Virus record (IMG/VR): IMGVR_UViG_3300044259_000028
Coordinates: 18,283 to 82,282 of that record
Direction: 5' to 3' (one strand)
Length of the DNA: 64,000 nt
Source: a virus
Lineage: Duplodnaviria > Heunggongvirae > Uroviricota > Caudoviricetes
In this document: positions 1-64,000 of the stretch, piece after piece
How positions within the stretch are numbered: position 1 is the first letter of the stretch
Layout of the letters: the number at the start of each line of letters is the position of its first letter
Translations under genes and position numbers: made by a program
Notes under the pieces: generated by a model
The model's input: only the letters and a program-made list of their open reading frames with translations
Database searches by the model: none
Told to the model about the DNA's origin: nothing

Positions 1-73
1 ACTTGTAGCTGAGACAGATTAGCGTGACCCTGAAAAGGTTGAGAGGATGGTGCGTTACCATCTGAGTGCACCA
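1..73 (+). tRNA. tRNA-Phe(GAA)-like; 5' end (2 nt) cut by window edge
   Basis: D-stem gctg/tagc, anticodon arm tgacc-CTGAAAA-ggttg (anticodon GAA, U33, A37), T-arm gatgg-tgcgtta-ccatc, acceptor 3' tgagtgc + A + CCA at 71-73. D-loop lacks GG and T-loop lacks TTC. Confidence 0.4.
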
Positions 74-86
74 AAGATCAATGTAT

Positions 87-176
87 GTGAGCTAAATATT
101 GGCTTAAGTTAGCGCGGACTGTAAATCCGTAGTCGGCTAGACCGGGTGATTGGTTCAACTCCATTACTTCGTACCA
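87..176 (+). ncRNA. tRNA-Tyr(GTA)-like element, possibly a degenerate tRNA
   Basis: Anticodon arm gcgga-CTGTAAA-tccgt (114-130), variable hairpin, T-arm attgg-TTCAACT-ccatt, ACCA 3' end. The 5' acceptor and D-arm pair poorly (one C-C mismatch, no clean D-stem). Confidence 0.25.
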
Positions 177-181
177 AACAT

Positions 182-268
182 GGAAGATTAACTAGCTAGG
201 GCTAGCACATCCTGCTAAGATGTTGGAATTAGAAATAGTTTGTGGATCAGGGCCACAATTTTCCGCCA
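182..268 (+). tRNA. tRNA-Ser(GCT) candidate, type II, 87 nt
   Basis: Acceptor ggaagat/attttcc (1 G-U), D-stem ctag/ctag with GG in loop, anticodon arm acatc-CTGCTAA-gatgt, 17-nt variable region, T-arm tgtgg-atcaggg-ccaca (atypical loop), G + CCA. Confidence 0.45.
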
Positions 269-405
269 AGTAGGCTTGCTATTTGCTCATTGTGAGGAAA
301 TATGCTTATAGGTTCTCTAGTCCTTAAAATCAAACTAGACGGACAGCCGGGGAAGGAGCGGCCAGATGGATTTAGACGGCACTGTAAAAGCCGAATACAG
401 AACAT

Positions 406-498
406 GGAAGGTCAATCCGATGGCTGGCGACGGAACTAGTCTTGAAAACTAGCGAGCAATGAAATGCCTTAAGAGTTCGATCCTCTTCCCTTCCGCCA
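406..498 (+). tRNA. tRNA-Ser(TGA)
   Basis: Resembles E. coli tRNA-Ser(UGA) as recalled from memory: acceptor ggaaggt/cccttcc, D-arm tccg..cgga, anticodon arm ctagt-CTTGAAA-actag, long variable arm, T-arm aagag-TTCGATC-ctctt, G-CCA. Confidence 0.8.
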
Positions 499-655
499 TA
501 TAAGTATGCTCCTGATCCCTGTTTACGGTTCTACTCGACATACAACTATAGGTTCAACGTAGATTAGTTTGGGCAGCGCACCTTAACGCAAAGAACGTTG
601 TGATGATACTAAAGTATATGACTTTTAGCGTATGGGAAAGAAATACGATTACAAC

Positions 656-731
656 GGTTCTGTAGTTAAACTGGTTATAACTATGGCTTGATAAGCCATC
701 ATTCCGTGTTCGATCCACGGTGGAACTACCA
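656..731 (+). tRNA. tRNA-Ile(GAT)
   Basis: 76 nt. Acceptor ggttctg/tggaact (4 WC + 3 G-U), D-stem gtta/taac with GG loop, anticodon arm atggc-TTGATAA-gccat, 4-nt variable, T-arm ccgtg-TTCGATC-cacgg, A-CCA. Confidence 0.6.
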
Positions 732-742
732 AGAATTCAGTC

Positions 743-817
743 ATCGTTTGAGCCAGATGGGACGGCAGGAGGTTTTGACCATTCTATGAACAGGTTCGAT
801 TCCTGTAAGCGGTGCCA
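743..817 (+). tRNA. tRNA-Gln(TTG) candidate
   Basis: 75 nt. Acceptor atcgttt/aagcggt (2 G-U), D-stem gcc/ggc with GG loop, anticodon loop TTTTGAC (anticodon TTG, like E. coli tRNA-Gln loop as recalled from memory; stem has one G-A mismatch), T-arm acagg-TTCGATT-cctgt, G-CCA. Confidence 0.5.
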
Positions 818-1051
818 TAATATCATTATACCCGCATGTTCCAAGGCTGGCGAATTTGGCTCCAAACCAGATTGTGGTGCGTTCAATTCGATACCGGGTA
901 TGCATACTAGGACACGCACAGTGTTCTGCTGCCAGTAAGCCCTTTTGACCTAATTCGTCGTGGGTGATGCTGCTGGCTAGAAGGAGAGGATAGGAGTAAG
1001 TCTTATCGGATATTAAGCACGGTTGGTTGGCTATAATATTGAGATTAATGA

Positions 1052-1090
1052 AGCCCTGCTAACAAAATGTTAGTGGGGCTTTTCTATTTT
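1052..1090 (+). terminator. Rho-independent terminator-like hairpin closing the tRNA cluster
   Basis: agccctg ctaaca aaa tgttag tggggct followed by tttctatttt. Overlaps the spurious 5' extension of the 1067 ORF. Confidence 0.4.
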
Positions 1091-1102
1091 AGGAGAATTA
1101 AA

Positions 1103-2545
1103 ATGAGTAATGACGTAGATGGCAAGGTTTATGGACCATGCTCCGTCAAACAGCAGATGGTATTGCTAGAAAATGAAGTAGATATCTTATTAACAGGTGG
1201 TGGTGCAGGGGGTGGAAAGACACAATGTGCACTTATGAAAGCACTTAGTTATATCGATGATCCACATGCACGTGTGCTAATTATGCGTGCATCTTACCCA
1301 TTGCTAAAATCGATTGGTGGATTATGGTCAACAGCAATGGAGATGTACTCTGACTTCGGTGCAAAACCTCGCTTCCAAGCCTTAGAGTTCATCTTCCCAT
1401 CAAAGGCTATTATTAAGCTTGTGGCGATTCCTGATAACCTACAAGAGGTACAGGGATGGCAACCTACACATGTACTGTTTGACGAGGCTACAGAGGCTTC
1501 ATTAGATGCTATTTTAGCTGTTCAAGCACGTATCCGTAGTGCAAGCTATAAAGGTCCTAAAATGAGTATGATGCTTACTTGTAATCCTGACCGTAAGAGT
1601 TGGCTGTATGATTGGGTTGCATACTCCCTAGACGAATACGGAGTACCGAAGAAAGGTACTGAGCATATTACACGATATTTTGTCAACCAGAATGGTAAAA
1701 TTCTTTGGGGAAATAGTGTAGAGGAGCTTTATGCAGAGCATGGTAAAGGTAAAGTTTTAGGAAAAACTTTTATTCCATTGAGCTTTAAGTTTATCCCGTT
1801 AACGATTGATGATAACCCTGCCCTAGACAAGGCAATGCCTTCATATCGTGCAAACCTTCTAGCACAGTCACGTGTAAACCAGCTACGATTACTTCATGGA
1901 AGCTGGACAGCAGTTATGGAAGGCAGTAGTAATTTCCGTAGAGAATGGATTAACTTTGTTGATAATCCACCTGTAAATCCTACTTCAAAGGTCCGTAGTT
2001 GGGACTTAGCACACTCTATTCCAAGCGAAGTATATCCCAACCCCGACTGGACAGCAGGCGTATTAATGAGTAGAACAAAGGAAGGCCGCTACACAGTTGA
2101 GCACGTAAAACGTTTCCGAAAGCTTACAGATGGTGTTGTGAATGAGATTATCGACACATCGATACATGAGGATGGTATTTCTACTCCTGTGACTATCCCA
2201 AAAGATAATGGTGGTGGTAAGGCTGCTTCTATGTTCTTCCTAAGAACATTTGCAGAAGCTGGAATGAATACCAGAGGGATCGGTATCACTGGGCATAGTA
2301 GTAAAATGCAGCGTTTCCTACCATTTTGTAGACTAGCTGAAGCAGGGCTTGTAGATATTGTTCGTGGGGACTGGAATGAGGATTTTCTAACAGAGTTAGA
2401 GTTATTTGATGGAAGTAGGAACATTAAGGACGATCAGGTTGACTCTTGTTCCGATGCTTTTAACACATTGGCAAAACAGACAACTGTCCCTACTATTTTT
2501 GTTCCAGATATGACTACCCCGTCCATTTTACCACGTTTAAATTAA
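1103..2545 (+). CDS. terL: Terminase large subunit
   Basis: AGGAG RBS before ATG at 1103. Walker A LLTGGGAGGGKT and Walker B VLFDEATEA. C-terminal nuclease-type region. ~480 aa. Confidence 0.9.
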   Translation: MSNDVDGKVYGPCSVKQQMVLLENEVDILLTGGGAGGGKTQCALMKALSYIDDPHARVLIMRASYPLLKSIGGLWSTAMEMYSDFGAKPRFQALEFIFPSKAIIKLVAIPDNLQEVQGWQPTHVLFDEATEASLDAILAVQARIRSASYKGPKMSMMLTCNPDRKSWLYDWVAYSLDEYGVPKKGTEHITRYFVNQNGKILWGNSVEELYAEHGKGKVLGKTFIPLSFKFIPLTIDDNPALDKAMPSYRANLLAQSRVNQLRLLHGSWTAVMEGSSNFRREWINFVDNPPVNPTSKVRSWDLAHSIPSEVYPNPDWTAGVLMSRTKEGRYTVEHVKRFRKLTDGVVNEIIDTSIHEDGISTPVTIPKDNGGGKAASMFFLRTFAEAGMNTRGIGITGHSSKMQRFLPFCRLAEAGLVDIVRGDWNEDFLTELELFDGSRNIKDDQVDSCSDAFNTLAKQTTVPTIFVPDMTTPSILPRLN

Positions 2546-2572
2546 CCATGCAAGCGATTATTTTGCATTTTC

Positions 2573-2601
2573 TTGACAAATTGTAATAAATGAGTTATAA
2601 T
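2573..2601 (+). promoter_or_regulatory. Consensus sigma70 promoter (TTGACA-17-TATAAT) upstream of portal gene
   Basis: ttgaca at 2573-2578, 17-nt spacer, tataat at 2596-2601. Confidence 0.6.
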
Positions 2602-2629
2602 CGCTTCATATTTAACAGAAGGAGTATTT

Positions 2630-4129
2630 ATGGCAGATGCTGAAAAAGCTCAAGCTGGATTGGCGGCCGACTCCGGGATTCCAATTCCTCGTATGAGCGT
2701 TGCAACAGAAGTTGGTTTTACAGGTCTTAGAACTACGAACGGACTGATTATCGAAGAGGCTAACCGTGTGTTTAGATACCCTTCGATGCTAAAAGTAGTT
2801 TCTGAAATGAAGACTGATCCTACAGTTAGTGCCGCATTGAATACGTTAAAAATGCTTATTAGTGGTGCTAAATGGAAAGTAAAACCTCCTGTCAACGCTA
2901 CACAAGCAGATATTAACCGTGCCAACTTCATTGAGAGTTGCATGATGGACATGGAAAACACATGGCCGCAGTTTATTGCAGAAGTAACAACATACTTAGA
3001 GTATGGATTTTCTGTGCAAGAAAAAGTATTCCGTAGACGACTAATCAGAAACGGAAGCCGTTTTAATGATGGCTTAGTAGGTTTAAGAAAGATCGCTCCA
3101 CGTAGTCAAGACACAATTAGACACTGGCATTTTTCAGAAGATGGCAGAACGCTAGAAAGTATTGGTCAGAGTTTAGTCAATATGGAAAACGGTGCAAGAT
3201 ATCAAGTTCTTGCTGATTCCCGAGACGGACTTATCACAATTGACCGTTCAAAGTTCTTATTATTCTCAGCAGACAGTGTAAAGAGTAATCCTGAAGGTAA
3301 ATCGATTCTTAAATCAGTGTATCTTCCTTATAAGCAGCTTACATTACTGAAAGATCAACTATTCTTAGGTATTGCTAAAGACTTATCTGCTATCCCGATT
3401 GTATCTTTACCTCCTAAGCTGATGGACCCTAACGGTAGTCCTGAAGATGTAGCAGCATACCAAGCTTACCAGACCCTTGTAAACAATGTAGCAGCAGGTA
3501 CACAGCGCGGTGTGATTATGCCAGCAATGTACGACCCTGATACACGACAACCTATTTTTGATTTTAAGCTTCTGGAAGCTAAGGGAACTAACAAGTTTAA
3601 CCTACCTGAAGTAATTAAGCAACTACAAAATGATATTTTAATGGCACTCTCATGTGATGTTATCACGATGGGCGCAGACATTAATGGCTCGTTTAGTATC
3701 CGTGACACGAAGACAAACCTTTGTGCAATGGCTGTAGAACATCGCCTTAATGAAATCAGAGATGTACTTAACGGTGATCTGATTCCGCAATTATACGCCC
3801 TTAACGGATGGAGTCAAGAGAATTTACCGACATTTGAATTCGGAGATATCGTTGATGTTGATTCTGAAGCGTTCTCTAAGTTGATTCAGCGTACTGCATC
3901 GGTTGGACTTGTCGAAGTTGATAGAGCCGTTCTGAATAAGATCAGAGAGGTCATCGGTGTACCGACTAAGGCTGATGATGAGCCTGTTGATTCTGCCAGT
4001 TTATCTGGAGCAACCAGTAAATCTGGTGCAGGAATGGAAGTAGGAACAACTGGCAATGGCACAGCTAAGATTGGTGGTAACAGTTCATCGACTGATGCCT
4101 CAGCATCTAATGCTGATAACGCTGCTTAA
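2630..4129 (+). CDS. Portal protein
   Basis: 499 aa directly after terL. Acidic Gly/Ser-rich C-terminus. Size and position typical of a portal. Confidence 0.75.
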   Translation: MADAEKAQAGLAADSGIPIPRMSVATEVGFTGLRTTNGLIIEEANRVFRYPSMLKVVSEMKTDPTVSAALNTLKMLISGAKWKVKPPVNATQADINRANFIESCMMDMENTWPQFIAEVTTYLEYGFSVQEKVFRRRLIRNGSRFNDGLVGLRKIAPRSQDTIRHWHFSEDGRTLESIGQSLVNMENGARYQVLADSRDGLITIDRSKFLLFSADSVKSNPEGKSILKSVYLPYKQLTLLKDQLFLGIAKDLSAIPIVSLPPKLMDPNGSPEDVAAYQAYQTLVNNVAAGTQRGVIMPAMYDPDTRQPIFDFKLLEAKGTNKFNLPEVIKQLQNDILMALSCDVITMGADINGSFSIRDTKTNLCAMAVEHRLNEIRDVLNGDLIPQLYALNGWSQENLPTFEFGDIVDVDSEAFSKLIQRTASVGLVEVDRAVLNKIREVIGVPTKADDEPVDSASLSGATSKSGAGMEVGTTGNGTAKIGGNSSSTDASASNADNAA

Positions 4130-4174
4130 ACTATTTAGAGCAGGTAAGTCCTGCTCATTATTGAAAGGTAATAA

Positions 4175-4939
4175 ATGGCTAATAAATCAGACTGGGCTTA
4201 CACGCCTACTGATAATCCATCAGATTGGAAGCTAAATATTTCGGATAAACGACATGTCGCAGCAGCAGTTGCAGCATTGGGAAAAGGTTTTAGAGGAAAT
4301 AAGGTAAGTATTCCACAAGGTGATTTACAGAAAGTTAAGAATAAAGTAGCAGCAGCTTATAAAAAGTTCTTCCCTGATAATGACACACCTCCTGTTCTAA
4401 AGTCTTTAGACGTTGCTATCAACGGAAATGATGTTGTAGACGAGGCGCTACTTGGGACTATTGTAACAGCAATTGCAAGCTTCTTCCGAACTAAAGAGTA
4501 TCAAGATGCATGGATTGATGAATGCGAAGACTACGCTGAAGAGATGCTTAGCGAAATGGGAGTTATTCCCACAGAGGATATGCAGGTTGTTAAGGCCCTG
4601 AATCCTGAGCTACGACAAGCGACATATGTTGTTCTTGAGCCTAATAAAGTAGACCTACAAGGCGACACATACGATGAAGTTGAAGTCTCAAAAGCTTGTC
4701 ATAACTTCTGGGCGTTCTGTCAAAAAGCATATGTAGATCACACATCTGAAACTGTAGGTGCAAAGATTGTAGAAAACTACATCGCGCCTGTTGATATGGT
4801 GGTAGGTGAAACTAAAGTTGAAAAAGGTACATGGCTACAAGTTTGGCAGTTTGATACGCAACTTTGGGAATCAGTTAAAGACGGAACTTACACAGGTGTA
4901 AGTATTGGCGCTTATGCTAAAACAGAGGAACTTGAATGA
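4175..4939 (+). CDS. Head morphogenesis protein (putative prohead protease or scaffold-associated, lambda gpC-like by position)
   Basis: 254 aa between portal and scaffold. Acidic. No clear catalytic motif read. Confidence 0.35.
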   Translation: MANKSDWAYTPTDNPSDWKLNISDKRHVAAAVAALGKGFRGNKVSIPQGDLQKVKNKVAAAYKKFFPDNDTPPVLKSLDVAINGNDVVDEALLGTIVTAIASFFRTKEYQDAWIDECEDYAEEMLSEMGVIPTEDMQVVKALNPELRQATYVVLEPNKVDLQGDTYDEVEVSKACHNFWAFCQKAYVDHTSETVGAKIVENYIAPVDMVVGETKVEKGTWLQVWQFDTQLWESVKDGTYTGVSIGAYAKTEELE

Positions 4940-5511
4940 CTACTGCAAAACGAAAATTAAGCGAATTTGATTTCAGTAAAAAGGGTTGTCACATCTCCCT
5001 TGTAGGACCATCACTAGGTGGACCAGCAAATGGTGTAACAACTCTTGTAGTGAAATCTCTATCCCCTACAGGGGCAACAAAAGACCCTAACGGGGAAGGA
5101 AATGAAATGTCAAAAGAAATGATTGAGAAAAGTGCTGTAGAAGCTATGGTAACTAAGGCAGTCGAAGAAGCTGTTAAAGCTGTTCAAGGTAAGGCTGATG
5201 CAGCTATTGCTGAACTGACAGCACTAAAAGCTGCTAATGTTAATCAAGTACAAGCTGTCCGCAAATCTAAGCTTGCAGCAGTAGTTGGAGATGCACAGGC
5301 TGAAGCAACCATTGTTGCAATTAAAGACCTCGATGAAGCCGCATTTGAAACTGTGCTAAAAGGTTTTGAAGCAGCAAAGAGTGTTGAAGGTAAAGGCGCA
5401 CTTTTTACTGAAAAAGGTGTAGATGGTAAAGCTGACTTGAAAAAAGTTACTGAAGACGCTGAATCGAACGGTGTAATGGACTACCTGAAGTCTAAATACG
5501 CACCAAAATAA
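4936..5511 (+). CDS. Scaffolding protein
   Basis: 191 aa, Ala/Lys/Glu-rich helical or coiled-coil composition. Translationally coupled (ATGA overlap) and sits just before the decoration and capsid genes. Confidence 0.5.
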   Translation: MTTAKRKLSEFDFSKKGCHISLVGPSLGGPANGVTTLVVKSLSPTGATKDPNGEGNEMSKEMIEKSAVEAMVTKAVEEAVKAVQGKADAAIAELTALKAANVNQVQAVRKSKLAAVVGDAQAEATIVAIKDLDEAAFETVLKGFEAAKSVEGKGALFTEKGVDGKADLKKVTEDAESNGVMDYLKSKYAPK

Positions 5512-5535
5512 TCCACTAATTAAAAAGGAAAAACA

Positions 5536-5964
5536 ATGACTGTTATTGCTACAGAAGGCCAATTCAGCCGTTTTAGCTCACTAGTTAAAATTAATGATAC
5601 GCCAGAAAAATTTGAGTTCCACACTGATTTAGTAACTGCTAATGAAACTGCAATTACCACTTACCAGCTTGGAACTGTTCTAGGTAAAGTTACTGCAACT
5701 GGTAAGTACATCGTATCGAAACAGGCAGCTTCAGATGGTTCGCAGGTTCCTGCTGCTATCTACCTAGGTAACTCGTTCGGTGCTATCGACTCGGTTACTC
5801 TTGCAGCTACTACTGACACGAAAGTGCTTGCACTGACTCGCGGTAAAGTAATCGTTGCTCTAGAAGCTCTGAAACTTGACGCATCATTCTCAAGTGCTGC
5901 TCAGAAACAGTTTGCTTACGATAGCCTGAAGGCCGTAAACATTCTAGTTGAAGCTTCTAACTAA
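5536..5964 (+). CDS. Head decoration protein (lambda gpD-like)
   Basis: 142 aa immediately upstream of the major capsid protein. Thr/Ala/Ser-rich beta-type sequence. Confidence 0.4.
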   Translation: MTVIATEGQFSRFSSLVKINDTPEKFEFHTDLVTANETAITTYQLGTVLGKVTATGKYIVSKQAASDGSQVPAAIYLGNSFGAIDSVTLAATTDTKVLALTRGKVIVALEALKLDASFSSAAQKQFAYDSLKAVNILVEASN

Positions 5965-6030
5965 TAAGCTACAAAGAGGGACAGGATTTCTGTTCCTCGT
6001 CTCTCTTAAATAAAGTAAAGGAAATAATAA

Positions 6031-7071
6031 ATGATTACTCGTGATTTTGGCGCTAATGGTCAATTTACCGTATCGGACTGGACACAAGAGCTTAACGTAA
6101 TCCCTAACCAATGGGGTACTATCGGCCAACTTGGTATCTTCACTGAAGAAGGTGTCGCAGAACATGTTGTGCAATTTGAAGAAATCATCAAAGACGGAGC
6201 ACTGATTGTTGACCGTGTACGTGGTGACCGTTCTAATGTTGGTCGTGATGCTTCTCGTAAGATTCACTCGTTTAGCGTACCACACTTCCCAATGGAAGAT
6301 GCGATTTATCCACAGGATATTCAAGGTAAGCGTGCTTACGGTTCTGCTACCGAGGCTGAGACTTTTGACCTAGTTCGCGCCCGTAAGATGGAGCGTATCC
6401 GTCAGAACCATGCATGGACTCTGGAAGCTGCACGTGCACAGGCTATCGTTCTAGGTACCGTGTATGCCCCTAACGGAACTGTGTCGCAAGACTGGTATCA
6501 GGAAATGACCGGCGCTGCTCGTCCAGCCGCTATTGACTTCCTGCTAGGAACTTCAACTACTGAGATTATCGGTAAGATTGAGCAAGCAATTGCTACGATT
6601 CAAGACAACGCTTCTGGTGAAAACTTCACTGGTATCGTCGCCCTGTGTGGTCCAACGTTCTTCGCTAAACTGATTAGTCACCCAACTGTCAAACAAGCTT
6701 ACCAATACTACACAAGTTCGCAAGAACCTCTGCGTAACCGTCTATCGGCTGGTGGTGGTAACTCGACAACTGTTCGTGGACGTGAGTTCCAATACGGTGG
6801 TGTGACCTTCAAGGAAATGCGCGATACCTACGCAGGACAAGCAATGATCCCTACCGGTGATTGCTACTTCCTACCACTAGGTGCTTCGTGCTTCCGTACC
6901 TACTTCTCGCCAGCTAACCGTTTCGGTTTGGTTAACACCATTGGTGAGCAAGTGTACATGTTTGAACAAGCTGCTCCTAACGGTACTGCTTACAGTATCG
7001 AAACAGAATCGAACTTCGTGAACGCTATCCTGCGCCCACTGCTGATCGTTAAAGCAAACTCAAGCAACTAA
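6031..7071 (+). CDS. Major capsid protein (lambda gpE-like)
   Basis: 346 aa. Position after the scaffold and decoration genes. Resembles the capsid protein E family as recalled from memory. Followed by a strong terminator. Confidence 0.7.
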   Translation: MITRDFGANGQFTVSDWTQELNVIPNQWGTIGQLGIFTEEGVAEHVVQFEEIIKDGALIVDRVRGDRSNVGRDASRKIHSFSVPHFPMEDAIYPQDIQGKRAYGSATEAETFDLVRARKMERIRQNHAWTLEAARAQAIVLGTVYAPNGTVSQDWYQEMTGAARPAAIDFLLGTSTTEIIGKIEQAIATIQDNASGENFTGIVALCGPTFFAKLISHPTVKQAYQYYTSSQEPLRNRLSAGGGNSTTVRGREFQYGGVTFKEMRDTYAGQAMIPTGDCYFLPLGASCFRTYFSPANRFGLVNTIGEQVYMFEQAAPNGTAYSIETESNFVNAILRPLLIVKANSSN

Positions 7072-7080
7072 TAATTGCAA

Positions 7081-7104
7081 GCAGCCTCTTCGGAGGCTGT
7101 TATT
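7081..7104 (+). terminator. Rho-independent terminator after the capsid gene
   Basis: cagcctc-ttcg-gaggctg hairpin followed by ttattt. Confidence 0.65.
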
Positions 7105-7157
7105 TAAAATAATCTGGCAGTCGGAAAGATAAGTTACCCGGTGAGATTATTTTAAAT
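7100..7157. repeat. Perfect 14-bp inverted repeat (tatttaaaataatc ... gattattttaaata) flanking a 30-bp spacer
   Basis: Read directly. Lies between the capsid terminator and the RBS of the 7175 gene. Confidence 0.8.
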
Positions 7158-7174
7158 AACATGAAAGGAATGAA

Positions 7175-7639
7175 ATGATTTTAGACCCTACTACAAATAT
7201 AGGAAAAATGCGCTTACGAGTAGGTGACTATTCTGATCTTCCTATTTTCCCTGATGAAGTGTACCAGTCAGCTTTAGATGACTCTCAAGGTAACCTACCG
7301 AGAGGGTGTGTCTTAGTTGCTCAATACATCTTAGCAACATTAACAGGTCAGACCCATCAGAAGCTTGCACAAATTGAAGTATACGGTGGAGAATGGTTTA
7401 ATAACTACTTGGCTTTCGTCAAGGCAACTATTCTAAATCCTAACTTAATGACTTTCAATCCGCTTCCATATACACCTCAGACAGTTGATGCTTGGGGTAA
7501 CCCGATGGAAGTGCCACTGATTCAGTTCCAAAAAGATTGGAATGCAAATTATGCATACGGTACACAAAGTCAACTTATGAATCTCACAGCACAGTTTTCA
7601 CCTACGTATCCCGGATTTGACGGTACTAATTATTTTTAA
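7175..7639 (+). CDS. Head completion or head-tail connector protein (putative)
   Basis: 154 aa, in the neck-gene position. Confidence 0.3.
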   Translation: MILDPTTNIGKMRLRVGDYSDLPIFPDEVYQSALDDSQGNLPRGCVLVAQYILATLTGQTHQKLAQIEVYGGEWFNNYLAFVKATILNPNLMTFNPLPYTPQTVDAWGNPMEVPLIQFQKDWNANYAYGTQSQLMNLTAQFSPTYPGFDGTNYF

Positions 7640-7647
7640 GGAATATT

Positions 7648-8028
7648 ATGGCGTTATTAAATCCTATCATTAGAACTATTAATAACCTAATGACACAATA
7701 CGGTGGAACATGTGTAGTAAGTATTATAACAGAGGGTCCGTATGATTTAGAAACATCTACGGTCCCAATCATCAGGTCAGACTATACATGTAAAAGCATT
7801 GCTTTTGACTACTTACAGAGAATGCAAGGTATAGGATTTGAAACTAATACACTAGTACGCTCAGGTGACAAACAGATTTTTGTGAAAATGGTAGATGGTA
7901 TGCCATTACCTACTCCGGGAACTGATTCGATTACTTACATGGGAAAAAAGATGAACATTGTAACTGTTAAAGACTACAACCCTTCTGGAAACTATTCCTA
8001 TGTACTGGAAATTTTTGCGAGGGAATAA
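7648..8028 (+). CDS. Head-tail joining protein (putative)
   Basis: 126 aa. ATGG stop/start overlap with the next gene. Confidence 0.3.
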   Translation: MALLNPIIRTINNLMTQYGGTCVVSIITEGPYDLETSTVPIIRSDYTCKSIAFDYLQRMQGIGFETNTLVRSGDKQIFVKMVDGMPLPTPGTDSITYMGKKMNIVTVKDYNPSGNYSYVLEIFARE

Positions 8029-8450
8029 TGGGATTTGGCGATTCAGTTAGGGCTTCTGCTAATAAAATGAAACAACAGTTAAATGATAAGGCTACAGAAA
8101 TTGCTGTTGAGCTATATGAAAAAACTGTTGAGTTGACGCCAGTAGGCAGTCCTACAAATAAGAAGCACGGAGAACTTAAGAATAATTGGTTTGTAGGAAT
8201 TGGAAGTGTTAATAAATCTTACACACCAAACTTTGATGATAATGGGACAGCTAGTTTATTCAGGATATATTCTATCAGAAAATCCAATGCATTCTTAGGT
8301 AAAGACAATGTAGTAACACTGACAAACACAGTGGACTATGGCTTTCGCGCTGAGTATGCAGGTTGGCCTTCTCCTAAATGGAATAACACACTTCCTTATG
8401 CAATGATGCGAAACGCATTAACAATCGTATCAACAAAGTATAAGAGGTAA
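8028..8450 (+). CDS. Tail completion protein (putative)
   Basis: 140 aa, position. Confidence 0.3.
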   Translation: MGFGDSVRASANKMKQQLNDKATEIAVELYEKTVELTPVGSPTNKKHGELKNNWFVGIGSVNKSYTPNFDDNGTASLFRIYSIRKSNAFLGKDNVVTLTNTVDYGFRAEYAGWPSPKWNNTLPYAMMRNALTIVSTKYKR

Positions 8451-8453
8451 TAA

Positions 8454-8840
8454 ATGTCAATCAGAAGCGAATTAGAAGCACCTCTGGTCCAGTATGGTAT
8501 TCAGAAAAACATACCAGTTGCACTAGAGAATAAAAAATTTACAAAACCTTCAACTGGTAGCTACTTAGAAATTCTTTTACTATCAACACACTCAATTAAT
8601 AGAGATGTTGCAGCAAAAGGTGTCCGCACTTATGGAAAAGCTCAGATTAATGTCTACAGTGAGCTAGGAACTGGTATGGGACTGCTTGAGTCATTGGCAG
8701 ATGAAGTAAAGAATCTTTATCCGGTGATCCCAAAATTAGGGATCGTTAGTATCGAAAAACCTTGTGATGAAGGTGACACATACGTATCGGGTAATTTTAT
8801 GTGCCTACCTATCACGGTAAGCTACAGGGTAGAAACGTAA
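8454..8840 (+). CDS. Tail terminator-like protein (putative)
   Basis: 128 aa, position relative to the major tail protein. Confidence 0.3.
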   Translation: MSIRSELEAPLVQYGIQKNIPVALENKKFTKPSTGSYLEILLLSTHSINRDVAAKGVRTYGKAQINVYSELGTGMGLLESLADEVKNLYPVIPKLGIVSIEKPCDEGDTYVSGNFMCLPITVSYRVET

Positions 8841-8886
8841 TCTATCCTAATAACGCCGAGAGGCAACTTTTTAAAAAGGAAATTAA

Positions 8887-9243
8887 ATGGCAGTTATCGC
8901 TATCACTACACGTACTCAGGCACCTGTAGCTGTGACAGTTAACACTCTAACAGCATCAGATACTCTTGCATACGTGGCAAATGCAAATCAAGTAATTGAA
9001 TTCCGTAACACTACAGCGTCTCCTGTTACCGTCGCTATTAAAGGGGCTGGAGCTAGTGCAACATTCCCAATTCCGGGTACAGCAGGAACTACTGTTGACC
9101 TGACAGGTGGCAAGTCTATCACTGTTCCGGGCGTTATTGGGGCTACTGTTGCTCTGAGTCTAGATGCTCTACCATCGTACCTGATTGGTGCGGTTACGGT
9201 TACAAACGGAACGGGCTTAACTGCTACTGTTCTATCGAACTAA
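8887..9243 (+). CDS. Structural protein, Thr/Val/Ala-rich (Ig-like?)
   Basis: 118 aa, good RBS. Confidence 0.3.
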   Translation: MAVIAITTRTQAPVAVTVNTLTASDTLAYVANANQVIEFRNTTASPVTVAIKGAGASATFPIPGTAGTTVDLTGGKSITVPGVIGATVALSLDALPSYLIGAVTVTNGTGLTATVLSN

Positions 9244-9261
9244 TCTTAGAAGGAGATTTAA

Positions 9262-9720
9262 ATGGCTGTTTCAAAAGTACGCACAAGTGCAGGTACTACC
9301 TTATCTGTGTCACCAAATGCACCTGCTACATACGATCTGACAGGTTTTACTGCTCTTACTTTCACCACTGTAGGTGAATTGTCTGATCTTGGATCGTTTG
9401 GTAAGAAATACAATCTAGTGACTTTCAACCCACTAGGTGACCGTAAAACTGTAAAACGTAAAGGTTCATACAATAACGGTACTCTGGCCCTGAAGCTTGG
9501 ATCATCTCCAACTGATGCTGGACAGGTTATCATGGAAGCTGGTTCGAATAGTGATAACTCATATTCGTTCCTAGTGACTACTCAAAGTGGTTCTACCTAC
9601 TACTTCTCTGGCCAGATTATGGGCTGGATGCTGGAAGTTGGTAGTGTTGACCAGATCATGGGCGCAAGCGCTGATCTTGAGATTGACAACGATATCGTTA
9701 AGGGAACCCTGTTCGCTTAA
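9262..9720 (+). CDS. Major tail (tube) protein
   Basis: 152 aa. Followed by a strong terminator and then a promoter, as expected for a highly expressed tail tube gene directly upstream of the chaperone and tape measure genes. Confidence 0.5.
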   Translation: MAVSKVRTSAGTTLSVSPNAPATYDLTGFTALTFTTVGELSDLGSFGKKYNLVTFNPLGDRKTVKRKGSYNNGTLALKLGSSPTDAGQVIMEAGSNSDNSYSFLVTTQSGSTYYFSGQIMGWMLEVGSVDQIMGASADLEIDNDIVKGTLFA

Positions 9721-9723
9721 TAG

Positions 9724-9755
9724 TAATAGCCCTGCCTTCGGGTGGGGCTTTTTCG
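9724..9755 (+). terminator. Rho-independent terminator
   Basis: agccctgcc-ttcg-ggtggggct hairpin plus ttttt. Confidence 0.65.
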
Positions 9756-9771
9756 TTTGTAGCACACTTTC

Positions 9772-9800
9772 TTGACATAAGCAAGTAGTTGTGGTATTAT
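9772..9800 (+). promoter_or_regulatory. Sigma70-like promoter (TTGACA-17-TATTAT)
   Basis: ttgaca at 9772-9777, 17-nt spacer, tattat. Confidence 0.55.
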
Positions 9801-9890
9801 TGCCATACAATAGAGAAATGCAGTTAAACTTGCAGAATATCATAAACCGACAATAACTGTCAATACTATAATTTATAAAGGAACTACCAA

Positions 9891-10307
9891 ATGTCTGACA
9901 TTTCTGATCTGAGCATCCAAGAATCGACTGTACTGCACCTGACGCACCCTGCTAATGGTGAAAAACTGTACATTGACCGTAATGATAAATTCACTCTGGA
10001 AAAGACTGATAAGCCAGTGACTATCACCGTCCTATCGACTTCCTCACGTGAATACCGCATTGCTGTAAACGCTATGCACAATCGCCGTCTGAAACGCGGT
10101 AAAAAGCAAGAAACTGCTGAACAACAAAAAGAAGAAGGCGTCGAACTGCTGGTAGCCGTATGTGCTGGTAGTGAAAACCTGAAATACAAAGGTAATGCTG
10201 TTCGCGATGATGCTGATTTCCGAGCACTTCTGTCGGATGATAAAATGTCGTGGATTAAATCCCAAGTTGATGAAACGCTGGGAAGTGTAGAACTTTTCAT
10301 CGCGTAG
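9891..10307 (+). CDS. Tail assembly chaperone (lambda gpG-like)
   Basis: 138 aa, acidic, immediately upstream of the tape measure gene. Confidence 0.5.
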   Translation: MSDISDLSIQESTVLHLTHPANGEKLYIDRNDKFTLEKTDKPVTITVLSTSSREYRIAVNAMHNRRLKRGKKQETAEQQKEEGVELLVAVCAGSENLKYKGNAVRDDADFRALLSDDKMSWIKSQVDETLGSVELFIA

Positions 10308-10846
10308 TTGTTGACGAGTTAATCTTATATGTCCGTCAGGAAGCTTATTATAATGCTGTTCCTGACGGTGCTAAGATTTCTCGTGCAGAGCAAATAGAGC
10401 GCTACAACGAAGGTATTAAAGAAAAAAGGGTTAGCGACGACGACTCTGAGGAAGATGTAATCAACCTCGATGACACAACAGCTAGCGCCCAAGAGCTACA
10501 AGAGATTCCAATGCCTGACATTTCACCGGGTTCGGAATATCTTGTAGCTTTTTTGCATTCAGCAGGTACAGCTTCTGCTACAGGTATGGGGCTTGTCGGG
10601 TTATCGTGGGCAGAATTAGAAGCATGGGTTAGGTGTGCAGATATGCAAGGTATCGTCACTAGCCGAGATTTAAAAACAATTCATACGTTAAGTAGAGCGT
10701 ATGCTGGGGAGTACGCAAAGGCTTCTCAGAAAGGTGCTAAACCTCCTTATGCACCAGTAGTAGAGATTGAAGAAGTCAGAGAAGTTGTCAATGAACGTGC
10801 TGAAAACATTTTCGAAGCTATGCTACTTGAACAAGGATGGGATTAA
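10274..10846 (+). CDS. Frame -1 extension ORF with no start codon until 10511. Putative GT-like frameshift product fused to 9891..10307
   Basis: Frame 2 is open from 10274 with protein-like translation (VVVDELILYVRQEAYYNAVPDGAK...) and no ATG, GTG or TTG for 79 codons. It overlaps the end of the frame-0 chaperone by ~30 nt. G GGA AGT (10280-10286) and CTTTTC (10293-10298) are candidate slip sites. Confidence 0.4.
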   Translation, partial: NAGKCRTFHRVVVDELILYVRQEAYYNAVPDGAKISRAEQIERYNEGIKEKRVSDDDSEEDVINLDDTTASAQELQEIPMPDISPGSEYLVAFLHSAGTASATGMGLVGLSWAELEAWVRCADMQGIVTSRDLKTIHTLSRAYAGEYAKASQKGAKPPYAPVVEIEEVREVVNERAENIFEAMLLEQGWD

Positions 10847-10863
10847 TTTAATAAAGGAAAATC

Positions 10864-13800
10864 ATGGCAGAAGATATTTCCACTTTAGTACTTGAGGTGA
10901 AATCTCAAGGTATTACAAAGGGAACCAATGACCTTGATAAACTAACTGTTGCAGCAGATAAGGCTGAATCAGCAGTAAAGCGTCTAGGTACATCTTGGGC
11001 ACAGGCCCAAGTAGGAATTTCGACAGGTACAGGGAATGCCTCCGCAATGGCAGGCGCAATTACGGCCCTAACTTCCGCTATTGAAAAGTTAGGTCTGCAA
11101 CAAACTCGTGCCGCCACTACAACAAGAGTCCACAATGTTGCTATGCAGGAAGCACATGCCACTGCGCGTGGCCTAGCAGGCTCTTTAGGAATGCTTTGGA
11201 CGACCTATGGAAATCTGGCTGGTATGGCAACCGGTTTAGCAATCGGTGCTGCCTTGAAGGGCGTTGTAAGCGTTGGTGCGGAAGTTGAGAACACCTTAGC
11301 GAAAATTCAAGTGTTAGGTGGCGCAACAACTGAAGAAGTTGCTAAAATGAAAGATACACTTCTAGCAGTTGGGCAAGGTGCACAAGGACCTAAAGATGTT
11401 GCAGAAGCTTTCTCAGTTCTAACATTAGCAGGTTTAGATGCAAAACAAGCCCTACAAGGGGTAGGAGCATCGCTTAACTTAGCAGTTGCAGGTGATATCA
11501 GTATCGAAAAATCTGCGGAAACACTTGTGCAAGTTGGTACAGCGCTAGGATACACCGCTGATGGATTTAGCCGAGTCTCTGACGTTGTAGCAAAAACTGC
11601 TGCTGTCAGTATGTCATCTGTCGAGTCTATTTCTGGTGCATTCAAGTCAGCCTCATCAGTCGGTGAGTTGTACGGTGCGAGCCTAAGAGACATTGGTGTA
11701 GGTTTAGCAGCAGTCGCTAACCTTGGTATTCAAGGTACTGCTGCTGGTACTGCACTTAAAAATATGTACAAAGACTTGGCTAGTGGTAGTGAAAAAGTTA
11801 CTCAAACACTGAAAGCGATGGGATTGAGTATTAACGACCTTAAAGGTAAGGATGGATATTTCCTACCTATCTACGAGGTTATTGAAAAGCTATCACAAGG
11901 TCTAGATAAAGTTAATGACCGCCAAACTGCGCTAGGTAATCTGTTCGGTGAACGTGGTGTTAAAAGTGCATCAGCACTTATCAAAGAATATAACACAGCT
12001 TCGTCGGCATTGCAAGAAGGTGGAGAAGTATTTAAAAACAAATTAGCAGAACAGATTGACGCTATTAACAAATCCTATGGATTTGCAGCAGAAGCTGCTA
12101 TTGTTATGAGTCAAACTTCTCAGAATCAGTTTAAGTCTGTAACAAACACACTCCAGACTAGTCTGATTAAAGCTTTTGATGACCTATCACCATTAATTGG
12201 TGATATCACCCGTGGCCTAAAGGCTGCATTCACTTCACCTGAGTTTATTGGTGGATTACAGACTATCATCACAACACTAGGAAATCTGATGTTGTGGCTG
12301 ACTAAGAATGGGGATGCAGTTAAAGTAATGATTGGTGCTTTCGCAGCGTTTAAAGCACTTGATATCGCCACCTCATTAATAGCTGTAGGGGCAAGCTTAA
12401 CATCTACTGCCGTGGCTGCTGAAGCTGCTGCAACAGGTATGAGTTCTGCTGGTATCGCTGCTAGAGGATTACAAGCTGCCCTAGGTCCATTTGGTCTAGC
12501 AATCGCAGCAGTAACCACTTTATGGGTTCTGTACAAATCTAAGCAAGACGCCGCACTAAACACAAGTGCTGTTAATGACTTAGGAGATGTTCTTGACAAG
12601 CTAAAAGAAAACCAGAAACAACTTGAGACTAATCACTCAATGCGTATGAGTGGCATGAATGAGGAAGCTATCGCTGCACAAGCTGCTACTAATGCTCAAA
12701 ATAGCGCGATAGACTCCCAGATTGCTAAATCCGCAGAATCAGTTAAAAAGTTAAAAGAAGACTTAAAAGCACGTGAAGCTGCTATGAGTCAAGTAGAACG
12801 TGCGCAAGTAGAACGTGCAAAACGTGCACAAGCTGCTGGTGACAAGGCTTATGGAAGTTCTGAAGCCCGCGATTACCTGACAGCCGTTAAAGCCGTAGCT
12901 GATGCTGAAGCTAAACATCTTAACACAGTTAAGGCCCTAGGTGAACAACGTAAGATTAACTCGGAGCTTGAAAGACGTGACGCCGAAGAGGCTGATGCTG
13001 CTGCAAGAAAATCTCGTGAGCGTGTAGCAGGAACTACGTCATTGACTGGAGATGAACCAGCAAAAGGTCTAGGCACTGCATTAGCTGCTAAGATTTCTGA
13101 AATCCATACAGCTTTAGCTAATATCCAAACTGAATATAAGCAGTACATTGATGACTCTAAAACAATGGTAGCCCTTGGTGAAGCCAATATGTTTGACGAG
13201 TTGAATAATCGTAAAAAAGCAAGTAAAGAGTATTTAGCTGCAATCGAGTCTGCATATCAAATGGAGATTGCGTTAGCTGATAAGTATCGTGACAAGGATG
13301 CTAGTAAACAAAAAGCACATCAAGATGCAATGATTGCCAATGCAGGCAAATATCGTCAAAAGATGATTAGTGCAGTAACAATTGCTGACAACAAAGATGA
13401 AAATGCTGTTTATAAAAAAGAAAAAGAAGCTTACGAAAAACAAATCAATGATATTGATCGTGTAGGAGCGGCTGAAGACAAGCGTCTGTCTAACGAGTTA
13501 AAAGGACTTAAGTCCATTGAAGATGGTGCAGGTCAACTTAAGAGTGTAAAGAGTGATGCTTCTGCAATTGCAACTGAAGAACTGATTCAGCAACAACAAC
13601 TTCGTAACCTTGAGTTAGAAGAAATTATCAGTACAGGTGACGAACAACGTGCAGCAGCACAAGAAGAGTTAAGCTGGGGAGAGAAACGTGTTGCGCGTCT
13701 ACGTGCTATTGCTAATGCACATCGTGAAATTGCCTCAGCACAACGAGTAGAAGAAGCTGATACTCGTATGACTAAAAATCTTGATGATGCTGTTTCCGCT

Positions 13801-16800
13801 GCTAAACGTTTTGAAAAAGCTATGGTGGATGCGTTCGGTGCATCTGGTAAGGCTATTGGTGAAGTCGCTATTGCATTTACACAAATGAACAAGGATCAGG
13901 ATACAGCCCTTGAACGTAAACGTAAGGCTTCAAAAGAAGACCAAGAGTCCGGTAAAGCCCAAGCTGTCTACGAGCAAGAAGCATTAGATGCTCGTATTAA
14001 CGGGTATGCTAACATGGCTTCTGCTGCAAAAGGATTTTTCTCCGTTGGTAGTGCTGGATACAAAACCATGGATGGTATTGCTAAAGTTGCACATGCTGCC
14101 CAAGTAGCACGTAATCTTATCGAGATGACTCAATTAGCAACCAAGGCAGTTCTTAACCAAGCTGCTGGTGATCCGTACACAGCATTTGCACGTATGGCTG
14201 CTATGGCTGCTGCTGTAGCTGCTTTAGGCTTCGCAGTCGGCGGTGGATTCAGTGGTGGAGGTGGTGGAAAAACTGCTGAAGAGGTTCAGAAAACTCAAGG
14301 TACAGGAAGTGTGCTAGGTGCTGCATCGGCAGTATCTGAAAGCATTTCTAAGTCGCTAGAAATCGTAAAAGATAACTCAGGACTAATGCTGCCATTGAAC
14401 CAACAAATGGCTAGTTCTCTGAAAAATATTGAAACAGCTATCGCTGGTGTTGCATCACTGGTAGCACGCTCAACTGGTGTTACATCAGGAAGTAATTTCA
14501 ATGTTCAAACCGGGACAATCGGCAATGCTGGTGGTGTAGCTGGAACTATCCAAAATCTGGTTTCATCTATCCCAGTTATTGGTGGAGTCCTTGGAAATCT
14601 TGCAGGACTTTGGGGTAAGACTACGCAGAAAATTGTGGACTCCGGTATTCAATTTGCAGGTACAGTTAAATCGCTACAATCAGGTTTAGGTTATCAACAG
14701 TACGCGAGTATTGACACTACTAAATCTTCGTACTTTGGATTTAAAAAGAGTACAAGTAACCGCGTGGAAACACAAGGGTTAAGTGATGAACTATCTCAAC
14801 AATTTGGTTTAATCTTTACAGGGTTAGAAGATACATTGACAGCGGCTGCTCCATTACTTGGAAAAAGTGCTAAAGATGTTTCTACCGCAATTGATAACTT
14901 CGTATTACCATTAACTCAAATCTCGTTAAAAGGATTAGAGGGTGATGCATTAACAAATGCAATCAATGGTGTTATTTCTAAATCTCTGGATGATATTGCA
15001 AAAGCAGCGTTTCCGGGCTACGAGAAGTTTACTAAAGTTGGTGAAGGTTATTCTGAGACGTTAATTCGTCTGGCTAACGATGTAGCTACTACGCAACAAG
15101 TGTTTGAACTACTAGGTAAGACACTTGACACTACAAAAGATACAACAGTAGAAGTTGTGGAGTCCTTAGTTACAGCCGCAGGTGGTATAGATAAACTACA
15201 GAGTCTGACAAAGACATTTGTAGATGATTTCTATACTGACGCCGAGAAATTAGCACCTGTTCAGTCGGCATTGACAGCAAGAATGTCTGAGTTAGGTTTT
15301 AGTTCTGTTAAAACAAACGATCAGTTCAAGGCATTGGTATTGTCACAAGACTTGACAACAGAAGCCGGACAGAAAATGTATGTGCAATTACTAAACCTTG
15401 CACCAGCATTTAAATCTGTTACTGATGCTTTAGAGAAGGCTTATACCTCTGCAATGACATTGCTAACAGGTGCACAAAATGCCCTTAAAGACAGTGTTAG
15501 TGCTGAAATTACTAAGCTTGATACCAAACTTACAATCGATAAAGCTAATCTGACAAAAGCTCAAAAGGCTGAAGATGAAGCTGCTAAAGATAGACACCAA
15601 ACTAACTTAGATAATATCGAAACTGAAGGAAAAGCACAATTAGAGGCTGCTAAAGCTGCTAGTGAGGTTGCCAAGAAAGCTAATGATGCTGCATTGTCAG
15701 CAGCAAAAGAACGTGAAACTTCTATCCAGAAAATTCTTGATAGTATCGACACTTCATTAACTGCTACAGAACAGTATGACCTAGCAGCAGCACATGCTAA
15801 AGCATTGGAGACAGTACGTAATGCTACTGCATCAGGTGATATCGCCAACTTCGCAGGATTAGATGATGCTATTAAAGAACTTGCAAAACCTACAGAAAGT
15901 CTGTTTAGCTCGTTCGCTGATTATCAGATTAGCCAAGCTCAAGCTAATGCAGCACTACTAGGATTGAAAGGTGCTGGTACAAATCAATTGACTGATGCAC
16001 AGAAACAAGTGCAAGCATTGACAAGTATTAAAGATGCATTAGAAGTCACTGGTCAAGCTACTATCGATGCGATTAACAAATCTATTGACGATCAAAAGTC
16101 GGCTGAAAATGACCGTTATGACAAGGAACAAAAAGCCTTAGATAATCGTCATCAAGAAGAGTTAGATAAGCTTCAAGCAACTCACGATGGCCAAGTTGCA
16201 GTATTAAATAGCATTCTAACAGAAGCTCAAAGCCAAATCGATGCAATAACCGGTGTTGATACGAGCATTAAAGCTCTGTCTGAAGCCATCCTCAACTTTG
16301 CGAAGTCTGTTGACAAAGCTAATGCTGCTGCTACTAATGCTGGAAAAGATACGACAACCACAAACGCAACAAAAGGTAATACTGCGTTTATCGAGTCGTT
16401 ATTCAATAGTTTGCTTGGCCGCTCAAGTGACAAAGAAGGTATGGCATTCTGGCTTAAAGCTCTTGAAAACGGAGCTACAAGGGAAAGTATTACGCAAGAC
16501 TTCCTGAATAGTGACGAGTACAAGAAACTACATCCAGAAGCATCATTTGCAGTTGGTACAGACTTTGTGCCTAATGATATGGTCGCTAATATCCATAAAG
16601 GCGAGCGTATTATTCCAGCCGCAGATAACGCAGAACTGATGAGACGCTTGAACACTGATGAAGCTACTCCTGAGTCTTCCAAACAAGCATTGCTTGATAG
16701 CAAGATGGATGAGTTAATCGACGCAGTTAAACGTGGAGATGTTGCTAACGTTCAAAAGACGAATGATATGTATCGTATCCTTCGCGATTGGGATGGTAAC

Positions 16801-16824
16801 GGTCTACCTCCAACACGTACATAA
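10864..16824 (+). CDS. Tail tape measure protein
   Basis: 1986 aa, long Ala/Gln/Lys-rich helical sequence with a hydrophobic central region. C-terminal ~60 aa resemble a DUF4214-type fold. Confidence 0.9.
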   Translation: MAEDISTLVLEVKSQGITKGTNDLDKLTVAADKAESAVKRLGTSWAQAQVGISTGTGNASAMAGAITALTSAIEKLGLQQTRAATTTRVHNVAMQEAHATARGLAGSLGMLWTTYGNLAGMATGLAIGAALKGVVSVGAEVENTLAKIQVLGGATTEEVAKMKDTLLAVGQGAQGPKDVAEAFSVLTLAGLDAKQALQGVGASLNLAVAGDISIEKSAETLVQVGTALGYTADGFSRVSDVVAKTAAVSMSSVESISGAFKSASSVGELYGASLRDIGVGLAAVANLGIQGTAAGTALKNMYKDLASGSEKVTQTLKAMGLSINDLKGKDGYFLPIYEVIEKLSQGLDKVNDRQTALGNLFGERGVKSASALIKEYNTASSALQEGGEVFKNKLAEQIDAINKSYGFAAEAAIVMSQTSQNQFKSVTNTLQTSLIKAFDDLSPLIGDITRGLKAAFTSPEFIGGLQTIITTLGNLMLWLTKNGDAVKVMIGAFAAFKALDIATSLIAVGASLTSTAVAAEAAATGMSSAGIAARGLQAALGPFGLAIAAVTTLWVLYKSKQDAALNTSAVNDLGDVLDKLKENQKQLETNHSMRMSGMNEEAIAAQAATNAQNSAIDSQIAKSAESVKKLKEDLKAREAAMSQVERAQVERAKRAQAAGDKAYGSSEARDYLTAVKAVADAEAKHLNTVKALGEQRKINSELERRDAEEADAAARKSRERVAGTTSLTGDEPAKGLGTALAAKISEIHTALANIQTEYKQYIDDSKTMVALGEANMFDELNNRKKASKEYLAAIESAYQMEIALADKYRDKDASKQKAHQDAMIANAGKYRQKMISAVTIADNKDENAVYKKEKEAYEKQINDIDRVGAAEDKRLSNELKGLKSIEDGAGQLKSVKSDASAIATEELIQQQQLRNLELEEIISTGDEQRAAAQEELSWGEKRVARLRAIANAHREIASAQRVEEADTRMTKNLDDAVSAAKRFEKAMVDAFGASGKAIGEVAIAFTQMNKDQDTALERKRKASKEDQESGKAQAVYEQEALDARINGYANMASAAKGFFSVGSAGYKTMDGIAKVAHAAQVARNLIEMTQLATKAVLNQAAGDPYTAFARMAAMAAAVAALGFAVGGGFSGGGGGKTAEEVQKTQGTGSVLGAASAVSESISKSLEIVKDNSGLMLPLNQQMASSLKNIETAIAGVASLVARSTGVTSGSNFNVQTGTIGNAGGVAGTIQNLVSSIPVIGGVLGNLAGLWGKTTQKIVDSGIQFAGTVKSLQSGLGYQQYASIDTTKSSYFGFKKSTSNRVETQGLSDELSQQFGLIFTGLEDTLTAAAPLLGKSAKDVSTAIDNFVLPLTQISLKGLEGDALTNAINGVISKSLDDIAKAAFPGYEKFTKVGEGYSETLIRLANDVATTQQVFELLGKTLDTTKDTTVEVVESLVTAAGGIDKLQSLTKTFVDDFYTDAEKLAPVQSALTARMSELGFSSVKTNDQFKALVLSQDLTTEAGQKMYVQLLNLAPAFKSVTDALEKAYTSAMTLLTGAQNALKDSVSAEITKLDTKLTIDKANLTKAQKAEDEAAKDRHQTNLDNIETEGKAQLEAAKAASEVAKKANDAALSAAKERETSIQKILDSIDTSLTATEQYDLAAAHAKALETVRNATASGDIANFAGLDDAIKELAKPTESLFSSFADYQISQAQANAALLGLKGAGTNQLTDAQKQVQALTSIKDALEVTGQATIDAINKSIDDQKSAENDRYDKEQKALDNRHQEELDKLQATHDGQVAVLNSILTEAQSQIDAITGVDTSIKALSEAILNFAKSVDKANAAATNAGKDTTTTNATKGNTAFIESLFNSLLGRSSDKEGMAFWLKALENGATRESITQDFLNSDEYKKLHPEASFAVGTDFVPNDMVANIHKGERIIPAADNAELMRRLNTDEATPESSKQALLDSKMDELIDAVKRGDVANVQKTNDMYRILRDWDGNGLPPTRT

Positions 16825-16838
16825 TAGAAAGGTCAGTA

Positions 16839-16874
16839 GGACGTAATCGAAAGGTTGCGTCCTATTTGTGTTTA
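16839..16874 (+). terminator. Rho-independent terminator after the tape measure gene
   Basis: aggacg...cgtcct hairpin followed by atttgtgtttatt. Confidence 0.55.
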
Positions 16875-16903
16875 TTGACACAATTCCTAATATATGTTAT
16901 ACT
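16875..16903 (+). promoter_or_regulatory. Sigma70-like promoter (TTGACA-17-TATACT)
   Basis: Read directly. Sits upstream of the RBS and ATG at 16947. Confidence 0.55.
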
Positions 16904-16946
16904 GTCATTTCAGATGCATAGCATCGTAATACTAATAAAGGAAGCT

Positions 16947-18551
16947 ATGAAAATTATCAAACCAACAACTATTAGTACATCCGGCACATTCACAAGATCA
17001 ACTGTCGGATATTATACTAATGTGAACGGTGTAATTACACAAGCTGCAATTAATACACCAAGATTTAACTATAAAGCTGCAAACTTAACCGCAGGAGCAA
17101 CACTTCTACTAGAAGCAGCCGCAACAAACTATATAGAATACTCGTCACAATTTGACAACGCATTCTGGTTTAAACAAGCAGTAACTATCACGCCCGATTT
17201 AGTAGTTAGCCCCGACGGAACAACAACAGGTGACAGGCTAAATGCTTCGGCTGGCAGTGGATTTCATGCATTATCTGCACTTACTAATGACTATAGTGGT
17301 CCATTATCTCTTTCTGTGTACGCTAAAAAAGGTACAGCAAATTGGGTTAAAATTGGATTCACCGATATTTCAACTGCAATTAATTACACAGCGTACTTTG
17401 ATCTGAATACTGGAACAATAGGTACAATTTCAGGAGGTGCAACCTGCACAATTGAAGACTGTTTAAATGGATGGTATCGTTGTTCAGTAAGTGCTACAGT
17501 TATAACAGCCCACTTCCCTTACATTGAGCCACATACAGCAGACGCTCAAGCTGCAAATTGGACAGCAGCAGGCACAGAGAATGTATACATTTGGCAAGCT
17601 CAGTACGAGAGAACAATAAACTTTACAAGTCCTATTTATACATCAGGTGGGCCGGGAACAAGGGCAGCAGACAGCAACACTTCTATGATGCTTTCAAACA
17701 TTCCTGAGAATGATTATCCTGTTTGGAGTGCTGCTACAACGTATGGTGTTGGGGATTTAGTGCTAGATTTAACGACGCATAAGATTTTCTCATCATCAGT
17801 GGCAGGTAACCTAAACCATCCGCCTCCAAATATTTCATATTGGGTAGACACTGGGTACGATAACAGATGGAGAATGTTCGACCAAAGTGTAAATTCACAA
17901 ACATCTAGTGCAACTGGTATTACAGTAGGTGTATTACCAGCAGCAAGATTTGACTCTATTATTGGACTAAATATCTCTGCTGCAACAGTTAACGTAAATG
18001 TTAACGACCCTGTATCAGGTATTGTGTATGAGAAAACACTCCCAATGACTTCATACTCAGATATTCAGGATTGGTATGCGTATTTTTATACTCCTATCCA
18101 GCGTCTGACAGATTTTGTAATTGGAGATATTCCTCCTGTTTACTCAAATGCAACGATCAATGTTACATTATCATCAACAGGCACTTCTTCTATCGGAGCA
18201 CTATTAGTAGGACTATCTAAAACACTTGGTATCTCTGAATGGGGAACTAAAGTTGGCATTATTGATTACAGTGTTAAAACGGTAGACGCCTTTGGTAACT
18301 ACACAATTGTTCAGAGAAACTTCAGTAAACGAGTTGATTTTTCTGTTCAGGTTCCGACAAACAGCGTCGATGATGTTCACTCCACACTAGCTTCATACAG
18401 AAGCACACCGGTAATTTATATCGGATCGAATGATAATGCTACACAACAATTTACGTCAACAATCGTTTACGGATTCTACAAAGACTTCTCGATTGACATT
18501 GCATACCCTGCTTACTCGGTATGTACTGCACAGATCGAAGGCTTAACTTAA
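16947..18551 (+). CDS. Tail tip or distal tail protein (putative; likely start at 16947)
   Basis: 534 aa from MKIIKPTT with AAGGAAG RBS. Ser/Thr/Asn-rich beta-type sequence, position after the tape measure gene. Confidence 0.35.
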   Translation: MKIIKPTTISTSGTFTRSTVGYYTNVNGVITQAAINTPRFNYKAANLTAGATLLLEAAATNYIEYSSQFDNAFWFKQAVTITPDLVVSPDGTTTGDRLNASAGSGFHALSALTNDYSGPLSLSVYAKKGTANWVKIGFTDISTAINYTAYFDLNTGTIGTISGGATCTIEDCLNGWYRCSVSATVITAHFPYIEPHTADAQAANWTAAGTENVYIWQAQYERTINFTSPIYTSGGPGTRAADSNTSMMLSNIPENDYPVWSAATTYGVGDLVLDLTTHKIFSSSVAGNLNHPPPNISYWVDTGYDNRWRMFDQSVNSQTSSATGITVGVLPAARFDSIIGLNISAATVNVNVNDPVSGIVYEKTLPMTSYSDIQDWYAYFYTPIQRLTDFVIGDIPPVYSNATINVTLSSTGTSSIGALLVGLSKTLGISEWGTKVGIIDYSVKTVDAFGNYTIVQRNFSKRVDFSVQVPTNSVDDVHSTLASYRSTPVIYIGSNDNATQQFTSTIVYGFYKDFSIDIAYPAYSVCTAQIEGLT

Positions 18552-18565
18552 TTTAAGGAAACAAA

Positions 18566-19714
18566 ATGGCAATGACCCCATTACCTCCAGCACCTCAGCG
18601 TACAGACTCACCAGAAGTGTTTGTACCAAAAGCTGACGCACTGGTAGCCGCACTTCCCGGTTTTGTTACGGAAGCAAACGCACTGCAAGTAGATGTTACC
18701 ACAAAACAGACTAATGCTGCAACCTCTGAAACCAATGCTGCAACGTATGCTGCAAATGCTTTAGCCTCTCAGAATTCGGCTATGTCCTCTGCAAATACAT
18801 CAGTATGGGTAAGTGGATTTAGTTATGCATCAGATGCCTCGGTAATTAGTCCACTTAATCATTTAACATACCGTAGGACTTCAGCCGGGTCGAGTACAAC
18901 TGATCCCTCGCTTGATCCTACAAATTTCACACCTTTAACATCTTTCGGTGGCTCACAAGTATTCACTACAAACGGGACATTTAATTTAGTCCCTTATGCA
19001 AGTTATTACATGATTGATGCCGTAGGTGGAGGAGGAAGTGGTACATCTTCTGCTGCTGCTGGTGGTGCTGGTGGAGGCGGAGGGGGAGAAAGGGTTATCC
19101 TAATTATCCCAGCTTCATCATTATCTGGCTCACAAGCGGTAGTTGTGGGGACAGGTGGTGCTACACGAACAAATGCTAACGGTCAAGCAGGTGGTAACAG
19201 TACATTTGGAGGAACCTTAGTAGTTGCTCACGGTGGTGCTGGTGGCTCTGCTAACGTTGGTGGTGTAGGTGGGGGCATTGCTGTGTCTTCCGTTACCACA
19301 GGGGCATCTGGACAAATGGCAGGTAATGCTGGTTCTTCAAATTCTATCCGTTGTGCTGAGTGGGGCGGTGGAGCAGGTGCTACTGCTGCTAATGGTACAG
19401 GAGGTGGTAGCAGTCTACATGGCGGCGGAGGTGGTGCCGCAGGAACATCTGGAGCTAGTGCACAATCTGGCGGGGCTTCTGGTAGCTATACAGGTGGTGG
19501 AGGCGGTGCTAGCGGTACAGTAGGCTCACCTAATGGTGTAGCAGGTGCAAATGCTGCTAATTCGACTGTCAGTGGTGCTGGTGGTGGAGCAGGTTATGAT
19601 GTTACAGGCAACGGTGGTGCTGGTGGATTCCCCGGTGGTGGAGGTGGTGGATGCGATGTATCCAAGGCATCTGGTGCTGGTGGAAACGGTGTTGTCCGTG
19701 TGTACTGGTGGTAA
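18566..19714 (+). CDS. Glycine-rich tail fiber-like protein
   Basis: 382 aa. C-terminal half is made of GGxGG repeats and ends VRVYWW. The DNA contains repeated GGTGGTGCTGGTGG. Confidence 0.4.
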   Translation: MAMTPLPPAPQRTDSPEVFVPKADALVAALPGFVTEANALQVDVTTKQTNAATSETNAATYAANALASQNSAMSSANTSVWVSGFSYASDASVISPLNHLTYRRTSAGSSTTDPSLDPTNFTPLTSFGGSQVFTTNGTFNLVPYASYYMIDAVGGGGSGTSSAAAGGAGGGGGGERVILIIPASSLSGSQAVVVGTGGATRTNANGQAGGNSTFGGTLVVAHGGAGGSANVGGVGGGIAVSSVTTGASGQMAGNAGSSNSIRCAEWGGGAGATAANGTGGGSSLHGGGGGAAGTSGASAQSGGASGSYTGGGGGASGTVGSPNGVAGANAANSTVSGAGGGAGYDVTGNGGAGGFPGGGGGGCDVSKASGAGGNGVVRVYWW

Positions 19715-19726
19715 ATGGGAGGTCTA

Positions 19727-20128
19727 ATGAGAGCAGCACAAATCAAAGACGGAGTAGTTATAAATTTCTGCTTTGTTGAAGAATTCACAGAAGAGTTCAT
19801 AGAAACTTTTGATTACGTAGACATTGGTGATATTTGGGATGGCAAGAAGTTTTCAAAACCAATTGTTGTGAAGACCCGTGATGAAAAGAAAGTAGAGCGT
19901 CAGGCGCAGGTAGATCGACTAACTGTAACAGTTGACGGAATGGTATTTGATGGTGATGAAGAAAGCCAGAACAGAATGGTAAGAGCAATTGCAGCTTTAA
20001 CCTTTGCTAGTAAGGAGTCTACAACATGGGTATTAAATAACAATACTGCTGTAGAGGTTACACTAGATCAACTTTCTAGGGCACTTGTTGAAGCAGGTAA
20101 AGCGCAAACTGCTGTTTGGGTAATATAA
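19727..20128 (+). CDS. Tail fiber assembly chaperone-like protein (putative)
   Basis: ~133 aa from ATG at 19727 with GGGAGG RBS, position after the fiber-like gene. Confidence 0.3.
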   Translation: MRAAQIKDGVVINFCFVEEFTEEFIETFDYVDIGDIWDGKKFSKPIVVKTRDEKKVERQAQVDRLTVTVDGMVFDGDEESQNRMVRAIAALTFASKESTTWVLNNNTAVEVTLDQLSRALVEAGKAQTAVWVI

Positions 20129-20415
20129 TGAAACGAGTATGGTTAGTATTTATTTTGGTTATAGCCCAAATATCTACCATACTCGCACCTTTTAGAACTT
20201 TATGGGCAATCACAATAGGTGACTACTCAAGAGCCTTGGAAGTTCTAAAAGGTTACGATAGATTAGGTAATGCTGTTACTAATGGAAATAGTAATGAGAC
20301 AATTAGTAGTAGGGCTAATCGTGCGAGGAATGAGAATGCGAAGTGGGGATGTTTCCTGTGCTCCATTTTAGATAAGATTGAGAATGACCACTGCAAAAAT
20401 TCAGCAGGAGTCTAG
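20128..20415 (+). CDS. Small membrane protein (N-terminal TM, Cys-rich C-terminus)
   Basis: TAATG coupling with the upstream ORF. The ORF track start at 20116 is TTG. 95 aa. Confidence 0.4.
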   Translation: MKRVWLVFILVIAQISTILAPFRTLWAITIGDYSRALEVLKGYDRLGNAVTNGNSNETISSRANRARNENAKWGCFLCSILDKIENDHCKNSAGV

Positions 20416-20433
20416 AAGTATTAAGGAGGTATT

Positions 20434-20778
20434 ATGCCGTCGATAGAGGTATTAGTTGCAATTCTTGGAGGGGCATTAACTGTCATTTCAGTGTTAGGTG
20501 GAGTAGTTTGGAACATGCTACGAGAAGAATCCAAGGAACATAGCGAGCTAATCAGTAAAAAAGCAGACGCTGATAGAGTGCATGAGATTGAAGCACGTTG
20601 GCAAGCAGAGTTAACATCTGTTAAAGAAGGTAATGAGAGATTAATTGACAAACTTTCACAACGTCATGACCGTGAATTAGATCAGCTATCAACACGACTA
20701 AGTGAACAGATTAGAAACACAGAAGCAAATATTCTTACACAAATTCGTTTAATGGTTCAAGTGCTGGAGAAAAAATAA
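20434..20778 (+). CDS. Membrane-anchored coiled-coil protein (i-spanin-like or holin-associated)
   Basis: 114 aa. One N-terminal TM (VLVAILGGALTVISVLGGVVW) then a charged coiled coil. Directly precedes the endolysin gene. Confidence 0.35.
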   Translation: MPSIEVLVAILGGALTVISVLGGVVWNMLREESKEHSELISKKADADRVHEIEARWQAELTSVKEGNERLIDKLSQRHDRELDQLSTRLSEQIRNTEANILTQIRLMVQVLEKK

Positions 20779-21320
20779 TGAGTCTAGACACAATTATCGA
20801 CAATATCATTAGCAATGAAGGTGGGTATGTCAACGATAGTTCCGACTTAGGCGGTGAAACTAAGTATGGCATTACAGTATTGACTGCTAAAGCTAATGGA
20901 TACTATGGAAATATGAAGGACTTGCCACTGTCTCTAGCTAGACAAATTTACGCAAACAAGTACTACTATGAACCTAAGTTCGACAAGGTAGCTGTTTTGT
21001 CAGAGAGTATTGCAGCAGAATTAACAGATACAGCCGTCAATATGGGTGTAGAAATCTCTAAAGGGTTTCTCCAGTCTTCATTAAACTTATTTAATAGACA
21101 AGAGAAGGACTATAAAGACATTCCTGAAGATCGCAGCATTGGTCCAATAACTTTAGCAGCTTTAGGTAGCTTCCTATCTAAACGAGGTAAGGAAGGTGAG
21201 CAGGTGATGGTGAGGACACTGAATATTATGCAAGGTGCTCGCTATATTGAGATAACAAAAGCTCGTGTTGCTAATGAAGAATTTTTATGGGGATGGCTAA
21301 AAAACCGCGTAGCGGTATAA
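20778..21320 (+). CDS. Endolysin, GH108-like lysozyme with C-terminal peptidoglycan-binding domain
   Basis: N-terminal NEGGYVNDSSDLGGETKYGIT resembles the GH108 signature. C-terminal PG_binding_3-like region. Confidence 0.7.
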   Translation: MSLDTIIDNIISNEGGYVNDSSDLGGETKYGITVLTAKANGYYGNMKDLPLSLARQIYANKYYYEPKFDKVAVLSESIAAELTDTAVNMGVEISKGFLQSSLNLFNRQEKDYKDIPEDRSIGPITLAALGSFLSKRGKEGEQVMVRTLNIMQGARYIEITKARVANEEFLWGWLKNRVAV

Positions 21321-21330
21321 AGGAAATGCT

Positions 21331-21885
21331 ATGGAATGGAAAGATGTTCTTGGTGTAGTAACAAAACTGGCACCAACAATTGCAGCAGGTATAGGTGGAC
21401 CACTAGCAGGAGGGGCTATAGAGGCCCTAGAAGGTGTTTTTGGCCTTACTACTAGTGGAACCACAGATGACAAGCAAAATGCGCTTGTAGCTGCTATAAG
21501 TGGTGCTAGTGCAGACCAACTATTAGCTCTTAAGAAAGCTGACCAAGACTACCAGTCTAAAATGACTGAGTTAGGCTTTAAAAATGCAGAAGCGCTAGCA
21601 GCTTTGCAAGTAAGTGATTTAGATAGTGCAAGAAAACGTGAAGTGTCGGTAAAGGACAACACACCTAAAGTTCTAGCTTACGCAATCACACTACTTTTTG
21701 CGTCTGTACTAGGTTTCATGCTATTCGCTAATGTGCCTGCTGGAAGTAGGGATTTGCTAAATATTATGCTGGGTATGTTAGGAACAAGTTATGTTTCCGT
21801 GATTTCATACTACTTTGGTTCGACGGCAGGAAGTTTAGCTAAATCAGAGTTACTTGCTGGAAATAAACCTTCAGCACAAAAATAA
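21331..21885 (+). CDS. Holin-like protein (3TM, GTA-holin type)
   Basis: Gly/Ala-rich N-terminus (LAPTIAAGIGGPLAGGAIEAL) and C-terminal TM helices. Adjacent to the endolysin gene. Confidence 0.5.
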   Translation: MEWKDVLGVVTKLAPTIAAGIGGPLAGGAIEALEGVFGLTTSGTTDDKQNALVAAISGASADQLLALKKADQDYQSKMTELGFKNAEALAALQVSDLDSARKREVSVKDNTPKVLAYAITLLFASVLGFMLFANVPAGSRDLLNIMLGMLGTSYVSVISYYFGSTAGSLAKSELLAGNKPSAQK

Positions 21886-21911
21886 ATTAATTAATAAGAA
21901 AAGGAAAATAA

Positions 21912-23279
21912 ATGTCCGATAGTATTAAAGTATCTTCAGCATGGCCTGTAAATGAACTTGGAGAAGTTTTATTTGATGTAGGTACAGGCTCAGATAATGT
22001 GGGTGGTTTCTTATCACAAGATTTGCTCCCAGTAAATGCAATTACTGGTAAAGCATCTATCAAAGTTCCTCGTGGAAGTCGTTATAAACGTGGAGGACGA
22101 AAAGCTACTCGTCAAGTGTCTAGCCGAATGGCTACCGCTGCTAACGGAGCAGTTGGATACACGTACCACAACAACATTACAGTAGAAGCGGATGTTATTG
22201 CAATTCGCCCAACATTCAATAATGTTCATACAGCAGCACTAACAGGGGTAACATTTGCAGTTGCACCTACCACTGATTTCAGTAATCCTATTGTTCCAAC
22301 AGGTGCATGGGTTAATGGAACATCTGGTGTAGGAAGTTCTTCATCTCTAACAGTAGCTGCACGTTTAGCAGCAGAACAACCTTCGTTAACTCGCCCTGAT
22401 TGGGTGTTTATCAATTCTGTAGCACCTTCTGACGGTGTATCACTACGTCGATTCTGTGTACGGCACTTTGTCCCGGCAGCAAATGCTACCACTAGCGAAG
22501 GATTCTATGCACTAGACACAGTGTTCCATACGCCTAATAGCATTAACGCCGGTCGTGTATTCCAGACCTATCGTCAAGATGTGGATGGTGTAACGTCTAA
22601 GGCAGCTTTCACTAATACTACTCCACAATCTAAACCGGGTTTAATCATGGGTTGGGATTACATGCTAGCTAGTGGTGAGATTATTACCATTGCAGCGTCT
22701 GGAGATTCTATTACAGAAGGTGCAGTGAATGGTGCAATTGGTAATTTTGGTAATGGATGGGCTTATCAGGCAATTAGATTATTCCGTGAGCGTCACCCTC
22801 AAATACTGATTGAGTATGCTAACTACGGGTTATCTGGACAGAACACAGCGACATTTAATCCTGTCATTATCGAGCGTCTTCCTCGTATTGAACCTGATTT
22901 ACTGTTGTATTCCCCATTCTCAGTGAATGATGGCACACCAACAACATCAACAATTAACAATGGTGCAGTGTTGTCATCTAACTTGCAGACAGCAGCGAGA
23001 ACTTCTAATGTTCCGACTATTTATGTAGGTGGATGCCCTAACACACTCCAAAACTGGACAATTGCACAAGATGGTGTACGTCGTCTAGGTAACATGTTCT
23101 ACCGTGGTGAATTCAGAATGAGTTGCAACTACATTGACACAGACATTGATTTGTGGGATGGAGTTAAGGCACTAAAGCCCGAAGTAACTGATGACTTAAC
23201 ACACCCTAACGAGTATGGCGCAGGACTAGTTGCTAAAAATCAAGTTCTCCCAGCACTTGAACGTGCAATCCTAGGATAA
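21912..23279 (+). CDS. SGNH/GDSL hydrolase domain protein (putative receptor-modifying esterase or tail fiber)
   Basis: 455 aa. GDSITEG motif in the C-terminal half, with a beta-rich N-terminal half. Confidence 0.55.
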   Translation: MSDSIKVSSAWPVNELGEVLFDVGTGSDNVGGFLSQDLLPVNAITGKASIKVPRGSRYKRGGRKATRQVSSRMATAANGAVGYTYHNNITVEADVIAIRPTFNNVHTAALTGVTFAVAPTTDFSNPIVPTGAWVNGTSGVGSSSSLTVAARLAAEQPSLTRPDWVFINSVAPSDGVSLRRFCVRHFVPAANATTSEGFYALDTVFHTPNSINAGRVFQTYRQDVDGVTSKAAFTNTTPQSKPGLIMGWDYMLASGEIITIAASGDSITEGAVNGAIGNFGNGWAYQAIRLFRERHPQILIEYANYGLSGQNTATFNPVIIERLPRIEPDLLLYSPFSVNDGTPTTSTINNGAVLSSNLQTAARTSNVPTIYVGGCPNTLQNWTIAQDGVRRLGNMFYRGEFRMSCNYIDTDIDLWDGVKALKPEVTDDLTHPNEYGAGLVAKNQVLPALERAILG

Positions 23280-23303
23280 CATAATTAGCTCTTGGTAGAG
23301 CCT

Positions 23304-23338
23304 TGGAACACCTCTAAAAAGGGTGTTCCTTTTTTTTT
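23304..23338 (+). terminator. Strong rho-independent terminator ending the late operon
   Basis: ggaacacc-tctaaaaag-ggtgttcc hairpin followed by T10. Confidence 0.8.
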
Positions 23339-23342
23339 TCCA

Positions 23343-23385
23343 TAAAAGAAAAGCCCCAACACATTTCAGTGTCAGGGCTAATGTT
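23343..23385 (-). terminator. Terminator for the leftward transcription unit
   Basis: On the minus strand: agccctgacactgaaatgtgttggggct hairpin followed by tttcttttat. Confidence 0.5.
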
Positions 23386-23559
23386 ACTCTTTATCTACAG
23401 GAGTTTTATTTGCACGTTTAGGTTTATCAGCCACTACAGGCTCATCGAAAGACTTTTCGACAATACCAAAAATCAGTAGCATAACTTCAGTTGGAATCGG
23501 CAGGTTGTAGTTATAGCGATCAACTGCATCTTCAAACTCTTCTTTAGTCAACGTAGACA

Positions 23560-24033
23560 TTACTCACCTCCAAGCAGTTTCTTCAAATCAGTAAAAATTG
23601 TGCCTTTTTCAATAGCTTTTACAACAGCATCATCCTTAGCACGAGCTACGAAGAAAGCTTTCAAGTCTTTTGGCTTGTAGTTAGAAGCTTTACCAGCCGC
23701 CTGCACAGCCTCTTTGATTTCTCGCTCGATTGACTTGATATCGCCGATAATTTCCATACCATCTTCACTTTCCTCAATGTACTTCTTGAGTTCAGCTTGA
23801 GCTTCTTTCACCAATTCAGCCAGTTCTAACGCACGTTCATCACTATCCTTAAAGTCTTTCAAGATAAGTTTCTTTTTAATAAGATTGCGAATCATTGGTG
23901 CAATTTCTTGCGAATAACCCATCAATACAGCAGGATTAGGCTTAGGCTTATCCACCGAGTCAATTACAATAGTATTCAAATTATTCTTCTCCAAAGTATC
24001 CAATAAGTGCACCAACCGGGAAGATAGCAACAC
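23560..24033 (-). CDS. Hypothetical protein
   Basis: 157 aa ORF. The true start may be an internal Met, because the upstream part overlaps a small membrane ORF. Confidence 0.4.
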   Translation of the reverse strand: MLLSSRLVHLLDTLEKNNLNTIVIDSVDKPKPNPAVLMGYSQEIAPMIRNLIKKKLILKDFKDSDERALELAELVKEAQAELKKYIEESEDGMEIIGDIKSIEREIKEAVQAAGKASNYKPKDLKAFFVARAKDDAVVKAIEKGTIFTDLKKLLGGE

Positions 24034-24154
24034 CGATTACACGAATTAGTTTTTCAAATTGAGATTGAGGACGATTTTCCTTAATCAGTTTATAAATGTT
24101 TAGGCCGTAACCTAACCATGTAATGACACAAATAATTAGCAAAAATGCTATCAC
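23981..24154 (-). CDS. Small membrane protein (57 aa, GTG start)
   Basis: GGAGGAATAA then GTG. Translation VIAFLLIICVITWLGYGLNIY...VAIFPVGALIGYFGEE. Below the ORF-track size cutoff. Confidence 0.3.
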   Translation of the reverse strand: MIAFLLIICVITWLGYGLNIYKLIKENRPQSQFEKLIRVIGVAIFPVGALIGYFGEE

Positions 24155-24610
24155 TTATTCCTCCTTCAACCATAAAGTTGCATCAACTTCCCTAAAAACT
24201 TCTTGGAAGATTGCAGTTAGACGTTTAACGTCGAGATTACCAAGTCCACCACCGATCATAGGGAGATGAATAGGTTTATCTTTGAAATGCTTTACGACAG
24301 CTTGGCAGACAATGATAATCGCGTCATAGTCTGCATATTTGACGTTAGCATCTCGCCCGTAGAATTCCTGAGTAATCGCGTTGATGATTGTAGGACCTTC
24401 TACAGTTTGTACGGCAATAACTTGGCCGAGATGTAAGCCTTGTTCTTTCTGAACTTGTTTGTAGCCCTTATAAGCTTCTGGATAGTTCACTTTAACCAGT
24501 TTGGCAATACCACTGCCCATAACCCCTTGAGCATTACAGCCGTGGATGAATACGCAGTCTTGATCTTTGATCGCGTTAAAGATATCACCAACTTCAATTT
24601 TCAGAGTCAT
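24155..24610 (-). CDS. Macro domain protein (ADP-ribose binding or processing)
   Basis: GDIFNA...CVFIHGCNAQGVMGSGIAKLV and ...HLPMIGGGLGNLDV match macro-domain motifs. Confidence 0.75.
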   Translation of the reverse strand: MTLKIEVGDIFNAIKDQDCVFIHGCNAQGVMGSGIAKLVKVNYPEAYKGYKQVQKEQGLHLGQVIAVQTVEGPTIINAITQEFYGRDANVKYADYDAIIIVCQAVVKHFKDKPIHLPMIGGGLGNLDVKRLTAIFQEVFREVDATLWLKEE

Positions 24611-24846
24611 CGTATGCCTTTCATAAGTTTTGAGGAAGCTATATGTGCACGCATCAGTGCTTTATATTGTTTTCGGTTTCGGTAGTATCCGGGCGTATGC
24701 CACGATTCCGGCCAACCTTCACCACGAGCATGTCTGCCGTCCCATTTACCTAGGTAAAAACCTTCACGATCATTCCGACTAGCGTACATCTTTTCTCCTT
24801 TTAAATAACCAGCACCCATTGTATTCGAACAAGTGCTGGTTGTCAA
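24607..24846 (-). CDS. Hypothetical protein
   Basis: 79 aa, Trp/Arg-rich. ATGA overlap with the macro gene. Confidence 0.4.
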   Translation of the reverse strand: MTTSTCSNTMGAGYLKGEKMYASRNDREGFYLGKWDGRHARGEGWPESWHTPGYYRNRKQYKALMRAHIASSKLMKGIR

Positions 24847-24851
24847 TTACA

Positions 24852-26054
24852 TTACTTGTTCAGAACGTACCAGCGCTTGCCAGTCTGAGCAGTGATGCCT
24901 GCATCGTACACACGCTTACCACTTGCACGAGCAGCAGAACGTGATGCGAAGTAGATACGAGTTGGCACAGGAGTCAGTGGCGAAGGAGTAGGCTTGTTGG
25001 TAGGGGCAACTTTAGGCAGTTGCACCACAACAGGTTTAGCAGCTTTACCAGCCACAGGGCCATTCAGGTACGCCGTATCAGCAGCAGTGAATGGTACACC
25101 AATTTTCTCCCAGTACACAATACCAGTACCACCAACCAGTTTACGATTAATCGAAGTCGACTGGATGAAGATATCGTAGTTACCGTGATCGCCGGGATGC
25201 AGACGTGCATTACCAACAGTTGGCAGACCGATCATACTACGAGCATCCGCGCCTGCATACACTTTACCGTTCTTACGGTCACGAACCAGAATCAGTTTGG
25301 TGTCTTGAACACGTGCTTCGGTTTTGGTCAGTTGATAGAACGCACTACCTTTCAGAAGGGTTTTGCCGGTGCTCATCTCAACAAACGGTTTGATTTCAAC
25401 GCCACCCATCGTAGCAGGCACGACAAACAGTTTGATTTCTTTCGATACGTCAATCAGTGATTTGGTATCAACTGCGGTTGCATCAGCGTAGAATACCGAC
25501 GACGAACGTACACCAGTTGCACGGGTAGCGTAGAATTTATCCAGCGCTGCGGTAGTTGCTTGCGTCGAAGCTTCCACACCTTTTTCAGTTTGATCCCATT
25601 CTTGAACGTTGCCACGAGGGACGCCAAGGTCACGGGACAGACGCTCAGCATGACCACGAGGAACACGGAATACGAAAGTCCAACGGTCAGTTGCAATCAG
25701 TTCACGAATCTTACGAGCCAGCGTAGCTTGGTTGTATTTCTTCGAATTGTTTTCTTCACCGTCAGTCGTGATGGTCAGAAGGAAGTTAACTTTTGGATCG
25801 TTATAGTCTGGAACAGCTTCGAACATCTCGATCAGGTCACCGACAGCATCGTACATCGCCGTATAACCGACAGCGGACCACTGTTTCTTCGGATGCAGGA
25901 CATGAGGATTCGAATTGACGATTTCACGTTTGACAGTGTAGTCAAAGCCTACAACCGACACGATAGTATCTTGCATGTATTTGGTAGCTGCATCTTTGAC
26001 AGCACCGATATTTGCGTTATAGTCACGCAGGGCAGCAGAACGCAGACTCGCCAT
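24852..26054 (-). CDS. Hypothetical protein with vWA-like FLLTITTDGEENN segment
   Basis: 400 aa with a Pro-rich linker near the C-terminus. No SD before the ATG. Confidence 0.45.
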   Translation of the reverse strand: MASLRSAALRDYNANIGAVKDAATKYMQDTIVSVVGFDYTVKREIVNSNPHVLHPKKQWSAVGYTAMYDAVGDLIEMFEAVPDYNDPKVNFLLTITTDGEENNSKKYNQATLARKIRELIATDRWTFVFRVPRGHAERLSRDLGVPRGNVQEWDQTEKGVEASTQATTAALDKFYATRATGVRSSSVFYADATAVDTKSLIDVSKEIKLFVVPATMGGVEIKPFVEMSTGKTLLKGSAFYQLTKTEARVQDTKLILVRDRKNGKVYAGADARSMIGLPTVGNARLHPGDHGNYDIFIQSTSINRKLVGGTGIVYWEKIGVPFTAADTAYLNGPVAGKAAKPVVVQLPKVAPTNKPTPSPLTPVPTRIYFASRSAARASGKRVYDAGITAQTGKRWYVLNK

Positions 26055-26200
26055 AGACGACGAGTGATCGTTTGCGAAACCAACATAGTTCTTTGCTTCG
26101 ATATTTGCTTGAGTTATATTTTATTTCTCCTAATAGGTTATCTCTTTCGAGAGTTAATTGAAGCGTCATTATATAACAACGCTTCAGATTTTGCAAAAAT

Positions 26201-26410
26201 TTATTTCACAAAACTTTTCAAGGCCATCCAAATAGTTTTTCTTTGGATAAAGTTTCTGCCATCTGGTCCACAATGTCCTAGTTGCTGACGCTCTAAAGAA
26301 GCGAACCCGTATGCACTTCCATCGACAGGATCAAGTGTATGAGAACATTTAGAGTAAGTAGCGCCTACAAAGGAACCTTCGTACTTTTCACAATTTACAC
26401 AGAGTTTCAT
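26201..26410 (-). CDS. Small Cys-containing protein (zinc-ribbon-like)
   Basis: 69 aa, CVNCEK...CSH. Confidence 0.35.
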   Translation of the reverse strand: MKLCVNCEKYEGSFVGATYSKCSHTLDPVDGSAYGFASLERQQLGHCGPDGRNFIQRKTIWMALKSFVK

Positions 26411-28122
26411 TGCTTCAACCGTGCAACTACTTCTGCATAAGTAGTAGGATTGTACAGCTTACCATCTCGGAACACAACCTGCAATTCACCTTGTTCTTCT
26501 TGTACAGAATCCTGTTGATCGTACAGGACGTAATCATCACCCTCTTTCTCAACACGCAGCAAACCTTTCGCAGACTTCTTCACGCCGTTGTCAGTTGCAG
26601 GGTCTTTGAACAGTTCGCGTTGCTCACCATTTACGATACCGTAGGTAGCCTTAACAGCCATGCCGAAAGTATCACGAGTGATGTACTGATAGGTGTACGA
26701 ACCAATGCCGAACACAATATTACCAGCACTGAAACCTTTATCCATCAAGCGTTTCAGGATAGCTTCAGCACGTTCCAGTGTAATGCTGTCACCGTAGATC
26801 AGGCCCACACGCTGGTTCAGGGTCTTGAAACCTTTATCAGTAACAGTGCCACCGAAAATGTCCCACAGGCATTCTACAGCACCTTTCTGAGCAGGGGTTA
26901 GTTCCGCAGGTTCACAGGAGGAAATACTAGAACCGTCAATATAGTAATATTGTTTATCATAACGATTCCACTCAATGTAAGCCTCTACACGATAGATAAC
27001 ACCTTTTTGACGGAAGTAGCCAAAAGGACTCATATCTCCCATCTCACCGTGATCTGTACTAGAGCGGACTTCTTCTTCAAGTACTTCTTTTGCCCAGTCT
27101 TTCAAGTTATACTGTTCAGGAACGTCAACAATTTGCACAGTACCACAAATAATGTCAACAGGATCACCGCTATCAGGACGGAATACTACCTTAGCCTGAC
27201 CTAGTGCATTAACTTCACGAGCTAAGATTTCTTCTTTCAGAATGTTAGCAGTGTTAGTAATAACGTTCCAGAAGTCCCAAGTGTCAGAGACAATCGAAAC
27301 AATACCAGAAGGGTACAGTTCGGTAATCAGGCGACGGAAAGTTTGCACCTCGTCATCCTTACCACCCATACACATCACACTGTGTTCAGTCGCAGGAACA
27401 CTGCCACCTACCAGTTCCTTTTCAACATTAGCACCATAGTAAGTTTCCAGATAGTCAATCGCTGGTAACGTGTCAGTACCGTGACCGGCAGCGAACAGGT
27501 GACCAATAGTTTTGTACGCACCGCCGATACCTACCAGACCACGCATCGAGAAGTCGTGCAGCTGCCAGTCAGCGAATTGGATATCACTACCAGTAGCTTC
27601 TACATACTTATTCAGCAGGCGACGGTACTCATAGGCAATCGTTGCAATCGTAACTACCGGCCAGATTTCAGCCGACATAATAGTTTCGATGTAGTTCGTC
27701 AGCCAGAAGAATGCAGGGTGCGTGTTGTGGAAGGTTACGAACGGCACCTTGATATTTACACGAGTGCCTTCTGGCAACGCTTTAATACGCAGTGGCAGGT
27801 AACCCATATCATGTAGAGCAGCAATATGGTCAACACCGACAGCATCAGGGCCGAGGTAACAGTCCATGCGACGCTTGTATTCTGCAACAACAACATCCTT
27901 CGGGCGATTGAAGAAACCTTCGTTCCACGATTCGATCAGAAATTCCAGAACGAAACCTTGGATGCCAGCCACAACAACCTTATTGTCGTACAAGGAAGTC
28001 ATCTTTGCATGACCAGCCGAACGTGCAGTCAAATTGCTGTACACCAGTGTAGTACCTTCAGGATACTGAGGACCGTGACCGGTTTTGTAACCGTCAAGGG
28101 CCAGATGCGGTTTGATTTTCAT
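26407..28122 (-). CDS. Nicotinamide phosphoribosyltransferase-like (NadV/NAMPT family; NARP1 Namat candidate)
   Basis: Likely start MKIKPHLALDGYKTGHG (RBS GAAAGG). NAMPT family motifs throughout. 571 aa. Confidence 0.8.
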   Translation of the reverse strand: MKIKPHLALDGYKTGHGPQYPEGTTLVYSNLTARSAGHAKMTSLYDNKVVVAGIQGFVLEFLIESWNEGFFNRPKDVVVAEYKRRMDCYLGPDAVGVDHIAALHDMGYLPLRIKALPEGTRVNIKVPFVTFHNTHPAFFWLTNYIETIMSAEIWPVVTIATIAYEYRRLLNKYVEATGSDIQFADWQLHDFSMRGLVGIGGAYKTIGHLFAAGHGTDTLPAIDYLETYYGANVEKELVGGSVPATEHSVMCMGGKDDEVQTFRRLITELYPSGIVSIVSDTWDFWNVITNTANILKEEILAREVNALGQAKVVFRPDSGDPVDIICGTVQIVDVPEQYNLKDWAKEVLEEEVRSSTDHGEMGDMSPFGYFRQKGVIYRVEAYIEWNRYDKQYYYIDGSSISSCEPAELTPAQKGAVECLWDIFGGTVTDKGFKTLNQRVGLIYGDSITLERAEAILKRLMDKGFSAGNIVFGIGSYTYQYITRDTFGMAVKATYGIVNGEQRELFKDPATDNGVKKSAKGLLRVEKEGDDYVLYDQQDSVQEEQGELQVVFRDGKLYNPTTYAEVVARLKQ

Positions 28123-28123
28123 A

Positions 28124-28357
28124 TTAGAATACACCTTTCTCTTGTTTGATTTTACCCTCACTTTTAGAAAGTTTAAATGGGAAATTAAGATTAACACCGT
28201 CGAATCGTTGATATTTTCCTTCCCCAGTGACTGAAAGCAAATACCCTGCCTCCATTTCTACACCATCGATATGGGTAGCTTTCAAAGCAACACTACCGCC
28301 TAGAACTTCTAGATCGAAGGTGATTTTCTTTCCGTTAATCGTTGTAGTAACACTCAT
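28124..28357 (-). CDS. Hypothetical small protein
   Basis: 77 aa beta-rich ORF between the NAMPT-like and Prs-like genes. Confidence 0.4.
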   Translation of the reverse strand: MSVTTTINGKKITFDLEVLGGSVALKATHIDGVEMEAGYLLSVTGEGKYQRFDGVNLNFPFKLSKSEGKIKQEKGVF

Positions 28358-28369
28358 TTTCTTTTCTCC

Positions 28370-29242
28370 TTAAATAAGTTGGATCAATTTGTTATCCAGC
28401 AGTTCTGGTTTGCCCATAAAGTTGGATACGTAGATTTTATCTATGAAACCATCGAACACTTCTAGACCAGCCGAGAAGATGCCGTGGGTAACATACAGAC
28501 TAATCTTACGATCCTCGTTTGTAGGATAGTTTACATCAGCTTTAATGGCTTTTGCAAGCTCAATAAAGGTGCGCCCACCGTCGCAAATATCATCTACAAT
28601 CAAGAATTCCTTATGCGGAGTTACACCGAAAGGTGGGCGGATAGGATCAAGCAACGATGTGCGCTCAATCTTACCGGTTGCTACATTCCGAACCTTCGTT
28701 GCTCGGATTACGGAATCATACCCGAGTTGTTTAGCGAAGTCAAACACTTTCTTTTCTGCACCTGCATCCGGGGAAATAACCGCAGTGTTTTCAGGCTTGC
28801 AGTAGTTTCCGATATGCCGCGCACAGAATGTCAGTGGATGCTGGAATAAATTATTAATCAATGCAGCACCTACCGGCGAGTGGATATCATGACAGATAAC
28901 ACGTTCGAAGTCAAGGGCGTTAATAAAATCTGCAACAACTTTCACAGACAAACTTTCACCAACATTACATACACGATCTTGACGAGCATAAGGTAGATAT
29001 GGCATCTCTAAGACAAACTTGAATCGTGCATAGAACAGACGACGGGCAGCATCTACCACCAATGCCAGATCAAATAGATCACTGTTGTTCTTAAAGTTGA
29101 ATACGATGCGTGCACGTGGATTAATTTCGAAAGACTGTAGACCATCTGGTGCATCAATACGAATACACGATTCACCAGCAGGAAATACAGTCTTAGTAAT
29201 TTGGTATTCCTTACCACTAATGTAAAGTTTAATATTCTCCAT
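28370..29242 (-). CDS. Ribose-phosphate pyrophosphokinase-like (Prs family; NARP1 Adps candidate)
   Basis: PRPP-binding loop IVDDICDGGRTF and ...VTHGIFSAG match Prs family. Confidence 0.75.
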   Translation of the reverse strand: MENIKLYISGKEYQITKTVFPAGESCIRIDAPDGLQSFEINPRARIVFNFKNNSDLFDLALVVDAARRLFYARFKFVLEMPYLPYARQDRVCNVGESLSVKVVADFINALDFERVICHDIHSPVGAALINNLFQHPLTFCARHIGNYCKPENTAVISPDAGAEKKVFDFAKQLGYDSVIRATKVRNVATGKIERTSLLDPIRPPFGVTPHKEFLIVDDICDGGRTFIELAKAIKADVNYPTNEDRKISLYVTHGIFSAGLEVFDGFIDKIYVSNFMGKPELLDNKLIQLI

Positions 29243-29790
29243 TACGTTTCCTCTCGTTGAATTTCAAGCATACGACGAATACGCCACAATGCTAAATCTT
29301 TGTCAGTTGTGGAAGACTCAATACCAGTAGTTTCATATCCATCTTCATCATAAATTACAGTAGAGTCATGATGTTCTGCGTCGAAAGCACCCCTACCTCG
29401 CTCTTGAAACAAACATTCAAAACTATTCTCACCAAACAGTGCATCAAGGTCGGCATGATTGAAGTTATGAATGTCCCACAGACTTACACCATTCATAGCA
29501 ATAGTGTTACTATCGTTACCGAAATGTAGCCCTTGTGCATTGAAGAATGGATGCGAAGCTGCTAATCCTACCGAACAGTATAGTGTACCACATTCTCTTT
29601 CTGAACGAAATCGTGCAAGGTCGAGTAGATGCTCAGGATAGCTTGTAATAAGTTTTCGTAAGAATACAAGATTCTCAATAATTTTATCTTTGTTCATAGT
29701 TTCACCTTTTAAATATTTTTCACGCCATAGGCGATAAGTGTTCCATTGGTCAGTCATTGTAGCGTTTTGCAATTTCAATAGCTCGATCAA
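29242..29790 (-). CDS. Hypothetical protein
   Basis: 182 aa, ATGA coupling to the upstream gene. Confidence 0.4.
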   Translation of the reverse strand: MIELLKLQNATMTDQWNTYRLWREKYLKGETMNKDKIIENLVFLRKLITSYPEHLLDLARFRSERECGTLYCSVGLAASHPFFNAQGLHFGNDSNTIAMNGVSLWDIHNFNHADLDALFGENSFECLFQERGRGAFDAEHHDSTVIYDEDGYETTGIESSTTDKDLALWRIRRMLEIQREET

Positions 29791-30067
29791 AACCCTCCAT
29801 CACCTCTGCATGCGTATGAGAGTCATTATATGGGCCGATTGCCCCGAAAGTGTCAAAACCACATCTCAGGATTCTAGCAGATTTCTCAATAACAAAACGA
29901 TCACTGTTTACAGCTAGCAGTGCGCCATACGAACAGAAGCAACGTGCTAGGTCACTACTATACACCACTTCATTGCCTTGACCGTCTCGCGCACATGTGC
30001 CTTGGGTCCACTTGTCATGCGTGCTAATAAGCTGTTTAGCTTTGATAAGATGCTCAGAGGTTTTCAT
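29750..30067 (-). CDS. Hypothetical protein
   Basis: 105 aa. Confidence 0.35.
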   Translation of the reverse strand: MKTSEHLIKAKQLISTHDKWTQGTCARDGQGNEVVYSSDLARCFCSYGALLAVNSDRFVIEKSARILRCGFDTFGAIGPYNDSHTHAEVMEGFDRAIEIAKRYND

Positions 30068-30141
30068 TTAGTTTTCTCCTTTTCTTGATATTCTACACCA
30101 TCAACAGTAATCATTGCAACAATTTTCTTCATTCAATCCTC

Positions 30142-30615
30142 CTATTCATCCGGTAAAATAATTTCAACACCCTTTGCAATCAAGCTGTCGTAAAGATCAA
30201 CACTGATATTCAATGGGAACAGTATAACACGTTTTTCAAGCTTTAGCATCTGTTCCACCATATTTAATGAACCAGTGGATTTGCCATCCCAAATCACTAA
30301 CGCACAGTCACCTTCTTCCGCCATTTCAGCATTTCTCCAGTGGCCTGCTAGTGCATTGTACTTTTCGCCATTGTAGCGTGTTTTGACAACAGCGCCTTTA
30401 GCCTTAATATTACTCCATTTTGCAGGACGTTTCAATACCTTTAGACCATTACGTTCTGCGAATTCTTCACCTAGCTTGTCAGCACCTTCTGCCTCACCTG
30501 AAATTACTATAATGTCTTTACCATAATCCTTCCACAGGCCACTAAGGACAATGGCCTCACGTATAAGTGCATACGTTTTGATACTACGACTTCCTGCAAT
30601 GATTACTTTATACAT
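30142..30615 (-). CDS. SLOG-superfamily Rossmann-fold protein (DUF2493/YpsA/DprA-like)
   Basis: MYKVIIAGSRS...ISGEAEGADKLGEEFA pattern. Confidence 0.45.
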   Translation of the reverse strand: MYKVIIAGSRSIKTYALIREAIVLSGLWKDYGKDIIVISGEAEGADKLGEEFAERNGLKVLKRPAKWSNIKAKGAVVKTRYNGEKYNALAGHWRNAEMAEEGDCALVIWDGKSTGSLNMVEQMLKLEKRVILFPLNISVDLYDSLIAKGVEIILPDE

Positions 30616-30730
30616 AAAACAACTCCCGCTATAATGAGGCTAATAACAAATAAGACATTCCAGAAATATCTTTCTTTATCTGAAATAGTACCATAAATTT
30701 CATCCAGTGTGACAGGATCGTCTAAATTTT

Positions 30731-31015
30731 TCATATCTGCCCCATATCCTGAATTATAGCACGAGGGTTGTCATCAATCCATACGTCAATACGGATACCT
30801 TGCGCATACATAAATTTTTCCTTAGCTTGGCGATTAGTTGGATATACACCATCTACTTTATCGCCAAGCTTATCATAAATTTCTACAGATTCACTTTCAG
30901 AGCGCCAAGTTACAATGTAAACTTTATTTCCAAACATACGCATCATCCAGATAACCCTATTCCACATGACAGGGTTGCGTGTGTATGTATCGTCATAGTC
31001 TAATCCGATATTCAT
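30731..31015 (-). CDS. Hypothetical protein
   Basis: 94 aa. Confidence 0.35.
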   Translation of the reverse strand: MNIGLDYDDTYTRNPVMWNRVIWMMRMFGNKVYIVTWRSESESVEIYDKLGDKVDGVYPTNRQAKEKFMYAQGIRIDVWIDDNPRAIIQDMGQI

Positions 31016-31464
31016 TTCACAAAAGCCTCCATAAATTTATAACGTTCCATTTGATTCCCCATGTGTTTGTATTCTTTCTGGATACGAGTAACATCTTCTA
31101 AGAAGAGTTTGAAAGCTTCACCAAGTGCACTAGCCTCATCAGGAGTTACCCAACTATCGTTACAAAGATAAATGTAATCTAATTTTCCAGAAAAACTATC
31201 TACAGTGTTATATCCTGTGAACCCTAAAGTGAGTTTAGAAGGGATATGTTCTATGCGCGCTACACTGTAGTTACTGCGAGCATTTTGCCACTTACTACTA
31301 TCCGCTAACTCTTTGATAATAGCCAAGACAGGCTCACTGATATCCTTCTGAATAGCTTCTTTTACAACAATCTCCACCGTAGGTTTTACAGGTGGTGCAA
31401 ATCGTGCTAAGTACTCTTCATCGCGTTTTTGCATCTCATTCCAGAGTTTCTTAATGCCGAACAT
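31012..31464 (-). CDS. Hypothetical protein
   Basis: 150 aa. Confidence 0.4.
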   Translation of the reverse strand: MFGIKKLWNEMQKRDEEYLARFAPPVKPTVEIVVKEAIQKDISEPVLAIIKELADSSKWQNARSNYSVARIEHIPSKLTLGFTGYNTVDSFSGKLDYIYLCNDSWVTPDEASALGEAFKLFLEDVTRIQKEYKHMGNQMERYKFMEAFVK

Positions 31465-31473
31465 ATTAGCTCC

Positions 31474-31719
31474 TTAAATCTTCTTGATTACAATAAAGTT
31501 AGTGTAGTCTCCACTGTCATGCAAATCATAGTAGATACAATGTGTATGAATATACTCTGCGGAAATCTCAAGGTCATCCAAACGTACACCGGGCCATTTC
31601 TCAGTAGCTTTTGAGATAATTTCAATAAGACTAATACCGTAACTATCTTGGATGTATAACATATCGTCTGTATCGTCAGGCCAGAAATTAGTAATACTAC
31701 CATTCTTAGTGTAACCCAT
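31474..31719 (-). CDS. Hypothetical protein
   Basis: 81 aa. Confidence 0.35.
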   Translation of the reverse strand: MGYTKNGSITNFWPDDTDDMLYIQDSYGISLIEIISKATEKWPGVRLDDLEISAEYIHTHCIYYDLHDSGDYTNFIVIKKI

Positions 31720-31783
31720 TAATTCCTCCTAGATAAAATAATAGCCACATCATACCTAAGTACAATGTGGCTGTCAACTACTT

Positions 31784-32332
31784 TTATGTTCCGTGGCGTT
31801 TTGTGTAGCCACCTATTTCTTCTAGCTTACTAAATCGAAAATCGCAAGCCATCTTGAACGCTTCTTCCCCAAATTTCTTTAAAGAAAAAGCCCTCTTTCT
31901 CACTCTACCATTTTCACACCAGCAAGCACACCAATAACCTTGCCCACTCTTTAGATCGTAAGATACACCGCCCACTCCACTAGTGTTTGTAGAGAATAGT
32001 TTTTGATTTCTCATATTTCCTAATTGAGTTGTAAGATTTAGATTTGATAAAGCATTGTTTGTAGGTACACCGTCGATGTGGTCTACAACCTCATTATCAC
32101 TTAATTGCCCGTTGTGCATCTCAAAAATTACTCTATGAATCAAATATTGCTTTCCACCTTTTCCAACCACATAATAGCCTATGGTTTTAGAAAAAGAACC
32201 TGCCACACTTCCAGCCTTTATCTTTAAGATTGAGAGATTTCTCCCTGTATATACATCAACTTTCCATCTTAAGTAGGTAGGGCTAGACTCATCATAATAG
32301 AAGTAATCTGTCCAATCCATTAGTAGACCCAA
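31784..32332 (-). CDS. HNH homing endonuclease with AP2 DNA-binding domain
   Basis: VVDHIDGVPTNNALSNL (HNH_3) plus GVGGVSYDLKSGQGYWCACW...RVRKRAFS (AP2-like). Sits immediately downstream of nrdB. Confidence 0.65.
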   Translation of the reverse strand: MGLLMDWTDYFYYDESSPTYLRWKVDVYTGRNLSILKIKAGSVAGSFSKTIGYYVVGKGGKQYLIHRVIFEMHNGQLSDNEVVDHIDGVPTNNALSNLNLTTQLGNMRNQKLFSTNTSGVGGVSYDLKSGQGYWCACWCENGRVRKRAFSLKKFGEEAFKMACDFRFSKLEEIGGYTKRHGT

Positions 32333-33276
32333 TCACCTGATAAAGAGTCTTTACTGTAGGCTGTAATAGTTGTTTCGAAGAAATTACCTAGAACTCCGTC
32401 ACCTGTAATCTGCTCTACAAACGGTAAAGGATTTTCAGTAATACCGAATTGAGGTTTAAAGCCTAACTGTTGCATGCGATAGTCACAGACATACCTAATA
32501 TAGTTTTTCAAGGCTTGTTTGTCAAGCTTCTTAGGAACGTCCACGCCATAGCACAGATCAATAAAATTATCCTCTAGGTTTACAACCTGTCGTGCAGTTT
32601 CATAGATAGAGCGTTTCAAGTCTTCTGTGACTACTGAAGGGTTTTCTTCAACAAAAATTCTGAACAACTCAGTAAGTCCTTCTACGTGCATACTTTCATC
32701 AATCACACTCCACTGATTTACACTGACCATTCCCGGTAGTAGGCCCAGTTGTGAGAAATTTAAAAGCATAGCAAATGATGCAAAAAGGTTTACACCTTCC
32801 ATCAACACTTGTTTTGCTAGGTACTCTGCACGTCCTTTATTAGAGCGTAAATCTGTTGACTCAATCATGAAATCATGTTTAGCTTTCATCTCGTCATACG
32901 AAAGAAACTCTGACATAAATTCTAGGCTATCGTAGCCTAGAGTGTCATTAAGTCTTTTGTATCCTAGCATGTGTGTAGTCTCACGGCTTGCGAAAGATAA
33001 CAGCATCATACGGGCGTCTGCATTTTTAAAGATTGGTAAGAGCTTATCTACGTACCCTGCACAAACATCTGTGTCAGCTTGTGTAAATAAACGTAGAACC
33101 ATTTTAATATATTGTTTTTGTTTCTCTGAAACACTACCATCTTTCCATTGACCAACATCTTGATTCATATCTGCTTCTGCTGGCAACCAATGTGCACGTT
33201 CATGTTTCTCAAGAATCTCTTGAAGCTTCACATAACGTGGAACAAAGATTTCTGTTGCTTCTGTAATTTTACTCAT
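32320..33276 (-). CDS. nrdB: Ribonucleotide reductase class Ia small (beta) subunit
   Basis: Ferritin-like di-iron carboxylate motifs. 318 aa. Adjacent to nrdA. Confidence 0.85.
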   Translation of the reverse strand: MSKITEATEIFVPRYVKLQEILEKHERAHWLPAEADMNQDVGQWKDGSVSEKQKQYIKMVLRLFTQADTDVCAGYVDKLLPIFKNADARMMLLSFASRETTHMLGYKRLNDTLGYDSLEFMSEFLSYDEMKAKHDFMIESTDLRSNKGRAEYLAKQVLMEGVNLFASFAMLLNFSQLGLLPGMVSVNQWSVIDESMHVEGLTELFRIFVEENPSVVTEDLKRSIYETARQVVNLEDNFIDLCYGVDVPKKLDKQALKNYIRYVCDYRMQQLGFKPQFGITENPLPFVEQITGDGVLGNFFETTITAYSKDSLSGDWVY

Positions 33277-33279
33277 TCA

Positions 33280-35100
33280 TCATCCTCCGCAAGCTACACA
33301 TTCTTCACCTGACCAATCGACAAGTGCTTTTCTTTCAATTACCTTTGCATTGTCCGCATTACCTTCACGTTCAGTGCGTAGATAGTACATTGTCAATACC
33401 TCTTCACTCTTAAGAAACTTCAAATGAACAGAGTTTACATATTGACGACTACTCCCATAAGGGAAATATACGTTAAGTGATTGTGCCTGATGTTGCTTAC
33501 CTAGCACCTTATAACGCTGGTCAGCTTGCTCAATAGCCCAGTGCATATCAGTCTCCATAGCAACTTTATAAACATCTTTTTCAGAAGGAGAAAGGAAATC
33601 TAAGTGATCTACTTTACCGTCATTCTTGTTAATACTTTCCCATGTTTCATCTGTATTTTTATTATAACTTTCTAGTAATTTCTCTAGATGAGCATTTTTG
33701 ACAGTAAAGTTTCCAGCCCTTGTGGACTTAATAAAAATATTTCGGAAATAAGGCTCAATGGAAGGAGACGCGTTTAAGATATCTGCGCTATTAGCATTAG
33801 GTGCAATAGCGGTAGTACGACTATTACGCAATCCAGTACCTTTCATGTCTTCAGGCTCTCCACGTTCAATAGCTAGTTTCCTACTTTGAGCTTCAGAACG
33901 TTGAGCAATCAACCCATAAACCTTGTTCGTATGTTGAATAGCACTGTTAAATCCTCCACCTTCAAATGGAATATTTTTACTTTGCAAGTATCCATGCCAA
34001 CCTAGTGAACCAATACCAATAGCACGTTCACGTTCTGCACTATATTTAGCTTTGTGCAAAGTCTCAGGAGCATTATCAATAAAGTATTGTAGTACATTGT
34101 CTAGGAATGTTGTTAAGTCCTCTACAATCTTAGTATCCTTCCACTCTTCGAACTTCTCAATATTTAAACTAGAAAGGCAGCATACAAATGTACGTTCCTC
34201 ATCAGTCGGAAGAAGAATTTCACTACATAGGTTACTTCCTTTAATTTTCAATCCTAATTCTTTTTGGGTTTCTGGTAATTTCTCATTTGCGTGGTCGATC
34301 TTAACCAAAAACGGCTCACCAGTAAGCGCGCGGGTTTCTAAAATCTCTTCCCACACTTTACGAGCATCTAGCACTTCTCGTACCTCTTTACTATGAGGAC
34401 ATACTAATTCATAGGTCGTGCCTTCAAGTACGGCGTTAATGAATTTACGAGTAATATTAACACCTGTATGAAACTGTGTACGGTTATCACTACGGCGCTT
34501 AGTATCTCCACCGGGCTTACGAAAACGAATATGCTCAATAATATCAGGGTGATCTACATTTAGGTATGCAGCTAAAGCACCACGACGATTTTGCTGTCGG
34601 AAATAGCCAATAGCACTATCCATAACCTTTTCAAATGGAATTGGTCCGACAGCCTTACCGCCTACTGCACGAATACTCATGTGCGCGCCCGTGCCTCCGC
34701 CAGACATAGATAAGTCTGCTAACTCTTCAATAGCCTTCACCTGACCTTTTGCAGTATCAGGAACGTCGAATGCGAAACAACTAATAGGTTGTCCATAGCT
34801 CTTACCTACTTGAATCCACTTATTATCCTCCCAATATCCTTTGGGTGCGTTAGAAAGTACAGGACTAGCATACATGAAATATCCTTTATAGACATAATCA
34901 TAAATACGTTGTGCTAATTCTAAGTCACCTGCACAAAATGCGATAGCAGGGCGAGCCAATGCTTGGGAAATTGTTTCATCCTCTTTCAGATAGAAATCTT
35001 CTAGAAGTGTTTTAGAGAAATCCGTTACGTATGTAGGATTTTCTGTATTTATTTTAATTTGAGAAATGATAAACTCCTTAAAATGAAAAGAGGAACCCAA
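33280..35100 (-). CDS. nrdA: Ribonucleotide reductase large (alpha) subunit
   Basis: GSNLCSEILLP active-site region, C-terminal Cys pair, 606 aa (no ATP cone). Confidence 0.85.
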   Translation of the reverse strand: MGSSFHFKEFIISQIKINTENPTYVTDFSKTLLEDFYLKEDETISQALARPAIAFCAGDLELAQRIYDYVYKGYFMYASPVLSNAPKGYWEDNKWIQVGKSYGQPISCFAFDVPDTAKGQVKAIEELADLSMSGGGTGAHMSIRAVGGKAVGPIPFEKVMDSAIGYFRQQNRRGALAAYLNVDHPDIIEHIRFRKPGGDTKRRSDNRTQFHTGVNITRKFINAVLEGTTYELVCPHSKEVREVLDARKVWEEILETRALTGEPFLVKIDHANEKLPETQKELGLKIKGSNLCSEILLPTDEERTFVCCLSSLNIEKFEEWKDTKIVEDLTTFLDNVLQYFIDNAPETLHKAKYSAERERAIGIGSLGWHGYLQSKNIPFEGGGFNSAIQHTNKVYGLIAQRSEAQSRKLAIERGEPEDMKGTGLRNSRTTAIAPNANSADILNASPSIEPYFRNIFIKSTRAGNFTVKNAHLEKLLESYNKNTDETWESINKNDGKVDHLDFLSPSEKDVYKVAMETDMHWAIEQADQRYKVLGKQHQAQSLNVYFPYGSSRQYVNSVHLKFLKSEEVLTMYYLRTEREGNADNAKVIERKALVDWSGEECVACGG

Positions 35101-35163
35101 TAACAGGCTCCTCTATAAATGGATTAGTATTATATCACTAATCCCTTACTTGTGCAAGTTGTA

Positions 35164-35730
35164 TTACTCTGACAACAAATCTTTCTTACGGATAACCTTC
35201 TTACGTCTTTTTTCAGGAGGTTCTGTCTGTCCGTATTCAGCAAGAGTAGCACGACTGCCATTTTGTTTAAAAGGAGTTCCACGAATTGCTAGCAGCAAAT
35301 CTTCTAGCACTTTCACTTGCATCTTAATTTCTTCTTCATCAGGATTACACTGATCTGGTGGGAAACCTTCACCTGTACCACTAGTTTCGTATTCACGTGC
35401 TGATACTAACGACTTAGCAATTTCTTTAGCAAAACCTAGGTCACGATAACCGACAGCAATAAGACGATCTTCGGGAGTACACCATACACTATCTTGGAAG
35501 GAGCTATTAATTTCCACCTCACCAAGAATACGGTAGGCAATCACAACCTTACCTTGCATATTACGATGCTGTGAAGCTTCGAACATGATAGGGTAGTCTA
35601 GATCAAAACCAATAGTCTTTAGAAATGGTGCAATTAGTGCATCGTTGTCAGGGTTAATAAAATCGATCATACGGAGATGTGACAGTTCCGGGATCAATTG
35701 CAAATCAGTTACACTAATATTTTTATCCAT
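35164..35730 (-). CDS. Hypothetical protein
   Basis: 188 aa with a basic C-terminal tail. Confidence 0.4.
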   Translation of the reverse strand: MDKNISVTDLQLIPELSHLRMIDFINPDNDALIAPFLKTIGFDLDYPIMFEASQHRNMQGKVVIAYRILGEVEINSSFQDSVWCTPEDRLIAVGYRDLGFAKEIAKSLVSAREYETSGTGEGFPPDQCNPDEEEIKMQVKVLEDLLLAIRGTPFKQNGSRATLAEYGQTEPPEKRRKKVIRKKDLLSE

Positions 35731-36099
35731 TTAATATGCCTTTCCACCTTCTGCTTCACGTGCCTCTTTTTGATGATCTGGCCTAATTTTGTTGAAAGCC
35801 ATCTTCTCTACAACAGCACCACCTAGGTCCATATTATAAGCACCTGCTAGATCGGCAATACGAATCAGCGCATCTGCAAGTTCAACTTCAGCCATGCTAC
35901 GATGTGGCAACTTATCATCCATCAGACCTTTACGATCACCCTCCATTGCTTCTGAAATCTCACTGTGAATTAGGCACAGCTTATTAGAGAAGCACATAGG
36001 GTTAAGTGTAATGCTGTTGCCTTCTTTGTCTGTCCACCATCCAGCGTCCATCGATGCCTTATGACAAGCATCTACTAAAGCGTTAATACTATGTTTCAA
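35731..36099 (-). CDS. MazG-like nucleotide pyrophosphohydrolase
   Basis: EISEAMEG ... ELADALIRIADLA helical EExxE/D motifs. Confidence 0.55.
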   Translation of the reverse strand: MKHSINALVDACHKASMDAGWWTDKEGNSITLNPMCFSNKLCLIHSEISEAMEGDRKGLMDDKLPHRSMAEVELADALIRIADLAGAYNMDLGGAVVEKMAFNKIRPDHQKEAREAEGGKAY

Positions 36100-36115
36100 A
36101 TTAATTCCTTTTTAT

Positions 36116-44441: not shown

Positions 44442-45488
44442 TTACCAGTCACTCCCACTACTGGACGAATAATCCGAAGAGGACGAGGAGGAATAGTCAG
44501 AGCTACTGCTAGAGCTAGTCCAAGAATCATCACGGCTACTAGACGAGCTACTACGGCTGCTGGTCCACGAGTCATCATCACGAGACGAACTAGACGAGAA
44601 CGAAGCGTCTTTTACACGGTAATCGATCGCTGGCTCAGGTTCTACGTAACGCTCGGTAGGAGTGCTACGAGAGGTGCTGTAATCATCATAAGTACGATGG
44701 CTTCCATGCGAATGATTATGACGCAGAGCATCCGACAACATATTGCCAGCCACAACACCGCCAGCAACACTAGCAGCAGTACCAAGAGCACCCATACCTT
44801 GTTGCTGTTGTGGGGCTTGATGAACAACAGGGGTATGTTGATAAACTGGTTGAGGTGCTACATACTCTACATGTTCACGTTGTACAGGTTGTACATATGC
44901 ACGGCTTTCCGGTTCATCTTTAACAATGCGACGGTTAGAGGTATAAGCAATAGGGCGATAAACTTCAACAGCTTCAGGACGAGTAGAACGATAGATAAAG
45001 ATAAAGTACGCTACGCTACCGATACCACCGATAATCAGAATCCACCCAATAAATCCGATACCCGAGCTACTTTGTTGTGGATAGCTATTCTGTGCATAGC
45101 TTGTCTTAACAGGTTGCTCATAAGCTACAGGTTTAGTATCAACATAACGTTTAACAGGAGCGGAAGGACTACGCTCGATTTGAGCTACAACCTTACCGAA
45201 CAATGCAGAGCTAGAAACATCACCAGTTTTATCCAGCCGCACAACTTGTTTCAGTTCTTCATTTGCTGCTGCCTTATTCTTGTCTGCATTCAGCAGAATA
45301 TAGGCGTTCAGTAAGTGTGCACGAGCGCTGTTAGGATGGTCTTCCAGCACTTGACTAACCATGCTACGAGCACTTTGCATATCACCAGCAGCCAGTACTT
45401 TCTCAATCTGTTTAGGGGAAGGTGAGGCCATAGCTGCTACTGCCGCTACACTAAATACAATTGCTGCAATAATCTTCTTAAAGTTCAT
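44442..45488 (-). CDS. Secreted or membrane protein: signal peptide, TPR-like helical domain, TM, Pro/Gln-rich region, Ser-rich C-terminal tail
   Basis: 348 aa. ARAHLLNAYILL motif shared with the downstream paralog. SSSSSDYSSSSS tail. Confidence 0.5.
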   Translation of the reverse strand: MNFKKIIAAIVFSVAAVAAMASPSPKQIEKVLAAGDMQSARSMVSQVLEDHPNSARAHLLNAYILLNADKNKAAANEELKQVVRLDKTGDVSSSALFGKVVAQIERSPSAPVKRYVDTKPVAYEQPVKTSYAQNSYPQQSSSGIGFIGWILIIGGIGSVAYFIFIYRSTRPEAVEVYRPIAYTSNRRIVKDEPESRAYVQPVQREHVEYVAPQPVYQHTPVVHQAPQQQQGMGALGTAASVAGGVVAGNMLSDALRHNHSHGSHRTYDDYSTSRSTPTERYVEPEPAIDYRVKDASFSSSSSRDDDSWTSSRSSSSSSRDDSWTSSSSSSDYSSSSSSDYSSSSGSDW

Positions 45489-45895
45489 ATTTTCTCCTTT
45501 TGGTTTGATTTACGTTTTTGCAAACGAGTTAATTGCCATACTAATACAGCAGTAATTATACCACATACACTTAGTAGTGTAAGAACTATTTTACGAACAC
45601 CGTCTTGTTTTACCTCTTTGGTAGGAGTGTATTCTACACCATTTCCAAGATTGTGTGCAAGTTCCAACTCTTTCTTAATTTCTTCTAAAGAAGCATTTTC
45701 TTCGCCCAACAAACGTGCGTTGATTAGGTGCGCTCTTACACTTTCAGGACGCTTCTTCAAAACTACGTCCATCATAACACGTGCTTCTTGAATTTGTCCA
45801 GTATTGATTGCTTCGTTAATCTGTGCAAATGTCGGTGTCGCTGCTTTAGCCACCAACGCTATAGACAATGCAATGGCGGCGAATATCTTTTTCAT
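45485..45895 (-). CDS. Paralogous signal-peptide, helical-domain, TM protein
   Basis: 136 aa. VRAHLINARLL motif. ATGA overlap with the 44442 gene. Confidence 0.5.
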   Translation of the reverse strand: MKKIFAAIALSIALVAKAATPTFAQINEAINTGQIQEARVMMDVVLKKRPESVRAHLINARLLGEENASLEEIKKELELAHNLGNGVEYTPTKEVKQDGVRKIVLTLLSVCGIITAVLVWQLTRLQKRKSNQKEKI

Positions 45896-45949
45896 AAGTA
45901 TCCTCCTAGTGTTGAATTACCAACATCATAAGCCGCCATTAAATAATTG

Positions 45950-46198
45950 TCAAGCTAATTTTGCAAGTTCTTCGCTATAATCATTTACAGGGGTATTCCT
46001 AAGCACTAAATCAAAATCAGCATACAGCAGAGGATGAGAATGTTTCTCCCAACGTTTTAGTACACTTTTAGCAACTTGCTTGACAGCATTTTCATACACC
46101 ACAGTATGGGCATCTTGTTTAGCATTTAATGCTGCTTCACGTTGAATAGCAGCAGCCACGCGAGCTTCTTTAGTGCCACGATTTACTGCTTGACCCAT
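45950..46198 (-). CDS. Hypothetical protein
   Basis: 82 aa. Confidence 0.35.
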   Translation of the reverse strand: MGQAVNRGTKEARVAAAIQREAALNAKQDAHTVVYENAVKQVAKSVLKRWEKHSHPLLYADFDLVLRNTPVNDYSEELAKLA

Positions 46199-46581
46199 TA
46201 TACTACCTCCTTAATATATGCACCTTCTGGCAGTGGCTCAACATAAAGTTTAAGCATTGTTCGGCGACCATCCGCTGTATAGAAGGCTTTAGAGTCTTTA
46301 TCGAAGACTGGCTTTTCTGCCCAACCAAATACTGGCTTACCCTTACCGTCGCAAGTGACATGCTTCACCCAGCTTGGCAGAGCATACACCTTACCTTCGT
46401 GTACATGAGTATTTGCTGGAATACGCTCGCAGTCCTTCTTTTCAATCCAGTAGACTCCACCGATAACCTTATAGTCATCGCAGTCTTCACCTTCGATTTC
46501 AAACACTTCACCTACCTTATGTTTGTACCAATAACCTTCGCCACTACACTTAGTGATACGAACTTTAAAAGTTTCACTCAT
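46198..46581 (-). CDS. Hypothetical protein (KOW-like motif HKVGEVFEIEG)
   Basis: 127 aa. Confidence 0.4.
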   Translation of the reverse strand: MSETFKVRITKCSGEGYWYKHKVGEVFEIEGEDCDDYKVIGGVYWIEKKDCERIPANTHVHEGKVYALPSWVKHVTCDGKGKPVFGWAEKPVFDKDSKAFYTADGRRTMLKLYVEPLPEGAYIKEVV

Positions 46582-47362
46582 TTTCTTCTCCTACGTTAAG
46601 TTTATATTCCCGAATTTCTTTCTTAGTGGCCGGGGCATAGTGTGTCACATCACGAATAACAGTAGTGTACACTGGTTCGTAGCTTCTGACAAGTGCTTTT
46701 CGTCCTGAAACACTATCAATTCCTTCTTTCATCGTCCACTTCCATTCACGTTCACGAACAGGAGTTTTAATAATGGTACGTTTCTCCCAGCGATGGGCTT
46801 CAAACAGCCATTCACCTTTGATGCATACATACTGGTTGATCCGAACGAAGGAGAGGTCTTCCTTAATGCGGACTACTTTCTGCATCTTACCAAATCGGTC
46901 AGGAATGTCAAGGGACTTTTCCCGTTTTTTCTTGGAACGTTTTACTTTTTCCAAAATGTTTGTTTCAGGATTTACAAATAAGCTTCCATCAAATGCCGGA
47001 TAAAAGATAGTTTTCCAGTGATAACCCGGAACACCATCAACCATCACATAAGTCTTCAGTAACCCCCTAACCACGCGCCTGATTTGTGCATAAGTATCAG
47101 GGGACTCATGTTTCAGGCGACGTGCAATGTCAGCATTCACGTCATCCCAATTACGCCCTACGTTACTTTCAAGGAAGCGTCGAGCTACCCCACCATATTT
47201 TCGCCATGCAGCTTCACGGAACTTCCAGCTTTTACTGTATCCGTCATAAGGTGCAACGGTCTTTTGTTTACCGGAGAATTCGTCATGAACATAATACTCT
47301 TGAAGCTCATCATCGAATTCCAACTTAAATTTCTTTGCAGCACGAACTTTATGGTGTAGCAT
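46574..47362 (-). CDS. Hypothetical protein (Trp/Lys-rich)
   Basis: 262 aa. Confidence 0.45.
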   Translation of the reverse strand: MLHHKVRAAKKFKLEFDDELQEYYVHDEFSGKQKTVAPYDGYSKSWKFREAAWRKYGGVARRFLESNVGRNWDDVNADIARRLKHESPDTYAQIRRVVRGLLKTYVMVDGVPGYHWKTIFYPAFDGSLFVNPETNILEKVKRSKKKREKSLDIPDRFGKMQKVVRIKEDLSFVRINQYVCIKGEWLFEAHRWEKRTIIKTPVREREWKWTMKEGIDSVSGRKALVRSYEPVYTTVIRDVTHYAPATKKEIREYKLNVGEENE

Positions 47363-47380
47363 ACAGCCTCCTTTACTTGT

Positions 47381-47551
47381 TTACAGCACTTTACTCCAAC
47401 GCCCCAGCAACAGAAGTTTAACACTTATGTACCCGCCTAGCAAGTCCATCAGGTAAGTGATAGTTGCCAGCGTCATGAACGTACCAGTGTACAACAGAAA
47501 CACAGGCAGCACAAACAGAATGATAATGTAATACAGAATCTTTTTCAACAT
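47381..47551 (-). CDS. Small membrane protein (56 aa), not in ORF track
   Basis: GGAGAAATAAAAATG. Translation MLKKILYYIIILFVLPVFLLYTGTFMTLATITYLMDLLGGY... Confidence 0.35.
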   Translation of the reverse strand: MLKKILYYIIILFVLPVFLLYTGTFMTLATITYLMDLLGGYISVKLLLLGRWSKVL

Positions 47552-47553
47552 TT

Positions 47554-47760
47554 TTATTTCTCCTTTTTAACGCGGGGATCATTATAGAAATATCCTAGTG
47601 GCACATCATAACACCACAGTTCGAAAATTTCAAACTGAGTTTCCACCCAATCATAGAACTGAGTAAATTCCTCTGCCAACACAGCAAGCAGCATCAACAC
47701 AAGAACTGGCGGGATTGCCAGAACTTGTGCGACACGATATAAAATTTTCTTCCAATTCAT
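47554..47760 (-). CDS. Small membrane protein
   Basis: 68 aa. TM helix LAIPPVLVLMLLAVLA. Confidence 0.4.
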   Translation of the reverse strand: MNWKKILYRVAQVLAIPPVLVLMLLAVLAEEFTQFYDWVETQFEIFELWCYDVPLGYFYNDPRVKKEK

Positions 47761-47775
47761 GAATTTCCTTTCATT

Positions 47776-49929
47776 TTAGTGAACGTCACGCCAGCTACCT
47801 TCAAAAGATAGTTTACCTTCTGCCCCTAATGGTAAGGAAAGTTTCAACGCTTGTCCAGCACAAATAATGGCTTTTTCTGACAATTGTTTTATTTTTTCTT
47901 GAATACCATCCTCAATTTCCCATGAGTATTCGTCGTGTACCATCGAGATACGCTTTACAACATACCCACGATACAGGTAGTAAGGGCGTCCCATATCGTC
48001 TAGGTGCATATCACCAAGCCAACTATCCATGAAACAGGCAGCATAAGACATGGCAATAGCACCAGTGCCTTGACCAAGACATGATAACAGAACATTCTTC
48101 CCACGTACAGAGACAATACGACCGTCAATAGCCGGAATGTGCTTATTCTTACCAGTGGATGAGAAATAAGCCTCTACAGCCGCTTTAAGCTTGCCTAAGC
48201 CCTCATTCATCAGCCAATAGTTGTCATACGCCTCTTGACCTTCAGCTTTAGATAATCCCAAGCTAGAAGCCAGTTTAGCAGCACCTCCACCGAATGCTAG
48301 CAGATATGCACCAGTTTTAGCTTTATTACGCCAAGGTTTGAACAAAGGATTTTCTTTATTCTCTTGATTAGTAATATCAAACTGCTCATGCAGTGCTGGA
48401 AAGAATGCAAATGCATTGAAACTGTGGGGATCACCCTCAGTCTGCATTCGTGCGAACTTACCATCATCATACTTGTAGGTGTGGTGACTTAGAGTACGGT
48501 TTTCAAGTGCTGCGGCATCTGTACCACCATACCAATACCCTTCATCAACTGTGAATAAATCTCGCATCTCACTTCCAAGTAGCACCTTAATGTCTGCTTT
48601 AGGGACATTACACACTGTTTTATGCTTAACACGAGAAGTAGGGGCATAGCCTGAAATCTCAGCACTAATACGCCCATCAAATTCAATCCTCCAATTACTA
48701 AGCCAGCCTTTGACAATGCCAAGTCGGTTACGATATGACAGGAACTTAACCACCTTTTTAGGGATATCACCCTCAAGTTTCAGCAGGTTAGGGCAAATAT
48801 TCCCTTGGTGCTGGATTTTTGGTGTGGTTTTGATAAACTTACCTTTATCATCCCGTATGTTCTTTCCATCAGGCCCCTTCTTAAAATTCCAGAAGTCCTC
48901 TGCGGCTTCCCATCCTTGCTCAATAAACCAATCCTTGAGTTCTGTATTATCGTCAATTTCCATTGGCAACTCGATAGGGAAAATCTCATTTGGGGCGAGC
49001 TTGATAGTTTTACCATAAGCTGTAATCTCCTTAGAAATATCGTCAAAAACAGCACTGTGCTTTTCAAGCCAATTACTAAATAATGTAGACACATCCCCAT
49101 TTTTCTTAAACGGTTTTGCTGGCATTTTGTAGTACGCTTGTTCAGCAGTTTTCAAAGGACGTGGAGGAAGTTTTGGTTCAACTTCTTTACGGATAATCTC
49201 CATTTGTTCTTCAATATGCTTCACAAGTGCTTCAGCTTTTTTCTTATTGAATTTTACACCAGTGTAAGCTTGTGCAGAATACAACCAATAATCTTTCTGC
49301 ATTTGTCGGAAAGACGGATGTAGCCAGCTTTTCTTATACATCTGTTGAGCTTGTGCCCATAATCTTTTGACAACTTTAATTGTAGCAGCAACGTCACGAT
49401 CACAGTAAGGAACTAACAAATCATGATAAAACTTAAATTCAGCACCTTTTGGAGCATCTTTAGGTAGTGCACCACAGTCAATTAAGCTCTTACGATAATC
49501 TATCTTACCTTCTTCCTCTTGGAAAGAAGATTTGTCACTATTAGAAAGGAAGTCAAGAGAGTGAAATTGTGAGTCAGGATTTAAGTACATACTCAGTATA
49601 TACCCATCAACAAACTGCACAGGATAGTCATCGAGATAATCTTGCCCATTCTTACCAACACGTGGGACAATACCGAGCATTCTCCAGAATATCCAGAGGT
49701 CAAATCCTAACTGGTTGAAGCCGACAACATGTGCTCCTTCAGGATAGCTCCGAATCCACTCTTTCAGTTGTTCTGCACACTTCTTATAACCATCCCTAAA
49801 TGGGTATAGTCGAAGAAACTTACTCTCGTCGTCTAAATCACTAAGACGGATGTACCAGATGTTCTGTGCCTTCAGGTAGAAATCATCCGTCTCAGCATCA
49901 ATACACCAGCCAAACAACTCTTGAGACAT
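47776..49929 (-). CDS. DNA polymerase, family A, with 3'-5' exonuclease domain
   Basis: Exo I region WCIDAETDDF, motif B-like RNKAKTGAYLLAFGGG, motif C MVHDEYSWE. 717 aa. Confidence 0.8.
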   Translation of the reverse strand: MSQELFGWCIDAETDDFYLKAQNIWYIRLSDLDDESKFLRLYPFRDGYKKCAEQLKEWIRSYPEGAHVVGFNQLGFDLWIFWRMLGIVPRVGKNGQDYLDDYPVQFVDGYILSMYLNPDSQFHSLDFLSNSDKSSFQEEEGKIDYRKSLIDCGALPKDAPKGAEFKFYHDLLVPYCDRDVAATIKVVKRLWAQAQQMYKKSWLHPSFRQMQKDYWLYSAQAYTGVKFNKKKAEALVKHIEEQMEIIRKEVEPKLPPRPLKTAEQAYYKMPAKPFKKNGDVSTLFSNWLEKHSAVFDDISKEITAYGKTIKLAPNEIFPIELPMEIDDNTELKDWFIEQGWEAAEDFWNFKKGPDGKNIRDDKGKFIKTTPKIQHQGNICPNLLKLEGDIPKKVVKFLSYRNRLGIVKGWLSNWRIEFDGRISAEISGYAPTSRVKHKTVCNVPKADIKVLLGSEMRDLFTVDEGYWYGGTDAAALENRTLSHHTYKYDDGKFARMQTEGDPHSFNAFAFFPALHEQFDITNQENKENPLFKPWRNKAKTGAYLLAFGGGAAKLASSLGLSKAEGQEAYDNYWLMNEGLGKLKAAVEAYFSSTGKNKHIPAIDGRIVSVRGKNVLLSCLGQGTGAIAMSYAACFMDSWLGDMHLDDMGRPYYLYRGYVVKRISMVHDEYSWEIEDGIQEKIKQLSEKAIICAGQALKLSLPLGAEGKLSFEGSWRDVH

Positions 49930-50120
49930 TACTCCTCCATAATAACAATTGCGTATTTTTCATTAGAAAATAGTTCTTGTAGACTACGTTTCTCACGTTC
50001 AGCAATAGCATAATTGGTAGTCCGTGCACCAGCAATACGCCTACCGTTGTCGTAAATAGTACACGTCTTCCAATTTACAGAACCTTTTTCTTTCCTTACT
50101 ACAGCATACTGTACTTTCAT
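49929..50120 (-). CDS. Hypothetical protein
   Basis: 63 aa, ATGA-coupled to the polymerase gene. Confidence 0.35.
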   Translation of the reverse strand: MKVQYAVVRKEKGSVNWKTCTIYDNGRRIAGARTTNYAIAEREKRSLQELFSNEKYAIVIMEE

Positions 50121-50132
50121 TAGATTTTCCTT

Positions 50133-50669
50133 TCAATGAACTTTTCGTTTTGACAGAAGTTCGTAATAGCGGTTCAAAAACATCTGTTTTGCCACTTTAG
50201 CACTCCAAGGCTCAATTGTAAAGGCGTACTTCTCAACACCTTGTAGGCAATCCCAGTTCTGGCATTCCCTAGGCATAAGATGGAATACCTCAGTTGCTAG
50301 CATACGTGTGTCAACAATCTTTACTTCTGGCGACATTGGGAATTCAGTGCCAAAGCGATTTGCAATAGCTCGTTCAACACACTTTTCAACAGTTTTGTAG
50401 TCTGGTAGGAGCATCTTCAAAGGAGTCGACACATCGCCTAGCACACTTTCGGAAGCGTCATGCATCAGAAAATCTAGTGCCAGATGTTCAGAAATTTCAT
50501 ATGATCCTCGTACACAATGCTCTGCAACACTATAAGGCTTCTCCGAATGCCCAGTAAAGCGATTAATATGACTCAATCCATGTGCAATGTCGTCAATGGT
50601 CAGATTGGATTGTTCGGGGTTTAGGAAGTTGAAATAGCTCCCTGAGTACAACATAATTTCTGGCGTCAT
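50133..50669 (-). CDS. HD-domain phosphohydrolase (YfbR-like 5'-deoxynucleotidase type)
   Basis: IAHGLSHINRFTGHS...HD motif. AAGGAGAG RBS before ATG at 50669. The track's longer ORF reads through the A14 tract. Confidence 0.55.
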   Translation of the reverse strand: MTPEIMLYSGSYFNFLNPEQSNLTIDDIAHGLSHINRFTGHSEKPYSVAEHCVRGSYEISEHLALDFLMHDASESVLGDVSTPLKMLLPDYKTVEKCVERAIANRFGTEFPMSPEVKIVDTRMLATEVFHLMPRECQNWDCLQGVEKYAFTIEPWSAKVAKQMFLNRYYELLSKRKVH

Positions 50670-50682
50670 TTTCTCTCCTTGT

Positions 50683-50696
50683 AAAAAAAAAAAAAA
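50683..50696. repeat. A14 homopolymer tract (T14 on minus strand)
   Basis: Read directly. Lies upstream of the HD gene RBS. Confidence 0.9.
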
Positions 50697-50728
50697 TAGG
50701 AGGACGGACGAGCCATCCTCCAAGGTTG

Positions 50729-51940
50729 TTACTGAGCTACAGTTGCTTCGAAGAACTGCTTAGGACGGTTATCACCTTCCTTGTAGTTGTCCTCGTAGTA
50801 GCGCAGCATACGGATGTTGCACAGCACGTGGTCCAGATGCGACTCACCGGTTTCAGGGTCTTTGTCTTGACCAGCTTGCCATGCTGAGAGGTGACGCAGT
50901 GCACATGCCAGAGGGACATTCCAATCCATACCTTTCATCCAGTTCCATGCTTTGTACTTCTTCGCACCGTAGCCCCATACACGCGCTTCACCTAGCATAG
51001 TTTGTAGAGGTATCAGTGACAGATCAGGCTTGCCTGCATTGTAACGTGCACCGCTACCACGGGCATCGCTGTTAACGTCACCTACAGCAGCTTCCTGAGT
51101 AGCGAATACAGGTTTGACAACAATTTCCTGAGTGACTGTGCCACCAGCATCAGCTACAACATCATCCAGCATTTTTTCCAGACTGACAGTGGCAGGAGCC
51201 TCTTTCAGCTTGTTAATCTTGTAGGCAACAATCTCACAGTATGAGTAGTCGATGTTGTCGAAGTTTTTCAGACTACCGAATTTCAGGTCTTTGATACCAT
51301 CATCAACCCAAGTATCTTGGCTACCGTCACGCAACTTAACGGTGATGCTTACAACATCACTTAGATCAGGTGCATCATGATTAACTTCACGGTCAATCCA
51401 TTTTCCAACAGTCTTATCTTTTGATTGATCGGTAAGACGGTAGTGGGTGATGATATAGTCGCCGTCACCTCTGCCCCAAGCCCAAGTGCTCAATTTGGTA
51501 CGATTGCGAGCGACACCATTGCGGAAACGTACTTCACCAATAGGATCACCAATGTAGCCAGTAGGTTCCTTACCAGTGGTATTAGCAATCCAGCCAGATT
51601 TCTTCAGGCGACTTGCCTTACGTTTAGGGCCTTTCTGCTTATGGAAGTGTTCCGAGATTTCATATAAAGCATGCTGGAAGGCTGGCTTACACACCTCACC
51701 ATTGATAGGTAAAGCATAAGGCTCAGCACCAGAAGTTTGGTACATACGACAATCTTTGTCAACGTAGATGTACCCTTTCACTGGAGTATTCAATAGTTTA
51801 CGTGGTTGACCACTATTAGAAGCGATCCAACGGAAGCCCATCTTGAACATGGCTTTTTGCAGCTTATGGCTTTCTTCCAAACTGTCAACGTAATAATAAG
51901 TGTTTTTCAGGTCTTGAGGGATGCCGATAGTTTTAGTCAT
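50729..51940 (-). CDS. Hypothetical protein with conserved C-terminal module (KPDLSLIP...GYGAKKY...W)
   Basis: 403 aa. The C-terminal ~90 aa resemble a phage nucleotide diphosphohydrolase N-domain (unverified). Confidence 0.4.
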   Translation of the reverse strand: MTKTIGIPQDLKNTYYYVDSLEESHKLQKAMFKMGFRWIASNSGQPRKLLNTPVKGYIYVDKDCRMYQTSGAEPYALPINGEVCKPAFQHALYEISEHFHKQKGPKRKASRLKKSGWIANTTGKEPTGYIGDPIGEVRFRNGVARNRTKLSTWAWGRGDGDYIITHYRLTDQSKDKTVGKWIDREVNHDAPDLSDVVSITVKLRDGSQDTWVDDGIKDLKFGSLKNFDNIDYSYCEIVAYKINKLKEAPATVSLEKMLDDVVADAGGTVTQEIVVKPVFATQEAAVGDVNSDARGSGARYNAGKPDLSLIPLQTMLGEARVWGYGAKKYKAWNWMKGMDWNVPLACALRHLSAWQAGQDKDPETGESHLDHVLCNIRMLRYYEDNYKEGDNRPKQFFEATVAQ

Positions 51941-51963
51941 ATATTCTCCTAGTTAGTAGTAAG

Positions 51964-52251
51964 TTATTGGCAGGTTTTAGGGTCAATCTTTTTCTTAGCG
52001 TCGTCACATTTCTGTTTCGAAGTAGAATGAGGGATAACCATAGGTGCAGGAATTACAGGGCGTACTAGAGGTGCAACAGTAGCAGGACGCGCTGGGGTAA
52101 CAACAGAGGCAGTACGTACCACGACAGGTGCGCGAGCGACTACTACTGGATGAGCCGATACAGCGACAGGGTGTGCTGAAACCACAGTAATTGCAAACGC
52201 ACCACCAGTTGCCAGTGCCAAGACGGTTGCTGCTACGATATTTTTAAACAT
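51964..52251 (-). CDS. Secreted Pro/Val/Ala-rich small protein
   Basis: Signal peptide MFKNIVAATVLALATGGAFA, PV-rich repeats, Lys-rich C-terminus. Confidence 0.45.
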   Translation of the reverse strand: MFKNIVAATVLALATGGAFAITVVSAHPVAVSAHPVVVARAPVVVRTASVVTPARPATVAPLVRPVIPAPMVIPHSTSKQKCDDAKKKIDPKTCQ

Positions 52252-52526
52252 TATTTACTCTCCTTTAAGTATTGTTCAGAAGTCTCATCATTTTCTACGC
52301 GCATGGGGTCATAATCAAGACTAATGTCTTTTGGCACCTTTTTGTCCAGTGCATGATAAATGCGATCAGCCACACCACGAATAGATTTACTGGAATCCCC
52401 GATAATACTACCTGTGATGTGCTTCAGAACTTCTGCTTCATATTCATCAAGTTCAATAGTGACAACTTTCTTTTTGGTAATAGTTGTAACAGGTACGTCT
52501 ACAACACTAATTTCTACTTTTGCCAT
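52251..52526 (-). CDS. Hypothetical protein (start at MAKVEISVV)
   Basis: AAAGGAGAATAAAATG RBS. 91 aa. Confidence 0.4.
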   Translation of the reverse strand: MAKVEISVVDVPVTTITKKKVVTIELDEYEAEVLKHITGSIIGDSSKSIRGVADRIYHALDKKVPKDISLDYDPMRVENDETSEQYLKESK

Positions 52527-52593
52527 TTTATTCTCCTTTAGGAATGTGAGAGTAGAGAATACCACCCTCACACAGTTTTGTCAATACTACTTT

Positions 52594-54345
52594 TTAAAAA
52601 TCTTTTGGACCATTCTCAGATAGCCAATCATCTTTGTCATGCAGAGTGTGGCTGCTATTCACATATAGGTAAGCACCGGACATACCTGTGTTACCTGTCC
52701 ATCGGCATTTAGTCATTTTCATGTAAGTAGTGTTACGCTCGATAGGGTCTTCATTCTCTTTATCACGAGTAAACAACAGGTTACATGCTGCACTCTTAAA
52801 GATCGTGGAGCTACCTTGAAAGTCTTCCTCATGCAACTCAGCGCCTGTACTGCCTTGTTTACCTCCACTAGCAGTTTTACGTGTGTGGTTGATATTTACA
52901 AAAGTAACACCATGACTCTTAACAGTGCCTTTGAGCCATCGCTGGAACACAGCTTGTTCCTCATTGGTCAATCCGTCCATCAAATCTTGCAGTGGGTCAA
53001 TAATAATAACCTTGCATTCACAAGTTACAATAAGCTCCATAATCAAAGACTTTACAGAGTCAACTCCACCATCACGATCATCAATGATATGCCAGCGATC
53101 AGAGCCGTCAGGAAGCCTCCACAAGTCTTCCTCTTTACGTAAGGTGTCAGGATGATCTAAGAAGGCCATCTTTTCATCGATACTCTCAATGAGGTCAATC
53201 TTACGCCCAACATGTCGGCTGAGAACTTTCGTCCCATACTGGCCAACATCTGACTCAAGTGACAATACACCAACTCGGTGTGGACTATTAAAAATCCAAT
53301 AGTACACCATCTCATCAATAAACGTACTCTTACCAGTTCCAGACGCACTACCGAGATTCACGATGACGCCCAGCGGAATACCGCCTGCCATCTGCTTCTG
53401 TACTTTGTGCATAAATGGCGGCAAAGGAATCTTAGGAGTTTGTGCAGCTTCACGTACAGCCGATCCTAGACTACCACTACCTACAATACCATCTGGACTA
53501 TAAGCAGGTGCATTAAAGAATGCCTGAATAAATTGTTTTTCTTTACCCTTAGCAAGGTACTCATTAGCATCTTTCAATGCTAATTTCATTACAAACATTT
53601 TCCCTTTCGGGATAACATCTACAAGTTTCTTAATAGCTTCACGTCCGGCTTCGTCATTATCATAACACACAATAATACGTTCTGCTTGATCTAACCATGC
53701 GTATTGCTCTTTAACCTGCTTCCACGAACCTGATTCACCAATGGCACTACTTACTACAGGGGTAGGTTCAAAATCGCTCCCACGGCCCTTACGGTAGTTT
53801 TCAAGCATCTGGTAGCTACTCATCGCATCCAGTTCACCAGCACAAAGCAGGACATACTTAGAGGTATGCTCACGCCATTTCCACTGACCAAATAGTTCGC
53901 TGTTCTTACCGATCTTACCAACGCTGTAGAATTCCTTCACAGGCGTTTTCCTTACCTTGTACCCGGCTGCTTTATAATCCTGTGTGTAAGGGTAAAACAC
54001 TTCACATACATCACCAGTGTCTTCATCGTACTTAAAACGACAGGCATAAGCTTTGTACGTTTCATCTGTGATGCCACGAGACATTTGCCCCTTAACTCCA
54101 GTGTACCCTTTTAGTGTTTCGATTTCCTCTTCTGTGATAATTTCTTTGGTCATAATTTCTGCTTCATCCCATTCGTATTCTTTCATTAATTTTAATTCTG
54201 CCTTGCGAGCATCCGATAGAATTGAACGCTCGCAACTGTAGCAGAATCCACCTTGACCTTCACCATACCAATGGAAGCCATCACTACTGCCACATTTAGA
54301 GAATGGACAAGGATTTTTACCAACTACAAAATCTGTCATTAACAC
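52594..54345 (-). CDS. DNA primase-helicase (T7 gp4-like)
   Basis: N-terminal Cys4 zinc ribbon CPFSKCGSSDGFHWY...CYSC, TOPRIM region, Walker A GSASGTGKST in a DnaB-like domain. Confidence 0.8.
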   Translation of the reverse strand: MLMTDFVVGKNPCPFSKCGSSDGFHWYGEGQGGFCYSCERSILSDARKAELKLMKEYEWDEAEIMTKEIITEEEIETLKGYTGVKGQMSRGITDETYKAYACRFKYDEDTGDVCEVFYPYTQDYKAAGYKVRKTPVKEFYSVGKIGKNSELFGQWKWREHTSKYVLLCAGELDAMSSYQMLENYRKGRGSDFEPTPVVSSAIGESGSWKQVKEQYAWLDQAERIIVCYDNDEAGREAIKKLVDVIPKGKMFVMKLALKDANEYLAKGKEKQFIQAFFNAPAYSPDGIVGSGSLGSAVREAAQTPKIPLPPFMHKVQKQMAGGIPLGVIVNLGSASGTGKSTFIDEMVYYWIFNSPHRVGVLSLESDVGQYGTKVLSRHVGRKIDLIESIDEKMAFLDHPDTLRKEEDLWRLPDGSDRWHIIDDRDGGVDSVKSLIMELIVTCECKVIIIDPLQDLMDGLTNEEQAVFQRWLKGTVKSHGVTFVNINHTRKTASGGKQGSTGAELHEEDFQGSSTIFKSAACNLLFTRDKENEDPIERNTTYMKMTKCRWTGNTGMSGAYLYVNSSHTLHDKDDWLSENGPKDF

Positions 54346-54348
54346 CTC

Positions 54349-54738
54349 TTAAAATGTTTCCCATCTTTCTACAGCACCATTAGTATGGTAGATACCTTTA
54401 GGTTCTTTAAATACCTGAGAACTTCTGATCTTCATCCGCAAAACATCTCTCAGAGTAGGAGTAACAGCATCCATTACAAAGACATGTGACCATTGGAAAC
54501 CTCCCCAATTGTGTAATTCGTTGTCTGGAACAACTGCGAGGAACTTTATTCTAGCTTCATTACTGAAAACAAACTCTCTTGCTTGAACCCTTTTCTCGCA
54601 ATTACTTTCTTGATTCTCTAGCATTTTAAAAAGGTAATCACGTCTGCCAGCACTACCACAAATAAGAAAGATACTCGCTCCATCCTCTTGTGCAGTGGCT
54701 AGAGCTTTTTCAATCATCTGTTCATCGGTTTTATACAT
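54349..54738 (-). CDS. Hypothetical protein
   Basis: 129 aa. Confidence 0.4.
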   Translation of the reverse strand: MYKTDEQMIEKALATAQEDGASIFLICGSAGRRDYLFKMLENQESNCEKRVQAREFVFSNEARIKFLAVVPDNELHNWGGFQWSHVFVMDAVTPTLRDVLRMKIRSSQVFKEPKGIYHTNGAVERWETF

Positions 54739-54741
54739 ATC

Positions 54742-55131
54742 CTAATTTTCCTCGCCATACAGATGTTTTCTAAACAGTGCTACACGGTCTTCTTTATTCA
54801 TCAGATTCAAGCTTTTAGCCTCACTTGTTGCTACGACAAAAGAATCGTACATTTTGGCACTAGTGGTAATAATGTAGTTAATCTCTCCTTTCTTGAAGGA
54901 CATAAAACCTTCTCCATTATCAAAGTCGCCCATGTCTGCATACTCATCACGACCACTAGTAGTGCTGTATCCGCGAAGTTCAAGATGATCCATAATGTCA
55001 AATGCACACCAAGTGTCACGAGCTAGCACAACATAGTCAGCATCAGTGTTCATTGGTGGAGGATTACAAATTACACGACTTCCCGATGCGAACACACTTA
55101 CGGCAAAAGGTAAAACATCATTGTGTTCCAT
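54742..55131 (-). CDS. Hypothetical protein
   Basis: 129 aa. Confidence 0.4.
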   Translation of the reverse strand: MEHNDVLPFAVSVFASGSRVICNPPPMNTDADYVVLARDTWCAFDIMDHLELRGYSTTSGRDEYADMGDFDNGEGFMSFKKGEINYIITTSAKMYDSFVVATSEAKSLNLMNKEDRVALFRKHLYGEEN

Positions 55132-55142
55132 TAAATTCCTCC

Positions 55143-56219
55143 TTATACAAACTCTACCACAGCTTTCGCTGCATCTTGTTTTTGTGGAGCTACTGGAAAA
55201 TCTTCAGCATCTTCCTCGTAGTTTTCACCATCGATTGTCTTACGATATTGAATCCAACCTTTCAGGTTACCACTCCACATATTACCTTTACGATCCATGT
55301 GGCTAATACCCTTCTCCCAAGTTTCAGGTAGAAACGGAATGTTGCGCATATCATCGCTCCAAACGAATTTGGTAGTAGCGATAGGGGTAGCACAATGTTC
55401 CAGCGCACTTGCATGCTTCTTGTCAGCACCCACTAGACGGTCATAAAGCTCTAGGCATTTCTTAAGGCCATAGTCTTCATTACGGTAGGATACAGCAGCG
55501 CAACGAGCGCAACTAACCTTTATAGCATCTTCAAGTGAAATATCAGTAATTCTAAAATTATCGTCGATATCCCCTGTGATTCTACGCTCTTTGATGTGGA
55601 AATACTGGTTGTCATTGACATAAGTAACATCCATGTATGGCAAATGCCAATGCCCTGCCTTCAACACTTGAGGAACACTTGCATCCTTACTCTCACGCAT
55701 CACACGAGCAAGCTCACGCAGCGTAGGATCGGCAGCGTCATCGTCGCGCAGCCAGAAGAAGTTGTCAGTGCAAGTACCTGAGATGACAGTTTTCATCATC
55801 TGGAAGGGTTCAGTCAGACGGTTATACACTTGCTTGTGATAACCTGCTTCGAAGAATTTCTTAGAAGCTTCTACGGCTTGGTCACGGTAATCTTCCCATG
55901 CAATTTCAGGAGCAACACCAGCCTCTCCCCATGAACCCATAACAGGCATACCAAAATCCTCACCTTTATCCTGCATACCCGGATTAGCTTGACCAAAACG
56001 TACAGGCCGACCATTAAGTTGCTGGATCATCTTTGCGAATGGGATTGCACGACTACTGCTACTATTCTTCGACAGTGCACGATGCGTGTTTAGCTCAGCG
56101 AGGATGATACGAGGATATTCAATCACCCAAGTAATCATCCTTACACCAGCTTGTGAAATACTATCAGCTAGCACCCTAGCTTTGATGCCAGCTTTACCTT
56201 CATATGGTTTTAACTTCAA
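55143..56219 (-). CDS. thyX: Flavin-dependent thymidylate synthase ThyX-like
   Basis: ELNTHRALSKNSSSSRA matches the ThyX (R/T)HRxxSxNxxSxR signature as recalled from memory. 358 aa. Confidence 0.6.
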   Translation of the reverse strand: MKLKPYEGKAGIKARVLADSISQAGVRMITWVIEYPRIILAELNTHRALSKNSSSSRAIPFAKMIQQLNGRPVRFGQANPGMQDKGEDFGMPVMGSWGEAGVAPEIAWEDYRDQAVEASKKFFEAGYHKQVYNRLTEPFQMMKTVISGTCTDNFFWLRDDDAADPTLRELARVMRESKDASVPQVLKAGHWHLPYMDVTYVNDNQYFHIKERRITGDIDDNFRITDISLEDAIKVSCARCAAVSYRNEDYGLKKCLELYDRLVGADKKHASALEHCATPIATTKFVWSDDMRNIPFLPETWEKGISHMDRKGNMWSGNLKGWIQYRKTIDGENYEEDAEDFPVAPQKQDAAKAVVEFV

Positions 56220-56425
56220 AGTACATCTCCAAACATAACAGAATTGTGCATACCTTCAAAGCCTTTAAACTTTACTTCAGTACGCCATTTATCGACAACC
56301 GTGTATTCTACTTCAAGTGTCATACCTTTGACAACACCAAGCTTTTCAATATTCTCACGGTCACTCGTATACCCATTCTCACCGAGATACTCCACTTTAT
56401 CACCGGATTGTGCATAGCGATCCAT
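56216..56425 (-). CDS. Hypothetical small protein (KOW-like SGDKVEYLG)
   Basis: 69 aa. Confidence 0.35.
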   Translation of the reverse strand: MDRYAQSGDKVEYLGENGYTSDRENIEKLGVVKGMTLEVEYTVVDKWRTEVKFKGFEGMHNSVMFGDVL

Positions 56426-56428
56426 TTA

Positions 56429-56716
56429 TTAACCTTTCACATACTGTTTGGTGCAGCGCTCACGTGGCTCACCTGTATCAGCTTCTACAGCCGCGATAAA
56501 AGTCCTACGAGCGACACCAGCACCTCTGTTATTACGATCTTCTTTATACTGCTCGCTACGCATCATTGCTTTGATGTGACGTGTTTCACGTTGTCCTGCT
56601 GTCAGCCCAAGGGCCACCATTGCAGTTTCATGGATAGCTTGCGTGCGGCGAGTATATTCAGATGATTCATTGCAGATTTTCAGAATCTTCTCCAGCGCTT
56701 GACGGTGTTCGCTCAT
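56429..56716 (-). CDS. Hypothetical protein
   Basis: 95 aa, Arg-rich. Confidence 0.35.
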   Translation of the reverse strand: MSEHRQALEKILKICNESSEYTRRTQAIHETAMVALGLTAGQRETRHIKAMMRSEQYKEDRNNRGAGVARRTFIAAVEADTGEPRERCTKQYVKG

Positions 56717-56736
56717 AGTTCTCTCCTTTTTAGTTA

Positions 56737-57681
56737 TTACTCTACCAGTGCTTTAATAGCTGCAATTTGTGCTTCAGTGAGGCGCTTGTTAAAGGTGATA
56801 GTAGTGTTAGGTGCTTCACTAACAGGTTTTACATCACTAATAAGTGGCGCGTGACGCAGATTACGCTCAGTGTCACCGAACCAAGGGCGATCAGTTCCAT
56901 CATCTTCAGTAAAGTAGACAATAGTACCAGCACTACCACTGTCCGAATCCACCGAAACGTAGTACTGTTGGCCGATAATCAAACCCGCCTTTTGAGCAGG
57001 GGTACGAGTATCAACATACTTCTTCAGTTGATCGAAATTCATCCATTGAGTTTCACCATCAGAAATACGTTTAAATTCTGGACGTTCGCTATTATCATCG
57101 TGAGTGAATTCTACTACATCACCCTTGATATATCGATGCCAACGACCAACACCTTGCTCTTCGCCATTATCCAGCACTTCGTATTTCTCACCAATTACAA
57201 AGCCAGCTTTCTGTGCTGGGGTGCGAGTATCCTCAATATAGGGTTCTACTTTGTCAATATTCATGTACCACGAGCCACTACCTTTATGTTGATTAGGTTC
57301 ACGAGTAGTCCATTTGAAGGACGGAGCAGTCGTGTTATCGTCATTTTCAAAAATCACCACCTCACCTACACGGAAATAGCAGCCGTTACCACCAACTTCT
57401 TTTACTACTACGTACTTATTACCGATAACCAAACCGGCTTCCTCCGCAGGTGTGATGCGTCGCAGTGCATGCTCATCGCACAAGGTTTTACCTTTAGTAT
57501 GGTAGAAGCCGTAGCCACCACTAAAATTCTCGGTGGAGATTTCTGCACGACCACCAAAATCCTCAGATACACCGGTTACTGTTGCAATTTTATTCAAATC
57601 CACATGTGCGACACCGTAACCTGCTTTAATTACTTTTACTTTATCGCCAATCGACAGGGTTTTCAGTTTATATTTTTCCAT
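56737..57681 (-). CDS. Protein with 3-4 tandem ~75-aa beta-domain repeats (TRTPAQKAG(L/F)(V/I)IG..Y)
   Basis: Internal repeats read in the translation. N-terminal SIGDKVKVIKAG KOW-like motif. Confidence 0.45.
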   Translation of the reverse strand: MEKYKLKTLSIGDKVKVIKAGYGVAHVDLNKIATVTGVSEDFGGRAEISTENFSGGYGFYHTKGKTLCDEHALRRITPAEEAGLVIGNKYVVVKEVGGNGCYFRVGEVVIFENDDNTTAPSFKWTTREPNQHKGSGSWYMNIDKVEPYIEDTRTPAQKAGFVIGEKYEVLDNGEEQGVGRWHRYIKGDVVEFTHDDNSERPEFKRISDGETQWMNFDQLKKYVDTRTPAQKAGLIIGQQYYVSVDSDSGSAGTIVYFTEDDGTDRPWFGDTERNLRHAPLISDVKPVSEAPNTTITFNKRLTEAQIAAIKALVE

Positions 57682-57684
57682 AAT

Positions 57685-58137
57685 TTATTTCTCCTTTTCT
57701 TTGTAGAAAATGTGTTTACCAATTTGTTTAATACGTTCAAACTTACTACGCCATGTAGGCTTTACATATTGTGCATGAAAATACTCACTGCTCTTAACAA
57801 CAGGAGGCATTTTATACAGTTCGTACAAAATTGCAAGCTCCTTTTCTGAGACATTTTCATGCAGTTTTATCTCCATACCACGTTTGTAACCTGAGAACTG
57901 AAACTTTTCTTTAACAACCTCACAAGCTGTCAAGTGACGCTTCTCCATGCGTTTCAGAACAATGTCAATGATTGCACGTTGTCCTGCTACTGATTCACCT
58001 CGGGCCTCATCATGCACCACCCACGCCATACAAACATCGTCAGCAGGCGTAGGAGGTATATCAGGAGGAATAGCTAGAGGCGTATAGTAGGCTACTCCCG
58101 TAGCAAATGCAATAGCCCCTAGTATTCTTTTCATCAT
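57685..58137 (-). CDS. Cell wall hydrolase, SleB/Hydrolase_2-like, with signal peptide
   Basis: VVHDEARGESVAGQRAIIDIVLKRM...QFSGY pattern. N-terminal signal sequence. Confidence 0.5.
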   Translation of the reverse strand: MMKRILGAIAFATGVAYYTPLAIPPDIPPTPADDVCMAWVVHDEARGESVAGQRAIIDIVLKRMEKRHLTACEVVKEKFQFSGYKRGMEIKLHENVSEKELAILYELYKMPPVVKSSEYFHAQYVKPTWRSKFERIKQIGKHIFYKEKEK

Positions 58138-59295
58138 TTAACCTTTTTTCAGAAGATATTCATTGCTGATAGCTTTGAACGAGAAGTCACAGCCACAGTT
58201 TTTGAACACCACGCCTTCACGCATCACACCAGCATTATCACCCGGACCCGAGGCGTATGTCAAGCATTTACTCACAACGTCATCTACACTCACTTCACCT
58301 TCTGGCAGGCCCAGTACATCACGCAGAGTGCCAGTAGCCAGAACGGTGACATGGTTAAGGCCAAGGATACCTACAGCCTCTTGACGGCTTGCAGGGCTAC
58401 TATACATCTGTTTATCGATGTTGAAAATATCAAAGATATGGAATTCCACATCTTTAACCTTCTCGTAGTTACCCTGAATGTCGGGAGCAACTACTTCTCC
58501 TTGCAAAGCATAGCTATCCTGTTCGAACTTCGCATACGCCTCCTTCATTGCAGCCAGTACAGGTGCAGCAGCTTTATGGAAATTGCTATCGCCAGTCAGA
58601 GGCAGCATGATGTTACGGCTGCAAATGCCATATACAGGCTCATCAGGCTTACGCACGAAGAAAGCCTTGACCTTCTCCCACAAGGACAGTCGCTGTTTGC
58701 TCAAAGCTTTCGCAGCTTTATAGTGTTCACTTTCAGGAGTCACAATAAACACAGTCATCGAGCTACCATCTTTCTTCATGGTCACTTCGAATTCTTCATC
58801 CAGTGCATTCACAACCATATGGCCGTAGTTCTGGATACGTTCCTGATCTGTCTTAGGAATAAACACAGGGAAGCGCTTGATACCTTGTGCCTGTACTTGA
58901 CGACCCGGAACAGGATTGTCAGGCATTTCCCACTTCTTCACACCCAGCACTTCGGTAACATCGTCACCTTCATTCAGCGAATCACCGTTAGGGACGATGG
59001 ATAATGGCAGTACCAGACCTTGCGAGATTTGTTTACGCAGTTTAATCGTTTTAAGGCGTTCGCCTTTGACACCTTCGAACTCTTTAGGTTCGTGACCTTC
59101 TTTAGTCAGGAACGGGGCTACCTCAGTAGGAACCCATGAGTCGATTTCGAAGTAACAAACCATGTCACCAATAGAGAATTCACTTTTCTTGACGACGACT
59201 GGCCAACCTTTAATCATTGCAACTTCGATCTTGTCAGCGCCAGCGATAGGCAGCAGATCACGAACTTTTTCAATAGTTACCAATTTACGAGTCAT
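58138..59295 (-). CDS. ATP-dependent RNA ligase-like protein (N-terminal tRNA-binding-type OB domain plus nucleotidyltransferase, DraRnl-like)
   Basis: N-terminal LVTIEKV..LPIAGADKIEVAMIKGWPVVVKK OB pattern. Motif I TMKKDGSS (KxDG). Confidence 0.45.
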   Translation of the reverse strand: MTRKLVTIEKVRDLLPIAGADKIEVAMIKGWPVVVKKSEFSIGDMVCYFEIDSWVPTEVAPFLTKEGHEPKEFEGVKGERLKTIKLRKQISQGLVLPLSIVPNGDSLNEGDDVTEVLGVKKWEMPDNPVPGRQVQAQGIKRFPVFIPKTDQERIQNYGHMVVNALDEEFEVTMKKDGSSMTVFIVTPESEHYKAAKALSKQRLSLWEKVKAFFVRKPDEPVYGICSRNIMLPLTGDSNFHKAAAPVLAAMKEAYAKFEQDSYALQGEVVAPDIQGNYEKVKDVEFHIFDIFNIDKQMYSSPASRQEAVGILGLNHVTVLATGTLRDVLGLPEGEVSVDDVVSKCLTYASGPGDNAGVMREGVVFKNCGCDFSFKAISNEYLLKKG

Positions 59296-59296
59296 A

Positions 59297-59797
59297 TCAC
59301 ACCGCCTTTCGCAGAATTTTTTGAATAACCAACAGGTCTTCTTCAGTGAGGTTACCTTGTGCAGTGGAGGTTACACCACCTACCGTAATAGTAGCCGACA
59401 CATACACAACATCCTTCAACAGGCCATGTGCAGCTTCTACAGGTTGTTCAGGTTCTATCTTGACGAAGTTATTAGGGTTCTTACCATCTTCAGATTCAAC
59501 TTTGTCGCCATTGATGTAAATCCACTCACTGGAAACATCAGAGATGGTGTATGCTTTACCCTTAGTATAACCTTCCCCACTGCTTACAGCTTTAACACTA
59601 TCACCGATAGTGAAGCCTTTACACGCTGCCAGTTTGTAGTTAGCAGCATCACGAGTACGAGGATAACCTACATCATCCTTAAACTTAACCGACGTACCGT
59701 CACATCCTGTGACGGTATAAAGGTTACCCATAGTAACATCCGCAGTGTGCTCGTAACTGGTTGGGGTGATAACATCACCTACTTTAAATTTTGCCAT
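59297..59797 (-). CDS. Hypothetical KOW/SH3-like protein
   Basis: MAKFKVGDVITP... Confidence 0.4.
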   Translation of the reverse strand: MAKFKVGDVITPTSYEHTADVTMGNLYTVTGCDGTSVKFKDDVGYPRTRDAANYKLAACKGFTIGDSVKAVSSGEGYTKGKAYTISDVSSEWIYINGDKVESEDGKNPNNFVKIEPEQPVEAAHGLLKDVVYVSATITVGGVTSTAQGNLTEEDLLVIQKILRKAV

Positions 59798-59808
59798 AGT
59801 ATTTCTCC

Positions 59809-60414
59809 TTATTCGTCAAATTGTCCAACAACAAACTCAACACGTGCACATGCTATACGTTTGAGAAGAGGATTTTGTTTGGTGAACTCATCAGCTACCT
59901 TTTGTGCTTCTTCCGCAGATTCGAAGTCACGGTAACCGATAGTACCACCATCCCACAGGTTTTTGTAAACTACAACCTTTTCAGGTACGTTAATCAGGTC
60001 ACGGCTATCTTCCACACCGACGATATACTCACCAGCAAGCGAGTAACCCAGCAGGTTATCCGCAGCAGGATCATAGACACGGATAGGGTAGTCCTTACCC
60101 TTGTCCAGCAGATGAACAAGTTGAACAGCTTTACCGTTTTTCATTTGCAGTGGCTTGGTCAGGTCCAGTGCTGGCTTTGCGACGTACAGTTCGAAGTCCT
60201 TCTCTACAAGAAACTGTTCACGCACACCATCATCGTGAGCGTAGTCATCTCCTGCAAGGTAGTCACGACGGTAGGTTTTACCTTTAACTTGGATTGTATT
60301 ACCACATAACTTAGTTACTTCCACAATACTATCAGGTTTCATATAGTGTCCTGAACTTTTTCCACCAGTGATGACACGTACTTTATCACCTACCTTCACA
60401 TTCTCAATAGTCAT
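59809..60414 (-). CDS. Hypothetical KOW-like protein
   Basis: VKVGDKVRVITGGKSSGHY resembles the KOW motif. Confidence 0.4.
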   Translation of the reverse strand: MTIENVKVGDKVRVITGGKSSGHYMKPDSIVEVTKLCGNTIQVKGKTYRRDYLAGDDYAHDDGVREQFLVEKDFELYVAKPALDLTKPLQMKNGKAVQLVHLLDKGKDYPIRVYDPAADNLLGYSLAGEYIVGVEDSRDLINVPEKVVVYKNLWDGGTIGYRDFESAEEAQKVADEFTKQNPLLKRIACARVEFVVGQFDE

Positions 60415-60423
60415 ACTTTCTCC

Positions 60424-60717
60424 TTAGTTAATTTCCAGAATTTCCAGAATTGCAGCCAGCTTCGTAGTAGGCAGCTTACCGTTTACAACAATATTTGTAC
60501 CAGTACTAGATACTGACACATCGTATGTGTACTTCTGTTCAGGCACAAGGTGTACAGGTTTGAAATGCGTAGCCTTATAAGTATTCAGATCACCATCATT
60601 GTCGACAATATAGATGTAGCTACCTGCTTGGTCGCTCTGTACCGTATACACTTTATCTTTTGTCACGAAGCTGAATTTATCACTGATGCAAATCACTTTA
60701 TCATTTTTCTTAAACAT
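60424..60717 (-). CDS. Hypothetical small protein
   Basis: 97 aa. Confidence 0.35.
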   Translation of the reverse strand: MFKKNDKVICISDKFSFVTKDKVYTVQSDQAGSYIYIVDNDGDLNTYKATHFKPVHLVPEQKYTYDVSVSSTGTNIVVNGKLPTTKLAAILEILEIN

Positions 60718-60800
60718 AGTTTCTCCTCGGTTTTCTCTTGCGAGAGTTGTTTACAGAAGACGCCATATTACTACAACGTCTTCTACTTGTCAACTAAAAT

Positions 60801-61085
60801 TTATTCAGGCTTAGAGTGTTCCTCACAGCGAGGTCCAATCCATCCACGTACAGTGGTCATTCTACCGGGTTTCGTGCAACGCATGCAAGTGTTATCACAA
60901 ATGTTAGATATACGTGAGTAGTCTAAGGCAAACTCACCATTTGTGTAGATGCGTAAACCACCAAACTTCTCCTTAACCTGCACAACCTCACCACCCATGA
61001 TGCAGTATTGCTTCAGTAACTCATTGAGTTCATCGCCAATAGTCTTACGCCAGCCTTCTGGCAAATAATCAGACCAACGCATCAT
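60801..61085 (-). CDS. Hypothetical Cys-rich protein
   Basis: 94 aa, CDNTCMRC...C...H. Confidence 0.35.
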   Translation of the reverse strand: MMRWSDYLPEGWRKTIGDELNELLKQYCIMGGEVVQVKEKFGGLRIYTNGEFALDYSRISNICDNTCMRCTKPGRMTTVRGWIGPRCEEHSKPE

Positions 61086-62455
61086 ACACCTACCTTTCCA
61101 AGCTTTGCAGCTTCAAATTGTTCGTAAACACGCTCCAAACTGTCAGCAACTTTCTTATCGAAACGTTCTTCAATGAAGACCGGAAGAGACAGACTTACAG
61201 TGTCTTTACCACGTGCATCCATAATGTCATTTGCTTCTACAGCAAAGATAGAGCCAATCAGTGTACCATCAATTGCACGTTGCATCAATACTTTTCGTTG
61301 ATCGTCACTAAAGCCACTACCAACATTGTTTATCAACTTCTTACAGGAAGTACCAATAGTGACACCACCAAGCATACCAGCAGCTTTACCCTCACCTTCG
61401 TACCAATCCAGCACCTCGTATTCGCACTCAAAAACAACCTTGTTCTTGACAGCATCCTTAGTACCAGAGCTTGTATCACGCCATACGCCTTCCATAGTCT
61501 TCCATACGGTGCCTTCACGTCCTGCTTTGGTTTCCTTGATGTGAATTGCGTTAGCTTCAGCTACACTCTTTACAATCTTGCTAAAGGCTAAGTAAATATT
61601 AGGATAGCCGTTGCATTCAAGTGCACTCTCAAGGATGAACTTACGGTCTTTGAGAGGTCTGTCTGACTTGCCAGCTTCAAATTCACTCTCATCAATCATA
61701 TCCCATACGGTGTACTGGAATTCATATTGACTAAACTCACCTTCCTCACCACCTTGCAGAATGCTATTAAGCACACCGTTACCCTCTTTACGAGTCATAG
61801 GAGTAAAGCTATCACCGTTCCATTGTGACACAGTGATTTCGCCCATCATAACATGACTATCAATGTCATGTGCAATTTTCGCTACAAACCATTTCGGGTA
61901 GTAGCTACCCTGTCGAGTAATAGCAGCTTTAGGTTTCAGATACGCAAAGCTACCGTCATATTTTACCTCAACATAGAATTCAGATTTAGATTTATAAAAA
62001 TCTAAGATTTTAGGATTCATACTAGCACAGCGCATATACGGAGGGATGAAGTATAGGTCAGGCCAAGTCTTAAGCACCATAGTATCACCTACACCAGCAC
62101 CAATAGAACGCTTAATAAGTAGTTGTGCAAGCTCAAAACCTTCAGGGGTAAGAGTAGAACACATCTGCATTAGTCCCTGCACAGCGGCTTTACCTGTGTA
62201 GAGCCGTTCTGCGAGAGTTTCTTTCATCCAATCTAGAAACTTTTGATCCATTTCAAAACCAAACTTGTCAGCAGGTTTAGCATTCTTATGAATCTTACTT
62301 TGATAATAATTCAGAGACACGTCATAAGTAGCCTTCATGAATTGTTTAAAAAGCTCATTATCCTTATTAGCAATCAGGATAGCTTGCTTTTCAAGGTTTC
62401 CTTTAGCTGCTTGTAAGCTTTTGACAATTTCATATAAAGATTTTTGAGATTCCAT
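61082..62455 (-). CDS. ATP-dependent DNA ligase (T4-like)
   Basis: N-terminal KQAILIANKDNELFKQ like T4 ligase. Motif I EVKYDGS (KxDG). AAGGAGG RBS. Confidence 0.75.
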   Translation of the reverse strand: MESQKSLYEIVKSLQAAKGNLEKQAILIANKDNELFKQFMKATYDVSLNYYQSKIHKNAKPADKFGFEMDQKFLDWMKETLAERLYTGKAAVQGLMQMCSTLTPEGFELAQLLIKRSIGAGVGDTMVLKTWPDLYFIPPYMRCASMNPKILDFYKSKSEFYVEVKYDGSFAYLKPKAAITRQGSYYPKWFVAKIAHDIDSHVMMGEITVSQWNGDSFTPMTRKEGNGVLNSILQGGEEGEFSQYEFQYTVWDMIDESEFEAGKSDRPLKDRKFILESALECNGYPNIYLAFSKIVKSVAEANAIHIKETKAGREGTVWKTMEGVWRDTSSGTKDAVKNKVVFECEYEVLDWYEGEGKAAGMLGGVTIGTSCKKLINNVGSGFSDDQRKVLMQRAIDGTLIGSIFAVEANDIMDARGKDTVSLSLPVFIEERFDKKVADSLERVYEQFEAAKLGKVGV

Positions 62456-62778
62456 TTTTCTTCCTCCTTGTAACGGTTGATAAGTTTGTTTGCCAGTTGA
62501 ATGCGGAAATTATACGCCTCTTTTTCTACCATTTCATACGTCTTACCACCTTGCCTATACAGATAACTTTCCACGGTGTTACAGCCATTAATCTCTTTAG
62601 TGATATCTTTATGAATCTCAGCCTCATAAGAGGATTGGATACGGAAAAAGTTTTGATTTTCTGTCACTGCTTTCATAACAGCTACGCAAAGGTACACGGA
62701 ACGACGGTCACCAAATTTGGTAGGCTCCTTGGACAAATGGTTTTGTACAGCAATGGTCAATAGTTCAGATTTCTTCAT
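62374..62778 (-). CDS. Hypothetical protein, first gene of the leftward unit
   Basis: 134 aa, AGGAGGAAT RBS. 3' end overlaps the ligase start by 82 nt. Confidence 0.4.
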   Translation of the reverse strand: MKKSELLTIAVQNHLSKEPTKFGDRRSVYLCVAVMKAVTENQNFFRIQSSYEAEIHKDITKEINGCNTVESYLYRQGGKTYEMVEKEAYNFRIQLANKLINRYKEEEKWNLKNLYMKLSKAYKQLKETLKSKLS

Positions 62779-62891
62779 GATTCCTCCTATAAGTAATTTA
62801 TAAGCTCCTTAGAAGCTATAAGTAGTTGTTTATTTCTTTAAATAAACCTTTAAAAAGTTGTTAAAGGTTCTTAATAACTGCTAAGAACTGC

Positions 62892-62920
62892 ATTGTACTG
62901 TGCAAGGTTTGCCGTGTCAA
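62892..62920 (-). promoter_or_regulatory. Sigma70-like promoter for the leftward early operon (TTGACA-17-TACAAT on minus strand) with upstream A8 tract
   Basis: Plus-strand attgta at 62892-97 and tgtcaa at 62915-20 with a 17-nt spacer. T8 at 62922-29. Confidence 0.5.
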
Positions 62921-63024
62921 GTTTTTTTTGCAATTTTCACAGAGGTAGAAGTGAGCATGTTGAGTGTGCCAAAACTATGGAGAATTTGGCCAACGTTTCA
63001 AGAATTAGAATCCTGAAAAAGTTC

Positions 63025-63160
63025 ACCGAATTTTTCACTCCTTCTTATGTAGGAAGTGCCTGAATTACTCGAATTTCACTCATGAAATGCTCATTAATGA
63101 GACTTTCAGGTATAAAATATTCAGCTATGAACATTTCACTTATGTACTATTCATTAAGGC
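63025..63160. repeat. Direct repeats of AATTTCACT(C/T)ATG-type motif (at least 3-4 copies)
   Basis: Copies at 62933, 63033, 63072 and 63132: ttttcactcc, atttcactcatgaaatgctcattaatga, atttcacttatgtactattcattaagg. Confidence 0.5.
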
Positions 63161-63491
63161 ATTGTTTACTAATGCGCTATTGTCAAACATACAACTAAAA
63201 ACCTTTAGGGTGTAAGAGGTCCCCACCTTGTTTAAGGATTATTGAATTATACAGGGTTTTCGGAAAATGTAAACGAGTATTTTACTTACATGTTTATAAA
63301 GTAAACGCGCAGCATCGGATTAACTAACCACTGAAACAGTGCTAGTACGTACATATTACCATGTTTTTGCAAGCTGTGAGAAAATTTTTCAGGGTATTGA
63401 CGATTACTACAATACTGTGGTACTCGCGCACCCGCATCTAGAAAACAGGAATCACGTCCAAAACTTTTTCAAAAAATTTGCACAAACCCTA

Positions 63492-63520
63492 TTGACGGTG
63501 GAAAAACGGCTTGCTATAGT
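63492..63520 (+). promoter_or_regulatory. Sigma70-like promoter (TTGACG-17-TATAGT) for the rightward gene
   Basis: Read directly. Confidence 0.5.
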
Positions 63521-63573
63521 TCTGTACATGCACTAACGAAGTGCGCAACCTAACCAACCTAAAGGAAGTCATC

Positions 63574-64000
63574 ATGTCGCAAAAGTTCCCAGCAGCTACC
63601 CTCGTAAATCTCGGCAAATTCGCCCTGAAAGCATTGGCCGAAAAACTGGACGATGCATACTTCGCAGACACGAAAGAACAATACGCTGAATTCATCGCAG
63701 AATTTACCGATACAGAAATTGAAGCGGCTTATAAGGCTTGCGGCTTTCCTATATTCACCACTAGCGCAACTAATGACCACATCACCCCGAAGGCGCATAT
63801 TGCACCTGTTAGCGTAGAACCGGCAGCAATGGATGCGACGGCGCAGATTGCTGGTGCTTTGTCTGCTTTGATGGCACAGAGCAAGGGCGCGTTAGACGTT
63901 GAGGGCGTCAAGGGTTTGATTAACGACTCATTGAAAGACGTTTACAGCATGCTGGAAACTGTCATGGATGCCAAAGCGCAACAGCTTGAAGTTATCAGTA
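63574..64000 (+). CDS. Hypothetical protein, 3' end beyond window
   Basis: AAGGAAG RBS then ATG at 63574. Frame stays open to the window end (MSQKFPAATLVNLGKFALKALAEKLDD...). Absent from the ORF track because it is truncated. Confidence 0.5.
   Translation, partial: MSQKFPAATLVNLGKFALKALAEKLDDAYFADTKEQYAEFIAEFTDTEIEAAYKACGFPIFTTSATNDHITPKAHIAPVSVEPAAMDATAQIAGALSALMAQSKGALDVEGVKGLINDSLKDVYSMLETVMDAKAQQLEVIS

What the first reader, a model, noticed from the sequence alone, without database searches (positions are those of the whole stretch)
1..1100. Left-end tRNA gene cluster with non-canonical members and tRNA-like remnants
The first ~1 kb has no ORFs but folds by hand into a series of tRNAs, each ending in CCA.
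- tRNA-Ser(TGA) is clean.
- tRNA-Ile(GAT), tRNA-Gln(TTG) and tRNA-Ser(GCT) need G-U-rich acceptor stems or odd T-loops.
- The edge-cut tRNA-Phe(GAA) lacks both the D-loop GG and the T-loop TTC, a co-varying pair that forms the elbow.
- There are also a Tyr(GTA)-like element with an unpaired 5' half and an orphan CTGTAAA anticodon hairpin at 377-393.

The cluster lies in the same genome as an RNA-ligase-like gene (58138-59295), which suggests a defence against host anticodon nucleases or a codon-usage adaptation. The degenerate copies may be decaying paralogs.
Basis: partly seen in the sequence, partly recalled or inferred. Interest (0 to 1): 0.5.

Follow-up and report, generated by a model that had tools for sequence, protein, structure and literature searches.

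The report
Phage tRNA array with hybrid pseudo-tRNA
The first kilobase is the tail end of a phage tRNA gene array shared by a whole group of soil phages: six odd-looking but probably working tRNAs, one dead Tyr/Arg hybrid left by a deletion, and conserved non-tRNA RNA structures in the gaps.

Summary
Window 1-1100 is the last third of a ~3.3 kb co-oriented tRNA array just upstream of the large terminase gene. The phage is an uncultured ~90 kb relative of FelixO1/Otagovirus phages. Two independent assemblies carry the same sequence.

Default tools call only Ile(GAU) and Gln(UUG), not Ser(UGA). Relaxed ARAGORN adds Phe, Tyr-like, Ser(GCU), Ser(UGA) and a missed Trp(CCA). About 15 related phages share the same gene order.

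- **Six tRNAs look functional.** Their orthologues keep the cloverleaf through many compensatory changes, so their odd features are lineage traits rather than decay.
- **The Tyr-like element is dead.** It is a deletion hybrid of a tRNA-Tyr body and the 3' end of tRNA-Arg(ACG). The deletion removed the Glu, Val, Ala and Cys genes.
- **The "orphan anticodon hairpin" and the long spacers are not tRNA relics.** They are conserved structured RNA elements. Element B (546-655) lies directly 5' of tRNA-Ile(GAU) in all 16 sequences found (14 aligned for covariation). It covaries strongly, has no Rfam match, and its function is unknown.
- **The RNA ligase gene is real**, and an RtcB ligase lies upstream of the array. 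The anti-nuclease idea stays plausible but untested.

The parts
1..73 (+). tRNA-Phe(GAA). The first two bases (GC) lie before the window edge. A18/G19 replaces G18/G19, the T loop is UGCGUUA (G55, U54.U58), and it ends ACCA.
   Evidence: Rfam tRNA scores 28.0 bits when cut and 38.1 bits when complete in L020 8521-8592. ARAGORN -ps85/-ps90 calls it. Nine orthologues give 22 pairs, 13 with compensatory changes. A18+G55 co-occur in L020/L040/L042, against G18+U55 in the other six.
83..176 (+). Hybrid pseudo-tRNA. Bases 83 to about 148 are tRNA-Tyr(GUA): 5' acceptor strand, D arm, anticodon arm and long variable arm. Bases from about 143 to 176 are the T arm, 3' acceptor strand and CCA of tRNA-Arg(ACG). 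The acceptor stem cannot form.
   Evidence: The 3' end ACTTCGTACCA, the spacer AACAT and the start of Ser(GCU) are identical to the 3' end of Arg(ACG) in L042. The same 3' acceptor strand is in L040 and L046. The 5' part aligns to Tyr of L009/L052, and the crossover lies in the shared CGGGTGA...GGTTCAA. Relatives carry Glu-Val-Ala-Cys-Arg(ACG) between Tyr and Ser(GCU); this phage has none of them. Rfam gives only 20.3 bits, to tRNA-Sec.
182..268 (+). tRNA-Ser(GCU), a type II tRNA with a long variable arm. Its T loop AUCAGGG is unique among its orthologues. It ends GCCA.
   Evidence: ARAGORN -ps95 calls it. There is no Rfam hit at E<=10. Seven orthologues give 25 pairs, 17 with compensatory changes.
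298..405 (+). Element A, a conserved leader that directly abuts tRNA-Ser(UGA). It contains UAUAGGUU (307-314), CAGAUGGAUU, and the hairpin 377-393 (CGGC-ACUGUAAAA-GCCG), and it ends AGAACAU.
   Evidence: It is conserved in L020, L040, L042, L044 and L045. The hairpin stem covaries (CGGC/GCCG, GAAC/GUUC, GGAC/GUCC), with 3 of 4 pairs compensatory. No Rfam hit.
406..498 (+). tRNA-Ser(UGA), type II. It has a CAA connector without U8 and a U7.C66 mismatch. Discriminator G495, CCA 496-498.
   Evidence: ARAGORN -ps95 calls it. Rfam gives 31.6 bits to tRNA-Sec. blastn shows 80-85% identity to annotated phage tRNA-Ser genes. Nine orthologues give 20 pairs, 11 with compensatory changes, and the CAA/CCA connector is shared by seven phages.
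546..655 (+). Element B, a conserved structured RNA directly 5' of tRNA-Ile(GAU). Layout: CUAUAGGUU; h1 556-560/595-599; internal loop ANA/GA; h2 564-592; GUGAUG 600-605; h3 606-609/614-617 with loop UAAA; variable hairpin h4 629-633/643-647.
   Evidence: 14 distinct sequences were aligned. RNAalifold finds 14 pairs, 10 with compensatory changes. 96.9% of cells are paired, 0 of 500 shuffles reach this, and slid controls give 27-55%. Model R1 finds one copy per phage at 66-89 bits, 16 in all, always next to tRNA-Ile. No Rfam hit. Not found in 185,579 bacterial species genomes beyond chance pattern matches.
656..731 (+). tRNA-Ile(GAU), canonical. Its acceptor stem is rich in G.U pairs, as in its orthologues.
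   Evidence: ARAGORN default calls it. Rfam tRNA 55.3 bits. 13 orthologues.
743..817 (+). tRNA-Gln(UUG). Discriminator G and CCA are present. It has one G.A mismatch in the anticodon stem.
   Evidence: ARAGORN default calls it. Rfam 30.3 bits against a cutoff of 29. Eleven orthologues give 18 pairs, 17 with compensatory changes. The closest orthologue, in L049, has the stem fully paired.
828..903 (+). tRNA-Trp(CCA), a conserved non-canonical type. It has a 7-bp acceptor stem (A1-U72, G73), a D arm reduced to two G-C pairs, a 7-bp anticodon stem, and a 5-bp T stem with a bulged A. A 1-base deletion has reduced the encoded CCA to CA.
   Evidence: ARAGORN -ps90 calls it. In nine orthologues 100% of 189 cells are paired, 12 pairs have compensatory changes, and 0 of 500 shuffles reach this. 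The window copy carries a compensatory U-A where the others have A-U in the T stem. The CCA deletion is seen against L042.
904..1030 (+). Element C, a conserved trailer after tRNA-Trp. It includes the hairpin 989-1007 (GAUAGGA-GUAAG-UCUUAUC).
   Evidence: It aligns with L042, L045 and L046. The hairpin stem changes to CACAGG/CCUGUG in L045. This was read off the alignment by eye and not tested statistically.
1050..1092 (+). Intrinsic terminator that closes the tRNA transcription unit, ahead of the terminase ribosome-binding site.
   Evidence: A 15-pair stem followed by a T run (L020 9572-9604). The same stretch produces the weak Rfam 'trpB', 'NsiR1' and 'freshwater-2' hits.
1103..2545 (+). Large terminase subunit. 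It is context, and the anchor used to find related phages.
   Evidence: PF03237/PF17289. About 40% identity to Otagovirus terminases. Homologues at 55-90% identity exist in metagenomes.
58138..59295 (-).
   Evidence: PF09414 RNA_ligase 69.7 bits and PF21189 PHA02142 OB domain 101.6 bits.

Best explanation
**What it is.** Window 1-1100 is the promoter-distal end of a polycistronic tRNA array in an uncultured ~90 kb phage. The phage is related to FelixO1/Otagovirus phages and was found in soil and other metagenomes.

**The ancestral array.** In this phage clade the array ran in a fixed order: Thr-Lys-Pro-Met-Asn-Asp-Gly-Leu-Leu-His-Phe-Tyr-Glu-Val-Ala-Cys-Arg-Ser-Ser-Ile-Gln-Trp. That gave one tRNA for each of the 20 amino acids, immediately upstream of the terminase gene.

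**What the window holds.**
- Six structurally constrained tRNAs, which I take to be functional: Phe, Ser(GCU), Ser(UGA), Ile, Gln and Trp. Their departures from the textbook cloverleaf are lineage traits kept by selection.
- One dead gene, a Tyr/Arg(ACG) hybrid. Recombination between the similar variable-arm/T-arm sequences of the two tRNAs deleted the Glu, Val, Ala and Cys genes, the functional Tyr 3' half and the Arg 5' half.
- Long spacers that are not tRNA wreckage. They are conserved structured RNA elements: A before Ser(UGA), B before Ile(GAU), C after Trp.

**How it most likely works (inferred).**
- Transcription starts at sigma-70-type promoters upstream of the window. The nearest is TTGACA-17-TAAGAT, about 390 nt before position 1.
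- Transcription ends at the terminator at 1050-1092.
- RNase P and 3' trimming release the tRNAs, whose CCA is mostly encoded. The same cuts release A and B as discrete ~100-nt RNAs.
- The tRNAs, with U34/G34 anticodons, suit the phage's AT-rich third codon positions. With two RNA ligases (Rnl-type and RtcB), they most likely keep phage translation going when host tRNAs are limiting or are being cleaved.

**Shown:** gene identity, synteny, covariation, and the origin of the hybrid. **Inferred:** expression, processing, charging, and the selective role.
For: **The cluster is real**
- Searches identify the tRNAs. One search gives the background rate (6 hits here against 2 in 62.9 kb).
- The same sequence is in two independent assemblies.

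**Shared gene order**
- The array has the same order in L040, L042-L046, L009, L005, L049, L050, L052, L056 and L057.
- A cultured relative, Pseudomonas phage PHB09, has 19 tRNAs in the same genomic slot.

**Covariation in the tRNA families**
- Phe: 13 of 22 pairs compensatory.
- Trp: 12 of 21 pairs compensatory, 100% of cells paired, 0 of 500 shuffles as high.
- Ser(UGA): 11 of 20. Gln: 17 of 18. Ser(GCU): 17 of 25.

**The hybrid**
- Its last 11 bases, the 5-nt spacer and the next gene are identical to the 3' end of Arg(ACG) in L042. Its 5' two-thirds align to the Tyr of L009/L052.
- The five intervening genes are absent.

**Element B**
- 10 of 14 pairs compensatory, 96.9% of cells paired, 0 of 500 shuffles as high.
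- One copy per phage, adjacent to tRNA-Ile in 16 of 16 cases, including where the upstream neighbour differs.

**Element A**
- The hairpin stem covaries.

**Transcription and function**
- Promoters and terminator.
- RNA ligase, RtcB and HD protein.
- Third-position GC is 0.34. The intact phage tRNAs can read about 53% of codons in the window's ORFs.
Against: - There are no expression, processing or aminoacylation data, and the host is unknown.
- Four of the seven elements fail the default ARAGORN and Rfam thresholds.
- Several defects are specific to this phage rather than the clade. They could mean relaxed selection after the deletion:
  - Phe has U54.U58.
  - Ser(GCU) has the T loop AUCAGGG.
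  - Gln has a G.A mismatch in the anticodon stem.
  - Ser(UGA) has U7.C66.
  - Trp has lost one C of its CCA.
- The Phe A18/G55 co-change occurs in three closely related phages, so it may be a single evolutionary event.
- Single-sequence folding of elements A and B is no more stable than shuffled sequence (z = -0.10 and +0.25). Their support is comparative only.
- Element A rests on five sequences, and element C on an alignment read by eye.
- The tRNAs this phage lost would read about 23% of its codons, yet the phage persists. The array is therefore not essential as a full set.
Confidence: 0.8

Rival explanations
1. Decay model. Apart from Ile, and perhaps Gln, the elements are pseudogenes: degenerating copies that no longer make usable tRNAs. 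The spacers hold further tRNA wreckage.
For: - Default ARAGORN and Rfam's cutoff report only Ile and Gln.
- Several defects are specific to this phage: Phe U54.U58, the Ser(GCU) T loop, the Gln G.A mismatch, and the Trp CCA reduced to CA.
- One element is demonstrably dead.
- The deletion shows that this lineage tolerates loss of tRNA genes.
Against: - Every family keeps its helices across phages whose terminases are only 55-90% identical, with many double compensatory changes.
- The window's own copies form nearly all pairs. In the Trp T stem the window copy itself carries a compensatory swap.
- Anticodons and identity nucleotides are intact: G73 and A1-U72 for Trp, G73 for Gln, long variable arms for Ser.
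- The elements are single-copy orthologues, not paralogs.
- Spacers A and B have no cloverleaf or T loop and are conserved as such.
Confidence: 0.15
2. Anti-defence model as the main function. The array, with the RNA ligase and RtcB, exists chiefly to outlast host anticodon nucleases and other tRNA-cleaving defences such as PrrC, PARIS and Retron-Eco7. The non-canonical features make the phage tRNAs poor nuclease substrates. Element A's Tyr-like anticodon stem-loop, and element B, act as decoys.
For: - The ancestral array covers all 20 amino acids.
- Two RNA ligases and an HD phosphohydrolase-type protein are present.
- Relatives carry Ro60/TROVE with a YrlA-like RNA inside the array.
- Published cases show phage tRNAs evading tRNA-targeting defences, as stated in their abstracts: PMC10264068, PMC11555353, PMC11464382.
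- The loop of element A reads CUGUAAA, as in tRNA-Tyr.
Against: - The host and its defences are unknown.
- No nuclease-resistance feature was tested.
- This phage has lost six specificities, including Tyr, and still persists in at least two samples.
- L040 has ACUAGAAAA in place of the Tyr-like loop.
- Nothing shows that A or B is stable or acts in trans.
Confidence: 0.3
3. Codon-supply model as the main function. The array simply tops up tRNAs for the A/U-ending codons that the phage prefers and a more GC-rich host under-supplies.
For: - Third-position GC is 0.34, and the anticodons are U34/G34 types matching CAA, GAA, AUU/AUC, UUU/UUC and similar codons.
- This is the classical explanation for phage tRNAs, as noted in the abstract of PMC10264068.
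Against: - A one-per-amino-acid set is not targeted at rare codons.
- Host codon usage is unknown.
- The tRNA for the phage's commonest Arg codon (CGU, read by ACG) was lost without evident cost.
- This model does not explain RtcB, the RNA ligase, or Ro/YrlA in relatives.
Confidence: 0.3
4. Spacers A, B and C are conserved as DNA signals (promoters, protein-binding palindromes) or only because of recent common ancestry. They are not RNA structures.
For: - CTATAG and the GCGC/TGCA loops of h2 are palindromes.
- TATAGGTT recurs three times in the phage, once in a 5' UTR.
- MFE z-scores are about 0.
Against: - Helices h1, h2 and h3 of element B change on both sides while staying paired (37 cells), and controls with the partner slid along collapse.
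- Sequence upstream of CTATAGG is not conserved. In four phages it is the CCA end of the preceding tRNA, so there is no room for a -35 element.
- The sigma-70 scan finds no promoter there.
- Element B is conserved between phages whose terminases are about 59% identical.
Confidence: 0.08

Closest known systems
tRNA arrays of FelixO1-like / Otagovirus phages (for example Pseudomonas phage PHB09)
   Same: It occupies the same genomic slot, between the leftward early genes and the rightward terminase-portal-capsid module. It is a long co-oriented array of about 19-22 tRNAs. The terminase is about 40% identical.
   Different: The gene order differs. All PHB09 tRNAs pass default ARAGORN. Element B is absent from the 25 kb PHB09 locus. 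The window's clade has no cultured member.
Phage T4 tRNA cluster with the co-transcribed stable RNAs C and D (species 1 and 2); from my own knowledge, not tested here
   Same: Non-tRNA small RNAs are embedded in a phage tRNA transcription unit. The tRNA-processing enzymes are presumed to release them. Their function is unknown.
   Different: No sequence or structure comparison with T4 was run. Elements A and B are tied to specific tRNAs (Ser-UGA and Ile-GAU) in an unrelated phage group.
Phage tRNAs as counter-defence: T5 tRNA-Lys against PARIS, T5 tRNA-Tyr against Retron-Eco7, and anticodon-loop variants (PMC11464382, PMC11555353, PMC10264068; abstracts only)
   Same: A large phage tRNA set sits alongside RNA-repair enzymes, and some tRNAs depart from host-like sequence.
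   Different: No defence system, host or cleavage was examined here. This phage has lost its tRNA-Tyr. The link is by analogy only.
Rsr (Ro60/TROVE), YrlA Y RNA and RtcB RNA-repair module (Rfam RF02553; PMC7790460 abstract)
   Same: Relatives L043, L044 and L046 carry a TROVE gene with a YrlA-like RNA just upstream of it, inside the array (37-41 bits). The window's phage carries RtcB next to the array.
   Different: The window and L020 have no TROVE gene (tblastn) and no YrlA hit. Element B is present with or without TROVE and lacks a stem closing its 5' and 3' ends.
tRNA gene fragments and hybrids mis-called as tRNAs in prokaryotic genomes (PMC9897764, abstract)
   Same: Element 83-176 is a partial or hybrid tRNA gene that a relaxed tRNA finder reports as tRNA-Tyr.
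   Different: Here both parents and the deleted interval can be named from syntenic relatives.
tRNAs with non-standard cloverleaves (8/4 and 9/3 acceptor/T-stem tRNAs, PMC5389517 abstract; D-arm-reduced mitochondrial tRNAs, from my own knowledge)
   Same: The Trp(CCA) family departs from the standard cloverleaf yet is conserved and covaries.
   Different: It keeps the 7/5 acceptor/T-stem arrangement. What differs is a bulged A in the T stem, a 7-bp anticodon stem and a 2-bp D arm. I did not check whether this exact form has been described.

Membership tests
tRNA (Rfam RF00005 / ARAGORN) | Score at or above the curated threshold (Rfam cutoff 29 bits; ARAGORN default) | tested here: inconclusive
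   - Met by Ile (55.3 bits), Gln (30.3) and complete Phe (38.1 in L020).
- Not met by Ser(UGA) (31.6 bits, and only to the Sec model), Ser(GCU) (no hit), Trp (no hit) or the Tyr-like element (20.3 bits to the Sec model).
-. Type II and divergent phage tRNAs are penalised by these models.
tRNA (Rfam RF00005 / ARAGORN) | Cloverleaf helices supported by compensatory changes among orthologues | tested here: met
   Compensatory pairs out of total pairs: Phe 13/22, Trp 12/21 (100% of cells paired), Ser(UGA) 11/20, Gln 17/18, Ser(GCU) 17/25. Ile was not tested by covariation; it has 13 orthologues and scores 55 bits.
tRNA (Rfam RF00005 / ARAGORN) | 7-nt anticodon loop with U33 and an anticodon conserved among orthologues | tested here: met
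   The loops are CUGAAAA, CUGCUAA, CUUGAAA, UUGAUAA, UUUUGAC and CUCCAAA. The anticodon is the same in all orthologues.
tRNA (Rfam RF00005 / ARAGORN) | Elbow nucleotides G18 G19 and T54 Psi55 C56 ... A58 | tested here: not met
   - Not met by Phe (A18, G55, U58), by Ser(GCU) (loop AUCAGGG), or by Trp for the D arm.
- Met by Ile, Gln and Ser(UGA).
-. This is a departure from the canonical form. It does not exclude tRNA function.
tRNA (Rfam RF00005 / ARAGORN) | Paired 7-bp acceptor stem with discriminator and 3' CCA | tested here: met
   - Met by Phe, both Ser tRNAs (Ser-UGA with one U.C mismatch), Ile and Gln.
- Trp has the stem and G73, but CA in place of CCA.
- Not met by 83-176. In the homologous register only three G.U pairs form. 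The alternative ARAGORN register destroys the D arm.
tRNA (Rfam RF00005 / ARAGORN) | Mature, aminoacylated RNA in infected cells | not testable with these tools
   Needs tRNA sequencing, Northern blots or acid-gel analysis.
Hybrid or deletion-derived tRNA pseudogene (element 83-176) | The two halves match two different parental tRNA genes that are neighbours in relatives, and the intervening genes are missing | tested here: met
   - The 5' part aligns to Tyr of L009/L052.
- The 3' 11 nt, the spacer and the next gene are identical to Arg(ACG) in L042.
- Glu, Val, Ala and Cys are absent.
-.
Phage tRNA array of the FelixO1/Otagovirus type | Co-oriented array between the early region and the terminase gene of a ~90 kb phage | tested here: met
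   L020/L021 gene maps. Relatives have 85-93 kb contigs. PHB09 has the same layout.
Any Rfam 15 family (elements A, B, C) | A covariance-model match | tested here: not met
   No hit at E<=10 within 269-405 or 499-655, other than a snoRNA match on the opposite strand at E=8. The hits at 1016-1105 are the terminator.
Self-cleaving ribozymes (hammerhead; HDV-like, including tRNA-adjacent forms in phages; twister; pistol; hatchet), considered for element B | The family's conserved core and helix topology | tested here: not met
   - No Rfam ribozyme family matches.
- By inspection, GUGAUG has an invariant G where the hammerhead needs C3, and no GAA follows h3.
- There is no 3' partner for an HDV-type P2.
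- The conserved AUAGGUU lies 5' of h1, where an HDV-like ribozyme needs no conservation.
Y RNA / YrlA, considered for elements A and B | A stem closing the 5' and 3' ends with a Ro-binding site, a tRNA-like domain, and an adjacent Ro60/TROVE gene | tested here: not met
   No TROVE gene in the window or L020. No YrlA hit. Element B has no terminal stem. YrlA-like RNAs do occur in relatives, but at a different position.
Sigma-70 promoter, considered for the TATAGGTT motif | -35 and -10 hexamers at 16-18 nt spacing, conserved among relatives | tested here: not met
   The scan finds none at 300-320 or 540-560. Upstream sequence is not conserved, and in four phages it is the 3' end of a tRNA.

The most novel reading that the evidence does not exclude
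Elements B and A are a previously undescribed class of phage RNAs. They ride in the tRNA precursor, are cut out by the tRNA-processing enzymes, and then do a dedicated job. There are two versions of this reading.
- B is a cis-acting maturation or expression module for tRNA-Ile(GAU). It could recruit or bypass a processing enzyme.
- A and B are trans-acting decoys in the conflict over tRNA cleavage. Element A displays a tRNA-Tyr-like anticodon stem-loop, CUGUAAA.

That B is a real, selected RNA structure is very likely (about 0.85). The probability below is for a specific new function of one of these two kinds.
Probability: 0.15. Interest if true: 0.7.

Novelty: new member of a known kind. Interest (0 to 1): 0.42.

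Why it matters
- **For annotation.** Default tRNA finders miss more than half of a real, conserved phage tRNA array, and relaxed settings report a dead hybrid as tRNA-Tyr. Comparing gene order across relatives resolves both problems.
- **For tRNA biology.** The clade offers natural experiments on how far a tRNA can depart from the canonical form and still be kept by selection. Examples are the A18/G55 elbow in Phe, the bulged T stem and minimal D arm in Trp, and the Ser tRNA without U8.
- **For phage biology.**
  - The ancestral array covered all 20 amino acids and sits beside RtcB and an Rnl-type ligase.
  - Relatives also carry Ro60 with a YrlA-like RNA, so the region looks like an RNA-damage toolkit.
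  - At least one new structured RNA (element B) is strictly coupled to tRNA-Ile(GAU), and its function is open.
  - These features make the clade a good place to test whether phage tRNA arrays serve codon supply or counter-defence.

Tried and rejected
- **Y RNA idea for the spacers.** Relatives have TROVE genes. tblastn finds no TROVE gene in the window or L020, and there is no YrlA hit.
- **Ribozyme readings of element B (hammerhead, HDV-like).** The core nucleotides and topology do not fit, and no Rfam ribozyme family matches.
- **Kink-turn, box C/D or sarcin-ricin reading of GUGAUG and the ANA/GA loop.** The partner strands lack the required GA, and one key column varies.
- **CRISPR-repeat mimic.** There are short resemblances: CGUAUAGG and CUAAGAA to type I-F repeats, GUAGAU to Cas12a repeats. 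But the 'handle' is base-paired in h2, the hairpin sequence varies, and the G of GUAGAU varies. This was judged by eye only.
- **TATAGGTT as a promoter.** There is no conserved -35 element.
- **A micro-ORF starting at the AUG in GUGAUG.** Lengths and sequences are not conserved, and the changes follow pairing rather than codons.
- **Element B pairing with the tRNA-Ile acceptor strand through AAGAAC.** The tRNA strand varies while the motif does not.
- **Derivation of B from the spacer upstream of tRNA-Ile in bacterial rRNA operons.** A pattern scan of 185,579 bacterial species genomes gave only matches of 22.8 bits or less.
- **Single-sequence thermodynamics.** Uninformative for A and B, with z about 0.
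- **First pattern scan.** It was mis-specified, with NNNNN instead of NNNN, and wasted one scan.
- **The degenerate tRNA-like element at 42696-42766(-) as an orthologue of the tRNA-Arg(UCU) at that position in relatives.** No convincing alignment.
- **blastn against cultured phages.** Only the Ser(UGA) gene matches.

Full report

ARAGORN at default settings finds only tRNA-Ile(GAU) at 656-731 and tRNA-Gln(UUG) at 743-817 in the first kilobase. Rfam at its curated cutoff finds the same two, at 55.3 and 30.3 bits.

With permissive thresholds, Infernal adds three more:
- the edge-cut Phe(GAA), 28.0 bits;
- Ser(UGA), 31.6 bits, and only against the tRNA-Sec model;
- a Tyr-like element, 20.3 bits.

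Relaxed ARAGORN (-ps95 to -ps85) gives seven tandem, same-strand genes: Phe 1-73, Tyr 87-176, Ser(GCU) 182-268, Ser(UGA) 406-498, Ile, Gln, and Trp(CCA) at 828-903.

The relaxed calls are not noise. At -ps90 there are 6 hits in these 1.1 kb against 2 in the other 62.9 kb. No ORF longer than 72 aa lies here.

The large terminase protein (1103-2545) is encoded identically on two Logan contigs from different runs. Their DNA matches the window with 0 mismatches in 7.7 kb and 1 in 12.5 kb. The odd sequences are therefore real, not assembly errors.

These contigs extend 8.5 kb to the left. They show that the window cuts through a 3.3 kb array of 18-19 tRNA-like genes. With its two missing bases restored, Phe scores 38.1 bits.

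Ile is the clean one, and Ser(UGA) falls below threshold.

**2. What kind of phage, and is the array shared?**

The terminase is about 40% identical to those of Pseudomonas Otagovirus phages. PHB09 has the same layout, with 19 tRNAs between the leftward early genes and the terminase.

Much closer uncultured relatives exist, with terminase identity of 55-90% and contigs of 85-93 kb. I fetched the upstream regions of about 15 of them.

They share one gene order: Thr-Lys-Pro-Met-Asn-Asp-Gly-Leu(UAG)-[TROVE in some]-Leu(UAA)-His-Phe-Tyr-Glu-Val-Ala-Cys-Arg(ACG)-Ser(GCU)-Ser(UGA)-Ile-Gln-Trp-terminase. That is one tRNA for each of the 20 amino acids.

In every one of these phages, several members are found only at relaxed thresholds. 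Low scores are a property of the clade, not of this genome.

**3. Are the odd members functional tRNAs or decaying copies?**

They are single-copy orthologues, not paralogs. Consensus folding of each orthologue set recovers the cloverleaf with many compensatory changes:

| tRNA | Compensatory pairs / total pairs |
|---|---|
| Phe | 13 / 22 |
| Ser(UGA) | 11 / 20 |
| Gln | 17 / 18 |
| Ser(GCU) | 17 / 25 |
| Trp | 12 / 21 |

Notes on individual tRNAs:

- **Phe.** The window copy has AG instead of G18G19, and its T loop is UGCGUUA. Across nine orthologues, A18 occurs with G55 in three phages, and G18 with U55 in the other six. This fits a compensated elbow pair, but it may reflect a single event. 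G19 and C56 are retained.
- **Ser(UGA).** The acceptor-to-D-arm connector is CAA or CCA, with no U8, in seven phages.
- **Trp.**
  - This is a conserved non-canonical tRNA. It has a 7-bp acceptor stem with A1-U72 and G73, a D arm of only two G-C pairs, a 7-bp anticodon stem, and a T stem with a bulged A.
  - With that structure, all 189 cells are paired and no shuffle out of 500 reaches this.
  - The window copy has a compensatory U-A where the others have A-U.
  - Its CCA has lost one C relative to L042.

Some departures are specific to this phage:
- U54.U58 in Phe;
- the T loop AUCAGGG in Ser(GCU);
- a G.A mismatch in the Gln anticodon stem, where the L049 orthologue is fully paired;
- U7.C66 in Ser(UGA).

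I read these as tolerated variation or mild relaxation of selection. I cannot exclude that one or two copies are impaired.

**4. The Tyr-like element is a deletion hybrid.**

- Its D arm, anticodon arm and variable arm align with the tRNA-Tyr of L009 and L052.
- Its last 11 bases (ACTTCGTACCA), the 5-nt spacer AACAT and the start of Ser(GCU) are identical to the 3' end of tRNA-Arg(ACG) in L042. The same 3' acceptor strand is in L040 and L046.
- Its T arm matches Arg(ACG) of L043 and L046.
- The crossover lies in a stretch the two parents share (CGGGTGA...GGTTCAA, about window 143-149).

In relatives, Glu, Val, Ala, Cys and Arg(ACG) lie between Tyr and Ser(GCU). Here they are gone.

This explains the 'unpaired 5' half'. 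A Tyr 5' acceptor strand faces an Arg 3' acceptor strand, and only three G.U pairs can form. ARAGORN's alternative register sacrifices the D arm.

The element is best called a pseudogene. The lost tRNAs would read about 23% of the codons in the window's ORFs, so this phage now depends on its host for them.

**5. The spacers are conserved structured RNAs, not tRNA remnants.**

*Element B (546-655)*

- It was found as 14 distinct sequences, and later 16.
- Its layout is: (C)UAUAGGUU, helix h1, an ANA/GA internal loop, hairpin h2, GUGAUG, hairpin h3 (loop UAAN), then a variable hairpin h4 with a purine-rich loop.
- Ten of 14 pairs show compensatory changes and 96.9% of cells are paired.
- No shuffle out of 500 reaches the observed values, and controls with the partner slid along give 27-55% paired.
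- A covariance model finds exactly one copy per phage, at 66-89 bits. The copy is always immediately 5' of tRNA-Ile(GAU), including where the upstream neighbour is Arg(ACG) (L076) or no tRNA at all (L056).
- In four phages B starts 2 nt after the CCA of the preceding tRNA. tRNA processing would therefore release it as a discrete RNA.
- It has no Rfam match and is absent from PHB09. A pattern scan of bacterial genomes gave only chance-level hits.

*Element A (about 298-405)*

- It abuts tRNA-Ser(UGA) in five phages.
- The loop reads CUGUAAA, as in tRNA-Tyr, but L040 has ACUAGAAAA.

*Element C*

A third conserved stretch follows Trp.

*Caveats*

Single-sequence folding energies of A and B are unremarkable, so the evidence for them is comparative. 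Their functions are unknown. Section 8 lists the readings I rejected.

**6. How the locus most likely works.**

- Sigma-70-type promoters lie in the upstream part of the array. The nearest is about 390 nt before window position 1. None lies within 1-1000.
- A strong intrinsic terminator at 1050-1092 precedes the terminase ribosome-binding site.
- The window's genes are therefore probably the distal part of one precursor: Leu-His-Phe-hybrid-Ser-A-Ser-B-Ile-Gln-Trp-C.
- RNase P and 3' trimming would cut this precursor. CCA is encoded in all the tRNAs except Trp.
- The phage prefers A/U-ending codons (third-position GC 0.34), which the U34/G34 anticodons suit. The intact set reads about 53% of codons.

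The phage also encodes:
- an ATP-dependent DNA ligase;
- RtcB and an HD-domain protein, just left of the array.

Three relatives carry Ro60/TROVE with a YrlA-like RNA inside the array.

This setting favours a role in keeping translation going when tRNAs are damaged or depleted, as published for other phages (PMC10264068, PMC11555353, PMC11464382, from their abstracts). Nothing here tests that. Plain codon supply remains a live alternative.

**7. Comparison with known systems, and novelty.**

The array is a new member of a known kind. Phage tRNA arrays are known, including arrays with embedded non-tRNA RNAs. T4 is an example from my own knowledge, and the YrlA-like RNAs in relatives are shown here.

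What is new in detail:
- the documented Tyr/Arg hybrid;
- the conserved atypical tRNA-Trp;
- element B, a structured RNA with no Rfam family, strictly coupled to tRNA-Ile(GAU).

**8. What I tried that led nowhere.**

- I rejected these readings of element B: Y RNA, hammerhead, HDV-like ribozyme, kink-turn, CRISPR-repeat mimic, promoter, and micro-ORF.
- blastn to cultured phages matched only the Ser(UGA) gene.
- One pattern scan was mis-specified and wasted.
- I could not align the degenerate minus-strand tRNA-like element with the tRNA-Arg(UCU) found at that position in relatives.

**Verdict.**

- 'Decaying paralogs' is wrong, except for one deletion hybrid.
- The anti-nuclease idea is plausible but untested.
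- Overall interest is moderate.

Noticed in passing
window 43558-43647 (-): A 90-nt tRNA-like gene. It scores 39 bits on Rfam tRNA, above the cutoff of 29, but the cutoff-mode scan missed it. It has a perfect T arm, a long variable arm and an ACCA end. Its 'anticodon arm' is GAUC-GUAA-GAUC, a 4-bp stem with a GNRA-type tetraloop, so it cannot decode. It lies between a sigma-70 promoter (TTGACA-17-TAATAT) and the ribosome-binding site of ORF 42903-43526(-). Four relatives have only a small hairpin at this position.
   Followed up: partly
window 42696-42766 (-) and 42383-42468 (-): ARAGORN at default settings calls tRNA-Lys(CUU) at 42696-42766. It has good T and anticodon arms but a mostly unpaired acceptor stem and no CCA, and Rfam gives no tRNA hit. 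A weak tRNA-Sec-like hit (18 bits) lies at 42383-42468. Relatives have a canonical tRNA-Arg(UCU) (61-66 bits) downstream of the homologous ORF, and I could not align the two.
   Followed up: partly
L043 1290-1419, L044 1371-1476, L046 2236-2344 (related phages): YrlA-like Y RNA hits (37-41 bits, below the cutoff of 69; E about 1e-4 to 1e-5) lie immediately 5' of a Ro60/TROVE gene inside the tRNA array. The window's phage has neither.
   Followed up: partly
L020 1963-4600 (same phage, 4-6.5 kb left of window position 1): RtcB RNA ligase (408 bits), an HNH/NUMOD4 endonuclease and an HD_4-domain protein lie on the minus strand, next to the array.
   Followed up: partly
L020 6865-6939 (same phage, outside the window): A tRNA that scores well (50.2 bits) but whose anticodon loop has 6 or 8 nt (CCTGAA-CTGTGT-TTCAGG). 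ARAGORN reports it as 'tRNA-?(Thr|His)'. Its identity is unclear.
   Followed up: no
L020 5822-5852: A third copy of UAUAGGUU lies in the 5' UTR of the first rightward gene (118 aa). Here it forms the hairpin AGGUUA-UUUAUAAG-UAACCU, followed by UAAGAAC. Both short motifs also occur in element B. The octamer occurs nowhere else in the 64 kb window apart from elements A and B.
   Followed up: partly
window 904-1030 (hairpin 989-1007): A conserved trailer (element C) follows tRNA-Trp. It is shared with L042, L045 and L046, and includes a hairpin with an AG(U/C)AAG-type loop whose stem changes on both sides.
   Followed up: partly
L045 1433-3222, L045 4947-6011, L042 2501-5683 (related phages): Endonuclease-like ORFs (HNH/NUMOD4, PDDEXK_5, DUF723) are inserted between tRNA genes in relatives. 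This suggests the arrays are hot spots for mobile insertions and rearrangement.
   Followed up: no
window 61082-62455 (-) and 52594-54345 (-): An ATP-dependent DNA ligase and a primase-helicase (Toprim + DnaB-like) lie in the leftward replication module, near the RNA ligase.
   Followed up: no
window 4712: This is the only base that differs between the window and Logan contig L020 over 12.5 kb. L021 is identical over 7.7 kb.
   Followed up: no

What the first reader, a model, noticed from the sequence alone, without database searches (positions are those of the whole stretch)
9891..10846. Probable programmed -1 frameshift (G/GT-type) in the tail assembly chaperone
The 138-aa ORF 9891..10307 ends ~560 nt upstream of the tape measure gene. 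The -1 frame is open from 10274 to 10846 and reads like real protein (VVVDELILYVRQEAYYNAVPDGAKISRAEQIERYNEGIK...), yet has no start codon for 79 codons. The track's ATG at 10511 has no RBS. This is the geometry of the lambda gpG/gpGT frameshift conserved upstream of tape measure genes. The ~30-nt overlap contains G GGA AGT (10280-10286, a near-miss of G GGA AAG) and CUUUUC (10293-10298).
Basis: partly seen in the sequence, partly recalled or inferred. Interest (0 to 1): 0.55.

Follow-up and report, generated by a model that had tools for sequence, protein, structure and literature searches.

The report
Phage tail chaperone -1 frameshift
An uncultured soil-type phage almost certainly makes a second, longer version of its tail-assembly helper protein by letting a few ribosomes slip back one base at a conserved U-UUC; this trick is well known in tailed phages, so the finding is real but ordinary.

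Summary
The slip site is corrected and an RNA element is added.

- **Geometry.** ORF 9891..10307 (138 aa) sits between the major tail gene and a 1986-aa tape measure gene. Its predicted fold matches tail/tape-measure chaperones.
- **The -1 frame.** It is open from 10274 to 10846, with no ATG/GTG/TTG for 79 codons. It shows coding periodicity directly after the G stop.
- **Relatives.** 23 distinct related junctions from metagenomes keep the same layout. In several, the -1 frame opens only one codon before a strictly conserved N_NNU_UUY.
- **Slip site.** This pins the slip to A_CUU_UUC (10292-10298): tRNA-Phe re-pairs from UUC to UUU. The base before UUY is U in 23/23 junctions (Leu always CUU, Arg always CGU), while nearby wobble sites vary.
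- **Hairpin.** A long hairpin (about 10308-10393) follows the site. It is far more stable than shuffled or synonymously recoded versions in nearly all relatives. Column-wise covariation is weak.
- **Predicted product.** A 318-aa GT fusion with the junction ...SVELF|HRVVVDE....

No experiment is available. This is a new member of a known kind, with a tetramer-type slip site rather than a canonical heptamer.

The parts
9878..9882 (+). Shine-Dalgarno AAGGA of the chaperone (G) gene
   Evidence: The same motif precedes most of the + strand structural genes. There is none before ATG 10511.
9891..10307 (+). G: tail assembly (tape-measure) chaperone ORF, 138 aa, zero frame
   Evidence: - ORF.
- 36 homologues with F136 invariant.
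- AF2 model, pLDDT 91.
- Foldseek BFVD hits to proteins named tape-measure chaperone, E 1e-4 to 1e-2.
10274..10307 (+). Overlap in which both the zero frame (G) and the -1 frame (T) are open, 34 nt
   Evidence: The equivalent overlap shrinks to 16 nt in several relatives.
10292..10298 (+). Slip site A_CUU_UUC. The core is the tetramer U_UUC (10295-10298): tRNA-Phe re-pairs from UUC (10296-98) to UUU (10295-97), and the next codon read is CAU (10298-10300).
   Evidence: - N_NNU_UUY is present in all 23 distinct junctions.
- The codon before Phe is always U-ending: CUU, CGU, GUU or AAU.
- Other wobble positions nearby vary.
- It is the only slippery motif inside the 16-nt overlaps.
10308..10393 (+). 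Long imperfect stem-loop in the mRNA. The centroid core is 10313-10386 and the apical loop about 10345-10354. It starts 9 nt (MFE) to 14 nt (centroid) after the slip site and is the putative frameshift stimulator.
   Evidence: - Window fold: -33.8 kcal/mol, z -3.9.
- An equivalent hairpin appears in nearly all relatives.
- z is -2 to -6 in 16/17 loci, among the lowest few to ~12% of local windows.
- Native sequences are more stable than synonymous recodings: mean z -2.7, 19/23 below -1.64. Control regions give mean z +0.8 to -1.2.
10298..10846 (+). T: -1-frame extension, 182 codons plus stop. It is expressed only as the 318-aa G-T fusion (136 aa of G + 182 aa).
10421..10510 (+). Acidic, variable, low-confidence linker within T (EKRVSDDDSEEDVINLDD...)
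   Evidence: Alignment A1 has its gaps here. pLDDT is below 50 for T residues 42-71.
10505..10843 (+). Conserved C-terminal domain of T, beginning at the invariant IPMP motif. The ATG at 10511 is the Met of this motif.
   Evidence: -: I70, P71, M72 and P73 are invariant.
- PHROG 18915 match, E 3.5e-8.
- Distant tblastn hits in Salicola and Acinetobacter phages.
9262..9720 (+). Context: major tail protein gene
   Evidence: PHROG 158, E 1.4e-15.
10864..16824 (+). Context: tape measure protein gene, 1986 aa
   Evidence: The orthologous genes in relatives carry PF10145 PhageMin_Tail and PF13946.

Best explanation
Genes 9891..10307 and 10298..10846 form a lambda G/GT-type pair of tail assembly chaperones.

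**Proposed mechanism**
1. Most ribosomes translate G (138 aa) and stop at UAG 10305.
2. A minority slip back one base at A_CUU_UUC (10292-10298). tRNA-Phe leaves UUC and re-pairs cognately with UUU. The P-site tRNA-Leu on CUU cannot re-pair well, so this is essentially a Z_ZZN tetramer (single-tRNA) slip rather than a tandem slip.
3. A long hairpin beginning 9-14 nt downstream (10308-10393) probably stalls the ribosome over the site and raises the slip rate to the per-cent range.
4. The shifted ribosome reads CAU and continues for 182 codons. The result is a 318-aa fusion (...LGSVELF-HRVVVDELILYVRQ...) made of the G fold, a helical segment, an acidic linker and a conserved C-terminal domain.
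5. By analogy with lambda, the G parts coat the tape measure protein and the rare T domain recruits the major tail protein. Neither protein ends up in the virion.

**Shown**
- The frame geometry.
- Coding constraint in the -1 frame directly after the G stop.
- Absence of a conserved start.
- Strict nucleotide-level conservation of U_UUY.
- An unusually stable downstream structure maintained at synonymous sites.
- A chaperone-like fold for G.

**Inferred**
- That the fusion is actually made.
- Its ratio to G.
- That the hairpin is the stimulator.
- The roles of G and T.
For: **Synteny and fold**
- Gene order.
- G model, pLDDT 91. Best PDB match is the HK97 tail assembly chaperone, with YqbN at rank 4.
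- BFVD matches to annotated tape-measure chaperones, including the 161/310-aa pair of Caulobacter phage Sansa.

**The -1 frame is coding with no start**
-.

**Slip site**
- 23/23 distinct junctions carry N_NNU_UUY 1-7 codons before the G stop.
- The -1 frame opens one codon before UUU in L003, L017, L021, L025, L028-L030 and L033.
- The three Arg-Phe variants all use CGU. All Leu variants use CUU, which is only 24.5% of Leu codons in the window.
- Distant relatives keep the motif: L002 (30% identity to G) has G_CUU_UUU, and GenBank Salicola phage CGphi29 has A_AAU_UUU.

**Hairpin**
-.

**Literature**
- U_UU.C and U_UU.U rank just below A_AA.G among -1 tetramers in E. coli. They are barely shifty alone and reach 0.26-5.6% with a 3' stimulator. 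They are also used by IS elements (PMC4066793).
- Lambda needs G:GT of about 30:1, and T7 gene 10 uses G_GUU_UUC (PMC5009743).
Against: - There is no experimental evidence of any kind.
- The window's site is not a canonical X_XXY_YYZ heptamer, and the P-site tRNA cannot re-pair.
- RNAalifold finds no consensus structure.
- With the window's structure imposed on the alignment, 70% of cells pair against 33-39% when slid. Pairs with compensatory changes (6) are no more than in shuffles (181/500). The structure was also derived from one of the sequences.
- The pairing register differs between subgroups.
- The centroid stem starts 14 nt after the site, longer than the classical 5-9 nt.
- The relatives are phylogenetically related, so the counts are not independent.
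- About half of the relatives have a TTG/GTG within about 12 codons of the slip site, and gene callers used these as starts.
- The host is unknown: the scan of 185,579 genomes gave nothing.
Confidence: 0.85

Rival explanations
1. T is an independent gene. It would be translated either from ATG 10511 (111 aa, as in the original annotation track) or from a non-canonical or TTG/GTG start near the LYVRQ motif, with no frameshift.
For: - Gene callers produced 174-214-aa T proteins starting at or near LYVRQEAYY in 19 database entries.
- The Met at 10511 is invariant.
- PHROG 18915 (135 aa) and the Salicola and Acinetobacter homologues are annotated as stand-alone proteins.
Against: - The window and 10 other distinct relatives have no ATG/GTG/TTG in the first 40 codons. 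Where starts exist they are at varying positions and none has an SD.
- Residues upstream of those starts (V-V-D-E-L-I-L) are conserved, and coding periodicity begins right at the G stop.
- ATG 10511 lacks the AAGGA motif used by neighbouring genes. It sits in an invariant IPMP motif, which explains its conservation. The Gln codon before it is always CAA, never the CAG that would create AGGAG.
- An internal start would leave 70 conserved codons unexplained.
Confidence: 0.05
2. The frameshift is real but occurs at the lambda-like G_GGA_AGU (10280-10286).
For: It resembles lambda's G_GGA_AAG and lies inside the window's 34-nt overlap.
Against: - In L003, L015, L017, L019, L021, L025, L028-L030, L033 and L034 a -1-frame stop lies between this position and the UUUY run, so the site cannot be used there.
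- The sequence is not conserved: only the GG of a Gly codon is invariant.
- tRNA-Ser on AGU cannot re-pair with AAG.
Confidence: 0.02
3. The frame change is made by RNA polymerase slippage on the T run, or it is an assembly error or an inactivating mutation (pseudogene).
For: The site contains a short homopolymer: T4 in the window and T5 in some relatives.
Against: - T4-T5 is well below the run lengths at which transcriptional slippage is productive (my own knowledge, not tested here).
- The same frame arrangement is found in 23 distinct junctions from independent metagenomes, and in a GenBank isolate genome. That rules out error or recent decay.
Confidence: 0.03
4. The frameshift is real, but the downstream hairpin is not its stimulator. 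It might serve mRNA stability or processing, or pace translation. Slippage on U_UUY alone, or with another unrecognised element, would give enough GT.
For: - Weak column-wise covariation and shifting register.
- The spacer to the stable core is 14 nt.
- Lambda-type ratios need only a few per cent.
Against: - Tetramers alone are at background in E. coli and need a 3' stimulator (PMC4066793).
- The structured window is positioned consistently right after the site. It is the most structured of the regions tested across G and T.
Confidence: 0.25

Closest known systems
Phage lambda gpG/gpGT tail assembly chaperones (Levin, Hendrix & Casjens 1993; Xu, Hendrix & Duda 2004, 2013, 2014), as summarised in PMC5009743
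   Same: - Two overlapping ORFs lie between the major tail gene and the tape measure gene.
- The second ORF is in the -1 frame without its own start.
- The slip occurs a few codons before the G stop.
- The expected result is a low-ratio fusion product.
   Different: - Lambda uses the two-tRNA heptamer G_GGA_AAG. Here only the A-site-type tetramer U_UUC can re-pair.
- There is no detectable sequence similarity to lambda G or T.
- T here is longer (182 aa), with an acidic linker.
- A long downstream hairpin is present.
Phage T7 gene 10A/10B frameshift at G_GUU_UUC (cited in PMC5009743)
   Same: The -1 slip is driven by tRNA-Phe moving from UUC to UUU, after a U-ending codon whose tRNA re-pairs imperfectly. 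One relative (L017/L031) has C_GUU_UUU.
   Different: - It occurs in a capsid gene, not a chaperone.
- The T7 stimulator is a distant 3' element.
- The product has a different role.
Z_ZZN tetramer frameshift signals of IS1/IS3 elements and synthetic reporters (Sharma et al. 2014, PMC4066793)
   Same: The motif is U_UU.Y, and it depends on a 3' structure. Expected efficiency is in the 0.3-6% range.
   Different: - Those are transposase genes.
- Their stimulators are compact hairpins or pseudoknots 5-8 nt away.
- Here the structure is an ~80-nt imperfect hairpin inside conserved coding sequence.
HK97 tail assembly chaperone (PDB 2ob9), B. subtilis YqbN (3klu), and the annotated tape-measure chaperones of Caulobacter phage Sansa and E. 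coli phage Seurat
   Different: - Sequence identity is 4-22%.
- There are no Pfam or NCBIfam hits.
Salicola phage CGphi29 genes SLPG_00033/00034 (HQ634153)
   Same: - Both G (hhalign E 1.3e-5) and T (tblastn E 4e-4) are distant homologues.
- The order G, T, tape measure is the same.
- T is in the -1 frame, which is open back through an A_AAU_UUU heptamer in G.
   Different: - It is annotated as two separate hypothetical proteins.
- Its heptamer is canonical.
- An in-frame ATG lies 19 codons after the slip site.

Membership tests
G/GT-type tail assembly chaperone frameshift (Xu, Hendrix & Duda 2004) | Two consecutive ORFs located between the major tail protein gene and the tape measure gene | tested here: met
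   Major tail 9262-9720 (PHROG 158), G 9891-10307, T to 10846, TMP 10864-16824. The order is the same in relatives.
G/GT-type tail assembly chaperone frameshift (Xu, Hendrix & Duda 2004) | The second ORF overlaps the end of the first in the -1 frame and lacks its own initiation signals | tested here: met
   - 34-nt overlap and 79 codons without ATG/GTG/TTG.
- No SD at 10511.
- 11/23 relatives have no start in the first 40 codons.
G/GT-type tail assembly chaperone frameshift (Xu, Hendrix & Duda 2004) | A slippery sequence in the overlap, conserved in position among relatives | tested here: met
   N_NNU_UUY in 23/23 distinct junctions, plus L002 and Salicola CGphi29.
G/GT-type tail assembly chaperone frameshift (Xu, Hendrix & Duda 2004) | The first ORF encodes a protein with the tail assembly chaperone fold | tested here: met
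   - AF2 model, pLDDT 91.
- Foldseek hits to named tape-measure chaperones, E down to 1.6e-4.

The scores are modest, so this is met but not strongly.
G/GT-type tail assembly chaperone frameshift (Xu, Hendrix & Duda 2004) | The fusion protein is made at a low fixed ratio to G, is required for tail assembly, and is absent from virions | not testable with these tools
   Needs proteomics and genetics on a cultured phage.
Canonical tandem-slippage -1 PRF signal (X_XXY_YYZ) | Both the P-site and A-site tRNAs can re-pair in the -1 frame | tested here: not met
   The window has A_CUU_UUC. tRNA-Leu on CUU would face ACU. The pattern is met only in the A_AAU_UUY relatives L003, L024, L034 and Salicola.
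Z_ZZN tetramer -1 PRF signal with 3' stimulator (Sharma et al. 2014) | A Z_ZZN motif in the zero frame that allows cognate A-site tRNA re-pairing | tested here: met
   U_UUC at 10295-10298. U_UU.Y ranks second among tetramers.
Z_ZZN tetramer -1 PRF signal with 3' stimulator (Sharma et al. 2014) | A stable RNA structure a short distance 3' of the motif | tested here: met
   - Hairpin 10308-10393, z -3.9.
- It recurs in relatives and is maintained at synonymous sites.
- The spacer is 9 nt (MFE) or 14 nt (centroid).
- Column covariation is not significant.
Z_ZZN tetramer -1 PRF signal with 3' stimulator (Sharma et al. 2014) | The structure actually raises frameshift frequency | not testable with these tools
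   Needs reporter assays with stem-disrupting and compensatory mutations.

The most novel reading that the evidence does not exclude
This ~90-kb siphovirus lineage, including a distant high-GC relative and Salicola phage CGphi29, may have fixed a minimal single-tRNA slip signal (U_UUY). The signal would be made productive by an unusually long (~80 nt) hairpin. That hairpin is written into the synonymous sites of the most conserved part of T, and its pairing register drifts between sub-lineages while the hairpin itself is kept. If so, this would be a distinct, evolutionarily stable class of tail-chaperone frameshift signal that heptamer-based PRF finders miss.
Probability: 0.5. Interest if true: 0.4.

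Novelty: new member of a known kind. Interest (0 to 1): 0.3.

Why it matters
**Annotation.** The 111-aa ORF called from ATG 10511 is almost certainly wrong. The correct products are G (138 aa) and a 318-aa G-T fusion. The same fix applies to dozens of metagenomic relatives and to Salicola phage CGphi29.

**Method.** The case shows that comparative narrowing of the overlap, down to 16 nt, can pin a slip site to a tetramer that heptamer-based finders would miss.

**Experiment.** It offers a natural U_UUY-plus-hairpin signal for testing single-tRNA slippage.

It does not change the general picture of tail assembly.

Tried and rejected
**Searches that returned nothing useful**
- No near or protein-level match to G in GenBank phages.
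- T gave only six weak hits.
- Pfam and NCBIfam gave nothing meaningful for G or T.
- PHROGs gave only families of unknown function.
- A PDB sequence search with the G profile found nothing.
- The scan of 185,579 bacterial and archaeal genomes found no prophage relative, so the host remains unknown.
- Rfam found no family in 9600-10900.

**Structure attempts**
- RNAalifold gave an empty consensus.
- Imposing the window's structure on the alignment gave no significant compensatory signal. I therefore relied on per-sequence thermodynamic tests with shuffles, local-window ranking and synonymous recoding.
- The AF2 model of T was too poor (pLDDT 56) for a fold search.

**Ideas considered and dropped**
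- An upstream SD-like stimulator as in dnaX: only the GG of a Gly codon is invariant 14-15 nt upstream.
- The 10-bp stem CCGTCAGGAA/TTCCTGACGG as a stand-alone element: it is part of the longer hairpin, and its exact pairs are not conserved.
- A +1 slip of tRNA-Leu on CUU_U, as in prfB: it leads to the wrong frame.

Full report
**1. Observation.**

- ORF 9891..10307 (138 aa) starts at an ATG preceded by AAGGA. It ends at UAG 10305-10307, 557 nt before the 1986-aa ORF 10864..16824.
- The -1 frame has two stops at 10268-10273 and is then open to 10846.
- The first ATG/GTG/TTG in that frame is ATG 10511, 79 codons in.
- That ATG has no Shine-Dalgarno motif. By contrast, 17 of the 19 listed + strand ORFs from 2630 to 23279 have an SD-like motif, mostly AAGGA(G), 5-8 nt upstream.
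- Within 19 structural genes of the window, the -1 frame carries a stop at 11% of codons and its longest open run is 67 codons. A 190-codon open -1 frame is therefore not a chance event: about 3e-10 at that rate, and about 1e-4 for the 79 start-less codons alone.

**2. Context.**

PHROG and Pfam profiles identify the neighbouring genes:
- head closure (7648)
- tail completion (8028)
- tail terminator (8454, PF13554)
- major tail protein (9262)

The big downstream ORF is the tape measure. Its orthologues in relatives carry PF10145 PhageMin_Tail. So the pair sits exactly where tail assembly chaperones are encoded.

G has no sequence-family hit, but structure supports the assignment:
- An AlphaFold model built on 36 homologues is confident (pLDDT 91).
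- Among predicted viral structures it matches proteins annotated as tape-measure chaperones of Caulobacter phages Sansa and CcrColossus and E. coli phage Seurat, at E 1e-4 to 1e-2 and TM 0.5-0.6.

The scores are modest but point one way.

**3. The start-less stretch is protein-coding.**

The phage has no close relative in GenBank. Relatives were recovered from three sources:
- IMG/VR
- JGI and ENA metagenomes
- contigs found through protein hits

Together these gave 34 related loci, which collapse to 23 distinct junction sequences at 48-79% protein identity. The window's own protein is in the database as a JGI entry on an 82-kb contig (P0020). Relatives sit on 85-92-kb contigs.

The evidence for coding is:
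- tblastn matches to the -1-frame translation begin at its first residue after the G stop.
- Over 10307-10402, mean pairwise differences by -1-frame codon position are 0.23/0.18/0.55.
- Just upstream of the junction the same pattern (0.30/0.18/0.60) holds in the G frame.

The phase of coding constraint therefore jumps by -1 at the junction.

**4. No conserved start.**

- Gene callers gave many homologues a start at or near the LYVRQEAYY motif.
- In DNA these are TTG or GTG codons at varying positions. None has an SD.
- 11 of 23 junctions, the window among them, have no ATG/GTG/TTG in the first 40 codons after the junction.
- Conserved residues (V-V/T-V-D-E/A-L/A-I/E-L) lie upstream of those codons.
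- The Met at 10511 is invariant, but as part of an invariant I-P-M-P motif.
- The Gln codon two codons before it is always CAA (or CGA Arg), never CAG. A strong AGGAG is therefore never formed there.

**5. Where the ribosome slips.**

- The overlap of the two frames is 34 nt in the window. It is only 16 nt in L003, L025, L028-L030 and L033, and 19-22 nt in L015, L019 and L034.
- The only feature common to all overlaps is a zero-frame N_NNU_UUY, with the Phe codon 1-7 codons before the G stop.
- Phe136 is invariant in all 36 G homologues. The preceding residue varies: L, N, R or V.
- I predicted that the Arg variants would use CGU, one of six Arg codons. All three do.
- Every Leu is CUU (24.5% of Leu codons in this genome), every Val is GUU and every Asn is AAU.
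- The base before UUY is U in every distinct junction examined (17/17, plus the six further ones). The wobble positions 3, 6, 9 and 12 nt further upstream are variable.
- A relative with only 30% identity in G (L002, high GC) has G_CUU_UUU in the same place. The GenBank Salicola phage CGphi29 has A_AAU_UUU, with the -1 frame open from there through the annotated start of its T-like gene. The G of CGphi29 is a distant homologue (hhalign E 1.3e-5).

The window's site is thus A_CUU_UUC, 10292-10298.

**6. Mechanism.**

- After a -1 move, tRNA-Phe pairs cognately with UUU.
- The P-site tRNA cannot re-pair: Leu on CUU would face ACU, Arg on CGU would face NCG, and Val on GUU would face NGU. Only the AAU variants re-pair. 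This step is inferred from the standard pairing rules.
- The signal is therefore essentially a Z_ZZN tetramer.
- In E. coli, U_UU.C and U_UU.U rank just below A_AA.G among the 16 tetramers. They are near background alone and reach 0.26-5.6% with a 3' stimulator. IS1/IS3 elements use them too (PMC4066793).
- T7 gene 10 uses the related G_GUU_UUC (PMC5009743).
- A per-cent-level yield is what a G/GT system needs. Lambda's ratio is about 30:1 (PMC5009743).

**7. Downstream RNA structure.**

*In the window.* The window's 108 nt from the slip site fold into a long imperfect hairpin at -33.8 kcal/mol (z -3.9; 0 of 200 shuffles fold as well). In the MFE it starts 9 nt after the heptamer, and in the centroid 14 nt after.

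*Tests based on aligned columns were weak.*
- RNAalifold on 17 aligned junctions returns no consensus.
- Imposing the window's structure gives 70% paired cells against 33-39% when slid, but no excess of compensatory pairs.
- The reason appears to be that the pairing register differs by a few nucleotides between sub-lineages.

*Tests on each sequence separately were strong.*
- Folded individually, almost every sequence forms a hairpin with the same centre.
- The mean pair-probability profile over 23 sequences rises from +10, dips at +46 to +55 (the loop), and stays high to +90. Pairs concentrate on anti-diagonals i+j = 97-105.
- A 90-nt window starting 7 nt after the Phe codon has z -2 to -6 in 16 of 17 loci. 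It ranks among the lowest few to ~12% of windows within +/-1.8 kb, while flanking windows are mostly near 0.
- The native 93 nt are much more stable than sequences encoding the same peptide with resampled synonymous codons: mean z -2.7, 19 of 23 below -1.64.
- Six control regions in G and T give mean z from +0.8 to -1.2.

I conclude that a structure is maintained by selection on synonymous sites. That it stimulates the frameshift is an inference from its position and from the known dependence of tetramers on a stimulator.

**8. Product.**

- G is 138 aa.
- GT is 136 aa of G plus 182 aa, 318 aa in total, with the junction ...ETLGSVELF|HRVVVDELILYVRQEAYY....
- T consists of a conserved helical N-terminal segment, an acidic variable linker (10421-10510, low pLDDT), and a conserved C-terminal domain starting at IPMP.
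- The functions of G and T (binding the tape measure, recruiting the major tail protein) are by analogy with lambda and were not tested.

**9. Rivals.**

- Independent initiation of T, a slip at G_GGA_AGU, transcriptional slippage, and error or pseudogene are each contradicted by the comparative data.
- The one open sub-question is whether the hairpin is the stimulator.

**10. Verdict.**

The finding is real and the G/GT reading is supported. The slip site is refined to U_UUC and a conserved downstream hairpin is added. It is a new member of a well-known kind in an undescribed phage lineage. Its specialist interest is modest and lies in the tetramer-type site and the register-drifting hairpin. 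There is a practical consequence: the 10511 start is a mis-annotation, and Salicola phage CGphi29 lacks the frameshift annotation.

Noticed in passing
window 9728-9759 and 9772-9800: The 170-nt gap between the major tail gene and G holds two signals. One is a terminator-like hairpin (9 pairs, 6 GC) followed by TTTTTCGTTT, just after the major tail stop. The other is a near-consensus promoter (TTGACA-17-TATTAT with TG, 11/12). Relatives keep a gap of about 150-165 nt at the same place. This may set the ratio of major tail protein to chaperone/TMP transcripts.
   Followed up: partly
L035 2354-2845 (Salicola phage CGphi29, HQ634153, SLPG_00033/00034): This GenBank phage annotates two separate hypothetical proteins. 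However, the -1 frame is open from an A_AAU_UUU heptamer in the G-like gene through the annotated ATG of the T-like gene, directly upstream of the 1419-aa tape measure-sized gene. It is probably an unannotated G/GT frameshift.
   Followed up: partly
L036 2555-2875 (Acinetobacter phage Effie gene 90) and hits H1, H2, H4: The conserved C-terminal domain of T has weak homologues (29-31% identity, E 6e-7 to 2e-6) in Acinetobacter phages. In Effie, the one whose context I checked, the gene lies two genes upstream of the terminase rather than in the tail module. The domain may be a mobile module with a wider role.
   Followed up: no
window 10388-10401: GAGCAAATAGAGCG (encoding E-Q-I-E-R) is nearly invariant at the nucleotide level across relatives. 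This includes synonymous sites and the generally rare Ile codon ATA. It overlaps only the outermost 3' pairs of the MFE hairpin, so the conservation is not fully explained.
   Followed up: partly
window 10499-10513: Upstream of the invariant Met of the IPMP motif, the sequence is always CAAGAG or CGAGAG followed by ATTCCN ATG (21 junctions). The Gln codon is never CAG. This could be avoidance of a strong internal Shine-Dalgarno sequence, or retention of a weak one.
   Followed up: partly
window 8887-9243: A 118-aa Ala/Thr/Val-rich ORF lies between the tail terminator and major tail genes. It has no family hit. Genes of 116-118 aa occupy the same position in relatives.
   Followed up: no
P0012 and P0018 (T homologues), alignment A1 columns 139-163: Two T homologues carry a 20-25-residue basic insertion (for example EKPLVRKLGSRHAAQRQRKK) inside the conserved C-terminal domain.
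   Followed up: no
P0035 (G homologue, JGI): One G homologue is named 'electron transfer flavoprotein alpha subunit' by its source. This is evidently a mis-annotation.
   Followed up: no

Follow-up and report, generated by a model that had tools for sequence, protein, structure and literature searches.

Six copies of the exact enteric Chi octamer, 5'-GCTGGTGG-3', lie at 19058-19683 on the + strand of a phage genome, all of them inside one glycine-rich gene. Does this array control the RecBCD enzyme of the host, for which this octamer may not even be the Chi sequence, or is it simply what the gene has to spell out in order to encode its protein? Our analysis covered a 64-kb window (the whole stretch of 64,000 nucleotides) of an uncultured lytic siphovirus. 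It indicates that the cluster is very probably an ordinary coding by-product of a glycine-rich tail-fibre gene and most likely has no part in controlling RecBCD: A RecBCD-related function is unnecessary to explain it, and there is likely none. The features on which the argument rests are the following:

18566-19714, +: tail-fibre gene, an ORF of 382 aa with 88 Gly (23%) and 59 Ala, assigned to PHROG tail families
18566-18940, +: N-terminal anchor domain (about 125 aa), in which a small beta domain comes after a long helix
18965-19711, +: glycine-rich domain (aa 134-381), Pfam match, with seven Ala-Gly-Gly tripeptides
19057-19074, +: perfect 9-bp tandem duplication, TGCTGGTGG twice, corresponding to Chi copies 1 and 2
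19058-19065, +: GCTGGTGG copy 1, GCT GGT GG(T), Ala165-Gly-Gly of the tail-fibre ORF
19067-19074, +: GCTGGTGG copy 2, Ala168-Gly-Gly of the tail-fibre ORF
19187-19194, +: Ala-Gly-Gly motif encoded by GCAGGTGG, the sole non-Chi one of the seven in the gene
19238-19245, +: GCTGGTGG copy 3, Ala225-Gly-Gly of the tail-fibre ORF
19577-19584, +: GCTGGTGG copy 4, Ala338-Gly-Gly of the tail-fibre ORF
19619-19626, +: GCTGGTGG copy 5, Ala352-Gly-Gly of the tail-fibre ORF
19676-19683, +: GCTGGTGG copy 6, Ala371-Gly-Gly, within an S-G-A-G-G motif that is conserved in the family according to the alignment
6748-6755, +: GCTGGTGG in the major capsid gene, in-frame Ala-Gly-Gly
14527-14534, +: GCTGGTGG in the tape-measure gene, in-frame Ala-Gly-Gly
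40645-40652, -: GCTGGTGG in the gp2.5-like ssDNA-binding/annealing gene (40449-41114, -), in-frame Ala-Gly-Gly
51141-51148, -: GCTGGTGG in the ORF at 50729-51940 (-), in-frame Ala-Gly-Gly; the C-terminal part of this ORF matches the PHROG family named dATP/dGTP pyrophosphohydrolase

The recount bears out the six same-strand copies that the first-pass annotation had reported within the ORF at 18566-19714, where they span 626 bp. Five of the six positions had been given exactly, and the last copy starts at 19676 rather than at 19677; likewise, a seventh copy is indeed present in the tape-measure gene, starting at 14527 and not at 14526. The tally of seven had overlooked three copies, at 6748 (+), 40645 (-) and 51141 (-). 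In all, there are ten copies in the window, and 100 dinucleotide-preserving shuffles of it gave 1.30 +/- 1.18, with none of the 100 reaching ten: The cluster is well over the expectation from composition only. Flanks taken from JGI contigs, which do not overlap each other, lengthen the known sequence to at least 81.4 kb; a terminus was sought in them and none was seen. These flanks (17.4 kb in total) add a single copy, on the - strand of the right flank, and the known sequence as a whole has only five copies outside the tail-fibre gene.

The gene with the cluster sits in the tail module, preceded by the tape-measure gene (10864-16824) and the gene for the distal tail protein (16866-18551) and followed by a DUF4376 fibre-like gene and the lysis genes. 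Its product matches the Pfam family Gly_rich_2 (PF21722) with 23.2 bits, just below the gathering cut-off of 24.3 (E 7.9e-5), in an alignment that spans profile positions 1-225 of 226, and precomputed PF21722 assignments are carried by most of 56 homologues. Solved Gly_rich_2 fibres are those of the Bxb1 mycobacteriophage tail tip (PDB 9d93, Qa/Qb) and the Pam3 cyanophage fibre (7ypx, 7yfw), and it was these that Foldseek retrieved with the AF2 model of our protein (mean pLDDT 73.7, three low-confidence loops, helix 16-78): 9d93_Qa with E 2.8e-8 and 7ypx_A with E 3.3e-6, probability 1.00, followed after the phage structures by a weak structural match to the ALK/LTK glycine-rich domain. The protein is a tail fibre whose glycine-rich domain resembles those of phages Bxb1 and Pam3, and these matches suggest that the glycine motifs are structural. 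Moreover, several of the Ala-Gly-Gly tripeptides overlap glycines that are invariant across the family in the alignment. The N-terminal anchor, unlike that of the Bxb1 and Pam3 fibres, is of a widely shared type that other phages and prophages join to many C-termini: 78 IMG/VR loci and 24 loci of bacterial genomes match residues 1 to about 125 only and have different C-termini. This places a boundary of the fibre module at about aa 125 (about nt 18940), just left of the Chi cluster.

How could such a protein give rise to Chi octamers? We suggest that the C-terminal domain of the fibre depends on numerous Gly/Ala motifs, (G)G-A-G-G. Wherever Ala-Gly-Gly is written in the preferred codons, GCT (44% of Ala codons in the genome) and GGT (56% of Gly codons), the commonest for each residue, the coding strand reads GCT-GGT-GGN, which contains GCTGGTGG; the count is raised by a mild bias towards codons ending in T ahead of codons starting with G, and one 9-bp slippage duplication contributes one further copy. 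All ten copies in the window are read in frame 0 as GCT-GGT-GGN on the coding strand. The immediate cause that had been proposed from the sequence, repeated GGT GCT GGT GG codons for Gly-Ala-Gly-Gly, is therefore correct, and the data essentially bear out the reservation that the word might only mirror this codon choice. Shuffling synonymous codons throughout the window leads us to expect 4.7 sense and 0.18 antisense copies, as compared to the ten and zero observed, and since this codon-aware null predicts such a strand bias, it accounts for the split of ten to zero. In the tail-fibre gene, the shared orientation follows from the fact that all six copies are sense codons of one gene. Outside it, four copies are observed where 2.8 are expected (P 0.29), or 3.7-3.9 if the codon context is kept. 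Counted across the genome, the excess is confined to the tail-fibre gene, with one copy in 17.4 kb of flanks, and there is no over-representation beyond composition and codon usage. The strand of the copies switches with the gene arms: eight on the + strand in the rightward arm and, in the leftward arm, two on the - strand plus one more in the right flank, also on -. The direction of coding accounts for this split, and no orientation bias is apparent beyond that of the coding strand.

Relatives of the gene point in the same direction. In the closest syntenic relative (L004, 47% identity), six Ala-Gly-Gly motifs are written in varied codons and not one of them spells Chi, and a second relative with the same codon preference (L007) has three Chi copies where 2.4 are expected. 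The only sequences found that are closer than L004 are L002 and L003, both 100% identical and thus uninformative on site conservation; judging from L004, the Chi sites do not appear to be conserved. A megablast of 17000-21000 against GenBank phages gave no match, a 37-mer of the gene was absent from IMG/VR, and a scan of IMG/VR with the single protein gave no relatives. An alignment of 18 sequences was too diverse as a seed for the locus search, and one of four sequences worked; it retrieved mostly proteins that share the N-terminal domain alone, so that few glycine-rich orthologues were available for a test of conservation. The octamer clusters themselves are widespread: The Chi doublet GCTGGTGGTGCTGGTGG is present in over 120 IMG/VR contigs, whose GC content ranges from 27 to 68%, mostly in Gly_rich_2 ORFs. 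Among the 125 matches listed, 112 fall within long ORFs that are read in the Ala-Gly-Gly frame; four or more Chi are present in 46, and six or more within 717 bp in eight, with up to 14 in single ORFs. Two of the contigs bearing the doublet have giant-virus MAG names, and one IMG/VR ORF with a Chi cluster has a Pfam GP38 match. When 55 IMG/VR ORFs with at least four Chi and the window gene were scanned for PF21722, 43 of the 56, the window gene among them, contained it at E <= 0.001. Chi clusters recur in many unrelated viral Gly_rich_2 genes. The data directly show the reading frame, the codon usage, the expectations under the nulls, the absence from L004 and this recurrence.

What remains is an excess within the tail-fibre gene. 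At the level of the gene, the appropriate null keeps the protein and shuffles synonymous codons; it expects 1.9 copies where six are observed (P = 0.002), and 2.4-2.6 if the base following each codon is kept as well (P = 0.005-0.008). With the 9-bp tandem duplication counted once and the codon context kept, five copies are observed and 2.14 expected (P = 0.017), which is weak evidence for a word that had been picked post hoc. Against the by-product explanation stands the nominal significance of the excess under every codon-aware null (P 0.002-0.017). The gene uses GCT-GGT at six of its seven Ala-Gly-Gly motifs but at only one of seven Ala-Gly-notGly motifs. A plain bias for the GCT-GGT codon pair explains at most part of the excess, and the context of the next base somewhat more: Genome-wide, Ala-Gly is written as GCT-GGT in 42 cases as compared to 33 expected (P 0.055), and there is no genome-wide excess at Ala-Gly-notGly pairs. 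Translational accuracy can be dismissed, as GGT is no more frequent at glycines that are invariant in the family than at the others (14/24 vs 34/64, P 0.81). Long internal repeats or gene conversion behind the identical codons are unsupported as well, since the only internal DNA repeats found in the gene are words of 11-18 nt and the one 9-bp tandem duplication. Neither the conserved glycines nor a long repeat linking the copies thus accounts for the residual excess.

The residual may be nothing but chance over codon usage, a post-hoc fluctuation that was spotted since the word is famous. This is the simplest form of the by-product explanation rather than a true rival of it, and we regard it as evenly poised. 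The P value of 0.017 obtained with the duplication collapsed and the codon context kept is consistent with it, as are the contrast in Ala codons, which taken alone gives a Fisher P of 0.10, the rank of GCTGGTGG, only 679th of 31,738 sense octamers against the codon-aware null window-wide, and the fact that 64 kb had been screened for anything unusual. However, the most over-represented sense octamer of the window is TGCTGGTG, with 20 copies vs 6.4 expected, or 11.3 with the context kept. This excess shows a codon-context effect that the nulls do not capture in full, and as it is genome-wide it suggests a real codon-context bias and not noise alone. We infer that the remaining two- to threefold excess in the gene is due to chance or to local sequence homogenisation, and not to selection.

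The coding by-product has also to be weighed against homology-driven shuffling, in which the repeated (GGT)GGTGCTGGTGG words of 11-14 nt would serve as patches for slippage and for recombination of fibre genes, and gene conversion or slippage would keep them uniform, independently of RecBCD and Chi. GGTGCTGGTGG is common to five of the copies, there is one perfect 9-bp tandem duplication, and in the alignment the homologues differ in length around residues 160-172. In the adhesin gp38 of T-even phages, exchanges often occur in or near conserved glycine-rich motifs (PMC3157838, citing Tetart et al. 1996, 1998). The glycine-rich motifs (GRMs) of gp38 resemble those of our protein in being conserved and structural, in belonging to a receptor-binding protein and in repeating similar DNA words (PMC3157838). 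The resemblance lies in the motifs and not in any shown homology, and no recombination breakpoints were observed at the motifs of the window gene. Moreover, the patches are very short, neither extended repeats nor mosaic breakpoints were seen at them, the module boundary at about aa 125 lies upstream of the glycine-rich domain, and L004 writes the same motifs in varied codons. Taken together, shuffling seems improbable as the cause of the cluster.

A functional Chi cluster, in which GCTGGTGG is read by the host RecBCD and selection at synonymous positions has given rise to the six co-oriented sites, is more improbable still. Such a cluster would halt RecBCD moving leftward and load RecA, and it would shield the arm with the structural genes and/or promote recombination of the fibre module. 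Several observations are in line with this idea: the exact octamer is present six times in 626 bp in a single orientation, two- to threefold over the codon-aware nulls and at nearly every Ala-Gly-Gly motif (six of seven vs one of seven for that codon pair at Ala-Gly-notGly), top-strand Chi is, as had been stated, the orientation that is read by RecBCD coming from the right (PMC12315714), and it is on the side of the module boundary, at about nt 18940, that RecBCD activated by Chi would load RecA (PMC12315714). Chi-rich phages that rely on RecBCD are known, i. e. the coliphages LLS and P1 and, with GCTGGCGC, the Pseudomonas phage MD8 (PMC12315714, PMC3784561), and among lambdoid phages it is the Chi-rich class that lacks a Rec module (PMC12315714). 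The window phage shares with LLS and P1 the octamer and several co-oriented copies close together. However, these Chi-rich phages have 23-50 sites genome-wide, about one per 1.9 kb, which are concentrated near the end where RecBCD enters (PMC12315714, PMC3784561), whereas in our phage the copies are enriched in one gene only, are bound to the coding strand and occur elsewhere at about one per 16 kb, as compared to one per 1.9 kb in LLS and P1 (PMC12315714). Their orientation tracks transcription and not a DNA end: To the right of the cluster, the known sequence runs on for at least 45 kb, and RecBCD entering from either end would have to cross about 40 kb before meeting the first correctly oriented copy.

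The host and the recombination genes of the phage speak against a functional cluster, too. Support for Chi of the GCTGGTGG type comes mainly from Enterobacteriaceae (PMC8022716), and the Chi of Pseudomonas is GCTGGCGC (PMC8022716, PMC12315714). Among cultured phages, the nearest have Limnohabitans and Curvibacter as hosts (52% and 47% identity of the major capsid protein), and for the N-terminus of the fibre the nearest genomic matches come from MAGs of Polaromonas, Noviherbaspirillum, Bordetella and Sulfuricella, with none in enteric bacteria. The host is probably not enteric; the hosts of the nearest relatives are freshwater Betaproteobacteria, in which GCTGGTGG-type Chi is not established. 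Unlike LLS, P1 and MD8, the phage encodes its own exonuclease (PHROG match, E 3.5e-63) and has a weak match to a gp2.5-like ssDNA-binding/annealing protein (PHROG, E 1e-8), alongside genes for a primase-helicase, PolA and a ligase. It does not appear to follow the pattern of LLS and P1, i. e. reliance on host recombination in the absence of a Rec module. No known RecBCD inhibitor was recognised in PHROG scans of 47 of the 83 ORFs, a result that says little, as such proteins are small and diverse. With the lack of Chi in L004 and the identical clusters in so many unrelated viral Gly_rich_2 genes, the earlier idea of a selected cluster that guards linear DNA or forms a hotspot is unsupported, as the copies simply follow the coding strand. 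It keeps a small probability because a minor excess at the level of codons is left over in the gene (P about 0.005-0.02).

Least probable of all is that the residual preference, with six of seven Ala-Gly-Gly motifs written as GCTGGTGG and with TGCTGGTG leading the over-represented sense octamers, reflects selection by which glycine-rich receptor-binding genes of this phage, and perhaps Gly_rich_2 fibres generally, were co-opted as co-oriented Chi or Chi-like arrays; if so, the arrays would draw RecBCD-RecA of the host to the fibre module and favour exchange at the junction of anchor and receptor domain just leftward. Shuffling of receptor-binding domains would then be tied to host RecBCD hotspots, with a bearing on the evolution of host range, but such a link is not supported.

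The coding by-product has a parallel in E. coli itself: There, too, frequent codons boost the octamer, and its copies are polarised with gene orientation (PMC12315714, PMC8022716). In the codon-usage account of Chi in E. coli and its phages, CTG (Leu) is the commonest codon within Chi (PMC12315714), whereas every copy in the window is in the GCT-GGT-GG (Ala-Gly-Gly) frame. As glycine-rich fibre genes can yield dense, co-oriented GCTGGTGG without selection, searches for Chi and other G/T-rich motifs in phage genomes need a codon-aware null. Further Chi words, either published or candidates, namely GCTGGCGC, GCTGGCGG, GCTGGAGG, GCGCGTG and GAAGCGG, are rare within the window; the tail-fibre gene abounds in GGTGGTGG and GNTGGTGG, due to the same glycine codons that give rise to GCTGGTGG.

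The octamer GCTGGTGG was found ten times in the window. Dinucleotide-preserving shuffles gave an expectation of 1.30 +/- 1.18, and all 100 of them stayed below ten; thus, the cluster is real and far above what composition alone would produce. The first-pass annotation had reported six copies on the + strand of the glycine-rich gene and had attributed them to repeated Gly-Ala-Gly-Gly codons. Both statements are confirmed, with the last coordinate moved by one base to 19676:

19058, 19067, 19238, 19577, 19619 and 19676, + strand: six copies of GCTGGTGG, all within the fibre ORF (18566-19714)
6748 and 14527, + strand: copies outside the fibre gene
40645 and 51141, - strand: copies outside the fibre gene

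All ten copies are in frame 0 on the coding strand of their own gene, reading GCT-GGT-GGN for Ala-Gly-Gly, and GCT (44%) and GGT (56%) are the commonest alanine and glycine codons of the phage. The fibre gene encodes seven Ala-Gly-Gly tripeptides, six as GCT-GGT-GG and one as GCA-GGT-GG. One of the seven is an extra tripeptide contributed by a perfect 9-bp tandem duplication (TGCTGGTGG twice, 19057-19074, + strand), which sits where the homologues differ in length and suggests slippage. Another 9-bp tandem repeat (GGTGGTGGA twice) is present at 19634-19651. By analogy with the glycine-rich motifs of gp38, for which such a role has been proposed (PMC3157838), the repeated words might provide short stretches of homology at which slippage or shuffling occurs, an explanation that we regard as unlikely. 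The Chi cluster is very probably a by-product of coding, chance and context bias included. The codon-aware statistics are as follows:

Expected and observed copies of GCTGGTGG under codon-aware null models
Fibre gene, synonymous codons shuffled inside the gene: expected 1.9, observed 6, P 0.002
Fibre gene, same shuffle with each codon's next base kept: expected 2.4-2.6, observed 6, P 0.005-0.008
Fibre gene, 9-bp duplication (19057-19074) scored as one: expected 2.14, observed 5, P 0.017
Window minus fibre gene: expected 2.8-3.9, observed 4, not significant
Whole window, sense strand: expected 4.7, observed 10, P 0.007
Whole window, antisense strand: expected 0.18, observed 0, P 0.83 (0 or fewer)

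The residual excess in the fibre gene comes from the use of GCT at six and GGT at all seven of the Ala-Gly-Gly motifs. What is left is a 2-3-fold codon preference at seven sites, which is post hoc and nominally significant, together with a genome-wide codon-context bias favouring NNT-GCT-GGT-G. The alanine codon contrast, taken by itself, does not reach significance (Fisher P 0.10). Translational accuracy was rejected as a cause of the residual (P 0.81 for conserved glycines), and the residual could not be ascribed to long DNA repeats. Among 31,738 sense-strand octamers, Chi ranks only 679th by over-representation under the codon-aware null. The top sense octamer of the window is TGCTGGTG, with 20 copies observed and 6.4 expected from the synonymous shuffle; keeping each codon's next base raises the expectation to 11.3, which still leaves an excess of about 1.8-fold. 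The 22 copies in total (10 on the + and 12 on the - strand; e. g. 12834 and 14163 on +, and 29173, 45383, 53835 and 62092 on -) track gene direction, and all but one of the 20 sense copies have the form NNT-GCT-GGT-GNN. In phages LLS and P1, both rich in Chi, the same octamer ranks second in frequency (PMC12315714).

The first-pass annotation had further proposed that the array is selected to attenuate RecBCD or forms a recombination hotspot. This idea fails most of the tests run, and a genuine Chi function of the cluster is very improbable, even though the codon preference at the seven Ala-Gly-Gly sites speaks in its favour. First, genome-wide enrichment is absent, as the rest of the window holds no more Chi than coding predicts, and the orientation bias is accounted for by the coding strand: the expectations for the sense and antisense strands show that a single shared orientation is predicted by coding alone. 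The window consists of two convergent gene arms (+ genes to 23279, - genes from 23560), and the Chi strand tracks them: the left arm has eight copies, all on +, and the right arm two, both on -. Flanking contigs of JGI sample 3300044475 carry no Chi on the left (8.9 kb) and one, on the - strand, on the right (8.45 kb), and extend the genome to at least 81.4 kb. Since top-strand Chi is recognised by RecBCD arriving from the right (PMC12315714), the enzyme would travel about 40 kb or more from either known end to a correctly oriented site, unlike in phage LLS, where active Chi is concentrated near the RecBCD entry end (PMC12315714). Beyond the fibre gene, one Chi occurs about every 16 kb; LLS and P1 have one every 1.9 kb, and E. 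coli has one every 4.6 kb (PMC12315714).

Second, the phage is of the wrong class. High Chi density in lambdoid phages accompanies a missing Rec module (PMC12315714, PMC3784561), whereas the phage studied here seems to supply an exonuclease, and perhaps an annealing protein, of its own. Genes for the large terminase, portal, capsid and a siphovirus tail are accompanied by a T7-like replication set of primase-helicase, family A polymerase, exonuclease (E 3.5e-63), ligase and a weakly matching gp2.5-like ssDNA-binding/annealing protein (E 1e-8), and by genes for ribonucleotide reductase, thymidylate synthase, NAD salvage, an RNA ligase and three tRNAs. PHROG scans of 47 of the 83 ORFs revealed no recognisable RecBCD inhibitor, a result that is uninformative given this coverage and the small size and diversity of such proteins.

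Third, the host probably belongs to the wrong clade. By major capsid protein, the nearest cultured phages are Limnohabitans phage DC31 (52% identity) and Curvibacter phage P26059A (47%). The fibre N-terminus finds its best genomic matches in MAGs of Polaromonas, Noviherbaspirillum, Bordetella and Sulfuricella and then in Sphingomonadales, with no enteric or Vibrio genomes among them. The evidence for Chi of the GCTGGTGG type comes mainly from Enterobacteriaceae, the few detections in Betaproteobacteria having been considered probable false positives (PMC8022716); Pseudomonas Chi is GCTGGCGC (PMC12315714). The GC content is 42% in the phage, 37.5% in the 12-kb region of DC31 examined, and 55-62% in the bacterial contigs with the closest fibre N-terminus homologues; with a host from those groups, the phage would be far richer in AT than the bacterium it infects.

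Finally, the sites are not conserved in the nearest diverged relative, and many viral Gly_rich_2 genes show such clusters as a by-product. The closest sequences, two contigs, are uninformative since their fibre gene is 100% identical. In the nearest diverged relative (L004, protein P0001; 47% identity, syntenic, 88-kb contig), six Ala-Gly-Gly motifs use six different codon combinations and none is Chi. L007, which is more distantly related, has a glycine-rich C-terminus and shares the codon preference of the phage (GCT 0.56, GGT 0.54); it carries three Chi copies versus 2.4 expected. The 17-mer GCTGGTGGTGCTGGTGG is present in at least 120 IMG/VR contigs; the contigs of the matches listed range from 27 to 68% GC, and two of them bear giant-virus MAG names. 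Of the 125 matches listed, 112 are in the Ala-Gly-Gly frame of an ORF 150 aa or longer (median local glycine 28%), and 46 have at least four and eight at least six Chi copies within 717 bp, with essentially all copies co-oriented in the multi-Chi cases. Among these matches, 55 ORFs carry 4-14 Chi each; when they were scanned together with the window gene, PF21722 was found at E <= 0.001 in 43 of the 56, the window gene included, and T-even GP38 in one. Dense co-oriented Chi is thus recurrent in viral Gly_rich_2 genes across this GC range.

The fibre protein (382 aa, 88 Gly, 59 Ala) is encoded downstream of two tail genes:

10864-16824: tape-measure gene, 1986 aa
16866-18551: distal tail protein gene, 561 aa

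Genes for a DUF4376 fibre-like protein, a GH108 endolysin and an SGNH/GDSL-domain protein follow. The C-terminal 250 residues of the fibre protein match the full Gly_rich_2 profile (PF21722) at 23.2 bits (cut-off 24.3), and this domain is present in most of its 56 database homologues. The AlphaFold2 model (mean pLDDT 73.7) resembles in its predicted fold the tail tip of mycobacteriophage Bxb1 (9d93_Qa, E 2.8e-8) and the fibre of cyanophage Pam3 (7ypx, E 3.3e-6) and, more weakly, the ALK/LTK glycine-rich domain. Residues 1 to about 125 (18566-18940, + strand) form an anchor domain that is joined to many unrelated C-termini at 78 IMG/VR and 24 bacterial genome loci, the latter betaproteobacterial and sphingomonad (Polaromonas MAG, 73% identity over 48 aa). 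Judged from these sequences, its end marks a clear boundary between modules for the swapping of receptor domains. The position in the tail module, the profile and fold matches and the shared anchor together indicate that the protein is a tail fibre of modular build whose distal domain is rich in glycine. Family-invariant glycines coincide with several of the Ala-Gly-Gly tripeptides, e. g. in S-G-A-G-G close to the C-terminus. At the end of the structural and lysis arm, a 455-aa protein (21912-23279, + strand) has a C-terminal SGNH/GDSL esterase domain and could be a receptor-modifying or depolymerase-type esterase.

Elsewhere in the genome, an NAD-salvage pair (NAPRTase/NAMPT-family and PRPP-synthetase-like; 26407-28197 and 28370-29242, both -) is kept in L004. 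An RNA ligase (58138-59295, -), a metallophosphoesterase (36443-37291, -) and, in the left flank (L229, 2375-3595), an RtcB ligase with an HD-domain protein could constitute an RNA-repair set that perhaps counters host anticodon nucleases. An HNH endonuclease gene (38448-38996, -) inserted beside the exonuclease gene (39168-40139) may encode a homing endonuclease. The three tRNA genes are located at 656-817 (+; Ile-GAT and Gln-TTG, directly upstream of the terminase gene) and at 42696-42766 (-; Lys-CTT, in the replication arm).

What the first reader, a model, noticed from the sequence alone, without database searches (positions are those of the whole stretch)
23560..30615. Promoter-distal accessory island of the leftward transcription unit, enriched in candidate counter-defence functions
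The last ~7 kb of the leftward transcription unit hold several candidate counter-defence functions.
- A macro-domain protein (24155..24610), able to remove or bind ADP-ribose and 2'-phospho-ADPR-type signals or ADP-ribosyl marks. Candidates are DarT-type DNA ADP-ribosylation or ADPR-derived immune signals.
- A 400-aa vWA-like protein.
- The NAMPT-like and Prs-like pair.
- A SLOG/DUF2493-like nucleotide-binding protein (30142..30615).
- Several small unknown proteins.

A macro domain, NAD+ rebuilding and a SLOG domain on one strand is more than any one of them alone.
Basis: inference. Interest (0 to 1): 0.6.

Follow-up and report, generated by a model that had tools for sequence, protein, structure and literature searches.

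The report
Phage NAD+ rebuilding operon with phosphatase
The end of this uncultured phage's leftward operon carries a known three-enzyme kit (Adps, Namat and a macro-domain phosphatase) that rebuilds NAD+ after bacterial immune systems destroy it; the neighbouring vWA and SLOG genes show no specific link to counter-defence.

Summary
All the named domains are present on the minus strand between a terminator/promoter-like site at about 31,750 and a terminator at 23,379-23,352.

The interpretation needs narrowing.
- **NAMPT-like and Prs-like pair:** these are Namat and Adps of NAD+ reconstitution pathway 1 (NARP1). Namat matches the solved SpβL1 Namat at E = 3e-150 and carries the ADPR-PP selectivity motif GSYTYQYITRD. 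Adps is 37% identical to the validated Vibrio phage Gary Adps and keeps its essential lysine.
- **Macro protein:** it is best read as the NARP1-associated ADPR-1''-phosphate phosphatase Adpp, making the NARP1-AP pathway that counters aRES defence. It keeps the essential His and has Gln where DarG/TARG1 have their catalytic Lys. In relatives it occurs whenever Adps and Namat do. So macro plus NAD+ rebuilding is one known pathway, not two independent functions.
- **400-aa protein:** it is a real vWA/MIDAS protein. About 55 of 70 homologous viral loci have no NARP1 gene nearby.
- **SLOG (YAcAr) protein:** its homologues lie mostly beside replication and nucleotide-metabolism genes in other phages.

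Verdict: a new member of a known kind, with an unusual split gene order. Interest is modest.

The parts
28370..29242 (-). Adps: Prs-like ADP-ribose pyrophosphate synthetase, first enzyme of NARP1 (290 aa)
   Evidence: It is 37% identical over its full length to the validated Vibrio phage Gary Adps (E = 2e-41, 132 bits), against 55 bits to E. coli Prs. Lys183 in TKVRNVATG aligns with Gary Lys192, whose K192A mutant was used in the study. The DDICDGG loop lies at residues 217-223. It scores below every NCBIfam Prs cut-off (TIGR01251: 101.5 against 113). phrog_619 E = 1.4e-79.
26407..28122 (-). Namat: NAMPT-like nicotinamide ADP-ribose transferase, second enzyme of NARP1 (571 aa from the ATG at 28,122; the mechanical ORF extends to a GTG at 28,197)
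   Evidence: Matches PDB 9W5X/9W5W (SpβL1 Namat) at E = 3e-150, against 1.5e-57 for human NAMPT. Residues 474-484, GSYTYQYITRD, fit the Namat-specific motif GSXΦXΦXΦTRD (PMC12774641). His247 in ATEHSVMC corresponds to Gary Namat H243. It is 43% identical to Gary Namat (E = 5e-125). It has an insertion of about 80 aa at residues 332-410 relative to SpβL1 Namat.
24155..24610 (-). Macro-domain protein, probable Adpp (ADPR-1''-phosphate phosphatase) completing NARP1-AP (151 aa)
   Evidence: Pfam Macro E = 3.6e-5; phrog_335 'phosphatase' E = 1e-37. BLASTP gives 41% identity and E = 3e-20 to the NARP1-associated macro of Vibrio phage RYC, and 25% and E = 8e-8 to the biochemically tested Gary Adpp. 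His23 aligns with Gary His24, whose H24A mutant loses anti-aRES activity. Gln81 occupies the position of DarG's catalytic Lys80. In the 70-locus vWA survey the macro gene is present in all 13 loci that carry both Adps and Namat.
24852..26117 (-). vWA/MIDAS protein with a C-terminal half of unknown fold; function unknown, not specific to NARP1. The called ORF is 24,852-26,054 (400 aa); the frame is open and conserved up to a possible ATA start at 26,117 (421 aa).
30142..30615 (-). SLOG (YAcAr/DUF2493-type) nucleotide-binding protein; function unknown, weakly linked to NARP1 (157 aa)
   Evidence: PF10686 E = 7.4e-9; phrog_289 E = 3e-24. No PDB sequence match. Conserved upstream of Adps in most clade relatives. 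Outside the clade only 3 of 69 loci have Adps and Namat within 10 kb.
29750..30067 (-). DUF6197 protein (105 aa), unknown function
   Evidence: PF19698 E = 1.5e-10. Present in several relatives, duplicated in L014.
29242..29757 (-). 171-aa protein whose stop overlaps the Adps start; unknown function
   Evidence: No Pfam, PHROG, NCBIfam or PADLOC hit. Homologues lie directly upstream of Adps in some relatives, including two tandem paralogues in L016.
28124..28357 (-). 77-aa protein between Adps and Namat; unknown function
   Evidence: 45% identical to a 74-aa gene in the same position in L016/L022. No family hit.
26201..26410 (-). 69-aa Cys-rich protein overlapping the Namat stop; unknown function
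   Evidence: ORF list. No family hit.
23352..23379 (-). Terminator-like hairpin ending the leftward unit, convergent with a + strand hairpin at 23,305-23,329
   Evidence: 11-pair stem with 6 G-C pairs followed by a T-run. This is a consensus match only; the count of such sites in the region equals the shuffle expectation.

Best explanation
The core of the region is a NARP1-AP NAD+ reconstitution pathway, split by unrelated genes.

Proposed mechanism:
1. Host immune NADases (for example type I Thoeris, DSR, SIR2-HerA, SPARSA) cleave NAD+ into ADP-ribose (ADPR) and nicotinamide.
2. Adps (28,370-29,242) uses ATP to pyrophosphorylate ADPR to ADPR-PP.
3. Namat (26,407-28,122) joins ADPR-PP to nicotinamide and regenerates NAD+.
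4. When the host instead uses an aRES-type RES enzyme, the product is ADPR-1''-phosphate, which NARP1 cannot use. The macro protein (24,155-24,610) removes that phosphate and returns ADPR to the pathway.

Shown here by sequence: family membership, catalytic and specificity residues, and co-occurrence. Inferred from published work on homologues and not tested for these proteins: the enzyme activities and the defence systems countered.

The other genes have no demonstrated connection to this pathway: the vWA/MIDAS protein, SLOG, DUF6197 and the small ORFs. They are best treated as neighbouring phage genes of unknown function that are conserved in this lineage.
For: **Namat.**
- E = 3e-150 to the solved SpβL1 Namat (9W5X/9W5W), against 1.5e-57 to human NAMPT.
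- The Namat-specific selectivity motif is present as GSYTYQYITRD.
- The catalytic His is conserved, and identity to Gary Namat is 43%.

**Adps.**
- 37% identity and E = 2e-41 to Gary Adps, with Lys183 equivalent to Gary Lys192.
- It scores below all curated Prs cut-offs.
- No NadM/NMNAT-like gene was found in the 64-kb window at E < 0.1 by one tblastn query, so NARP2 is unlikely.

**Macro.**
- Its closest relatives are NARP1-associated macro proteins from Table S1 of the aRES paper (RYC 41%, E = 3e-20).
- The essential His is conserved, and Gln replaces the DarG/TARG1 catalytic Lys, as in all 7 Adpp-type sequences aligned.
- Across 70 vWA-anchored viral loci, the macro gene is present in all 13 loci with both Adps and Namat. 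It also occurs in L021 (Adps but no Namat) and in L049 (neither).
- The same Adps-Namat-vWA-Macro order holds in all 10 sufficiently long clade loci of a second survey. L170, an unrelated lineage, has Adps-Namat-Adpp contiguous.

**Published function of homologues.** NARP1: bioRxiv 10.1101/2024.02.11.579819. NARP1-AP: bioRxiv 10.64898/2026.01.28.702374.
Against: - No biochemistry exists for these proteins.
- The macro gene lies three genes beyond Namat (69-aa ORF, vWA gene, 79-aa ORF). This is outside the two-gene neighbourhood used to define NARP1-AP.
- The macro protein is only 25% identical to the one tested Adpp. It scores higher against DarG macrodomains (PDB 5M3I E = 4e-10; PADLOC DarG E = 4e-16; NCBIfam DarG 49 bits) than against yeast Poa1p (E = 5e-6).
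- In another phage lineage, related macro genes sit beside RNA ligase and PNKP genes without a complete NARP1 (L021, L049).
- Co-occurrence within one clade partly reflects shared ancestry.
Confidence: 0.8

Rival explanations
1. The macro protein is an ADP-ribosyl hydrolase that reverses a host ADP-ribosylation attack. The target would be DarT-type thymidine ADP-ribosylation of DNA, or ADP-ribosylated RNA or protein. On this reading it merely neighbours NARP1.
For: The best solved-structure and curated-model matches are DarG macrodomains: 5M3I E = 4e-10, 5M31 E = 4.8e-6, NCBIfam antitoxin_DarG E = 4.7e-13, PADLOC DarG E = 4.3e-16. The ADPR-binding residues (Asn26, Gly-rich loops) are conserved.
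Against: The catalytic Lys80 of TaqDarG, equivalent to TARG1 Lys84 and abolishing activity when mutated to Ala (PMC5179494), is Gln81 here. It is also Gln in all 7 NARP1-associated Adpp-type sequences aligned. The position of DarG Asn19 is His, as in Adpp and Poa1p. The NCBIfam score of 49 bits is far below the DarG cut-off of 250. The gene is present in every locus with both Adps and Namat in the surveys.
Confidence: 0.12
2. The macro protein clears ADPR-1''-phosphate (or the cyclic form) produced during phage RNA repair or ligation, as yeast Poa1p does in tRNA splicing. On this reading it does not serve immune evasion.
For: In a different phage lineage, related macro genes lie beside PHA02142-type RNA ligase and PNKP genes. 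L049 has Rnl-193aa-Macro-vWA. L021 has vWA-Macro-Metallophos-Rnl-x-PNKP. The window also encodes such an RNA ligase at 58,138-59,295.
Against: In the window the ligase lies 34 kb from the macro gene. No PNKP homologue was found by tblastn, and no Tpt1/KptA-type domain appeared among the ORFs scanned against Pfam. In this clade the macro gene tracks Adps and Namat, not the ligase.
Confidence: 0.06
3. The whole block is one larger NAD+/ADPR-centred counter-defence system. The vWA/MIDAS protein and the SLOG protein would be functional partners, for example binding or processing ADPR-derived immune signals and feeding ADPR to NARP1, as RyDEP does.
For: The vWA gene sits inside the cluster in every clade relative, and in L014 it lies between Adps and Namat. 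In a second lineage (PhoH-Clp neighbours), vWA is flanked variably by Adps, Macro or SLOG (L021, L049, L039/L045). The YpsA-clade SLOG proteins have been linked computationally to NAD/ADPR and phosphoribosyltransferases (PMC6459960). RyDEP shows that NARP1 neighbours can feed it ADPR (PMC13232231).
Against: About 55 of 70 vWA loci and 66 of 69 non-clade SLOG loci have no Adps/Namat pair within 10 kb. SLOG homologues in 425 cultured phage records occur mostly in phage types whose records carry no NARP1 annotation near the hit. No anti-defence, defence or RyR domain was detected in these proteins, and there is no aRad1 homologue. No paper held in the library mentions both NARP1 and von Willebrand domains.
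Confidence: 0.12

Closest known systems
NARP1-AP of Vibrio phage Gary (Adps-Adpp-Namat; Osterman et al., bioRxiv 10.64898/2026.01.28.702374)
   Same: All three enzyme families are present on one strand. Identities are Adps 37%, Namat 43% and macro 25%. The residues mutated in that study are conserved: Adps Lys, Namat His and Adpp His.
   Different: Gary's three genes are contiguous, with Adpp in the middle. Here the order is Adps-77aa-Namat-69aa-vWA-79aa-Macro, so the macro gene lies three genes past Namat. It would be missed by the published two-gene neighbourhood rule. The macro is closer to the RYC/1.063.O-type NARP1-associated macros, which have not been tested biochemically.
NARP1 of Bacillus phage SpβL1 and E. 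coli phage Bas63 (Osterman et al. 2024; Namat structures 9W5W/9W5X)
   Same: The Namat fold, catalytic core and selectivity-clamp helix motif match (GSFTYQYNTRD in SpβL1, GSYTYQYITRD here). A Prs-like Adps lies upstream.
   Different: The window Namat has an insertion of about 80 residues between residues 331 and 411 that SpβL1 Namat lacks. Extra genes separate Adps from Namat.
DarG antitoxin macrodomain / TARG1 (ALC1-like macrodomains)
   Same: These are the best sequence matches among solved structures and curated models, with the same ADPR-binding loops.
   Different: The catalytic lysine is absent (Gln81). There is no DarT-binding C-terminal domain (151 aa against about 340 aa). The score is far below the family cut-off.
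Yeast Poa1p ADPR-1''-phosphate phosphatase (PDB 6LFQ)
   Same: Macro fold with the His-x-x-Asn motif. It is the functional model that the aRES paper uses for Adpp.
   Different: The sequence match is weak (E about 5e-6, N-terminal half only). The biological context is different (tRNA splicing).
Bacterial Prs2-NadV(-NadM) clusters, e.g. Acinetobacter (bacterial NARP1 homologues, PMC12774641)
   Same: The Acinetobacter 'NadV' is the most similar annotated protein (62% identity). It carries the Namat motif GSFTYNYLTRD and follows a Prs-like gene with a DDICDGG loop.
   Different: It is chromosomal and followed by a NadM-type NMNAT/Nudix gene. The window holds no such gene.

Membership tests
Namat (NARP1 nicotinamide ADP-ribose transferase) | Closer to validated Namat than to PRPP-using NAMPT | tested here: met
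   E = 3e-150 (505 bits) to SpβL1 Namat 9W5X, against 1.5e-57 (199 bits) to human NAMPT. 43% identity to Gary Namat.
Namat (NARP1 nicotinamide ADP-ribose transferase) | Selectivity-clamp helix motif GSXΦ1XΦ2XΦ3TRD with aromatic X residues (PMC12774641) | tested here: met
   GSYTYQYITRD at residues 474-484: X = Tyr, Tyr, Tyr; Φ1 = Thr; Φ2 = Gln; Φ3 = Ile.
Namat (NARP1 nicotinamide ADP-ribose transferase) | Catalytic histidine (Gary H243) and an Adps gene in the neighbourhood | tested here: met
   His247 in ATEHSVMC. Adps lies 1 gene upstream.
Namat (NARP1 nicotinamide ADP-ribose transferase) | Uses ADPR-PP rather than PRPP to make NAD+ | not testable with these tools
   Needs an enzyme assay.
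Adps (ADPR-PP synthetase, Prs-like) | Falls with phage Adps rather than canonical Prs | tested here: met
   132 bits and 37% identity to Gary Adps, against 55 bits to E. coli Prs. Below all NCBIfam Prs cut-offs. No full phylogeny was built.
Adps (ADPR-PP synthetase, Prs-like) | Catalytic lysine of the β-hairpin (Gary K192, SpβL1 K162, K185 in the structural study) and a conserved DDxxD PP-loop region | tested here: met
   Lys183 aligns with Gary Lys192. DDICDGG lies at residues 217-223.
Adps (ADPR-PP synthetase, Prs-like) | A Namat homologue within 10 genes (true of 97% of the Adps clade) | tested here: met
   Namat is the second gene downstream.
Adpp (NARP1-associated macro-domain ADPR-1''-phosphate phosphatase; NARP1-AP) | Macro-domain protein (PF01661, PF14519 or PF20016) within two genes of the NARP1 genes | tested here: not met
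   The macro domain is present (PF01661 above the gathering score). But the gene is separated from Namat by three ORFs (69 aa, vWA, 79 aa). The positional criterion fails as written, although co-occurrence is complete.
Adpp (NARP1-associated macro-domain ADPR-1''-phosphate phosphatase; NARP1-AP) | Sequence homology to listed NARP1-associated macro proteins, with the essential His (Gary H24) conserved | tested here: met
   E = 3e-20 to the RYC macro and E = 8e-8 to Gary Adpp. His23 aligns with Gary His24.
Adpp (NARP1-associated macro-domain ADPR-1''-phosphate phosphatase; NARP1-AP) | Dephosphorylates ADPR-1''-phosphate and, together with NARP1, rescues the phage from aRES | not testable with these tools
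   Needs LC-MS enzyme assays and plaque assays.
DarG-type DNA ADP-ribosyl glycohydrolase | Catalytic lysine (TaqDarG K80 / TARG1 K84) | tested here: not met
   Gln81 at the aligned position.
DarG-type DNA ADP-ribosyl glycohydrolase | Full-length architecture with a C-terminal DarT-binding domain, scoring above the curated cut-off | tested here: not met
   151 aa, macro domain only. NCBIfam NF048014 gives 49 bits against a cut-off of 250.
vWA / MIDAS domain proteins | Rossmann-like vWA fold | tested here: met
   [not shown]
vWA / MIDAS domain proteins | Complete MIDAS motif DxSxS...T...D | tested here: inconclusive
   D17-H-S19-S-S21, T86 and D119 are all encoded and are invariant or nearly so in homologues. 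But DxSxS lies upstream of the first ATG/GTG/TTG. It is translated only if an ATA (26,117) or ATC start is used.
SLOG superfamily, YAcAr (DUF2493) family | Match to PF10686 above the gathering score, with the Gly-rich loops of the SLOG Rossmannoid fold | tested here: met
   35.7 bits against a cut-off of 28.2. IIAGSRS, SGxAxGxD and WDGKSTGS are conserved in alignment A5. The ligand is unknown.

The most novel reading that the evidence does not exclude
The widespread phage vWA/MIDAS protein is a so-far unrecognised partner of ADPR/NAD+-centred counter-defence. It has more than 1,200 metagenomic homologues, and its confidently modelled C-terminal half has no solved structural relative. It sits inside the NARP1-AP cluster throughout this clade. 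In a second lineage it is flanked variably by Adps, macro or SLOG genes. It might, for example, capture a host NADase or an ADP-ribosylated target through its metal-ion site, with the SLOG protein acting on an ADPR-derived signal.
Probability: 0.12. Interest if true: 0.6.

Novelty: new member of a known kind. Interest (0 to 1): 0.3.

Why it matters
The result extends the NARP1-AP counter-defence pathway to an uncultured clade of phages with genomes of about 80-92 kb. It also shows that the phosphatase gene can be separated from Adps and Namat by unrelated genes. Surveys that look only two genes away will therefore under-count NARP1-AP, reported as 15% of NARP1 phages.

The result predicts that hosts of this clade use both ADPR-producing NADases and aRES-type RES enzymes.

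It also marks two abundant phage protein families, the vWA protein with an unknown C-terminal fold and the YAcAr SLOG protein, as uncharacterised. On present evidence they should not be annotated as counter-defence genes.

Tried and rejected
- **Nucleotide search.** Megablast of the region against 50,697 phage records found nothing. The closest cultured phage by DNA polymerase is Pseudomonas phage vB_PsaM_M1, at only 44.6% identity.
- **aRad1 search.** An HMM built from the seven published aRad1 aRES inhibitors found no hit in the six-frame translation of the window (best E = 2.7).
- **Small ORFs.** Pfam at E ≤ 5, PHROGs, NCBIfam and PADLOC gave nothing for the small ORFs (58, 79, 69, 77, 171, 94 and 150 aa). 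The 157-aa protein gave only weak chance-level matches.
- **RyDEP/RyR domain.** No Pfam RyR domain hit in any island protein.
- **NARP2 and NARP3.** No NadM-like gene was found in the window. NARP3 is a NadR plus PnuC system and is not relevant here.
- **vWA as a NARP1 component.** Rejected as the main reading after the 70-locus survey and after inspecting phages Cr30, BUCT-ZZ01 and Phabba, whose homologues have no NARP1 neighbours.
- **SLOG as a NARP1 component.** Rejected as the main reading after the 80-locus survey.
- **Literature.** Searches for YAcAr/DUF2493, DUF6197 and NARP1 plus von Willebrand returned no relevant functional study.
- **Composition.** The composition profile shows no anomaly marking a recent insertion.

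Full report
**Setting.** The window is a phage genome. Structural, tail and lysis genes run rightward to 23,279. A long leftward unit of replication and nucleotide-metabolism genes ends at 23,384.
- Convergent terminator-like hairpins lie at 23,305-23,329 (+) and 23,379-23,352 (-).
- A minus-strand hairpin overlapping a near-consensus promoter-like site lies at 31,777-31,743. These are consensus matches only, and their number does not exceed the shuffle expectation.
- The same sequence occurs, 100% identical over 8.5 kb, in JGI and Logan metagenome assemblies.
- No cultured phage is close. Megablast found nothing, and the best DNA polymerase match is 44.6%.

**Observation.**
- Macro: PF01661; phrog_335 'phosphatase' E = 1e-37.
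- NAMPT-like: PF04095; phrog_448 E = 7.5e-193.
- Prs-like: PF13793; phrog_619 E = 1.4e-79.
- SLOG/YAcAr: PF10686 E = 7.4e-9.

**The NAMPT-like/Prs-like pair is NARP1.** Published work shows that phage Prs-like Adps makes ADPR-pyrophosphate from ADPR and ATP. NAMPT-like Namat then joins it to nicotinamide and rebuilds NAD+ after immune NADases have cleaved it (bioRxiv 10.1101/2024.02.11.579819).
- *Namat.*
  - It matches the crystal-structure sequence of SpβL1 Namat (9W5X/9W5W) at E = 3e-150, against 1.5e-57 for human NAMPT.
  - It carries GSYTYQYITRD. This fits the Namat-specific adenine-clamp motif GSXΦXΦXΦTRD that distinguishes Namat from NAMPT (PMC12774641).
  - It is 43% identical to the validated Vibrio phage Gary Namat, with the catalytic His conserved.
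- *Adps.*
  - It is 37% identical (E = 2e-41) to Gary Adps, with Lys183 aligned to Gary's Lys192.
  - It scores only 55 bits against E. coli Prs and falls below all curated Prs cut-offs.
- *NARP2.* No NMNAT/NadM-like gene was found in the window, which argues against NARP2.

**The macro protein is best explained as Adpp.** A 2026 preprint reports that RES-domain defence proteins (aRES) cleave NAD+ to nicotinamide and ADPR-1''-phosphate, which NARP1 cannot use. It also reports that 15% of NARP1 phages carry an associated macro-domain phosphatase, Adpp, that restores ADPR. The pathway is called NARP1-AP.

Evidence for this assignment:
- The supplementary sequences let me compare directly. The window macro is 41% identical (E = 3e-20) to the NARP1-associated macro of Vibrio phage RYC. 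It is 25% identical (E = 8e-8) to the biochemically tested Gary Adpp.
- In a joint alignment, His23 matches Gary His24, whose H24A mutant was built for the anti-aRES assay.
- In the same alignment, Gln81 sits where all seven Adpp-type proteins have Gln and where DarG has its catalytic Lys80 (K80A is inactive; PMC5179494).

Points against it:
- The best solved-structure and curated-model hits are DarG macrodomains. This is expected for related macrodomains, but it keeps an ADP-ribosyl-hydrolase role alive as a rival.
- The gene lies three ORFs beyond Namat, so it fails the paper's two-gene neighbourhood rule.

**Comparative evidence.** Two surveys of IMG/VR were anchored on the vWA protein (70 loci) and on the SLOG protein (80 loci). 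They recovered 11-12 relatives each that share the window's flanking tail/lysis and replication genes.
- All of these relatives that extend far enough carry Adps, Namat, vWA and Macro in that order. Most have SLOG about 1-2 kb upstream of Adps.
- Two further metagenomic relatives show rearrangements. L014 has vWA between Adps and Namat. L016 has a homing endonuclease between Adps and Namat.
- In the vWA survey, the macro gene occurred in all 13 loci with both Adps and Namat. It also occurred in L021 (Adps-like but no Namat) and in L049 (neither).

**The vWA protein.**
- It has more than 1,200 metagenomic homologues.
- About 55 of the 70 surveyed loci have no NARP1 gene within 10 kb, and many of these come from unrelated and jumbo phages.
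- Homologues in phages Cr30, BUCT-ZZ01 and Phabba also have no NARP1 neighbours. It is therefore not a NARP1-specific component.
- Its MIDAS DxSxS motif (DHSSS) and first β-strand are encoded in frame upstream of the first ATG, and they match relatives exactly (KNYVGFANDHSSSM).
- There is no ATG, GTG or TTG upstream in frame. An ATA lies 9 nt after an AGGAG. The sequence is identical in four assemblies.

**The SLOG protein.**
- Homologues occur in 425 cultured phage records of many types.
- Of 69 surveyed loci outside this clade, only three (L126, L154, L170) have Adps and Namat within 10 kb.
- More often the gene adjoins ribonucleotide reductase or a 5'-3' exonuclease homologue.
- A link between YpsA-clade SLOG proteins and NAD/ADPR has been suggested computationally (PMC6459960), but nothing here tests it.

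**Rivals.** Three alternatives remain possible at low probability.
- *DarG-like hydrolase:* argued against by the missing catalytic Lys.
- *RNA-repair by-product phosphatase:* supported only by macro-RNA ligase-PNKP neighbourhoods in another lineage. The window's own RNA ligase lies 34 kb away.
- *Enlarged system including vWA and SLOG:* argued against by the locus surveys.

**Verdict.** The finding is real, and the counter-defence reading is right for three of the genes. But they form one already described pathway, NARP1-AP. The claimed enrichment beyond it is not supported. The novelty is a new member with an unusual interrupted gene order. Interest is modest at 0.3. There is a low-probability, more interesting possibility that the vWA and SLOG proteins take part.

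Noticed in passing
window 26,055-26,117 (-), upstream of the vWA gene: The conserved first β-strand and the MIDAS DxSxS motif (KNYVGFANDHSSS) are encoded in frame upstream of the first ATG, with no ATG/GTG/TTG available. An ATA at 26,117 lies 9 nt after an AGGAG, and a TTGCAA-17-TATAAT site lies at 26,196-26,168. The sequence is identical in four independent assemblies. This suggests a non-canonical start codon, or a recently lost start.
   Followed up: partly
[not shown]
   Followed up: partly
window 26,890-27,130 (-), Namat residues about 332-410: An insertion of about 80 residues relative to the solved SpβL1 Namat. A shorter insertion sits at the same place in Gary Namat. Its role is unknown.
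   Followed up: no
window 50,133-51,940 (-) and 55,143-56,219 (-): A 403-aa protein has a dATP/dGTP diphosphohydrolase N-terminal domain (PF18909, E = 7e-28). Next to it is a YfbR-like HD 5'-deoxynucleotidase, and nearby is a weak ThyX-like protein. Together they hint at dNTP-pool editing or a modified base. No PurZ-like gene was seen among the ORFs scanned.
   Followed up: partly
window 58,138-59,295 (-); L049 7,744-11,302; L021 8,920-15,015: The window encodes a PHA02142-type RNA ligase. In another phage lineage, related macro genes sit directly beside this ligase type and a PNKP gene, next to the vWA gene. L021 has an Adps-like gene but no Namat within the locus.
   Followed up: partly
window 31,784-32,332 (-); L016 7,552-8,082; L025, L029, L102: An HNH-AP2 homing endonuclease sits beside the ribonucleotide reductase genes. 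Relatives carry homologous copies inside the NARP1 cluster, between Adps and Namat or between vWA and Macro. This indicates active endonuclease mobility in this region.
   Followed up: no
L003 (CAKLQF020000015.1, labelled Acinetobacter phage MD-2021a) 7,138-10,355: This 'phage' record is bacterial chromosome (transporters, regulators). Its Prs2-NadV-NadM cluster holds the most similar annotated homologue of the window Namat (62% identity). That NadV carries the Namat signature GSFTYNYLTRD, so the cluster looks like a bacterial NARP1.
   Followed up: partly
window 41,535-42,326 (-) and 44,442-45,488 (-): An SPFH/Band 7 protein and a TPR/DUF2076 protein are encoded in the early/middle region. 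Both are unusual phage cargo of unknown role.
   Followed up: no
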